A stretch of DNA of 33,806 nt from an uncultured virus (IMG/VR IMGVR_UViG_3300036961_000217) (lineage: Duplodnaviria; Heunggongvirae; Uroviricota; Caudoviricetes): the IMG/VR virus record IMGVR_UViG_3300036961_000217. One strand, written 5' to 3'. The notes beneath the pieces are model-generated. The model was not told the DNA's origin. It ran no database searches and saw only the letters and a program-made list of their open reading frames with translations. The position numbers were made by a program, and so were the translations under genes. This document shows, piece after piece, positions 1-33,806 of the stretch; the first letter of the stretch is position 1, and every line of letters starts with the position of its first letter.

Positions 1-582
1 GGTGCCGATGCATTTACAATGCTCTCAGATTCAATATCAAGTACAGCAGACACGCTTACTGAATTCTTAACAACAGGAAAGATTGAATTTGCTGATTTCG
101 CCAATAGCATTATCAAAGACATGATTCGAATTATTACACAGCGACTTATAATGAATGCAGTATTTGGCGTTATTAATTTGATTAGTCCGTTAAGTGGAGC
201 TGCATCAGGAGGAATCGGGAATTTATTATCTGGATCTAAAATTATGTCTACTCAAGCATTTCATAATGGATTGGGAACAGTAAGTAAGATGGTTCCTGAT
301 TCGTACTTCTTCAATGCTCCTCGTCTTCATGATGGTCTTGCTGCCGATGAGTATCCTGCGATTCTTCAGAAGGGTGAAGCAGTTATCCCGAAGAATCATT
401 CGTTGGCTAACACGAGCAATATTACCGTTAATATCACTCAGAATGGCGACAGTGGAAATGCCTCAGACGCTCAAATACTGGCAAAAATAGTTGCTAAGGC
501 TGTTGATGAAAAGATCCAGCAGAGTTTTCGAAAACAGATGCGTAATGGTGGAATCTTAGATTCACATAAGAGGGTTGCATAA
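1..582 (+). CDS. Tail tape measure protein, C-terminal part (5' truncated by window)
   Basis: Frame is open from base 1. Typical TMP C-terminal motifs (TGKIEFADFANSIIKDMIRI; APRLHDG...EYPAILQKGEAVIP; QMRNGGIL). Lies directly upstream of a gpM-like gene. Confidence 0.88.
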   Translation, partial: GADAFTMLSDSISSTADTLTEFLTTGKIEFADFANSIIKDMIRIITQRLIMNAVFGVINLISPLSGAASGGIGNLLSGSKIMSTQAFHNGLGTVSKMVPDSYFFNAPRLHDGLAADEYPAILQKGEAVIPKNHSLANTSNITVNITQNGDSGNASDAQILAKIVAKAVDEKIQQSFRKQMRNGGILDSHKRVA

Positions 583-583
583 A

Positions 584-1087
584 ATGGCAGACGACTTCTC
601 AATAGAACCTAGCTATGCTATCCAAATGGATGAAAATGTAGAGGTTAACAAGGCTGACTTTGGAGATGGCTATTCTCAAAGAACGGTTTCTGGATTAAAT
701 AATATCAAGACGATTTGGAAACTGGTATGGGAAGGTATCTCTACAGCCAATGCCAATTCATTAATAGCCTTGTTTCGAGGGCGTAGAGGAGTCGATGTTA
801 TTCTGTGGACTCCTAAAAGAGCAGTGACTACAGCAAGTAAGGTAGTCTATAAAAACAATCATTATTACTGCAAGCTGACTCATATTTCAGAAACAGGTAA
901 TGCTCCAGGAAATACGACATACTGGGGAAGCTCTAGTGGAGCAACCGCAACGTGGACTAGCGGCATGGAATATTACGATGGCACATCCACAGAACAGAAG
1001 TGGATTTGTTCTAGTTGGTCGAGATCATTTAACTCCAATGAATTTGATACAGTGAGTGCTACTTTTGAGAGAGTCTTTGATCTTTAA
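584..1087 (+). CDS. Minor tail protein, lambda gpM-like (distal tail protein), with inserted ~48-aa module
   Basis: gpM motifs FGDGYSQR..GLN, WTP, W.C..WSR and SATFERVF. ATG at 584 follows the TMP stop. Confidence 0.88.
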   Translation: MADDFSIEPSYAIQMDENVEVNKADFGDGYSQRTVSGLNNIKTIWKLVWEGISTANANSLIALFRGRRGVDVILWTPKRAVTTASKVVYKNNHYYCKLTHISETGNAPGNTTYWGSSSGATATWTSGMEYYDGTSTEQKWICSSWSRSFNSNEFDTVSATFERVFDL

Positions 1088-1096
1088 GGAGGCATA

Positions 1097-2281
1097 GTGG
1101 CAGACCATCCTTTTGCAACAGATGTTTATAAACCTGATCTTGGGGAAGAGGTCGAGCTTTTTATTCTTGATCCGACCGCAATAGACTCTTCTCTCTCAGT
1201 GATGTATTTTTGTTCATCTGTAAAATACAATTCTGCTGTGAAATGGAAGAATGCTGCCGGTGATGGATGGGTGGATTATTCTCCTATTCCTATCGAAGCA
1301 GAAGGTTTTGAGTCTACGGGCCAAGGCACATTGCCGAGACCTAAGATCAGAATCAATAATGTTGGTGCTTTGGGTGCATTACAGGGGCCTCTCTTCACGA
1401 CCATGCGGGATTACAACGACCTTCTTGGAGCCAAGATCACTAGATATAAAACTCTTGGTAAATATCTCTATGGAAATACAACTCAAGATTACGATGCCCA
1501 CTTCCCTCCTGATGTTTATTTGATCAATCAAAAGACAGCTCAAAATCCTATATATGTTGAATGGGAACTGGCTCCTTATTTTGACTGTCAGGGGATTAAA
1601 TTGCCTAGACGATTGATTCTTAAAGACATATGCCAGCTCAGATACCGGGTGTGGGATGCTGCCAATGCACAGTGGATCTACGATGATACCGAGAATGCCT
1701 GCCCGATTCAGAATCGACTGTTGACTGTAGATGGCAATGAATTTGATTTCTCAGAGGTTGGAAACTGGCATCTCGAGACTGGTTGGTCGATCAGTGGCGG
1801 CAAGCTCAATCACGCCGCCGGACACTCTGCGCCAGGTGAATGGTTCATGGCATACATTTGGTCCTTCGCCAAGCCGTCCATCGGCGTCTATTGCGAGTTT
1901 GACGCAACAGTATCGGCAGGATTGTGTTATTTCGGAATCTATCGTGAGGATATTCCTGGTTATGGCGGTTGGGGTGATGGTTGGGTGACTGTCAATGAAA
2001 CGGGGCACTATTCCACGATTGCGGTTTCGACATGGAATTACCAGCACAAAATTGTCTTTTCGGCTGATTACTCGTTCGCTGGCAGTATCGACAACCTAAA
2101 AGTAGACGCCTATATCGATGAAGCCGGGCGCACCTGGAATGACCCATCCAAGGATGTGTGTGCTCACAATTTCGCAGCATGTCAGGCTCGATGGCATTCT
2201 TGGCCCAGTATGAACGGCGTAGACATGTCCCAGCCCATGCCGTTCCTGGGCTTTCCATCGGTTGCAGAAGTACGACTTTAA
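1097..2281 (+). CDS. Minor tail protein, lambda gpL-like, with inserted ~135-aa domain
   Basis: Motifs PIEAEGFE..GQGTLPRP, DLLGAKITR.KTL.KYL, LPRR, and terminal PFLGFP. Four Cys codons at 1631, 1700, 2159 and 2180. AGGAGG RBS before the GTG start. Confidence 0.88.
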   Translation: MADHPFATDVYKPDLGEEVELFILDPTAIDSSLSVMYFCSSVKYNSAVKWKNAAGDGWVDYSPIPIEAEGFESTGQGTLPRPKIRINNVGALGALQGPLFTTMRDYNDLLGAKITRYKTLGKYLYGNTTQDYDAHFPPDVYLINQKTAQNPIYVEWELAPYFDCQGIKLPRRLILKDICQLRYRVWDAANAQWIYDDTENACPIQNRLLTVDGNEFDFSEVGNWHLETGWSISGGKLNHAAGHSAPGEWFMAYIWSFAKPSIGVYCEFDATVSAGLCYFGIYREDIPGYGGWGDGWVTVNETGHYSTIAVSTWNYQHKIVFSADYSFAGSIDNLKVDAYIDEAGRTWNDPSKDVCAHNFAACQARWHSWPSMNGVDMSQPMPFLGFPSVAEVRL

Positions 2282-2328
2282 CCGAAAATGATATATTTAT
2301 AAGAATCTGGACATAAAAGGGGTAAAGA

Positions 2329-3294
2329 GTGAAAACGGCATTAGTATGTGGAGCTGGAGGCTTTATTGGCAGTCATCTGACCAGCAGGCTTAAACAGGAT
2401 GGATTTTGGGTTCGAGGCGTTGATTTGAAATACCCTGAGTTTTCTCCGACTTCGGCGGATGATTTCCTAATCGGGGATTTACGAGATCAATGGATCTGCC
2501 GTCAGGCCGTGGACCGGCATTTTGATGAAGTGTACCAGCTCGCCGCTGATATGGGAGGTGCAGGTTTTGTCTTTACCGGAGAAAACGACGCCGATATCAT
2601 GTACAATTCTGCCCTCATCAATCTCAACGTGCTGGAAGCATGTCTCAAAAGAAATACTAAGCGCATTTTCTACTCTTCATCCGCCTGCATATATCCGAAG
2701 TATAATCAAACCAATCCTGATAATCCCGACTGCGCGGAGCACACCACCTATCCTGCAGCTCCAGACAGCGAGTACGGCTGGGAAAAACTTTTCAGCGAGC
2801 GTTTGTATTTAGCTTTCTGCAGAAATCATGGAATAGAGGCAAGAATTGCCCGCTACCACAATATTTTCGGACCACAGGGGGCTTGGCGGGGTGGTAGGGA
2901 GAAAGCCCCGGCAGCTATCTGCCGAAAGGTCGCGGAAGCTAGTGATGGAGGTGAGATTGAGATTTGGGGTGACGGGAAACAGACTCGATCCTTCCTCTAT
3001 ATCCATGAGTGCTTGGAAGGAACACTCCGTCTGTCCCGTTCAAATTGGATTGGTCCAGTAAACATTGGGTCGGATGAGATGGTAACTATCGACCAATTAG
3101 CCGATATGACAATGGAAATCGCGGGCAAGAAACTGAGCAAAAAACACATTACAGGTCCACTTGGAGTTCGAGGCCGAAACTCAGATAACAGATTGATCGA
3201 GGAAAAGCTCGGCTGGCGACCAAATCGCACTTTGAGGGAGGGGCTTGAGAAAACCTACCGTTGGATAGAGAATCAGGTTAAAAGTAATGTTTAA
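2329..3294 (+). CDS. NAD-dependent nucleotide-sugar epimerase, GDP-mannose 3,5-epimerase-like (extended SDR)
   Basis: GAGGFIG Rossmann motif, LAADMGGAGF, YSSSACIYP, catalytic YGWEK, GREKAPAAICRK, WGDGKQTRSF, GVRGRNSDN. Confidence 0.92.
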   Translation: MKTALVCGAGGFIGSHLTSRLKQDGFWVRGVDLKYPEFSPTSADDFLIGDLRDQWICRQAVDRHFDEVYQLAADMGGAGFVFTGENDADIMYNSALINLNVLEACLKRNTKRIFYSSSACIYPKYNQTNPDNPDCAEHTTYPAAPDSEYGWEKLFSERLYLAFCRNHGIEARIARYHNIFGPQGAWRGGREKAPAAICRKVAEASDGGEIEIWGDGKQTRSFLYIHECLEGTLRLSRSNWIGPVNIGSDEMVTIDQLADMTMEIAGKKLSKKHITGPLGVRGRNSDNRLIEEKLGWRPNRTLREGLEKTYRWIENQVKSNV

Positions 3295-3997
3295 TGTAAA
3301 AGTAATCAATGATATTCGAGCACATGCTATGCAAGAATTTCCTAACGAATGTTGCGGTATTGTGGTTGATAATCAATATATCCCACTAATTAATCGACAT
3401 GAAATACCATCTGAACATTTTAGAATAGAGCCAAGAGATTATTTGCCACTTATCACAAATCACGAATTTCAAGCAGTAGTTCATAGTCATGTTAATGAAA
3501 AAGATTGGCCATCAGTTAGTGATCAAGAATCACAAACCAAAATGAAGGTTCCTTGGGGGATCTGTATAGCCCGCGAAAATTGGGCCTCACAGCCGTTTTG
3601 GTTCGGTGATCAAGCACCTATTCCTCCTATTCGGAATCGTGAGTTCCGTCATGGTGTAACAGATTGTTATGGATTGGTAAGAGACTGGTATAGGGTACAT
3701 CGTAATATTCTTCTTCCTAATTTTATTCGTCAAGACGATTGGTGGGAGAAGGGAGACAATCTACTGGAAGACAATTTTGGAAAGGCTGGTTTTGCACCAA
3801 TTGAAAGAAGAGAGCTAAAGAAAGGCGATGCTGTATTAGGAAAAGTTGTGTCAAAGAAGACAAACCATTGTGGTGTCTATATGGATGGACATATGATTCT
3901 TCATCATTTGCCTAAAAGACCAAGTAGGATAGACATGCTTGGACCTTATGAGAGACACAAACTTATCACCCATTATTTGAGGTATGTCGGATGCTAA
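3287..3997 (+). CDS. Tail assembly protein, lambda gpK-like (JAB/Mov34 + NlpC/P60)
   Basis: JAB motif E..HSH..PS..D (ECCG, HSHV, PSVSD). NlpC/P60 motifs DCYGLV, HCGVY, LHH. Confidence 0.92.
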   Translation: MFNVKVINDIRAHAMQEFPNECCGIVVDNQYIPLINRHEIPSEHFRIEPRDYLPLITNHEFQAVVHSHVNEKDWPSVSDQESQTKMKVPWGICIARENWASQPFWFGDQAPIPPIRNREFRHGVTDCYGLVRDWYRVHRNILLPNFIRQDDWWEKGDNLLEDNFGKAGFAPIERRELKKGDAVLGKVVSKKTNHCGVYMDGHMILHHLPKRPSRIDMLGPYERHKLITHYLRYVGC

Positions 3998-4677
3998 GAG
4001 ATATTTATTTGTATGGTGATCTAGCAGATAAATTTGGATCACATCATCGTTATGCCGCTAAATCTATTCCTGAAGCAATGTGGGCTATTCATGCCAATTC
4101 TGACTGGAAGTTCTTCCAAGCTATTAAAAGGGATGGAAGATATCATGTAGTTCATGGTCCTTCATTGGAAAGTGACGAGTCAACTTTCCTTGGTGAAAAA
4201 CAACTGATTATGCAATTTGGTCCAGGGACTTTTCATATTGCCCCAGTTATAGAAGGATCTGGAGGTGGTGGTAGTGGCAAGGCCATTGGGATGGTTGTTC
4301 TAGGTGTTGCTCTCATGGCTACCGGAATTGGTGGTGCGGCATATGCCGCTGCACAGGCTGGAGTTGGCTTTGGGGCTGGTTTTGGGCTGACTGCTTTGGG
4401 TACTGCTGGTAGCTTTCTTTCCATTTCATGGGGAGGAATAGCTGCGATAGGGACTGTTCTTGCACTTTCTGGCGTATCACAAATGCTGACTCCAACACCA
4501 GAGATAACATCGTATGATAATGTTATAGAATCTGAGAAGCATCGTAAATCATGGATCTTTAATGGTCCTCGTAATTCTATTGAGCAAGGTGGATGTATCC
4601 CAGTGGTATTTGGGAGACACTGGGTTGGATCAACAGTCGTATCGGCAGGCATTGATATCAAAGAGGCAAAGCTATGA
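3991..4677 (+). CDS. Tail assembly protein, lambda gpI-like
   Basis: LYGDLADKFG start, APVIEGSGGG, Gly/Ala-rich hydrophobic middle, FNGPRNSIEQGGCIPVVFG..VGSTVVSAGI. Lies between K and J. Confidence 0.9.
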   Translation: MLRDIYLYGDLADKFGSHHRYAAKSIPEAMWAIHANSDWKFFQAIKRDGRYHVVHGPSLESDESTFLGEKQLIMQFGPGTFHIAPVIEGSGGGGSGKAIGMVVLGVALMATGIGGAAYAAAQAGVGFGAGFGLTALGTAGSFLSISWGGIAAIGTVLALSGVSQMLTPTPEITSYDNVIESEKHRKSWIFNGPRNSIEQGGCIPVVFGRHWVGSTVVSAGIDIKEAKL

Positions 4678-7600
4678 TTAGCGGTGGTGGCGGTGGTGGC
4701 AAGGGTGGTGGTGGTCGTGGTGGTGGTGGGTCCGGTCCGGTTCGGGCCTCCTCGCGCAAAGCCGACCCTTACAGACAGTCGCTTCGGTCGCATGCCGTCG
4801 CCGAAGTGGTGGAAGTCCTTTGCGAAGGGCCAATCCTTGGTCTGGCGGCCGAAGTCGACGAGGGCGAAGCCTCCCGGGGCAAAAGTATCGCCTTTGATGA
4901 TACCCCGCTCATGTCTGCCAACGGGAGCGAGAACTTTACCGGGTGCAGTGTGCGACTGAGGACGGGCACTGCCAACCAAAACCCCATAAAGACCAACTAC
5001 GGCATTTCGACGACCATCTCCTTCGATCCCCCCCCTGAGTTGACCGAAGTTGGCGTAACGCGGGAAATCAACCTTCCGGATGCGGACTCACTGAAGATAT
5101 TGCTCTATGCCCCGGCCTTCTATGGCCAGAAGAAGCGCGATGGATCGTTCTACGACGCCTCGGTATGGTTCTCGATCCTGGTGAATGGCTACCAGGCGTA
5201 TCATACCGGCTTCTCAGGTCAAACCACCGGTGCCTATCAGCGCCAGTATGAGCTGAGCAACTTGCAGCAATTCGGTTCCAATCCCTGGACCATCCAGATT
5301 GTCCTGGATAAGGGTTACCATCACTCTAACCAGACATATCGAAAGGACCGGATTTATTGGACAGGAGTGGTCGGGGTGACTGGGGAACAGTTCTCATGGC
5401 CCTATGTAGCCCACACGAGTATTAGGGTCGGCGCTAAGCAGTTTGGTGGCAACGTGCCAAGTCGGGCCTACGAGATCTATGGATATGCCAAATGCCCCAT
5501 GCCAAACGTCTACGATCCGAACTCGACCGATGAGAACCGTTTCAGCGGTTCCTGGGACGGTGAGACCTGGAAGTACGAGTGGACTGACAATCCAGCTTGG
5601 TGCTGGCTGACGATGCTCACCAACGAGCGGTTTGGGTTGGGAGTGTCTATAGATGATTTGGGTATTCTCAAGTGGCAACTGTGTAAAATTGCAAAATACT
5701 GTGATGGTTTTTTAACAGGAACTACGGAAAGACGCTGGACCTTTAATGCTGTTATACAAACACAAGAAGAAGCATATCATATGCTCAATAGCATGGCTTC
5801 TGCTTTTCTTGCCTATCCAATCTGGGCTAGTAATGAAGTATTAATAATGCAAGATGCTCCTGACGACCCAGACAACCCTGCAGATGTTAATCCCACTCAT
5901 ATTGCAAACCAAGCCAATGTTGCTGGAGGTTCTTTTAATTATTCCGGTTCAGCTATTAATGCTAGACATACGGTAGCTCGTATTACATGGAATGATCCAG
6001 ATGATTTTGGTCGTCCTGCGATTGCCTATTATGAAAATGTACAGGGTATCAAACGATATGGTTGGAGACCAAAAGATGTCGTTGCTATGGGATGTAATAG
6101 CTATTCCCAGGCAGTCAGATATGGTCGATGGGTCATTGATACTGAACTAAATGCTGGTGATGTGGTCACTTTTGTAGGTGATATGAGCTTTGGTGATTGC
6201 GCTCCAGGATGCCGTTTCGCAGTCATGGACCCTCATTTTGCAGATGCTAGATTTGGCGGTCGTCTGGTTTCGGCAACCAGTGACGAGTCTAATACATACC
6301 TGACTCTTGATGCGGAAGTGACACTTGCGGTAGACACGACTTATACCATACATTTTGTAATGCCTATGGATTCAGAAAGCATCCCTGATGAAAGACAGGA
6401 CCAGTCTACTCAAATTGTCTCAGAAACCATTCTTAATAGCCCACAAACCACGAACACTCTCACTATTGCATTACAGTCGTCTCTACCCGAAGCTAATGCG
6501 TATTGGTATATCTCAGAACCAAATCTTAATCCTCGATATTTTACCTGCATTGCTAATGAACCGCAGGAGGGAATGCAATATAAGATTACTGGACTGTATC
6601 ATGACTACAGTAAATATGGTAGAATTTATGATGATGTTATTATTCCTGTAGCTCCAGAATCTTATGTCCCTAGCGGGATTGTCGCTGCACCTACTAACTT
6701 TACTGCAACTGAGTATTCTTATGAGTCTGGAAACAATTGGAGACCTGGAGTTGCATTGGCATGGTCTCATATTGATGATGCTAGAGTCATGTATTACCAA
6801 GTTGATCGTAAAAGATTAGATGCAGACGAGGAAAAAACACATTGGCACAATATAGGAGATACAGAAGATTGTTCATTTAATATAGAGCCGTGTAGGGCTG
6901 GCAACTGGTCTTTTCGTGTTCGTGGAATGGGCGTACTCAATGGCGAGTGGGCTGAGATCGAATCCTTCACCGTGATCGGCAAGACCGTGGATCCGCCAGA
7001 TGTGAAGAATGTGCGAGTTAGAGGTGGAGGCACTACATTCTCAACTCGTGCGCTACATCTGGAGTGGGATACAGTTATCGGCGAAGACTATATGCCTGAG
7101 TCTAGATTTCTACATTATCAGGTAAATGTTTATGACACTGATGACAATCTCAAACTAATCAGGAGGGTTCAGGAGGAGTATGTCAAAATCAATTTCTCAG
7201 AGTTGAATGAACATTTTAGCCAGGCATTAGCACAACTGAAGGTGAGTGTTGTTGCAGTTGATATATATCGGAACAAAAGTGAAAATCCAACTGTTATTAC
7301 AGTAACATGTGCTCTTCCTCCAGATGTGGAGAACCTGAGAGTTCGAGGTGGAGGTACTACGTTCTCTACCAGGGCTCTACATTTGGCATGGCGTACTGTA
7401 ATTGGGAGGGGCATACCTGAATCTAGATTTCTACATTATCGGATTGATATCTACGACACTGATGACAATCTCAAACTGACTCGAACTGTTACGGAGGAGT
7501 ATGTCAAAATCACCTTCTCAGAGCTGAATGAACATTTTGGTTCGGCGTTGACTCAGTTGAAGGTGAGTGTTGTTGCAGTTGATATATATTACAATGAAAG

Positions 7601-10600
7601 TGAAAATCCCACTGTTATTACAGTAACATGCGCGGTTCCTCCAGATGTGGATAACCTGCGAGTTCGAGGTGGAGGCACTACATTCTCTACTCGTGCGCTA
7701 CATCTGGAGTGGGATACGGTTATCGGTGAAGATGATATGCCCGAGCCTAGATTCCTACATTATAAAGTAAATGTTTATGACACCGATGACAATCTCAAAC
7801 TGACTCGAACTGTTACGGAGGAGTATGTCAAAATCACCTTCTCAGAGTTGAATGAACATTTTGGCCAGACATTGACACAATTGAAGGTGAGTGTTGTTGC
7901 GGTTGATATATATCACAACGAAAGCGAGACTCCCACTGTTATTACAGCAACATGTGCTCTTCCTCCGGATGTGGATAATCTGCGAGTTCGAGGCGGAGGT
8001 ACTACGTTCTCTACTCGTGCGCTACATCTGGTGTGGGGTACTGTGATTGGTAGGGGAATACCTGGGCCTAGGTTTCTACATTATCGGATTGACATCTATG
8101 ATACCGATGACAATCTCAAACTAACTCGAACTGTTACTGAGGAATATGTCAAAATCACTTTCTCTGAATTAAATGAACATTTTGGTTCGGCGTTGACTCA
8201 GTTGAAGGTGAGTGTTGTTGCGGTTGATATATATCACAACGAAAGCGAGACTCCCACTGTTATTACAGTAACATGTGCTCTTCCTCCGGATGTGGATAAT
8301 CTGCGAGTCAAGGGTGGTGGGACCACTTTTGCGGATCGCGACTGCCACCTGGAGTGGACCGATGTGGTGGATTCCGCAGCCATGCTTGCTGGGAAGTTCA
8401 AGAGATACCGGATCAATATCTATGATACAGACAATAATCTGAAATGGACGCGATTCAGCACTAAGAACGAATACAGCTTCACTCGTGGTATGAACCTGAA
8501 GGCTTTTGGAGGTCTTAGACGGACGTTCAAGGTTGGCTTAGTTGCCGTTGACATCTATGGCCGGATTTCGGCTTCCGAAACGGTGATCACGGTCTCGAAT
8601 CCTCCGCCGGATATGTCAGCCTTCACGCCCACCATCAAGGAGCTGACCACTGGCCTGCGAATTGTCTGGAAGGACTGGAACGATGCTTCAGATCCAGACC
8701 TGAAGCAGTTTCGCATCTACTGTGATACCAACAACCCGCCGACGACCCTGGTGGCTAGAGTTGCAGCCAATCGGGATCGCTACAAGCACGATGATGGCAT
8801 CAAAAGTTATGCCAGCCACTATGTCAAGATCGTCCCTTACGATGAGTTTGGCGAGGGAATTGGGAGCATTGTGGCAGCTTCCACTGGTCAGGACGTTGAC
8901 ATTGACAAACCAATCGAGATTGCCAGTTCCGGCAAACTCATTGCTGGCGAAGTGACGGGAGCCCGTGTCGAGTACAGCTCCGAAGCCCTCGCTGGCTACT
9001 CGGACGAGACCACCAAAGAGTTTGAAATATCCTCTACGGATGGCAAGATCAAGGCCGGGGGGGGTGCGGTAACGATTGGGGCAAATGGTGTCTCCATCAA
9101 AATGGGGAGCCAATCGAGCAATAGCCTTGCTTGGATGAGCGAGGCGTGCATTGCCAGCGGCACGGACGGAGCTGAGTATACCTGCATCAAAAATCACATT
9201 GCCAGCACTGTCAACAAGCCAGTCACCGGCGCAAACTGGAGCACCTACTGGGAAAATACCGGCGAGTCGAGCTTGGTTGGCTGGTATGAAGGCCGCTACT
9301 ATCACGTTGCTGGGCTGGATGCCGCAGCGATTCTCCTTGCCAACGACGATGATTATGCAATGACTTCCTTGGAGACTCGTGGAGACCTGATCGGAGCGGA
9401 CTCTCTCACTAGAGTCCTGGCCCGATGCGGAAGCGGCCAAAAGGCCCAGGTAATTTTACGCGTCAATGATTCATGGATTGAGCTGACCGACGAGGACGGA
9501 GATGTGTTGCTCGATCTGAAGAATATCCCTCTCACAACGGCTGCTCAAATCACCTCCACCAAGGCTACTGGCGCACCGTTTGTGATTGAGAGCGCCACCG
9601 TTTGCACCAACCTCAATGCCGACATGGTGGACGGCAAGCATGCAGGTGGAGCAAACGGTCTGGCTACCCTGGGCGCTGGCGGACTCGTGCCGACCTCGCA
9701 GCTTGGCACCGGTACAGCGGACAATACCGTCTTCCTGCGGGGCGACGGCACCTGGCAGGCAACAGGCGCGGGAGCGTCATTCAACGACGCTGAAGGCGAT
9801 CCGGCCAAGATCGGGACGGCTGCCGACGGCACTTCCTCTTACGCAGCCAGGCGCGATCATGTCCATGCGTGTGATGACGCCACCACCAGCGTCAAGGGCC
9901 TGGCGTCGTTCAGCTCGACCTATTTTGACGTCACGACAGGGGTCGTTTCGATCAAGGCCGCCGGAGTCCCATACGCCAGGATTCAAAACGTCTCGGCGAC
10001 CGACAAGATCCTCGGCCGGGTCTCCGCTGGCGCGGGCTCCATCGAGGAAATCACCTGCACCGCTGCCGGGCGGGCGCTGCTTGACGACGCCAATGCCGCC
10101 GATCAGCGCACCACCCTCGGGCTGGGATCGGCAAACGATGTTTATCACAATGCTGTTTTCTGCGGGAGCACCCATCCTGCCACTATGTCAAATGGCGGAT
10201 TTTCAATTAAAGGGTCAGCGGGGACCTGGACCTTTGGGTATGCCTTCCTTGGCAGCGCAGGCACCCACATCGGCACGTTCGGTGCCTATGGGTCGAGCGA
10301 CACGCTTACACGCTACTACTTGGGGATCTATAATACTGGCGAGCTGCTGAGCGTTACTTCGACAGGACTGGTGGGGATTGGTGTCATGGCACCCACCTAT
10401 AACCTGGAGATTGGATGTGGAGATGCCCGCCATTTTGGTGTTCAGCGCCAGACCGCATCCAATACTGGTGGAAACAATCTTAATATCTATGGTGGCAGCG
10501 CTACCGTAGCGGCCACCAACAAAAACGGCGGCAGTCTCCGTCTGCGGCCTGGTCTGTGTACCGGCTCAGGTTATGGGCAGGTGCAAATCTATGGTTGCCT

Positions 10601-10883
10601 TGGGCCTGGCTCTGGCAGTCCCACCACGGATGGCACCTATCAGGAACTGCTGACCTGCCAGGAAAACAAGATCGGCTTTTTTGCGGGAACCCCAGCAGTC
10701 CAGCAAGTGCTGGCAGCTTACACGTCCGACCCGGAGAGCTCGGCCTACACCACCACCGGGAGTGGATCGGACATTGCCAGCAAGGCCGACCTGAACACTT
10801 TGCGCGCGGCCTATGAGACCCTCCGGGCAATGTGCGAGGATCTGCGCACAAAGCTCTTGGCTACCACCTTGATCAGATCTTAG
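4674..10883 (+). CDS. Tip attachment/host specificity protein, lambda gpJ-like central tail fibre, with tandem repeats and a long fibre-like C-terminus
   Basis: Gly-rich N-terminus, EVLCEGPI.GL, WTDNPAW, RFGLG, AKYCD, GCNSYSQAVRYGRW, FN3-like segments. Fibre-type C-terminal motifs (GTSSYAARRDHVH, TAAGRALLDDANAADQRTTLGLG). Confidence 0.92.
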   Translation: MISGGGGGGKGGGGRGGGGSGPVRASSRKADPYRQSLRSHAVAEVVEVLCEGPILGLAAEVDEGEASRGKSIAFDDTPLMSANGSENFTGCSVRLRTGTANQNPIKTNYGISTTISFDPPPELTEVGVTREINLPDADSLKILLYAPAFYGQKKRDGSFYDASVWFSILVNGYQAYHTGFSGQTTGAYQRQYELSNLQQFGSNPWTIQIVLDKGYHHSNQTYRKDRIYWTGVVGVTGEQFSWPYVAHTSIRVGAKQFGGNVPSRAYEIYGYAKCPMPNVYDPNSTDENRFSGSWDGETWKYEWTDNPAWCWLTMLTNERFGLGVSIDDLGILKWQLCKIAKYCDGFLTGTTERRWTFNAVIQTQEEAYHMLNSMASAFLAYPIWASNEVLIMQDAPDDPDNPADVNPTHIANQANVAGGSFNYSGSAINARHTVARITWNDPDDFGRPAIAYYENVQGIKRYGWRPKDVVAMGCNSYSQAVRYGRWVIDTELNAGDVVTFVGDMSFGDCAPGCRFAVMDPHFADARFGGRLVSATSDESNTYLTLDAEVTLAVDTTYTIHFVMPMDSESIPDERQDQSTQIVSETILNSPQTTNTLTIALQSSLPEANAYWYISEPNLNPRYFTCIANEPQEGMQYKITGLYHDYSKYGRIYDDVIIPVAPESYVPSGIVAAPTNFTATEYSYESGNNWRPGVALAWSHIDDARVMYYQVDRKRLDADEEKTHWHNIGDTEDCSFNIEPCRAGNWSFRVRGMGVLNGEWAEIESFTVIGKTVDPPDVKNVRVRGGGTTFSTRALHLEWDTVIGEDYMPESRFLHYQVNVYDTDDNLKLIRRVQEEYVKINFSELNEHFSQALAQLKVSVVAVDIYRNKSENPTVITVTCALPPDVENLRVRGGGTTFSTRALHLAWRTVIGRGIPESRFLHYRIDIYDTDDNLKLTRTVTEEYVKITFSELNEHFGSALTQLKVSVVAVDIYYNESENPTVITVTCAVPPDVDNLRVRGGGTTFSTRALHLEWDTVIGEDDMPEPRFLHYKVNVYDTDDNLKLTRTVTEEYVKITFSELNEHFGQTLTQLKVSVVAVDIYHNESETPTVITATCALPPDVDNLRVRGGGTTFSTRALHLVWGTVIGRGIPGPRFLHYRIDIYDTDDNLKLTRTVTEEYVKITFSELNEHFGSALTQLKVSVVAVDIYHNESETPTVITVTCALPPDVDNLRVKGGGTTFADRDCHLEWTDVVDSAAMLAGKFKRYRINIYDTDNNLKWTRFSTKNEYSFTRGMNLKAFGGLRRTFKVGLVAVDIYGRISASETVITVSNPPPDMSAFTPTIKELTTGLRIVWKDWNDASDPDLKQFRIYCDTNNPPTTLVARVAANRDRYKHDDGIKSYASHYVKIVPYDEFGEGIGSIVAASTGQDVDIDKPIEIASSGKLIAGEVTGARVEYSSEALAGYSDETTKEFEISSTDGKIKAGGGAVTIGANGVSIKMGSQSSNSLAWMSEACIASGTDGAEYTCIKNHIASTVNKPVTGANWSTYWENTGESSLVGWYEGRYYHVAGLDAAAILLANDDDYAMTSLETRGDLIGADSLTRVLARCGSGQKAQVILRVNDSWIELTDEDGDVLLDLKNIPLTTAAQITSTKATGAPFVIESATVCTNLNADMVDGKHAGGANGLATLGAGGLVPTSQLGTGTADNTVFLRGDGTWQATGAGASFNDAEGDPAKIGTAADGTSSYAARRDHVHACDDATTSVKGLASFSSTYFDVTTGVVSIKAAGVPYARIQNVSATDKILGRVSAGAGSIEEITCTAAGRALLDDANAADQRTTLGLGSANDVYHNAVFCGSTHPATMSNGGFSIKGSAGTWTFGYAFLGSAGTHIGTFGAYGSSDTLTRYYLGIYNTGELLSVTSTGLVGIGVMAPTYNLEIGCGDARHFGVQRQTASNTGGNNLNIYGGSATVAATNKNGGSLRLRPGLCTGSGYGQVQIYGCLGPGSGSPTTDGTYQELLTCQENKIGFFAGTPAVQQVLAAYTSDPESSAYTTTGSGSDIASKADLNTLRAAYETLRAMCEDLRTKLLATTLIRS
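6993..8603 (+). repeat. Five in-frame tandem repeats (324/321/324/321/321 bp) in gpJ
   Basis: Units start at PPD codons 6993, 7317, 7638, 7962 and 8283, with consensus PPDV.NLRVRGGGTTFSTRALHL.W...YDTDDNLKL...VVAVDIY. Units 1-4 are highly similar in DNA; unit 5 is diverged. Confidence 0.95.
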
Positions 10884-10892
10884 GAGGTTGAG

Positions 10893-11162
10893 ATGAACAG
10901 TTCCGAGAAACACAATGAGATTCTTCGTATCAGGCGGGCAGCAACCGGTTTGACCAATGCCCTGGAAGAGCTCCAGGCGGCAAAGATCAATTGGACCTAC
11001 CTCGATATGGGAAATGTTTTGGCCGATAACGATTTCATCGAACAAAACAGCGGTCTTACCGTAACCGACCTGGCCAACGTGGTCGGCACCACCCTGACCG
11101 CTATCGAGGCCCTACTGGCACAGGGGCACGGCACCAACCTTTACAAGATCCGAATCAGATAG
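10893..11162 (+). CDS. Hypothetical protein (possible tail fibre accessory)
   Basis: AGGAGG RBS, directly after gpJ, 89 aa. Confidence 0.7.
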   Translation: MNSSEKHNEILRIRRAATGLTNALEELQAAKINWTYLDMGNVLADNDFIEQNSGLTVTDLANVVGTTLTAIEALLAQGHGTNLYKIRIR

Positions 11163-11171
11163 GAGATTTTC

Positions 11172-11408
11172 ATGCACTTGGACGCAATTCGAGTTGAGGC
11201 CCACTACAGCGCCCTGCTGGCCGAACGAAGCAACATGATCGTCAGCCTGGTCGGTCAAATCGAGGAATTGCAAGCCAGAATTGCCGACCTGGAGCAGCAG
11301 GTGGCGCAAGCCAAAGACGGCACGCCTGACACGGTCGCCCAACTAGACAGCGATACCACCCGCAAGCGTCAAGACAGGCCCAAGCCGACTGCCCAAGAGG
11401 CATCGTAG
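11172..11408 (+). CDS. Hypothetical coiled-coil protein (possible fibre chaperone)
   Basis: AGGAG RBS and heptad-like IEELQARIADLEQQV. Last gene of the + block. Confidence 0.65.
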   Translation: MHLDAIRVEAHYSALLAERSNMIVSLVGQIEELQARIADLEQQVAQAKDGTPDTVAQLDSDTTRKRQDRPKPTAQEAS

Positions 11409-11610
11409 CCTGCCTGATGTTTCAACTGATATGTCAATCTCACCACCAGGAGCCATGACATGAGCCCATAACGCAGCCTCATCACCCGGCATCTCCCACG
11501 CCACCACAGGCGTGACGGGCCTCCCACCATTGGCCTGCCGGGAGCCATAGCCATCCCACCCAATCAGCCAAAAGCATCCCTGCCAAGCAGCACGCTACAC
11601 CCTCTGCGAC

Positions 11611-12669
11611 TCAATACTCAAATGGAAGTTCTTTGCGCTGGAACCCAGCCGCTCCCAAGTGGCCACCGCCACCGAAAGACTTAGCGATTGCCCCGCAGTC
11701 AACGTCAGGTTTGGTACTGTAGAGGCTGACGTCCCAGAGCTTGTCTGGGCGGCGAACAAAAGGGATCATGAGGTCGTAGGGCTCTATGTAGCCGGTGCCT
11801 TTGCAGACTGGGCATGGTTCCATTTTGCTCTCACGTGTGTCAGATCTTACTGACAATACAGGCTCGCCCTCACAGTAGCACTTCCTCCTCCACACCGAAT
11901 CAAACACCTTGCTGTCGGTATCGCCGAGATTGACGGCGATGGCACTATATTCAGGACGAACTTTTAATGTTTTATCTTCCGGTTTTGGGACTTGGAGGAT
12001 CGTTTCAAACGCATACGTCTTCACATATTTCGCTTTGTTAGCTTCGTCGTAGCGAAGGAGGAGACGGCCCTCTTCGATAAAATTGGTCATTGATTTTCCT
12101 ACCCATGAATACTCTAGGTGGCTTATATAGAAAAAAGAATACCACCACTTTCCAGAACTATCCCAATCCTTCGGGTCCAAATCTTCCATCCTCATTCGCA
12201 TCTGGAATGGCAGAACCATGTCCTCAAGTTCGTGGCCATGATACGTCCAGGAATCGTAAAGACTGAGCAGTTTGACGGCCAACGGAACCGGACGATTGGG
12301 GAACAGGTATTCCCAAGTGAGTTCGCAGGCAGCTTTGGATACACCTGTCCTGCCATAAGGATAACATCCAATATCCTCCATAGCTTTTATTGCCGATACA
12401 TGATGGTCTATCCAACACAGATTACCATCCCGGTCATGCTCTTTTTCTTCGTCACTCCTTAGCACTTCATACAGTTTCAACATTTGATGTTCCGGCTGCA
12501 AACAGAAGTCCACCATAAAGACTTCATCGTCTTCCGCAATCTCGCCCCAAGGAAACTCATCTCCGTAGTTGATTGGATACATCACCGCTTCGGGGAATCG
12601 ATACTTTACGATTGCACCTGAGCAGTAGCCGTCAAGATCCTGGTTGTGGTAGAAGACTCTAATTGTCAT
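11611..12669 (-). CDS. DHH-family phosphoesterase with DHHA1 domain
   Basis: Motifs YH..DLDG, VDF, WIDHH, AACELTW and terminal SLYS...AKSFGGGGHLGAAGF. Confidence 0.9.
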   Translation of the reverse strand: MTIRVFYHNQDLDGYCSGAIVKYRFPEAVMYPINYGDEFPWGEIAEDDEVFMVDFCLQPEHQMLKLYEVLRSDEEKEHDRDGNLCWIDHHVSAIKAMEDIGCYPYGRTGVSKAACELTWEYLFPNRPVPLAVKLLSLYDSWTYHGHELEDMVLPFQMRMRMEDLDPKDWDSSGKWWYSFFYISHLEYSWVGKSMTNFIEEGRLLLRYDEANKAKYVKTYAFETILQVPKPEDKTLKVRPEYSAIAVNLGDTDSKVFDSVWRRKCYCEGEPVLSVRSDTRESKMEPCPVCKGTGYIEPYDLMIPFVRRPDKLWDVSLYSTKPDVDCGAIAKSFGGGGHLGAAGFQRKELPFEY

Positions 12670-12728
12670 GTCCTATCTCCTTCAAAGCAGTCAACCCACC
12701 GTGCCTGTAGATTGCTGTTCTAGACGAT

Positions 12729-12760
12729 ATGACCATTGATAGGATTTCATCAATGGCCAT
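12729..12760 (-). promoter_or_regulatory. 12-bp inverted repeat (possible terminator, processing hairpin or operator) between HU and DHH genes
   Basis: + strand ATGACCATTGAT-N8-ATCAATGGCCAT. The single mismatch is a G-U pair in the - strand RNA. No poly-U tail. Confidence 0.45.
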
Positions 12761-12792
12761 TTATCTGGATTAAATTATGTCTTGGTACGACC

Positions 12793-13095
12793 CTACTTGT
12801 TAATCTCTTTCTTGAGAGCTTGAGAGATTTTAAATTTAATCACATTCTTATCTGGGACATCGACAGGTTCACCAGTTCTTGGGTTTCGACCAACATGAGC
12901 CTCCCTAACAGAGACAACGAAAGTACCTAGACCAGTCATTCTCACATCATTTTCTGTATATAACAATTCATCAACAATAGCGTCCATTGCCGCATCAATA
13001 ATTTCAGTTGTTTCCTTGAGCTTATACCCAGTCTTGCTTGCCACAATCCTTGCGATATCCTTCATAGTGGTTATATTGCTAGTCAAAGTAGCCAT
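12793..13095 (-). CDS. hup: HU/IHF-family DNA-binding protein
   Basis: GLGTFVVSVREAHVGRNPRTGEPVDVP arm motif, 100 aa. Confidence 0.93.
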   Translation of the reverse strand: MATLTSNITTMKDIARIVASKTGYKLKETTEIIDAAMDAIVDELLYTENDVRMTGLGTFVVSVREAHVGRNPRTGEPVDVPDKNVIKFKISQALKKEINK

Positions 13096-13105
13096 TTTTT
13101 TCCTT

Positions 13106-13678
13106 TCATTTTAATTCAAATAATTTATCTGCAGACGAAATGAATTCTGGAATATGCGTCGTCATTATTACTTGAATTCCAAGCTTTTCTGACAACATCT
13201 TAATCATTTCGGCTGCTTTAGGTTGGTAGTTCCTAGAAAGATTCTTCATCGGTTCGTCTAAAATTAAAATTCTCCTGGATTGACTTAGCATAACGAAAGC
13301 CAATCTTAAAGAGAAACTGATAACGTCTAAAACCCCTCCTCCAACACTATCTGATGGAACCATCTTCTCTCCATTGCTTTCTAAGAAAAGATCACATTCC
13401 ATCTTATTTCTTCTCTTGACAAACTCAATTTTAAAATCATATGGTTCATCGAAGATAGCGTTTAAGGCCAGAGATACAATTCTACCTATGTTTTGCTCGA
13501 TTGACTTTTGAGTGTCTTGAGCAACATGGAATAAAATCTCTCTAGCCTTAATTGCCGCAGAATGTCGAGACTCGTATTTCTTCCTCTTTGATACGAGTTT
13601 ATCTGCTGACTCACAAAGAATATCCCTGCGAGTCAGCAGTTCATCGACTTTCCTCCTCAATTCCTTGCTATGCAGCAT
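13106..13678 (-). CDS. SbcC/Rad50-like ATPase, C-terminal half
   Basis: Coiled coil, signature-like SVGGG, Walker B ILILDEP and H-loop MTTH. No Walker A. Confidence 0.85.
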   Translation of the reverse strand: MLHSKELRRKVDELLTRRDILCESADKLVSKRKKYESRHSAAIKAREILFHVAQDTQKSIEQNIGRIVSLALNAIFDEPYDFKIEFVKRRNKMECDLFLESNGEKMVPSDSVGGGVLDVISFSLRLAFVMLSQSRRILILDEPMKNLSRNYQPKAAEMIKMLSEKLGIQVIMTTHIPEFISSADKLFELK

Positions 13679-14249
13679 TTGTCTCTTGTGCTTCTTCGAC
13701 AGGAGGAGCAGGCTGACGACGACGAGTTGGAGGAGTGGACTTCTTTTCCTCTACAGGAGATTTCTTCTTAGTTTCCTTCTTTTCAACAGCAGCGACAGGA
13801 GCATCTTTATTTGCAGCTTTCTTTGCAGCAGAGTAAGCCAAAAGACCAGCAGGGACACCACGCTTCTTAGCTGCCTTACTCCTCTTTTTCTTAAGAGACA
13901 GGCAGGAAAACTTCTGAGTCTTCTTAAATCCCCACTTCGCCTTGTACTTCTCCATGGTGAGCTTGTGAAACTTCAGATGCTTTCCGGTCAACTGAGACAT
14001 CTTGGCCCCACATTCCAGACAAACCACGAAGTCATCCTGAATGCAATTATCCTTAGTCCATTCCTCTTTTACCTCTTCCTCCATAGCAGGCTCAACAACT
14101 CGTTTGTAGCTGACAACAAAGTCATCGATCAGCGTGGGGATCGAGAAGGACGAAGGATTGTGATTCTGTACTGCTGCCATAGCCAAATCAAACACCATCT
14201 TCTCTACGCTCATGTCTACCCCTTCTGCTTTTACGCAATCTTCACTCAT
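13668..14249 (-). CDS. mucR: Ros/MucR-family transcriptional regulator with Lys/Pro-rich tail
   Basis: IQDDFVVCLECG..MSQL..KHL..H.LT.EKYKAKWG zinc finger, then KRSKAAKKRG. AAGGA RBS before ATG 14249. Confidence 0.85.
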   Translation of the reverse strand: MSEDCVKAEGVDMSVEKMVFDLAMAAVQNHNPSSFSIPTLIDDFVVSYKRVVEPAMEEEVKEEWTKDNCIQDDFVVCLECGAKMSQLTGKHLKFHKLTMEKYKAKWGFKKTQKFSCLSLKKKRSKAAKKRGVPAGLLAYSAAKKAANKDAPVAAVEKKETKKKSPVEEKKSTPPTRRRQPAPPVEEAQETNAA

Positions 14250-14499
14250 AAAGTTCCTTTCTGATTTTTTCATACTGAACATTTATTTTCTTTTCCAATT
14301 TTGACAAGTGGGCCTCAAGGTCGTTCAGTTCTTTTCTTGCCTCCTTCAAGTTATCGATTCCAAACTTCTCTTTAAGCTCCCTCATCTTTGAGTCCAACTG
14401 CCCTTGTTGATAGGACAGTTGTTGTTTAGACGTTTCAATCATAGCATACTTTTTGTCAAGTTCGTCTTTTATTTTATCGATTTCAATTTTTTTTTGCAT
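14242..14499 (-). CDS. Hypothetical coiled-coil protein in the SbcCD cluster
   Basis: 85 aa, charged heptads, TAATG-coupled to the SbcD stop. Confidence 0.7.
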   Translation of the reverse strand: MQKKIEIDKIKDELDKKYAMIETSKQQLSYQQGQLDSKMRELKEKFGIDNLKEARKELNDLEAHLSKLEKKINVQYEKIRKELYE

Positions 14500-15416
14500 T
14501 ATGTCGTTTCCAATCCTTCTAGGCATTCGTAAATTATTGAACTAACATCCTTTTCGATGTTCGAGTCTCTACTTACAAAATCGATGATATTGGAGACATA
14601 GTTCATTGGTTGATGGTTCGAAACAGATGGCAAACTCGAAACGAACTCTTCAAGAGCCTTGTTCTCTTCTTTCTCCTTCTCCACAGCTCCAAGATCAAAT
14701 ACTTGTTTGGCTGGAAGAATCGGGATGAAAACCTGTTCGTAAGAAAGGTCGTCAGTTTCGATATCGAAGAAACATGGCTTGTGATTGATCTGATCTATCT
14801 TAGACCTTCCCAACGATCCGGCATTCAATAAAATTCTTCCTTCGTACTCTGCGGTAAATGAGTGGTGATTGTCGCCACTGATAACGATGTCGTATTCTGG
14901 ATGCTCCTTCAAGAAATCTATAGCTCCAGAATATTTTACATGACCATTCCAGTAGTCTTTATCTGAAATCATCTTGTGTATCACGAGACATTTTTTTGCC
15001 TCCGATTCAGAAGTCACTGGAACTTTAGACCCGAAATTACAACCGTAACATTCCAAATTATTGTCTGATGAATACAGAGGCTTGTTACCTAGTAATTCAA
15101 TAACTCCTGATGCACGAAGAACTTGCAGTGGGGAATTGTCTTCTGATCGGTAGACCTGATCGTGATTTCCAATTACTGATAGGATATATGTTTTGTTCAT
15201 TACATAAAATAAATTGATTGCAGTAGAAATTAATCTATTACTAGCTTTATGCGTATCAAAAATGTCTCCTGGAAAAATGATACACACATCATAATAACGA
15301 CTTGCATAGTCTAAAATAAATTCAATCTTAGATGTTAATGCTTTAGGATAATCGTCTTTTCTTCGTTTCGGATTTGATTCGACTAGATGCAAATCTCCAC
15401 ATGCTATGATACGCAA
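14499..15416 (-). CDS. SbcD/Mre11-like metallophosphoesterase nuclease
   Basis: Motifs GDLH, GDIFD, GNHD, SGDNH, NAGSL.R. TTG start with AGGAG RBS. Confidence 0.9.
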   Translation of the reverse strand: MRIIACGDLHLVESNPKRRKDDYPKALTSKIEFILDYASRYYDVCIIFPGDIFDTHKASNRLISTAINLFYVMNKTYILSVIGNHDQVYRSEDNSPLQVLRASGVIELLGNKPLYSSDNNLECYGCNFGSKVPVTSESEAKKCLVIHKMISDKDYWNGHVKYSGAIDFLKEHPEYDIVISGDNHHSFTAEYEGRILLNAGSLGRSKIDQINHKPCFFDIETDDLSYEQVFIPILPAKQVFDLGAVEKEKEENKALEEFVSSLPSVSNHQPMNYVSNIIDFVSRDSNIEKDVSSIIYECLEGLETT

Positions 15417-15425
15417 AATTTTCTC

Positions 15426-16562
15426 CTATTCCATCAAAATTGATTTCATTATTGATATGTCTGCCTTGTTGCCGCACATTGGACATATCGGATTTTGCTC
15501 AAATAATTTTATGTATTCTTTTATATTGGCATCCCTTTCCTTGGCATGGTTTTCTAATGCTTCTGTAATATATAGCACATCTTCTATAATTAAATCAAGA
15601 GAATCAAACTTAGATAGAGTTAGATCATATTCTTCTATCATTTCATATACAGGTTTAAGCTTTTCCCATTCAAGTATCAAATCCTGTGTTTCATTGACAT
15701 CGCATTGTCTTAGTCCTACAATTTCCACCTCTTTGTATAGGTCTTCATAATCTTCCTTGTAATCAAGGTATTCTTGTATGCTTTTTGAAAGATCTTTTAA
15801 TTGCTTCTCTATCTTTAGATCGTCTTTGGAAGATTTGATCAGTCCCTCAATATCTTCTATATAACTAATATAATCTTCCAGAAAAGCAATGTCATCAAGT
15901 AAAGTTGAATATTCAACTTCCCACTTCTCAAGTTCTTTAAGTTCATTGTCTGTATTGTCTATAAATTGTAATTGACATATTTCTTCTCGTACAGATTCGA
16001 GTTCCTTACTTGTCTCTTCCAATTTACTTTTAGCTTCAGATATTATTCCATCGCATCTTTTTCTAACAATGTCTATTGAATCAAGGTTTGTCAGTTCATT
16101 GATCTTTCTTGCTACCTCTCCAGGAGAATCGGTCAAAAGAAATAAAGGATCGTGTTGATTTTGAACACTATATTGAGAAATGTTGATGAGTTTCGAAACC
16201 TTCTCTGGAACATCTCGATTTAGGGCAGAAAGGAATTCTGACTTTCCATTGACTTGGACCAGATATCCATTCTGTCCATTACTTAATTCGTCTCTTGCTC
16301 GTGATACTTCATCCTCTTCAAAGCAAAGAGAATACTGCGTGACTTCTGATTTAGCTATTGGGCGATTTCCATCTCCTGATTTTCGTGGATCATGTCTTAA
16401 AGCCGCCCATGATCCACGATTATCTTTGACCCAAGTGAAGCCACGGAGGATTGAAGTCTTTCCACTGTCCGTTGGAGCATGAATTACATTTACACCAGGA
16501 TCTAAATCAAGATTAAGAGATCGGTGTATTTGCAAGTTCCGTATTTTTATTTTCGATATCAT
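15426..16562 (-). CDS. SbcC/Rad50-like ATPase, N-terminal half ending in a zinc hook
   Basis: IKIRNLQIH start, Walker A APTDSGKTS, Q-loop QNQHD, acidic coiled coil, terminal CPMCG. Confidence 0.85.
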   Translation of the reverse strand: MISKIKIRNLQIHRSLNLDLDPGVNVIHAPTDSGKTSILRGFTWVKDNRGSWAALRHDPRKSGDGNRPIAKSEVTQYSLCFEEDEVSRARDELSNGQNGYLVQVNGKSEFLSALNRDVPEKVSKLINISQYSVQNQHDPLFLLTDSPGEVARKINELTNLDSIDIVRKRCDGIISEAKSKLEETSKELESVREEICQLQFIDNTDNELKELEKWEVEYSTLLDDIAFLEDYISYIEDIEGLIKSSKDDLKIEKQLKDLSKSIQEYLDYKEDYEDLYKEVEIVGLRQCDVNETQDLILEWEKLKPVYEMIEEYDLTLSKFDSLDLIIEDVLYITEALENHAKERDANIKEYIKLFEQNPICPMCGNKADISIMKSILME

Positions 16563-16713
16563 CAAACACCTTTATGACATGTTTATCTAAATGTCGTTTA
16601 ATTATGTTTCCATCTTTGACTTTAACCTTAATAGTTTTATCATTGATGCTTTGAATAATTCCACTCTTAGTGGACGTTCCCAATCTAAAAACTGCCACGT
16701 CACCTATTCTCAT
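16513..16713 (-). CDS. Hypothetical small protein (SH3/KOW-like pattern)
   Basis: GGAG RBS and MRIGD.A.F...GII..I....IKVK pattern. Confidence 0.55.
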   Translation of the reverse strand: MRIGDVAVFRLGTSTKSGIIQSINDKTIKVKVKDGNIIKRHLDKHVIKVFDDIENKNTELANTPIS

Positions 16714-16739
16714 ATCAACTCCAAATCCCTAAATTGTAT

Positions 16740-17336
16740 TTAGTTCCTATTTGCATTTTTATTTTCCCTATTCCACAAAGTTTGTATGATTTTAGGATGT
16801 AGCCATTCAAGAAAATGATCCAAAGTCATTGTCCTAGTAACTTCCTCCCCCTTTCTAATTGCTATCATCGGCCAATCTTCATTAAACTTGCCAATATAGT
16901 CAAACAATTTTAAATAAAAGCTATATCTGATTGTAGCGAGTGGCATCTTATGGTTCCTGTTTGTTATCAGAATCGGTTCTTTTCCCCATCCTGCTAACGC
17001 AGCCTTAGCAGCGTCATTCGACACTTTCATCCAAAACTTCCAGAAGAGATTATCTGATTTGGCATCAATTAGAGACATCATATCTAGGTCTTTGGTATAT
17101 CCCTTTTTTAATTCAAATGTACAAATTCTCAGTAGAGCTTCTCCAGAGGGGTCTAAAAGTCCTATGTCTCCATACGAAACTCCACCCAAGATTGTCGTAC
17201 TTCTTGTCGCCCTTCCTCCAGACCCGGATACTCTCCAGAAGACATCCTTATTATTGCCATCCGACCACCACAATGATAATTGCTTGGCTACTTTTCTCTC
17301 GAATCCAAACCCCTTCGCAGATGGATTTTTAGTCAT
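16740..17336 (-). CDS. Holliday junction resolvase, Hjc-like PD-(D/E)xK nuclease
   Basis: KGFGFERKVAKQL...RVSGSGG...GDI...FELKKGY. Confidence 0.75.
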   Translation of the reverse strand: MTKNPSAKGFGFERKVAKQLSLWWSDGNNKDVFWRVSGSGGRATRSTTILGGVSYGDIGLLDPSGEALLRICTFELKKGYTKDLDMMSLIDAKSDNLFWKFWMKVSNDAAKAALAGWGKEPILITNRNHKMPLATIRYSFYLKLFDYIGKFNEDWPMIAIRKGEEVTRTMTLDHFLEWLHPKIIQTLWNRENKNANRN

Positions 17337-17700
17337 CTCCTAGAAATCCTTTCGGGTCTATTAGTTTTGATCGTTTGGTCAATACTCTCAGGAATTCTGG
17401 AAACGTGTCTTGGCTCGTATATTCGTCATGTTCTTCAATTACATAGGCAATTCTTAATGCGTCTTTTTCAATTTGTTCGTAGCTACATCTTGTACATGAC
17501 CATGGCTGATTCCTACAATCTCCAGAATGCGGCTGATTTACAGAGTAAACGAAATCTTCTAACCATTTTTCATACAACCTTCGAATGTCGTTATCGTCTA
17601 AATCGGCCCAATATTCATACTCGTCTAGCCACGTTTCTAGAAATAAAGCAAATGCAATTGCCTTAGATATCAACAGTATTCTTTGCGATCTTTCTTCCAT
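17329..17700 (-). CDS. Hypothetical protein
   Basis: AAGGA RBS before ATG 17700. HSGDC..PWSCTRC possible metal site. Confidence 0.6.
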   Translation of the reverse strand: MEERSQRILLISKAIAFALFLETWLDEYEYWADLDDNDIRRLYEKWLEDFVYSVNQPHSGDCRNQPWSCTRCSYEQIEKDALRIAYVIEEHDEYTSQDTFPEFLRVLTKRSKLIDPKGFLGDD

Positions 17701-17863
17701 TGTATTGTTTCCTTCGTTCTTTTTCATGAGCTTCCTCATCTTCAAAGAGTTTTTTGACGACTTCCAATGTTTCATTCAATGTCTTATATGATGATTTTTT
17801 ATATTCGCCAGTACTAATAATGTATCCATTAAGTATCTTCTCTATTCTTATTTGTCTAGCCAT
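17663..17863 (-). CDS. Hypothetical protein
   Basis: AGGA RBS and IRIEKILNGYII start. Confidence 0.6.
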   Translation of the reverse strand: MARQIRIEKILNGYIISTGEYKKSSYKTLNETLEVVKKLFEDEEAHEKERRKQYNGRKIAKNTVDI

Positions 17864-17872
17864 TTTATATTC

Positions 17873-18721
17873 CTATTTATGGTTAAAGAACCTTTTCCAT
17901 TTGTCGAATTTGGTTGTATTAATAAAGGATCTAAAGTCATACTTATGACAAACCTCCATAAAACCATCGATATTCAGATTGTCATAAGGTAGATCCTCAA
18001 TGGGTTTAAACCCATCCATTGGAAGACTTACGAGTTCCAAGTTTCTCTTATACGTCTCTTGTCCATCATCGGACATAAGATTTGAATATGCCTTGCTATT
18101 CTCTTGGAGAAAACCAAGTAAATATTTTCTTGCTGTTAGTTCGCCAAAACCAGGGACACCTTTTATATTGTCACTTGTACAACCACTAATTGCTTTGATA
18201 TCTATCCATGATTTCGGCTCCAAACCATGAGTGCGTAAGTACCAATCTCTTGTCAAGGTAGCCTTGGTTTGTGGACTATAAATTGTGCAATAGTCCAGAA
18301 GTTGATGGAGATCATTGTCACTAGAAATAACTGTGAAATCCTCATCGAAATTTTGTGTAATCGATGCAATCACATCGTCAGCCTCATATCCTGCCTGCAT
18401 GAAAATATTTGAAAACCCCATAGCAGGAAGGACTTCAGAAAGGATAATTTCTCTCTGAATATGCATGGCTTTGATGAGATCAAGAATATCTGGAGGTTGT
18501 TCACTTCGGTTTTCTTTGTATTCTGGATAGAGCCTCTTTCTTTTTGATTTACGAGAATCCACGGCAAAAACAATCTCATTGGTTTGGAATTTCTCAGACC
18601 AAGTTAGAAGGAGGTTTAAAAATCCAAAAATGACACCTGTTTCAATATCCTTGGTGGATAACCCCCTCAGCGAATACATCGACATGTAACAGACATTTGA
18701 TACGTCAATGACGAGGATCAT
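17873..18721 (-). CDS. 5'-3' exonuclease / flap endonuclease
   Basis: ILVID, RKRLYPEYKENR, YEADDVIA, SSDNDLHQL, SDNIKGVPGFGELTA (H3TH). Confidence 0.92.
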   Translation of the reverse strand: MILVIDVSNVCYMSMYSLRGLSTKDIETGVIFGFLNLLLTWSEKFQTNEIVFAVDSRKSKRKRLYPEYKENRSEQPPDILDLIKAMHIQREIILSEVLPAMGFSNIFMQAGYEADDVIASITQNFDEDFTVISSDNDLHQLLDYCTIYSPQTKATLTRDWYLRTHGLEPKSWIDIKAISGCTSDNIKGVPGFGELTARKYLLGFLQENSKAYSNLMSDDGQETYKRNLELVSLPMDGFKPIEDLPYDNLNIDGFMEVCHKYDFRSFINTTKFDKWKRFFNHK

Positions 18722-19833
18722 TCTGTATCGTTCCAATATTTAGGTTTTCTATCTATCTTAGATTTTATTTCATTCTCAACTTCTGACCAGCACTCTCCCA
18801 CGATCTGTTTTAATTTTCCTTCGTATTGTTTGTTTTCAATATGTTTAATTATCGACGATCTTACTAACTTCTTTTCAGGGTCTATGTTCAATGACACATA
18901 ATCTTCTTCTGCTAGTGTTAGTTTACCAGTCCTTTTTTCTACCCCCCAAAACCCTTCGTTAATCATCCATTCGACAGATGCTCCGATATCGTCAATACCA
19001 TAATCATAGTAAACAGGGAACGATATTTGTCGAATTTTTCCTGTCACTTTGTTTTTTGTGATTTTGCAATGTGTCCAATGCCCTATCTCCCTATCCTTTT
19101 CTCTTACACTAACTGTAATCTTTTTTCCTTCAGAAAGCCATAATGCGTGAGTTCGATAGAATTCTAGCGCATACCCACCAGCTTGTTTCTTGCTTGGACC
19201 AAATGAAACTCCAATATTGGATCTTACCTGTGAAATAATAAATAGAAGAGAATTATGTTCTTCTATCCTACCAATAATTTGTGGGAAAGCAGCGCTTGAC
19301 ACTACCGCTTTCTCTGTCTTCCATCCTGTTTTAGCAACAGCGTTACCAGCCTCAACTGCATCTACGTCTCCAATAGCTGTCAAAGCGTCAAAACTATCTG
19401 TTACCTGAATAATAGGTCCAGATGAATAACGATATAGATCATGATGCCATTCTTGTATCGTTCTTGCTCTAGTACGATCTTCAGGAAGAAATATCATTTT
19501 TTCAAATTTACTTCCAAACATGCTTTCAAGATCGAAATTCATTGTTGCTTCTGGTAAGTCGTAAATAAATGAGTAATCATTTAAACTCTTGTTTCTTACA
19601 GCTTCAGCGCACATTGTCAAGGCCAACATTGATTTCCCTGAACTACTATCTCCTATCACATTTACAAATGATCCAAGCAAATACCCACCATCCAATTTAT
19701 CACTTAATGCTAGATCAAGTATAGTACATCCACTAGATACGAATTTAGGTATTTTTACCTCTTTTTGTTTTGGATTTTTTAGACCCTGTTCTACATCTTC
19801 TACGTTTACAGGTTCCTTCTTTTTTCTTCCCAT
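18718..19833 (-). CDS. recA: RecA/UvsX-like recombinase
   Basis: SSGCTILDLAL, Walker A GDSSSGKS, DSFDAL, ISQVRSNIG, GGYALEFY, KNKV, YGID. Confidence 0.9.
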   Translation of the reverse strand: MGRKKKEPVNVEDVEQGLKNPKQKEVKIPKFVSSGCTILDLALSDKLDGGYLLGSFVNVIGDSSSGKSMLALTMCAEAVRNKSLNDYSFIYDLPEATMNFDLESMFGSKFEKMIFLPEDRTRARTIQEWHHDLYRYSSGPIIQVTDSFDALTAIGDVDAVEAGNAVAKTGWKTEKAVVSSAAFPQIIGRIEEHNSLLFIISQVRSNIGVSFGPSKKQAGGYALEFYRTHALWLSEGKKITVSVREKDREIGHWTHCKITKNKVTGKIRQISFPVYYDYGIDDIGASVEWMINEGFWGVEKRTGKLTLAEEDYVSLNIDPEKKLVRSSIIKHIENKQYEGKLKQIVGECWSEVENEIKSKIDRKPKYWNDTE

Positions 19834-20048
19834 TACTCATCTTCCTCTGTATTCTTGACAAGAATAGCGTAAGGAGCAATAGGCTTTATTGCCATTACGC
19901 CCCTGCCATCTATACGCACAGCATCCTTTTCTATCGCATTCCCTACGCTTATACTTCCTCGGTTTGTTTGGAAATCAACACCTATCACGTTTTCAAAATC
20001 ACAGTGTTCTACTTTACCATTTTTCTGAAGCGAAACTCTGATATTCAT
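19833..20048 (-). CDS. Hypothetical protein
   Basis: AGGAG RBS and TAATG coupling to recA. Confidence 0.6.
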   Translation of the reverse strand: MNIRVSLQKNGKVEHCDFENVIGVDFQTNRGSISVGNAIEKDAVRIDGRGVMAIKPIAPYAILVKNTEEDE

Positions 20049-20069
20049 GTGATCTCCTATGGTTTAGAA

Positions 20070-20141
20070 TAGTCCTGGTTGGGATCGAACCAACAGCCTG
20101 ACCATTATAAGTGATCTGCTCTACCATTGAGCTACAGGACT
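20070..20141 (-). tRNA. tRNA-Ile (anticodon UAU), no encoded CCA
   Basis: Full cloverleaf: AGTCCTG/CAGGACT acceptor, GCTC/GAGC D-arm, GATCA-CTTATAA-TGGTC anticodon arm, GTTGG-TTCGATC-CCAAC T-arm. Anticodon at 20107-20109. Confidence 0.92.
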
Positions 20142-20155
20142 ATTCTGAATGTTAA

Positions 20156-21415
20156 TTACGCCCTTCTTCTCCTACGAGTTGGTTTTTCTTCCTCCGCTTT
20201 TTTCAACTCATCTTGCCTGTCTTGGCAACGATGGAAAAGCTCGTCGCTACAATTATCGCAGAGATTATCGCTCAGACAGTCAACACCGAATTCTTTACCT
20301 TCAGGACACTCATCATCTTTTGGACTCTCCTGAGTGCGTCCTCGCTTTGCTGGACCAGGCTCGTCAAGCTCATCAGAGGTTGTCGTTCCTCTCCTTCTTC
20401 TAGTTGGAGGGGTTTCTTCAGGCTCTTCATCATCCTGACTTCGACCTCTCCTTCTGGCGGGAGTAGTATCGTCTTCAGGTTCTTCAACATTCTTTCTTGG
20501 CCTTCCACGTCCACGAGTAGCAGGAGGTTGAGTCTCTTCCGGTTCTTCGTCTTCAGGCTCAGCAGGGGCTGCAGCTCTACGTCCTCTACGAGAAGGAGCG
20601 GGAGTTTCCTCCTCTTCGGGATTTCCAGATTTTGCATAATAAATCTTAGCAACTTCGTCATAGGTCATACGCTTCAGAAGATCACCGATTGGATACTTAC
20701 AAGCCAGTTCGAAGAATTCATCCTCGATCACATATTTTTCCTTGGTGGAAGGATCGATACGTTCTTCAAATTGGTGCCCAAGGAATTCTGCAAATTGCTC
20801 ACCCTTCTTTTTCACGATGAATTTAATAGTTTTGCCAAAGTCTAGGTCGTAATACTCAATCATCTCTCCAGATCGACCCTGTTTCTTGATTGCGTCAAGT
20901 TTTTCATGCATGTAAGCAGTTGGAACTTCCCAAAGCTGTACCCCTTTGTCTTCCTCTTCTCCCCCGTCTCTGACGACAATGTAGTAGAGCTGGCGACGAT
21001 ATGTTCGAAGCTCTTCCCAAATTTTCTTCCTCTTGTCATCATCTTCTTCTGCTTTTTGCCTCTTCGCAAGGTCTTCACAGATTGGGCAACGCTCAAGATA
21101 ATTTGCTTTGGGGCAGAGCACCCATGCCCCTTCAGGACCAACATTCTTATGGATGTATTGAATTGCGGTGTAACAGAAGTCCCCTTCCCTATACGGCTTT
21201 ACCCAAGGTTCGTTGGGGAAATTTTTGGTATAAGGAAACATGACAAGATCGATGTAAAACTCTTTTCCCTTCTCATCACCCTTGGCGAACCAAAGATTGA
21301 TTTCATTTGGGGTATTGAAATAGGTTTCATAAATCGTTGAAGAGGTTTTCAGATCACTGTCCCGGCCTTTGTTCTCATTCATGTACGCTCTTGCTCTTTT
21401 TCTCAGTTCACTCAT
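20156..21415 (-). CDS. Single-stranded DNA-binding protein, gp32-like, with long charged tail
   Basis: H..VG...VLCP...CPICE zinc motif, LYYIVVR...GVQLWE, YDLDFGKTI. Replication-cluster context. Confidence 0.72.
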   Translation of the reverse strand: MSELRKRARAYMNENKGRDSDLKTSSTIYETYFNTPNEINLWFAKGDEKGKEFYIDLVMFPYTKNFPNEPWVKPYREGDFCYTAIQYIHKNVGPEGAWVLCPKANYLERCPICEDLAKRQKAEEDDDKRKKIWEELRTYRRQLYYIVVRDGGEEEDKGVQLWEVPTAYMHEKLDAIKKQGRSGEMIEYYDLDFGKTIKFIVKKKGEQFAEFLGHQFEERIDPSTKEKYVIEDEFFELACKYPIGDLLKRMTYDEVAKIYYAKSGNPEEEETPAPSRRGRRAAAPAEPEDEEPEETQPPATRGRGRPRKNVEEPEDDTTPARRRGRSQDDEEPEETPPTRRRRGTTTSDELDEPGPAKRGRTQESPKDDECPEGKEFGVDCLSDNLCDNCSDELFHRCQDRQDELKKAEEEKPTRRRRRA

Positions 21416-21418
21416 GTT

Positions 21419-21700
21419 TTAGTTTCCTTTCGATTGTATTTTTGACGCGATAGCAATAAAAAACTGTGCATCAAGCATTGTTAATTCAAGTGCATCGTCA
21501 TGACCAAATTTTTCTCGATATTTTTCATATGTTTTAATTCGGAGCGTAGCAGTTCCAAGATACATTTTCTCCATAACAGAATATATTGCAGGGCCATATT
21601 AATTAATTGTTTCTGCAATATTATCTGCGAGTGGCTGCAGTCCTTGTGCCAGTTTAATAAATTCACCAATCTGGTTCGTATCATCTTCATCAAATTTCAT
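21419..21700 (-). pseudogene. 94-codon gene interrupted by an in-frame TAA at 21599-21601
   Basis: AAGGAG RBS, then MKFDEDD...AETIN*YGPAIYSVMEKMYLG...KIQSKGN*. Ends 3 nt before the SSB start. Confidence 0.7.
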
Positions 21701-22196
21701 TCTTGTTCTCCTTGTCAAATCTTGCCCAACACTTGTCTTTGTCTCTGAAGTAATCACAACGAGAGAAGCCATGACCCCAGGAAGAATGGCATTCTTCCCA
21801 CTCTGGTTTGAGATCGTAATTGACTGTTTGATACCACCATGCAGGACATACAAACAATCTCATTTCAATTCCAGATGGAAAGTTTTTTGGATTCTCAAGT
21901 TTGCTCCACTGGTCATATGGAATTCCACCGAATATGTCTAGATCAAAAACTCCAAGTTCTGGTGTTTCCCCTTTTCCAATACATACTCCTGGATTGGCTT
22001 GATAGACTCTTTCTATCCCCATTCGTTGTTTTCTTTCTTTAAAATCGTCATATTCGATAATATGGGTATAACATCCAGTTCCTTTACATTTATAACACAC
22101 TACTGCGGAACCATCTCTTTCAGCCAATCCAACATACAATCCAGTTCCCTTGCATTCTTTGCACTCTTCATTAATTTCAATCGAATGATGTGTCAT
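21690..22196 (-). CDS. Hypothetical protein with DnaJ-type CxxCxGxG zinc finger
   Basis: CKECKGTG and CYKCKGTG, plus a further Cys cluster. Confidence 0.7.
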   Translation of the reverse strand: MTHHSIEINEECKECKGTGLYVGLAERDGSAVVCYKCKGTGCYTHIIEYDDFKERKQRMGIERVYQANPGVCIGKGETPELGVFDLDIFGGIPYDQWSKLENPKNFPSGIEMRLFVCPAWWYQTVNYDLKPEWEECHSSWGHGFSRCDYFRDKDKCWARFDKENKNEI

Positions 22197-22778
22197 TTAT
22201 TCTCCTTGTTTTCTTCTCGCTCGTCTTTTTATTGTCTCATTTGTCTTTTCTCTTGATCTCTCCTCTAGTTCTCTTTCTCTTTTGTTTTCAATTTCCTCCT
22301 TCAGTTCTGTAGGAAGCTTTGCGCTATAGAAACCACTCACCATTAATTTTGTGAGATTGTCCATAGCTGACTTCCTATGTTCAAATGCTTCTTTCGCTCC
22401 TTTAAAGACATTGATCTTGTGTTCTGCCTCTGCCATTACCTTGTTGAAATCATCACAAATAAAACGATAATTATCTAAGGCTTTTTGATACTCATCACGA
22501 CTGATCACCCATACTTCTCTTAATTTGTCACTGGGTGACTTTGATAATCCATGATCTTTATAGTTGGTAAGGATTTTTAACTCAAGTTTAGCTCTTACCA
22601 ATTCAAGATCGTCTTTCGCCTGTGACTTCTCAAGATCATATTTTGATTTGAGTTTATCCCTTTCTTCGATAGCATCTGCATGAGCTTCTGCATATTTTAG
22701 AAATCTATTTGGATGATCTTCCAATAAATCAGCAAGCTCATATTTGTTGATTTCAAGTTCGTCATGAAAATCACTCAT
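22197..22778 (-). CDS. Putative UvsY-like recombination mediator
   Basis: All-helical pattern ELEIN..L..P...Y and GA.EAF.HRK..M resembles UvsY. Near SSB and RecA. Family call is weak. Confidence 0.45.
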   Translation of the reverse strand: MSDFHDELEINKYELADLLEDHPNRFLKYAEAHADAIEERDKLKSKYDLEKSQAKDDLELVRAKLELKILTNYKDHGLSKSPSDKLREVWVISRDEYQKALDNYRFICDDFNKVMAEAEHKINVFKGAKEAFEHRKSAMDNLTKLMVSGFYSAKLPTELKEEIENKRERELEERSREKTNETIKRRARRKQGE

Positions 22779-22974
22779 TAGGAACTTCTTTCTTTTCAGC
22801 TTCTAGTCGGCTGATTTCTAATTCTAACCACTTATCAAGTTTTTTAAATACTGATTCATTCATAACAAGTAATTCAGATTGTTTAAATAAAATTTCAGCC
22901 TGTTTCTTTACATTAGTATTATTAATCATTGCTGTTTCATTCACAAGATCATTATATTCTTTTATGTCCATCAT
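22771..22974 (-). CDS. Hypothetical protein
   Basis: Overlaps both neighbouring genes, 67 aa. Confidence 0.55.
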   Translation of the reverse strand: MMDIKEYNDLVNETAMINNTNVKKQAEILFKQSELLVMNESVFKKLDKWLELEISRLEAEKKEVPNE

Positions 22975-23500
22975 ATCCCCCCTATAGCCTGGACTTTGTC
23001 ACTGAAGAATTTAATTCCCCTTTCAAATTCACTCTTGTTTTTGTTTGAGTGCAAAATAGAAGCAGGGTGCAAGCAATAACAAACATAACATCCATAATCT
23101 TCATTCCATTCTATTGTCGCATTCTTCTTCGTTATCCCTTTGTCTTCTCCTGTAAAGAAGTACATTGCAGTTTTTCCTGAAGCCAAAATAATGAACGGTT
23201 TGACCTGTTCGATTTCTTCCTTAAGCCATCCACTACAAGCCTCGACATGCTCCTTATTTGGAGTTTTGGTTTTCTTCGGGAAACATTTGCATGTGTTTGT
23301 GACATGAAATAGTGTTCTATCCAAATCGTATTTCCCCAATTCAGACCAAATGACTTTTCCTGCGGGACCGACCAAACCAACTCCTTGCCTGTCCTCGTAA
23401 GCCCCAGGTGCCTCCGCAATGATCATCATGTTGTGATCAGAAGGGCTGGGCGAGACAGGTCTGGCGCATTCCGCTCTCAAACCACATTTCCTACAATCAA
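22971..23500 (-). other. Family-4 (Fe-S) uracil-DNA glycosylase domain of DnaE
   Basis: CRKC, AEAPG..E, VGPAG, TNTCKCFP, EAC..WL..EI..VKP, LHPA. Confidence 0.88.
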
Positions 23501-26500
23501 GGAGTTCTCCGTTCAATTTGAATTTTGACTGCTGCACACAAAGACTCAGTTCAAACTCACCTCTTAAAGCACTTTCTATTATATCATCATTTTGCGAATA
23601 TCTTCCAAGAATTTTCAAGAGTTTTGGGTATGCTTCCCTTGGATCTGCTAAGAGTTCGAAATCAAAGTATCTTAATGCTTCCTTGGGTAATTTGGCATGT
23701 GGGTCGAAAGCCCTTATGTTCTCCAAGGTGGTTTGGACACTCGGAGTAAAACTCCTCTCCTCTGTGATGAGTTTCTTGCCCTTTTTTCGGATTCGACCTC
23801 CAGCAGCGATTTCTACTGCCATTTTCTCGCCAACACCGTGAATGGCATTGAACGGGAGATACAATTTGTTTCCGTCTGCTTTCCATCTTAATGCATCCGA
23901 GATCCCAATCTTGGGAGGTATTAATTGCAATCCCATCGATCTTGCATCTTTAATCATCTCTGGTATATGTTTCTCAGTTCCATACGTTAGAAATGCAGCC
24001 ACATATTCTGTTGGATAATATACTTTTGTATACAATGTCCAATAGCCAAGAACAGAGTAGCTAAGGGCGTGAGATAGATTGAAGCTATAGGAAGCATGTT
24101 CTAATAAACCTTCCCAAAATTCATTTACTTCTTTTTCAGACATGGTTCTTTGCTTATAACATCCTTTTGCAAACATATCCTTATATGGTTCAAACTCTTT
24201 AGCGTCTCTTTTTTTACCAATAATCTTTCTGATTTTATCTGCAATAGGATATGGCAGTCCTGCTACTTTATGAAAGATATTCATTACTTGTTCTTGGTAT
24301 GTTATACATGAAAAAGTATCTTTTGTAACTTCTTCATATATAGGATGTTTTTTCTCCCAATTACCTCCATTCTTTCTCCTGATATATTCATCTAGCATCC
24401 CACTGTTTGCGGGTCCAGGTCTTCCTAATGCAACTGCGTCTGACCATTCAAGGATGTTGTTTACTTTTGATTTTCGTATTACATCTTGAATTGCCCACCC
24501 CATTTGAAATATACCAGTGAAATTTCCATTATTGAGTGCTTCATAAACTTTTGGATCGTCCAATGGGATCTTGCTATAGTCCAAATCAAGATTATAATTT
24601 TCTTTGATTAGATCGTGAGCATAGTTTAGTACAGTTAATGTTTTCAGACCTAAAACATCCAATTTGAGCAGACCTGCATGTTCGCAATCTGACATGTCCC
24701 AACCAACAACAATATTGTTTCCTCTTTCTGCTAAATATGTTTGTCTCCCATCTGATAGTGATTCATTAGATATAACGGCTCCGGCAGCATGTCTCGAATA
24801 ACCTCTGCATTGTCCTTCAAGTTTCAAAGCATGTTTAATGACATCTGGGTGCTTATAATGGAACATCTGCTGTTTTATATCTTCTTTTTTCTTCTCTCTT
24901 TCCTTATCTCTTTTATTGTTATCTATTTCCTCGCATTTTTTCTGATATTGTTCAACTTCTAGATCAATTGCGTCTTGTACTGATTTATCAACAGATTTGG
25001 CGAATGTGTCTACTTCTTTTAAATCAATATCAAATACTCGTGCTACATCTCTAATTACCAATCTTGCTTTCATTTTCAAGAACGTTGAAATACCAGCGAC
25101 ATTTTCATTTCCATATGTGTCTCTAAGATACTGAATCGCTTCTCCTCTTAAGGTGTCTGGTATATCCATATCGATATCTGGCAGATCAATACGTTCTTCA
25201 TTAATAAAACGAGAAAACAATAGTCCGTACTTGATTGGGTCAACGCCAGTAATTCCAACCAAATATGTGACAAGAGAACCAGCAGCACTCCCTCGTCCTG
25301 GTGAATAAACAGAACTATGTTTTTTTACCCAATTTATGAAGTCCCAGACAATGAGAAAATACCTGACAAATCCTTTAGATTTAATGACAGATAATTCGTA
25401 ATCCATTCTTTGTTCGTATTCAAGTTCAAACAGACTCCCTATTTTATCGTAGTATCCTTTAACGCAAAGATTCTCAAGAAATGCGAATTCGTCTCCTGTG
25501 ACGCTAGGAGGAAGTGGAAGATGAACTTCCTGTTTTGAGATTTGAAATCCACTGCATTTTCTTGCAATCTCAACAGTCCTCTTCATAGCGGGAATATAGA
25601 TCGATCTTGGAAGTTTTTGCTTGGAAAATCCGCTGATCATTTCATCTGCGGTTGCTAAATGGAGATTGTGAAAATCAAACTTCCATCGGTTTGGATCATT
25701 CCATTTTGCTCCTCTCTGAATAGCCAGAAGAACCTCTTGTGATTCTTCGTCTTCTGGAAGGACGTAGTGGCAATTATGAACAGCTAATCCATTTGCGATA
25801 TAAGAATTGTCATTTTCCACTTCCATATTATATAATGGTTCTTTTAAATCAACTATTTGAATCTTGCTTAATTTGACCCCGAAAAATAGAGAATTTTCTA
25901 CATATCTTTTGCGAAAGCATTTAATTGTTGATAATGTATTTTCGATCTCTAAAAAACGACATAATATCACATATTGATAACCGGTTACATTAAGACTATA
26001 TAGATTTTTCCATTGTGATGGATTTGCATTTGGATTTTTATGCGTGGTATCCTGATGGGTTGTAATCATTGGAAGCGAAATAATTCCAATCGCATTAAGA
26101 ATGGCCATGATTTCGTAGCATAATATTTTCGATGTCGTACAAGCAGCAGTAATCGCTGATTTTTTTGGTATAATACGTCCATCGGAAGTGATATACCCAA
26201 ATAATATCCTAGACATTTGTTTTTCCGAGAACAAATTAAATGGGCCTACTCCATTGATATATGGCAAGTGTTTGTTTCTTGCCCCGTTCCCACATACCTT
26301 GCAAAAGAATTTTGAAAATACAGAACTTGTAATTATAGCTGCTATACAATTTTCTTTTTTTACGATATAAGGGGAAAAGCCAAAAGACGTAAAATAATCT
26401 ATTATAATATCTATTTGCCATTTTTTATCAATATGAGTTGAAAATCCAATATTGTATCCGTCAACATTTCCATTCGCTATATACATCCCAATAATTTCAA

Positions 26501-27584
26501 GTAAACTTTTGTTTACTGGTAGATATCTAGGAATATTAATTCCTTTCTCTATTGATCTAGTTGTATTAAAATATTCATTACCAAATTGGTCTGTAACTAT
26601 TCCATTTTTACCCATACCGCAAGGTATTCCACAAATAGAAACAAGATCGATTTTTGTTAGATCATGTTTTGAAAATACAATATCCCTTTTAATTTTAGGT
26701 GAAATTAAATAATCTGTATTGTCAAGATCCTTAACTCGTTTCCATTTAAAATCATACATTGTCTTGTAAATCGTGTTGTATTTACATGTAAAATATGGAT
26801 GATTTTCAGACACTCCTCCTGACAAACTTCCAAGAGTGGTTTTAATTGAAAATATTTTCTCGCTTTTTTTGACCTCTCGCTTTCCAACTCTTTTGATCTT
26901 TTGAAAATTTCCATTATGGGTAATTACGATATCTCCATTTCTGATATCTCTAATTAATTTAGTCCCATCTTTGGTGTAAATCACTGTATCTCCAATAAAA
27001 CAATCATGCGTAGCCACCAGTGGAATTCCATAGTCTTCTGAGATTTCCAAACAATCCAGATTCCATTCTATCTGCAATGGATGATTGTGGGGCATGATCT
27101 CAATATAAACTTCAGCTTGATCAGCCAAATCCTCACAGAAAAATTTCTCTCCATGGTCGGGCTTCATAACAGAATTAACACAGCCTGACATGAAAATGAG
27201 ACCGTCCGAATGCTTTAAAACTTGTTCGTAATCAACTCTTGGTCTTTTGTGAAATCCTACTAGATGGGCATAACTGCACATTTTCAAGAGATTGTGCCAT
27301 CCAGTTTCATTCTGTACGAGCATTGTTAAGTGTCTTGGCTTCTCTTTTGTATCTCTTGCATCTTGGCAGACATACGCTTCCATTCCAATAATTGGAATTA
27401 TTCCTTCTTTCTTGCATTCATCTTGCCACTTTAAAGTTCCTGCAACATCTCCATGATCTGTGATAGCTAAATATTCATATCCAAGTTCTTTTGCTCTTTT
27501 GGCATATTGCTCTGGTTTGCCCATTCCGTCGAGCAACGAGTGTTCACAGTGAGTGTGCAGGTGAACAAAATATCTATTATCCAC
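22971..27584 (-). CDS. dnaE: DNA polymerase III alpha (family C) with intein and C-terminal family-4 UDG domain
   Basis: PHP motifs HLHTH..SLLDG and AITDHG; GRGSAAGSLV; PDIDMD; HAAG; KLDVLGL; YQEQVM; YSFNLSHA. Probable GTG start at 27584 after GGAG. Confidence 0.95.
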   Translation of the reverse strand: MDNRYFVHLHTHCEHSLLDGMGKPEQYAKRAKELGYEYLAITDHGDVAGTLKWQDECKKEGIIPIIGMEAYVCQDARDTKEKPRHLTMLVQNETGWHNLLKMCSYAHLVGFHKRPRVDYEQVLKHSDGLIFMSGCVNSVMKPDHGEKFFCEDLADQAEVYIEIMPHNHPLQIEWNLDCLEISEDYGIPLVATHDCFIGDTVIYTKDGTKLIRDIRNGDIVITHNGNFQKIKRVGKREVKKSEKIFSIKTTLGSLSGGVSENHPYFTCKYNTIYKTMYDFKWKRVKDLDNTDYLISPKIKRDIVFSKHDLTKIDLVSICGIPCGMGKNGIVTDQFGNEYFNTTRSIEKGINIPRYLPVNKSLLEIIGMYIANGNVDGYNIGFSTHIDKKWQIDIIIDYFTSFGFSPYIVKKENCIAAIITSSVFSKFFCKVCGNGARNKHLPYINGVGPFNLFSEKQMSRILFGYITSDGRIIPKKSAITAACTTSKILCYEIMAILNAIGIISLPMITTHQDTTHKNPNANPSQWKNLYSLNVTGYQYVILCRFLEIENTLSTIKCFRKRYVENSLFFGVKLSKIQIVDLKEPLYNMEVENDNSYIANGLAVHNCHYVLPEDEESQEVLLAIQRGAKWNDPNRWKFDFHNLHLATADEMISGFSKQKLPRSIYIPAMKRTVEIARKCSGFQISKQEVHLPLPPSVTGDEFAFLENLCVKGYYDKIGSLFELEYEQRMDYELSVIKSKGFVRYFLIVWDFINWVKKHSSVYSPGRGSAAGSLVTYLVGITGVDPIKYGLLFSRFINEERIDLPDIDMDIPDTLRGEAIQYLRDTYGNENVAGISTFLKMKARLVIRDVARVFDIDLKEVDTFAKSVDKSVQDAIDLEVEQYQKKCEEIDNNKRDKEREKKKEDIKQQMFHYKHPDVIKHALKLEGQCRGYSRHAAGAVISNESLSDGRQTYLAERGNNIVVGWDMSDCEHAGLLKLDVLGLKTLTVLNYAHDLIKENYNLDLDYSKIPLDDPKVYEALNNGNFTGIFQMGWAIQDVIRKSKVNNILEWSDAVALGRPGPANSGMLDEYIRRKNGGNWEKKHPIYEEVTKDTFSCITYQEQVMNIFHKVAGLPYPIADKIRKIIGKKRDAKEFEPYKDMFAKGCYKQRTMSEKEVNEFWEGLLEHASYSFNLSHALSYSVLGYWTLYTKVYYPTEYVAAFLTYGTEKHIPEMIKDARSMGLQLIPPKIGISDALRWKADGNKLYLPFNAIHGVGEKMAVEIAAGGRIRKKGKKLITEERSFTPSVQTTLENIRAFDPHAKLPKEALRYFDFELLADPREAYPKLLKILGRYSQNDDIIESALRGEFELSLCVQQSKFKLNGELLDCRKCGLRAECARPVSPSPSDHNMMIIAEAPGAYEDRQGVGLVGPAGKVIWSELGKYDLDRTLFHVTNTCKCFPKKTKTPNKEHVEACSGWLKEEIEQVKPFIILASGKTAMYFFTGEDKGITKKNATIEWNEDYGCYVCYCLHPASILHSNKNKSEFERGIKFFSDKVQAIGGI
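25773..27002 (-). mobile_element. 410-aa intein with LAGLIDADG-type homing endonuclease
   Basis: Junctions ATHD|CFIGDT ... LYNMEVENDNSYIANGLAVHN|CHY. Block B S.NHPY. LAGLIDADG-like IIGMYIANG and ILFGYITSDG. AT-rich. Confidence 0.93.
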
Positions 27585-27845
27585 AATGTGTTTTCTCCAA
27601 TTCTTTTTTAAGGATAGCATATGTTTCAGGATGGATATACATATTATTACCAGATATATAAGCCTCTCTCCTTGCGATTGTTTTATAGTTCTTTTTGTCC
27701 TTCTTCCATTTTTTTGCTATACGTTTGCTCTTGCATCTTGGAAATCGAAATTGGACAGCTTCTATTAAAAACTATTTTGGAGTACTTTCATACCATATAT
27801 TTTATCTACCATATATGGGCCTGTATTGATTTCTTGATTATTCAT
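27577..27845 (-). pseudogene. Small gene frameshifted in a T5 run (+ strand A run 27767-27771)
   Basis: MNNQEIN...LQNSF* as read. One extra T gives an 89-aa ORF (...LIEAVQFRFPRCKSKRIAKKWKKDKKNYK...HPETY...CG*) that overlaps both neighbours by 8 nt. Confidence 0.7.
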
Positions 27846-28536
27846 TTTTCTCCAATGCTCTCACGACAACAATTCTTTTTGTTCCAACAATCTGTTGTTT
27901 AACGCTGAATTCCCCACGATCATTAATTTGTTTAAAAACAACCCATGGAGTAGTTGCTTTTCCAAGTCCCAATTCATCTTGGATGTCCTTAATGGAATAC
28001 TTGTTTTGTTCTGCCAGCTTCATAATACGTGATGATTGATTTCCGGCTCGAAACCCATAAACATCTCTATTTGGATCTTTCGATTTGAGACCATGTGGTA
28101 GAGGGATTTCCATCATCATTCCAGGCCTGATATGTTCCTCTGGAGGTTTAATATTGCTACTTGTTTTTTTCTTGTTTTTAACAGAGTCCTCCATGCTCTT
28201 TTCTGGCTTAAGGTTGTGGTCTGTTCTTCTATTTTCGAATGGGATTCTTGACGCTTTAAGCATCTCACTTGTTGGTTCTTTTTGTCCTGTTAATATTTCA
28301 TACAAATCTTCAATGTTTCCTTTAAAAGCACTCTGATGACACAAACGAGCAAATGTTCTTTCGTCTATAGCGTTGATTACTTCGATCAATTTCCAACACA
28401 ATGTTTCTGTTGTAGATTGTTCTGTGTTGATAGGTTCTACAATTACATCCCCTATTTGATTTAATTTATTAATTGAATCTACAACATATGAATGGTCAAG
28501 TCTTTCCGCATAAAAGATATCATCGATTTGAGCCAT
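27838..28536 (-). CDS. Hypothetical protein (possible C-terminal winged HTH)
   Basis: 232-aa ORF in the operon. SIKDIQDELGLGK segment is HTH-like. Confidence 0.6.
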   Translation of the reverse strand: MAQIDDIFYAERLDHSYVVDSINKLNQIGDVIVEPINTEQSTTETLCWKLIEVINAIDERTFARLCHQSAFKGNIEDLYEILTGQKEPTSEMLKASRIPFENRRTDHNLKPEKSMEDSVKNKKKTSSNIKPPEEHIRPGMMMEIPLPHGLKSKDPNRDVYGFRAGNQSSRIMKLAEQNKYSIKDIQDELGLGKATTPWVVFKQINDRGEFSVKQQIVGTKRIVVVRALEKNE

Positions 28537-28717
28537 CTTTATCCCCCTTTATATATTGAGCGAATGTTTTTATGATCTTCAAAAGGTCGTCTCTTTGTTT
28601 TCCAATTCTTTCTTGATAATATTTAACAATCCAATTGTCATGTATAAAACAGGTTTGTTTTAAGCATTTTTCAATGTCTCCTATAAAGGTACAATATTGA
28701 CACTGACCATGATTCAT
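28520..28717 (-). CDS. Hypothetical Cys-rich small protein
   Basis: CQYC...C...C..H, TAATG-coupled to primase. Confidence 0.6.
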   Translation of the reverse strand: MNHGQCQYCTFIGDIEKCLKQTCFIHDNWIVKYYQERIGKQRDDLLKIIKTFAQYIKGDKDGSNR

Positions 28718-29610
28718 TAAAACACCTCCCTTCTTAACGCTCTTACATCAGATTCAGTAAGATCCCCTGGGTCTTTGTCTTCTGGTAGTTCCAAAACCTC
28801 TGTAAGTTTGATGAATGGAGATAGTTCATAAGCCAAACGATATGCCTGTTCGATAGCAGGAGCCTCTCCATCAAACATTACAAAGCATCGATTGAGATTC
28901 ATTTTGACAATGCTTTCGACCTGTTTCTGTGTGAATGATGTAGAGAAGAGGGCAATTGAACCATCTCCGAGATTCATAGCATCCATACATCCCTCTACTA
29001 TAATAGCACAATCTTTAACGGAATCTAAATTAAAAATCCATTCTCTTCTCGGCAGGAGATTGTGCGATTCTGGAGATGTCTTGTACTTTAATTGAGATTT
29101 TCCTGTCGTGTCTCTACCGATGAAGCCGACAGTTCGACCTTCCATTTTACATGGAACAATGAGCCGAAATTTTTGATCTCCAATGTGGTCTGCAGACATC
29201 AATGAGTATTTCTTCTCCCATTTATCAGCTGGATAACCTCTATTTTCAAGGTAAATCCTATGTTCTTTTGAAATAGGTGATTTGAAATCTCTCATTAGAT
29301 CTTCAAGTTTGCCTGTAATTTTGTGAGTATATGTATATTCGCTCGTTTTATCAGTAAAATATATGGAATTAGAGATGTCTGCAGCTGCACTTGGAGACTC
29401 GCCAAACCTACGTAGAAGACTTTTGAATTCACCGTGAATCCCGCATATCCAACATTTATATCTTCCATCTCTCAGGCGAATACCAAGATGGTTTGATCTA
29501 TCTCGGCAGAATGGATTCACGCACCTGATTCCAATATACCCTTTGGACACGTTTTTACCATGCGTCCAATAGGGTATATTTTTCATATCAAGATAGTCTT
29601 GGATGGTCAT
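28717..29610 (-). CDS. DNA primase (zinc finger + TOPRIM)
   Basis: C..PFC...HLG...CWICG, YLENRG, GFIGR, VEGCMDAM, MFDGE, KDPGDL. Confidence 0.9.
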   Translation of the reverse strand: MTIQDYLDMKNIPYWTHGKNVSKGYIGIRCVNPFCRDRSNHLGIRLRDGRYKCWICGIHGEFKSLLRRFGESPSAAADISNSIYFTDKTSEYTYTHKITGKLEDLMRDFKSPISKEHRIYLENRGYPADKWEKKYSLMSADHIGDQKFRLIVPCKMEGRTVGFIGRDTTGKSQLKYKTSPESHNLLPRREWIFNLDSVKDCAIIVEGCMDAMNLGDGSIALFSTSFTQKQVESIVKMNLNRCFVMFDGEAPAIEQAYRLAYELSPFIKLTEVLELPEDKDPGDLTESDVRALRREVF

Positions 29611-30376
29611 GTCTAAGATATCCCCATATCAATCCCATCAAGAGTTTTTCAATCTTATCATGATCAATATGGTCTGGGAGAGTGGAACGAACATATGCTT
29701 CTTGAGCCAAGACAAACAATCTATTCGCCTCTGCCTTCACCCTTTCCAGACTCCATTCTCCTCTTTTAATTGCTTTTAATTCATCGTTGTCTGGTCTAAA
29801 GACTCTTAAATGACCATCTGTGAGATATTCAATACTCATCCTAAGTAACCGAATGAGATGAGCCGCATTCTTTACGTCAAAGCCAAATCTTTTAACGATC
29901 TCTTTCCTTTTTGCTCCCATATAACCTTCAAATGCCATATGAGTCATTCTATGTAATTGACCATGGGCATATCCAGAAAAACTATGGTACGCTTGTTTAG
30001 AGACGAATAAATCTCTATTGAATAATATCGCGTTACCTATGTCTGAGACGTATACATAATGTTCTTTATTTAACCACAACAAAGACAAAACATTTGGATT
30101 TTGTTTAATTAACAGAGAGAAGAATTTCTTAATCTCATACACTACAGAATCCCATTCTCCTCTTTTAACTTCTTTTTGTTCGAATTTCTTTAGTCCAAGA
30201 TATTGTGATTTAGGCCCAAAGCACACACCAAGTAAGTCGATATCGTCAATAGCTAATGGATCATCTTTTGGTATGTATGTCCCATGAGATGTTGAACCTA
30301 CATATCCAAGTAATATTGTATTTTCTGGAATGATTTCAAGAGTCTCTTCTCTTGATAGTCCTTTGAGTTTAATCAT
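29588..30376 (-). CDS. Pol-beta superfamily nucleotidyltransferase (RlaP/YcgL-like)
   Basis: GSTSHGT...DIDLLGV, YEIKKF..L...NPN, SFSGYA, KNAAHLIRLL, IKRGEW. Confidence 0.82.
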   Translation of the reverse strand: MIKLKGLSREETLEIIPENTILLGYVGSTSHGTYIPKDDPLAIDDIDLLGVCFGPKSQYLGLKKFEQKEVKRGEWDSVVYEIKKFFSLLIKQNPNVLSLLWLNKEHYVYVSDIGNAILFNRDLFVSKQAYHSFSGYAHGQLHRMTHMAFEGYMGAKRKEIVKRFGFDVKNAAHLIRLLRMSIEYLTDGHLRVFRPDNDELKAIKRGEWSLERVKAEANRLFVLAQEAYVRSTLPDHIDHDKIEKLLMGLIWGYLRHDHPRLS

Positions 30377-30385
30377 ATTTTTCTC

Positions 30386-30649
30386 CTATTTTGGCAACCT
30401 ATGTAAAACATGTGTTTGCATTCTGACCTTCTCTATGCTTTTTTCAAGTGATAGGATTTTCTTTGACTTCATATACTCGAATTGTTCAATAGCACTTTCC
30501 AAATCCCAATGCCAATCTGGTTTTGTATAGTATGACCAAGGATTCCCAACATTTCTTTCCTTAATGATTGCTAGAGCACCTTCTACTTTATATAATTCCT
30601 TCTCGTAAATACCAGACTTAAGAGCGTCCTTGGTCACATATACAATCAT
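30386..30649 (-). CDS. Hypothetical protein
   Basis: VYVTKDALKSGI...W...ESAI...KKILSLEKSIEK, ATGA-coupled to the upstream gene. Confidence 0.65.
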   Translation of the reverse strand: MIVYVTKDALKSGIYEKELYKVEGALAIIKERNVGNPWSYYTKPDWHWDLESAIEQFEYMKSKKILSLEKSIEKVRMQTHVLHRLPK

Positions 30650-31149
30650 AATTCAAACTCCCTCATAAGAATATCTGCATGTTTGATAACAAATTCAGCT
30701 TGACCATTATATAGTCCAATTTTAGTTGTAACAATCTCCTTGATGCCAGCATTAATGCACATTTGAATACACCTCAAGCAAGGAGTTGCATTGACATAAA
30801 GTGTTGCGTCCCTAGTAGATACTCCAGATCTTGCTGCCTGTACAATTGCATTCTCTTCGGAGTGGTTCGCTATACAAATATCCAAACCTTCTCCAGACTT
30901 ATATCCTAAAACTTTTCTTGGACAAGTATAAATAGCAATACCAGATGGAACCGCAGGAAGCTGCTTTTTTAAATATTCATCTCTAGAATATCTAATAGAA
31001 CAATCTGGTATTCCTCTAGCTGGCCCATTATATCCAGACGAAATAATGGCCTTGTCTTTTACTATGATGGCCCCAATTTTCCTGGAATAGCACTTGCTAT
31101 TCTCTCCTACTACTTTGCATATTTCAAAGAAATATTGATCCCAAGTCAT
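30646..31149 (-). CDS. dCMP deaminase
   Basis: TWDQYF, SRKIGAIIV, SGYNG, HSEENA, PCLRC. Confidence 0.92.
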   Translation of the reverse strand: MTWDQYFFEICKVVGENSKCYSRKIGAIIVKDKAIISSGYNGPARGIPDCSIRYSRDEYLKKQLPAVPSGIAIYTCPRKVLGYKSGEGLDICIANHSEENAIVQAARSGVSTRDATLYVNATPCLRCIQMCINAGIKEIVTTKIGLYNGQAEFVIKHADILMREFEL

Positions 31150-31610
31150 TATTTGTTTCCTTCGTTCCATCTACCCCATGCAAGAGCTGCATAGTGAGCT
31201 ATCTTCAAGAAATCTCTTACTTGCTCCTCGTCTCCTCTCATATTTTTGCCATACCTTTTGACATACTTCTCAATCGCTTTGATACAGTACATAGCATTTT
31301 CTGCAGAGACACGATCATCTGACGAGTCACCGTACTGGGGGATTGTATACTTGACAATGTGTTCCTCAACCAATTTTGAAAACTCTTTCCAACCTATAAA
31401 CTTTTTATTCCAATCTTCCATTGCTAACATTGAATGCAATGCAATTTCAACAAAATAACTTATTTGATATTTATCTCTGTCATTTTTGTCGTATTTTTTT
31501 ATTAGAGCATTTATCATATTGATATGATCTGTCCTACAATCGTTCTTACTGACTTGGCGTTCTTCCAATAAACTTGAGAACTCTTTCCATTCTGATACTC
31601 GATCAATCAT
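31149..31610 (-). CDS. Hypothetical protein with internal duplication (DUF3310-like motif)
   Basis: KYVKRYGKN...RDFLKIAHYA. Located between TS and dCMP deaminase. Confidence 0.6.
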   Translation of the reverse strand: MIDRVSEWKEFSSLLEERQVSKNDCRTDHINMINALIKKYDKNDRDKYQISYFVEIALHSMLAMEDWNKKFIGWKEFSKLVEEHIVKYTIPQYGDSSDDRVSAENAMYCIKAIEKYVKRYGKNMRGDEEQVRDFLKIAHYAALAWGRWNEGNK

Positions 31611-31619
31611 TTTATTCTC

Positions 31620-32351
31620 CTATTTTCCATTTATTTCATCCAGAAACTTTGCCACATATCCATCTTTCCTTCTTCTTGCTTCAGCAAGTTCCCATACATA
31701 TCGATACAAATGCAGCCCTTTAGAACAAGCTACTGTTTCTCCTGGATCAACACCAATCTCTTCAGCCATGTATTCCTTAAGAATTTGAAGACCTGCTAGA
31801 TTAGCAGGAGTACCACCAAACAAATCCCAACTTCTCCACATTGTATAGAAATGAAGTTTGTTATCTTGAACTCTACTGTCAATTACTTGTAAGCATGGTG
31901 GGTCGTTTAATAACATATCTCCAGGTTTTGCAATATGCATACAAAGTTGATTATTACGAATCTTACCTGTTTTATATTTAGATATTACGTGTTCGATTTG
32001 GTTGAAGGGAGAAATCAAACGACTGCCATATGAATATGTTTCATTCTCCTTCACTTTGTCGGTCATGAGATAAAGGATGTATGGTTCTCCCTTGAAATTC
32101 GGATCATCGCCAAGAATATATCCAGGTTCAATTGGATCTGGGATTCCAAGCTCAGGAGGAAGACGAGGTTCAAGTGGCCTTGTTTCTGGGTGTGTGATTT
32201 GAATTGTAACAAAATCAAATTCAAGCCGATAATCTCCAGCAAAACTCCCCTCGTCAATCTTGAAAGGTCTTCCTTCTTCCAAGATCAACATGATCAATTG
32301 ATTCCATGCATCTGGTATGTCTGTAGCCTTAACGAAAACTGGGTTCAACAT
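31620..32351 (-). CDS. Thymidylate synthase homologue (short, archaeal-type-like)
   Basis: YSYGSRL, NQIE, catalytic PPCLQ, RSWDLFGG.PAN (Asn indicates dUMP type), LHLY. Confidence 0.85.
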   Translation of the reverse strand: MLNPVFVKATDIPDAWNQLIMLILEEGRPFKIDEGSFAGDYRLEFDFVTIQITHPETRPLEPRLPPELGIPDPIEPGYILGDDPNFKGEPYILYLMTDKVKENETYSYGSRLISPFNQIEHVISKYKTGKIRNNQLCMHIAKPGDMLLNDPPCLQVIDSRVQDNKLHFYTMWRSWDLFGGTPANLAGLQILKEYMAEEIGVDPGETVACSKGLHLYRYVWELAEARRRKDGYVAKFLDEINGK

Positions 32352-32352
32352 T

Positions 32353-33806
32353 CTATTTCCTCTCCGAGTCAACCAATGCATTTCCTGTCATCATATGTTG
32401 CAATACAATGACCTCATGTGCCTCGTTAAATAATCGATACCTATTTTTTACAACATTGAATCTTACTTCGCCAGACTCCTTCTCCTCATTGGTCTGCATA
32501 AACCCAAAAATGAAATCTGCATGAGCATAATTTGCCCTAGCAGAACCAGAGGCGTCTCCCATCTGCGAGTATCTTCCCCTCTCCTTTAGCACATGTGTTT
32601 TGACCTGTGAAACTGTAACCACCATAGCCTTGCGTTCAAAAGCCATCCCTGCCAGAGCCATCATTGTTTTATTTAATCTTACTTCGTCATTGTCGTTTAC
32701 ATTGTGATCTTCAGGAGCCATGATTTCTCCGTAATCCACGACTATCAGATCGGGGACAAAATCTTCCGAGTATTCCAGAAGATCCAGATCCCTTTTCATG
32801 TCGGATGTGTTTGCAGAAAATTTGGGATAGCATTTGTAACGATAGACATCTCCATATGAACGATTGAATGCCCTCATACGACTTGAAAGGTAATCCATCG
32901 TGATGGTCTCTCTGACAATCGGTTCGTACCACGATTCAGGTTCAAAATCATTGTCGATTCCCCTGCAGACATTGCAAATCCGATAGTCAACAGGAGCCTT
33001 ATCCCACCTTGGCTTGATGTCGTCATCTGAATATAATTTTACCCTGTTCTTTCTCTCTTTCTTGGGGCAAGCATCGATCTGATTCAGACGACAATCAAAG
33101 ACCGGATACAAAAATTGACTTTCCTCCTCATTCCTTCCTGTGAGAATTCTATAATACCTCTTTGCATTTTCTTCTTCTGACATTTCAAGATTGAATTCGA
33201 CAACCTTGAATCTCTCTTTCATTGCAAGGGTCTCAACAATCTTAAGGAAGTTTGATTTTCCAGAACCATAAACTCCCTGCCCAATAATCAGCCAGCCACG
33301 ATTCCACCAACCGAATAAATCGCCTAAAGCTCCAGGAAAAAGAATCATCCTGTTTTTGTCATCGCTCTTATAAACTGTCTTGGCGAACTCAATATCATTA
33401 GGATTGACCCATCCAGAGGTTTGTTTTGATATTTTTTTGAAATTTGTCCATACCTCTTCCGCTTCTTCTACTTTATCAAGTTCAGATAAAGATTTTACTT
33501 TTGTTGAGATGTCAAGTAAGGCTCTTTTGCGAAAGTATTTAACTGCTTTGTCAATTACAAATTGTTCATTAAATGTCTCGTCATATTTATCATCAAGTTG
33601 TTGAAGAAAAGGTCCGATTAAATTCACATCATCATCATTGAGTTTGTTCTTGTAGACTTCATAGAGGTCGTTTATGTGTTCTACTGGAGCTTCTTGGTAT
33701 TGATCAAAATATTCTTTTACCCATCCATATACCGTTCTCACAAATGGCACAGAAAATAATTCAAAACGAGCTATTGGAACGATCTCTTTGAGAAAGTTTG
33801 TATTTG
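32353..33806 (-). CDS. Replicative helicase, DnaB/SF4-like (5' truncated by window)
   Basis: Walker A GVYGSGKS, FNLEM, VVDY, TVSQ, HAD, VVKNR. Confidence 0.88.
   Translation of the reverse strand, partial: NTNFLKEIVPIARFELFSVPFVRTVYGWVKEYFDQYQEAPVEHINDLYEVYKNKLNDDDVNLIGPFLQQLDDKYDETFNEQFVIDKAVKYFRKRALLDISTKVKSLSELDKVEEAEEVWTNFKKISKQTSGWVNPNDIEFAKTVYKSDDKNRMILFPGALGDLFGWWNRGWLIIGQGVYGSGKSNFLKIVETLAMKERFKVVEFNLEMSEEENAKRYYRILTGRNEEESQFLYPVFDCRLNQIDACPKKERKNRVKLYSDDDIKPRWDKAPVDYRICNVCRGIDNDFEPESWYEPIVRETITMDYLSSRMRAFNRSYGDVYRYKCYPKFSANTSDMKRDLDLLEYSEDFVPDLIVVDYGEIMAPEDHNVNDNDEVRLNKTMMALAGMAFERKAMVVTVSQVKTHVLKERGRYSQMGDASGSARANYAHADFIFGFMQTNEEKESGEVRFNVVKNRYRLFNEAHEVIVLQHMMTGNALVDSERK

Follow-up and report, generated by a model that had tools for sequence, protein, structure and literature searches.

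We find that an uncultured tailed phage of wastewater or digester communities encodes a family-C replicative DNA polymerase fused at its C-terminus to a uracil-DNA glycosylase (UDG) domain of predicted iron-sulfur (Fe-S) type. The gene lies in a window of 33,806 nucleotides, by which we mean the whole stretch of DNA analysed (IMG/VR record IMGVR_UViG_3300036961_000217). The fusion is real and under selection, and its UDG stands where other DnaEs have an OB fold and a tau-binding domain. We propose, with a probability of about 0.6, that the glycosylase has catalytic activity and, being carried by the polymerase, removes uracil while DNA is replicated.

The ORF list and the translation give a single frame without internal stop (Table 1). 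Pfam places PHP at residues 20-154 (122 bits), Hint_2 at 207-254, Intein_splicing at 242-616, DNA_pol3_alpha at 714-991 (E 2.5e-78, 264 bits), DNA_pol3_finger at 994-1157 (135 bits) and UDG (PF03167) at 1395-1532 (E 4.9e-21, 75.7 bits against a cut-off of 24.3), so that polymerase core and glycosylase share one ORF, as the initial annotation had read them. The interval on which that annotation was centred, 22971-23500, corresponds to the stop codon and residues 1374-1549 or thereabouts, i.e. to the UDG domain. The DnaE type is clear from TIGR00594 (729 bits, cut-off 434), and the PHROG match is a DNA polymerase (phrog_405, E 9.7e-268). The core motifs PDIDMD (814-819) and KLDVLGL (986-992) are conserved in our alignment of relatives, and H20, H22, D31, H56, E81, H97, C147, H178 and D206, which we take to be the PHP metal ligands, are invariant in it. 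The full-length model of a relative, P0002 (67% identical), matches the Taq and E. coli Pol III alpha subunits at Z 47. The helix-hairpin-helix (HhH) motif AIHGVGEK occupies residues 1259-1266, and the NCBIfam DnaE models extend to residue 1273. Of 22 relatives scanned, 9 have a Pfam HHH_6 match at the corresponding site; the 1549-aa protein itself has none at E <= 0.01.

Table 1. Layout of the polymerase-UDG gene, in window coordinates
Feature	Coordinates	Strand	Basis and remarks
Whole gene: intein-containing DnaE-type Pol III alpha with C-terminal UDG	22971..27620	-	1549 aa plus stop; Pfam, NCBIfam
PHP domain, N-terminal part (residues 1-206, final letters VATHD)	27003..27620	-	Pfam PHP 20-154, E 3.4e-35
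Intein (residues 207-617)	25770..27002	-	Pfam Hint_2, Intein_splicing; NCBIfam intein_Cterm
PHP remainder, then Pol III alpha palm, thumb, fingers (residues 618-1157)	24150..25769	-	Pfam
Post-fingers region with helix-hairpin-helix (residues 1158-1284)	23769..24149	-	Sequence; NCBIfam DnaE models
Linker with conserved YFDFELLADP motif (residues 1285-1375)	23496..23768	-	No OB fold detected
Family-4-type Fe-S UDG domain (residues 1376-1549)	22974..23495	-	Pfam UDG, AF2, Foldseek, motifs

The junction is well supported by independent data. Single contigs of two independent metagenomes, runs X6 and X13, span 22969-27155 and 22969-27284 with 0 gaps and no indels, and contigs of an RNA library (X4) cover 22800-23907; coverage holes, to which we attach no meaning, lie over 23631-23719 in X5 and over about 26080-26735 in X4. 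Among the 20 substitutions listed between 23049 and 23538, 17 fall on third codon positions (57 further differences lie outside the list). Of 80 related IMG/VR loci, 71 likewise have polymerase and UDG in a single ORF, the others being truncated by the locus end (8) or split (1). It is therefore hardly credible that the fusion is an artefact of assembly or gene calling that hides a stop or frameshift between two genes: the junction is crossed without gaps by contigs from runs of different studies, the single ORF recurs in those 71 loci, and an unrelated MAG contig carries the fusion as well, in a 1236-aa ORF. Nothing that we found speaks for an artefact. Separate genes do occur elsewhere: in the related locus L079, polymerase core and UDG occupy separate ORFs, and in an A. 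baumannii phage-plasmid a NUMOD4 endonuclease gene splits the two.

The architecture is widespread. Both domains are present in 110 of the 150 best cluster representatives at 50% identity; the remaining 40 are at most 514 aa long, and the few that we inspected start within DnaE linker sequence. An alignment-based scan of IMG/VR gave 136 matches, and a scan of the same resource with a single protein query (residues 1285-1549) gave none. A small-alignment scan of genome contigs returned two loci, both in MAGs labelled archaeal, from which we infer no host because phage contigs can be mis-binned. Among GenBank phages, the best 40 of 1399 records matching the full-length query extend no further than its residue 1343, and 80% coverage is reached by none of them. 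The UDG alone matches 19 records at 27-39% identity; among the four inspected, Methanobacterium virus PhiF1 and MW202455 have N-terminal UDG fusions, Moorella phage MTATph1 and MT836940 have stand-alone UDGs, and an intact-type C-terminal DnaE-UDG is not found.

The initial annotation regarded the fusion as the best candidate for a new system in the window, and this our results do not support. The intact form is common, as the cluster and IMG/VR counts show, and DnaE variants with the OB fold and C-terminal domain (CTD) replaced by UDG were already noted in Yersinia pestis and Salmonella enterica plasmids by Timinskas, Balvociute, Timinskas and Venclovas (NAR 2014, PMC3919608), in a single sentence that gives no function. 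The architecture is thus common and in print, but not characterised: a search of the main texts of openly available papers found no biochemical characterisation of a family-C fusion, and its only matches on the subject were two papers from the Venclovas laboratory.

A feature overlooked in the initial annotation is a 411-aa intein that splits the PHP domain. It begins with Cys207 and ends with His616-Asn617, followed by Cys618, and is recognised by Hint_2 (33.1 bits, cut-off 28.4) and intein_Cterm (residues 596-617, 26.8 bits, cut-off 15.6). The relatives P0002 and P0003 lack exactly this block, and the X6 and X13 contigs traverse it without a joint. Splice-junction residues, Hint fold and absence in orthologues mark it as a putative class 1 intein with an endonuclease insert. 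Two LAGLIDADG-like motifs can be picked out by eye within it, and no LAGLIDADG family match was obtained. After the predicted splicing, the mature protein would measure about 1138 aa.

Every UDG motif named in the initial annotation is present in the translation: CRKC (1376-1379), AEAPGAYE (1402-1409), GLVG (1415-1418), TNTCKC (1441-1446), C1462 and HP (1518-1519, in HPAS 1518-1521). Motif A, GE(A/G)PG..E, the TN..KC Asn and motif B, HP(S/A), are those of family 4, and C1376, C1379, C1446 and C1462 follow the family-4 spacing CxxC ... C-x15-C and align to the Cys of 4zbx and 1ui0, from which a 4Fe-4S cluster is predicted. C1376 and C1379 are Cys in all 143 ungapped sequences and C1446 and C1462 in all 153; E1403 is retained in 143, N1442 in 142 and H1518 in 141 of 153. 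The complete set of seven key residues is present in 125 of 143 relatives. The Phe of the PFVG motif stacks on uracil. In the phage this residue is Leu1416, the loss that was read initially from GLVG, and among the 153 family sequences 113 have Phe here, 26 Leu and 4 Tyr. Another key residue is lost in 7 of 25 Leu variants, versus 7 of 106 Phe variants. The substitution counts against activity, and so do the scores of the curated NCBIfam UDG models, which all remain below their cut-offs: UDG_fam4 (TIGR00758) at 90.8 versus 125.3, Arch_udg (NF040953) at 92.1 versus 250 and UdgX (TIGR03914) at 96.3 versus 189.95 bits.

Structure prediction points to the same family. The AF2 model of residues 1340-1549 has a pLDDT of 92.5, and its best Foldseek matches are UdgX and family-4 UDGs (TM 0.71-0.81). 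The UDG domain of the P0002 model superposes on 1ui1 with Z 24.2 and an rmsd of 1.8 Å over 180 residues. The family profile finds canonical family-4 enzymes, S. tokodaii UDG (7.8e-41) and T. thermophilus UDGA (1.1e-39) among them, with a range of 1e-37 to 1e-41 for these two and the T. maritima enzyme. By its sequence, the domain is of the canonical family-4 Fe-S type and looks intact, and in both sequence and modelled fold it is nearest to proven family-4 enzymes.

A different use of this fold would be to sense uracil: by binding or cross-linking it, with no turnover, the domain would stall the polymerase at template uracil, like the archaeal family-B read-ahead pocket or the covalent UdgX. 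UdgX structures do lead the Foldseek list (E 1e-14), and TIGR03914 is the top-scoring NCBIfam UDG model. But the 96.3 bits of that model are far under its cut-off, and the family profile prefers the canonical family-4 enzymes over UdgX (about 1e-28 to 1e-29). The segment from the TN..KC motif to the fourth Cys aligns to the S. tokodaii and T. thermophilus enzymes without gaps, so that no extra loop is seen at the site where, as we presume, UdgX has its cross-linking His loop. We thus hold a sensor to be very improbable.

The initial annotation had found the usual OB-fold and tau-binding C-terminus unrecognisable, and neither Pfam nor NCBIfam detects an OB fold or tau-binding CTD in the 1549-aa protein. 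The NCBIfam DnaE equivalog models remain below their cut-offs (e.g. NF004226, 724 versus 1002). The linker between HhH and UDG, residues 1285-1375, has no Pfam family at E <= 1, and the P0002 model shows the equivalent stretch as disordered over 834-845 and thereafter as nothing but short helices. With 92 aa the linker belongs to a short-linker class that comprises 78 of 114 relatives measured, while another 34 have an extra module of ~100 aa. We considered whether this module could be a retained OB fold and rejected it on sequence grounds, as a Pfam OB family is seen in 0 of 12 such linkers (E <= 1). Pfam does not find one in 22 full-length relatives either. The OB fold binds DNA. Structural alignments of the P0002 model to Taq Pol III alpha end at chain residue 1016, except for a single one, to the DNA-bound form (3e0d), that reaches chain residue 1079 and model residue 1060, inside the UDG. 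This gives a weak hint, from a model, that the UDG sits at the OB position.

If the UDG has taken the place of the OB fold, it could also have taken over its work. It could be mainly a DNA-binding or processivity module that stands in for the OB fold and for the contacts to tau and clamp, with excision incidental or absent. Kazlauskas and Venclovas (PMC3201878) proposed such a role for the UDGs of two phage polymerases, those of SPO1 and T5, with vaccinia D4-A20 as the analogy. A beta-clamp match (PF02768) occurs in only one of five related genomes, below the cut-off, in line with this proposal. The DnaE lineage of enterobacterial phage-plasmids, as represented by an E. coli homologue, keeps the UDG fold without the catalytic residues, which counts against activity: because this degenerate lineage retains the domain, a non-catalytic role exists and could be the main role here too. 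A purely structural role, however, leaves the near-invariant Glu, Asn and His and the four Fe-S cysteines (125 of 143) unexplained. These residues have been lost by the phage-plasmid lineage and kept by the relatives studied here; therefore, selection maintains the intact state. Moreover, the PolA-fused UDG, which was the subject of the same proposal, proved to be an active glycosylase (PMC13697223). We thus consider a mainly structural role unlikely, if the least so of the alternatives; it is also compatible with excision, as the two roles are not exclusive.

We therefore return to an active, polymerase-borne glycosylase. The intein would splice out of the PHP domain to leave a mature chain of PHP, palm, thumb, fingers, HhH, helical linker and UDG, in which the active UDG would be carried along by the polymerase. 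Uracil could arise by cytosine deamination or dUTP misincorporation, and the likeliest substrate would be the single-stranded template immediately ahead of the active site, as in SP15-like family-A polymerases. In the phiLo and YerA41 PolA-UDGs, template dU is excised ahead of synthesis and the abasic site is bypassed (PMC13697223). Given this precedent, replication-coupled uracil excision, one of the functions offered initially, is the most plausible one for the phage DnaE-UDG. Our data establish the fusion, the fold, the conservation of catalytic and Fe-S residues and a broad distribution; activity, substrate and the position of the UDG relative to DNA are what we infer. Five related near-complete genomes have no match to a trimeric dUTPase, and therefore these phages may have more need to purge uracil. 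The same five genomes have no match to an ATP-dependent ligase or an ExoIII-type AP endonuclease, so that repair of the abasic site would depend on the host, or the site would be bypassed.

Excision might also serve a thymidine-modified genome. T would then be replaced or hypermodified through a dUMP hydroxymethylase-like enzyme, and the UDG would clear unmodified dU as a protection from host UDG or restriction; removal of dU against host attack has been proposed for SP15-like phages, and T-hypermodified genomes occur among PolA-UDG phages (PMC13697223). The window does contain a divergent ThyA-superfamily gene (31620-32381; Pfam 43.5 bits with only part of the profile aligned; TIGR03283 99.5 bits, short of its cut-off of 174.55) and a dCMP deaminase (30646-31170). 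In addition, the N-terminal UDG on the DnaE piece of PhiF1 adjoins a methanogen-type thymidylate synthase, and the N-terminal UDG polymerase of MW202455 adjoins annotated pyrimidine hydroxymethylase and thymidylate synthase genes. Yet within 10 kb a ThyA-like gene is present in only 2 of 80 related loci and a dCMP deaminase in 5 of 80, and a ThyA match occurs in only two of the five related genomes, only one of them above cut-off. The ThyA-like gene itself fits a thymidylate synthase as well as a hydroxymethylase. Furthermore, assembly of the phage succeeds readily in many ordinary metagenomes sequenced with short reads, whereas hypermodified genomes are described as hard to sequence in PMC13697223. 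The discrimination of modified from unmodified DNA, also suggested initially, thus gains from the two genes in the window and loses from their rarity elsewhere, and we regard a modified genome as quite unlikely. It would refine the excision reading and does not exclude it.

A bolder and more speculative version, which we would sooner bet against than for, concerns the whole clade. In this large group of phages of roughly 90-110 kb, apparently without dUTPase, the family-C replicase may have given up the OB fold that binds the template and gained in exchange an active Fe-S glycosylase, which scans the single-stranded template just ahead of the active site; the tails of the phage-plasmid enzymes would be its burnt-out descendants. 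Read-ahead uracil surveillance is otherwise represented by the uracil pocket of archaeal family-B polymerases and by the UDG coupling of family-A and poxvirus enzymes. The phage polymerase would then represent a third independent invention and the first in a bacterial-type replicase. For phage enzymes of family A, the coupling of uracil removal has been established since 2025-26, and in family B it is coupled to the replicative polymerase through UDGs acting in trans in poxviruses and herpesviruses. If family C is to be added, polymerase-borne uracil surveillance would be a general, convergent viral solution. It would also explain the loss of the OB/tau tail in some DnaEs, and the intact form could be compared with the published degenerate form of enterobacterial phage-plasmids. 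Bench testing is easy, as the protein is a single chain and natural intein-free relatives exist.

How does this polymerase compare with known systems? Free-standing family-4 UDGs (S. tokodaii 4zbx, T. thermophilus 1ui0, T. maritima 1vk2) have the same fold (Z 23-24, rmsd 1.8-2.2 Å for the P0002 domain) and share the four-Cys pattern and the GEAPG..E, TN..KC and HPA motifs. In contrast to them, the phage domain is fused to a polymerase, has Leu for the PFVG Phe and scores below the NCBIfam cut-offs. The archaeal virus PhiF1 (ORF58/ORF57, GenBank MK994522, depositor's annotation) also combines a UDG-superfamily domain with a DnaE-superfamily polymerase, but its UDG is N-terminal and lies on an ORF of its own, 447 aa long, which overlaps that of the main DnaE, and its motif A reads GLNPG, not GEAPG.

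The closest architecture is that of 'DnaEX' of SSU5/pHCM2/pMT1-type phage-plasmids, which, according to PMC3919608, has the same order of PHP, Pol3, HhH and C-terminal PF03167-type UDG; neither enzyme has an OB/CTD, and the phage protein likewise has the UDG in their place after PHP-Pol3-(HhH)2. The DnaE cores are about 36% identical. The UDG tail of the E. coli phage-plasmid homologue (1172 aa) scores 36.5 bits against our clade profile and is missing the Glu of GEAPG, both Asn and Cys of TN..KC and the His of HP, the three sites reading LDNANG, VCKKVKDK and FNPN, whereas all are intact in the phage. The closest in function may be the SP15-like PolA-UDG (YerA41, phiLo; Missoury et al., NAR 2026, PMC13697223; PDB 9qhs), a phage replicative polymerase that is likewise fused to a UDG-superfamily domain and keeps the catalytic Glu and His. 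Its 9qhs_A chain is matched by the AF2 model (Foldseek E 8.5e-07) and by the family profile (1.1e-11). There, the core is of family A and the UDG N-terminal; here, the core is of family C and the UDG C-terminal. SP15-like phages bring their own Pol X and ligase for repair, while 0 of 5 relatives of the phage studied here have an ATP-ligase or ExoIII match. Activity has been demonstrated for PolA-UDG and would be expected by inference for the DnaE-UDG. Thus, despite their different cores and opposite domain orders, the SP15-like PolA-UDG is likely a functional analogue, in which uracil surveillance is coupled to synthesis.

The DnaE-type polymerase and the uracil-DNA glycosylase (UDG) of the window are parts of one protein, encoded by a single 1549-codon ORF on the minus strand. 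The interval that the initial annotation assigned to the fused UDG, 22971-23500, is the UDG domain of this ORF, and all the motifs it had named (AIHGVGEK, CRKC, AEAPGAYE, GLVG, TNTCKC, C1462 and HP) are found in the translation. The polymerase passes the general Pol III alpha model of NCBIfam (729 bits versus a cut-off of 434), stays below the cut-offs of the species-level DnaE equivalogs in that collection, and is assigned to phrog_405 in PHROGs (DNA polymerase, E 9.7e-268). The phrog_405 match ends at position 941 of the 1190-position profile, thus leaving the usual C-terminal part of phage DnaEs unmatched.

The fusion is real. Fifteen studies, of wastewater, activated sludge, anaerobic digesters and biogas fermenters, account for the 20 listed public runs in which a 1.8-kb stretch around the junction occurs; four runs were compared with the window over 22800-27700. 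Read support across the junction, which the initial annotation had called for, comes from single contigs of two of them, X6 (22969-27155) and X13 (22969-27284), each with 44 substitutions and no gap, while contigs from an RNA library (X4) cover 22800-23907. Among the 20 substitutions listed for 23049-23538, 17 fall at third codon positions (57 further differences lie outside this listing), the pattern expected of a translated domain under selection. In IMG/VR, a relative is encoded in 136 stretches; in 71 of the 80 loci retained the polymerase core and UDG share one ORF, in eight the ORF is truncated at the edge of the locus and in one (L079) the two are separate ORFs. Given the gapless contigs and these shared ORFs, an artefact of assembly or gene calling is hardly credible, and the fusion is confirmed. 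Near the 5' end of the gene, one contig of run X5 has an inserted base and, 6 bases away, a deleted one (27534-27540); these are either frameshifts that compensate each other in one strain or, at depth 7, an error in the contig.

The window comes from a tailed phage whose replication and recombination module contains the fusion gene (Table). This module also encodes a DnaB-like helicase, a ThyA-superfamily protein, a dCMP deaminase, an RlaP-like nucleotidyltransferase, a DnaG-like primase, gp32-like ssDNA-binding and RecA-like proteins, a 5'-3' exonuclease, PDDEXK and SbcCD-like nucleases, a Ros/MucR-like protein, an HU homologue and a DHH phosphoesterase. The neighbourhood of the fusion gene is conserved within 10 kb across the 80 IMG/VR loci, and the larger related records include five of 92-183 kb, four of them with direct terminal repeats. 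The protein encoded directly downstream of the polymerase is rich in charged residues, its sole family match being a weak one to PHROG 1069, of unknown function. An SbcC/Rad50-like ATPase is split in two ORFs (13106-16565, minus strand) that are separated by the genes of the SbcD-like nuclease and the Ros/MucR-like protein and by a 94-aa ORF; each half is found again in related loci. The divergent ThyA-superfamily protein, near the dCMP deaminase, best matches a methanogen-type thymidylate synthase model (99.5 bits, below cut-off) and could be either a thymidylate synthase or a dUMP hydroxymethylase. GC content is 0.34-0.43 in the replication module and 0.54-0.58 at about 8000-12000 (plus strand); the latter takes in the J-like tail fibre gene's C-terminal part and the sequence after it, and may be a recently acquired receptor-binding region.

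Table. Features of the window and of the 1549-aa polymerase-UDG protein, with their support or occurrence
Feature	Window position (strand)	Residues	Support or occurrence
End of tape-measure protein, minor tail proteins, 2069-aa J-like central tail fibre	1-11162		
J-like tail fibre ORF	4674-10883 (+)		
Replication and recombination module	11611-33750 (-)		
SbcC C-terminal half	13106-13678 (-)		26/80 loci
SbcC N-terminal half	15426-16565 (-)		40/80 loci, within 10 kb
SbcD			32/80 loci, within 10 kb
RecA-like protein			67/80 loci, within 10 kb
gp32-like protein			52/80 loci, within 10 kb
5'-3' exonuclease			43/80 loci, within 10 kb
193-aa protein downstream of polymerase	22197-22778 (-)		near fusion in 30/80 loci
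Polymerase-UDG gene	22971-27620 (-)		
PHP		20-154	Pfam
Intein	25770-27002 (-)	207-617	
Hint_2 + Intein_splicing		207-616	Pfam
DNA_pol3_alpha		714-991	Pfam, E 2.5e-78
DNA_pol3_finger		994-1157	Pfam
Linker motif	23618-23647 (-)	1325-1334	
UDG PF03167		1395-1532	Pfam, E 4.9e-21
Fe-S Cys		1376, 1379	143/143 ungapped, of 153 family sequences
Fe-S Cys		1446, 1462	153/153 family sequences
Glu		1403	143/153 family sequences
Asn		1442	142/153 family sequences
His		1518	141/153 family sequences
dCMP deaminase	30646-31170 (-)		
ThyA-superfamily protein	31620-32381 (-)		

The PHP domain is interrupted by a 411-aa intein that the initial annotation overlooked. It runs from Cys207 to Asn617, followed by Cys618, and is inserted directly after the conserved ATxD (VATHD here), adjoining an invariant His. 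NCBIfam recognises its C-terminal splicing region, and the block is absent from two relatives, P0002 (67% identical) and P0003 (44% identical). No joints were reported in the contigs of the compared runs, so the populations behind these runs have the intein as well. By eye it holds two LAGLIDADG-like motifs, with no match to an endonuclease family. Inteins occur at various polymerase sites in 10 of 22 Pfam-scanned relatives, these 10 having been chosen for length; five Intein_splicing stretches fall within one relative of 2788 aa, P0069.

The architecture, which had been put forward as novel, is in fact common and has been in print since 2013/14, when DnaE variants of Yersinia and Salmonella plasmids were described that have a UDG domain in place of OB and CTD (Timinskas et al., PMC3919608). 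Thus, of the initial interpretation, the real fusion and the intact motifs stand and the novelty does not. A word-indexed search limited to long proteins gave two other fusions. Searched exhaustively with HMMER, a set of 1.84 billion cluster representatives gave 16173 matches to residues 1285-1549 at E <= 1e-3, of which 155 reach E <= 1e-30; among the best 150, 110 also have a DnaE core (phmmer) and the other 40 are at most 514 aa long. The few short ones inspected begin inside the DnaE linker and so look like fragments. Pfam found UDG and Pol III alpha domains in all 22 chosen relatives. Two MAG contigs in GTDB genomes carry the fusion, one as a 1236-aa ORF, and we found no intact C-terminal DnaE-UDG of the window type among 50,697 GenBank phage records. 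Among uncultured phages of engineered water systems, the intact form has a wide distribution. The contig with the 1236-aa ORF, an intact-type fusion (L087, JBHLRA010000001.1, 84.6 kb), is binned into a MAG labelled Candidatus Thorarchaeota; it may come from a phage and be wrongly binned, or from a virus of archaea.

The UDG domain keeps its key residues. Its AlphaFold2 model (residues 1340-1549, mean pLDDT 92.5) is matched best in Foldseek by M. smegmatis UdgX and the family-4 UDGs of T. thermophilus, S. tokodaii and T. maritima (TM 0.71-0.81). Motif regions align without gaps to canonical family-4 enzymes, which also score best with a family profile (7.8e-41 to 1.6e-37); UdgX trails (about 1e-28 to 1e-29), which makes a UdgX-like covalent sensor very unlikely despite the structural match. 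The seven key residues occur together in 125 of 143 sequences spanning the domain. The window protein has them all, as initially described, and likewise lacks the Phe of PFVG: position 1416 is Leu, as in 26 of 153 sequences (Phe in 113, Tyr in 4). A second key residue is lost in 7 of 25 Leu1416 variants versus 7 of 106 Phe variants. The domain falls below the curated cut-off of all three NCBIfam UDG models, and is thus a divergent family member rather than a textbook one.

The lack of a recognisable OB fold agrees with the full-length model of intein-free P0002 (mean pLDDT 89.7, pTM 0.77), whose linker is a disordered stretch followed by short helices, with no beta-barrel. Over model residues 1-889 the superposition is with Taq Pol III alpha, up to chain residue 1016 (Z 47.2), and over residues 925-1108 it is with the UDG of T. 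thermophilus (Z 24.2, rmsd 1.8 A, 180 residues). In one alignment row, DNA-bound Taq enzyme 3e0d, the range extends to model residue 1060 and chain residue 1079; this row is a weak hint that the UDG may sit where the OB fold sits. From HhH to the first Fe-S Cys, the linker measures 92 aa in the window protein and is bimodal in 114 relatives (<125 aa in 78, 125-149 aa in 2, >=150 aa in 34). Long-linker relatives have an additional module of about 100 aa, with no Pfam match in 12 of 12; a retained OB fold is a candidate, and a guess. Many relatives conserve a linker motif, YF-x-F-x-(L/F)-(S/L)-x-DP (YFDFELLADP in the window protein; YFNFSLSRD and YFDFSLSNDP elsewhere), which by eye presumably resembles the segment preceding the OB fold in ordinary DnaEs.

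We predict, with a probability of about 0.6, that the UDG domain is an active glycosylase working in step with replication, because its catalytic and cluster residues are strictly kept compared with a degenerate sister architecture, because it is close to proven family-4 enzymes, and because family-A polymerases offer a precedent. Leu1416 and the sub-threshold family scores count against this reading, as do the lack of ATP-ligase and ExoIII-type AP endonuclease matches in five related genomes and the persistence of catalytically dead tails elsewhere. Among these five, one has a beta-clamp domain, below cut-off, and none a trimeric dUTPase. A link to thymidine modification is improbable: the ThyA-like and dCMP deaminase genes and the contexts of PhiF1 and MW202455 speak for it (in PhiF1, an archaeal virus, a UDG-DnaE gene likewise stands together with a methanogen-type thymidylate synthase), but the association with the fusion is not conserved among related loci and genomes.

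For family-C UDG fusions, the full texts searched yielded two papers from the Venclovas laboratory, and we found in them no report of a biochemical test of the intact form. In the phage-plasmid homologues, the tails score 36.5 bits (E. coli, 1172 aa) and 67 bits (A. baumannii) against the clade profile, and three motifs have lost residues in both (motif A its Glu, TN..KC its Asn and Cys, HP its His); degeneration thus marks the published lineage, whereas the window clade is intact. In an A. baumannii phage-plasmid (L084, NZ_CP096765, 1682-5925), dnaE is annotated as two CDSs, one for the polymerase and one for a 'uracil-DNA glycosylase family protein' of 421 aa that starts with the polymerase C-terminal region; a NUMOD4 homing-endonuclease-like gene between them suggests a mobile insertion inside the gene. 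Since catalytically dead UDG tails persist elsewhere, a structural or processivity role is real, and polymerase-fused UDG domains have been proposed as intrinsic processivity factors in work that also describes C-terminal regions of viral family-C polymerases unlike that of E. coli (Kazlauskas and Venclovas, PMC3201878); with the residues kept as they are here, we hold it unlikely that this is the domain's main role. Closer to the active glycosylase that we favour are the family-A polymerases of YerA41 and phiLo, whose N-terminal UDG is active: it contacts the 5' single-stranded template before this reaches the active site and leaves abasic sites, opposite which the polymerase mostly places dA as it passes them (Missoury et al., PMC13697223, a paper that does not mention DnaE or Pol III). 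By this analogy and the OB replacement only, the UDG of the window might scan the template strand in front of the polymerase, the version we tentatively prefer. The window gene itself is an intact, Fe-S-bearing form of the DnaE-UDG architecture already in print.
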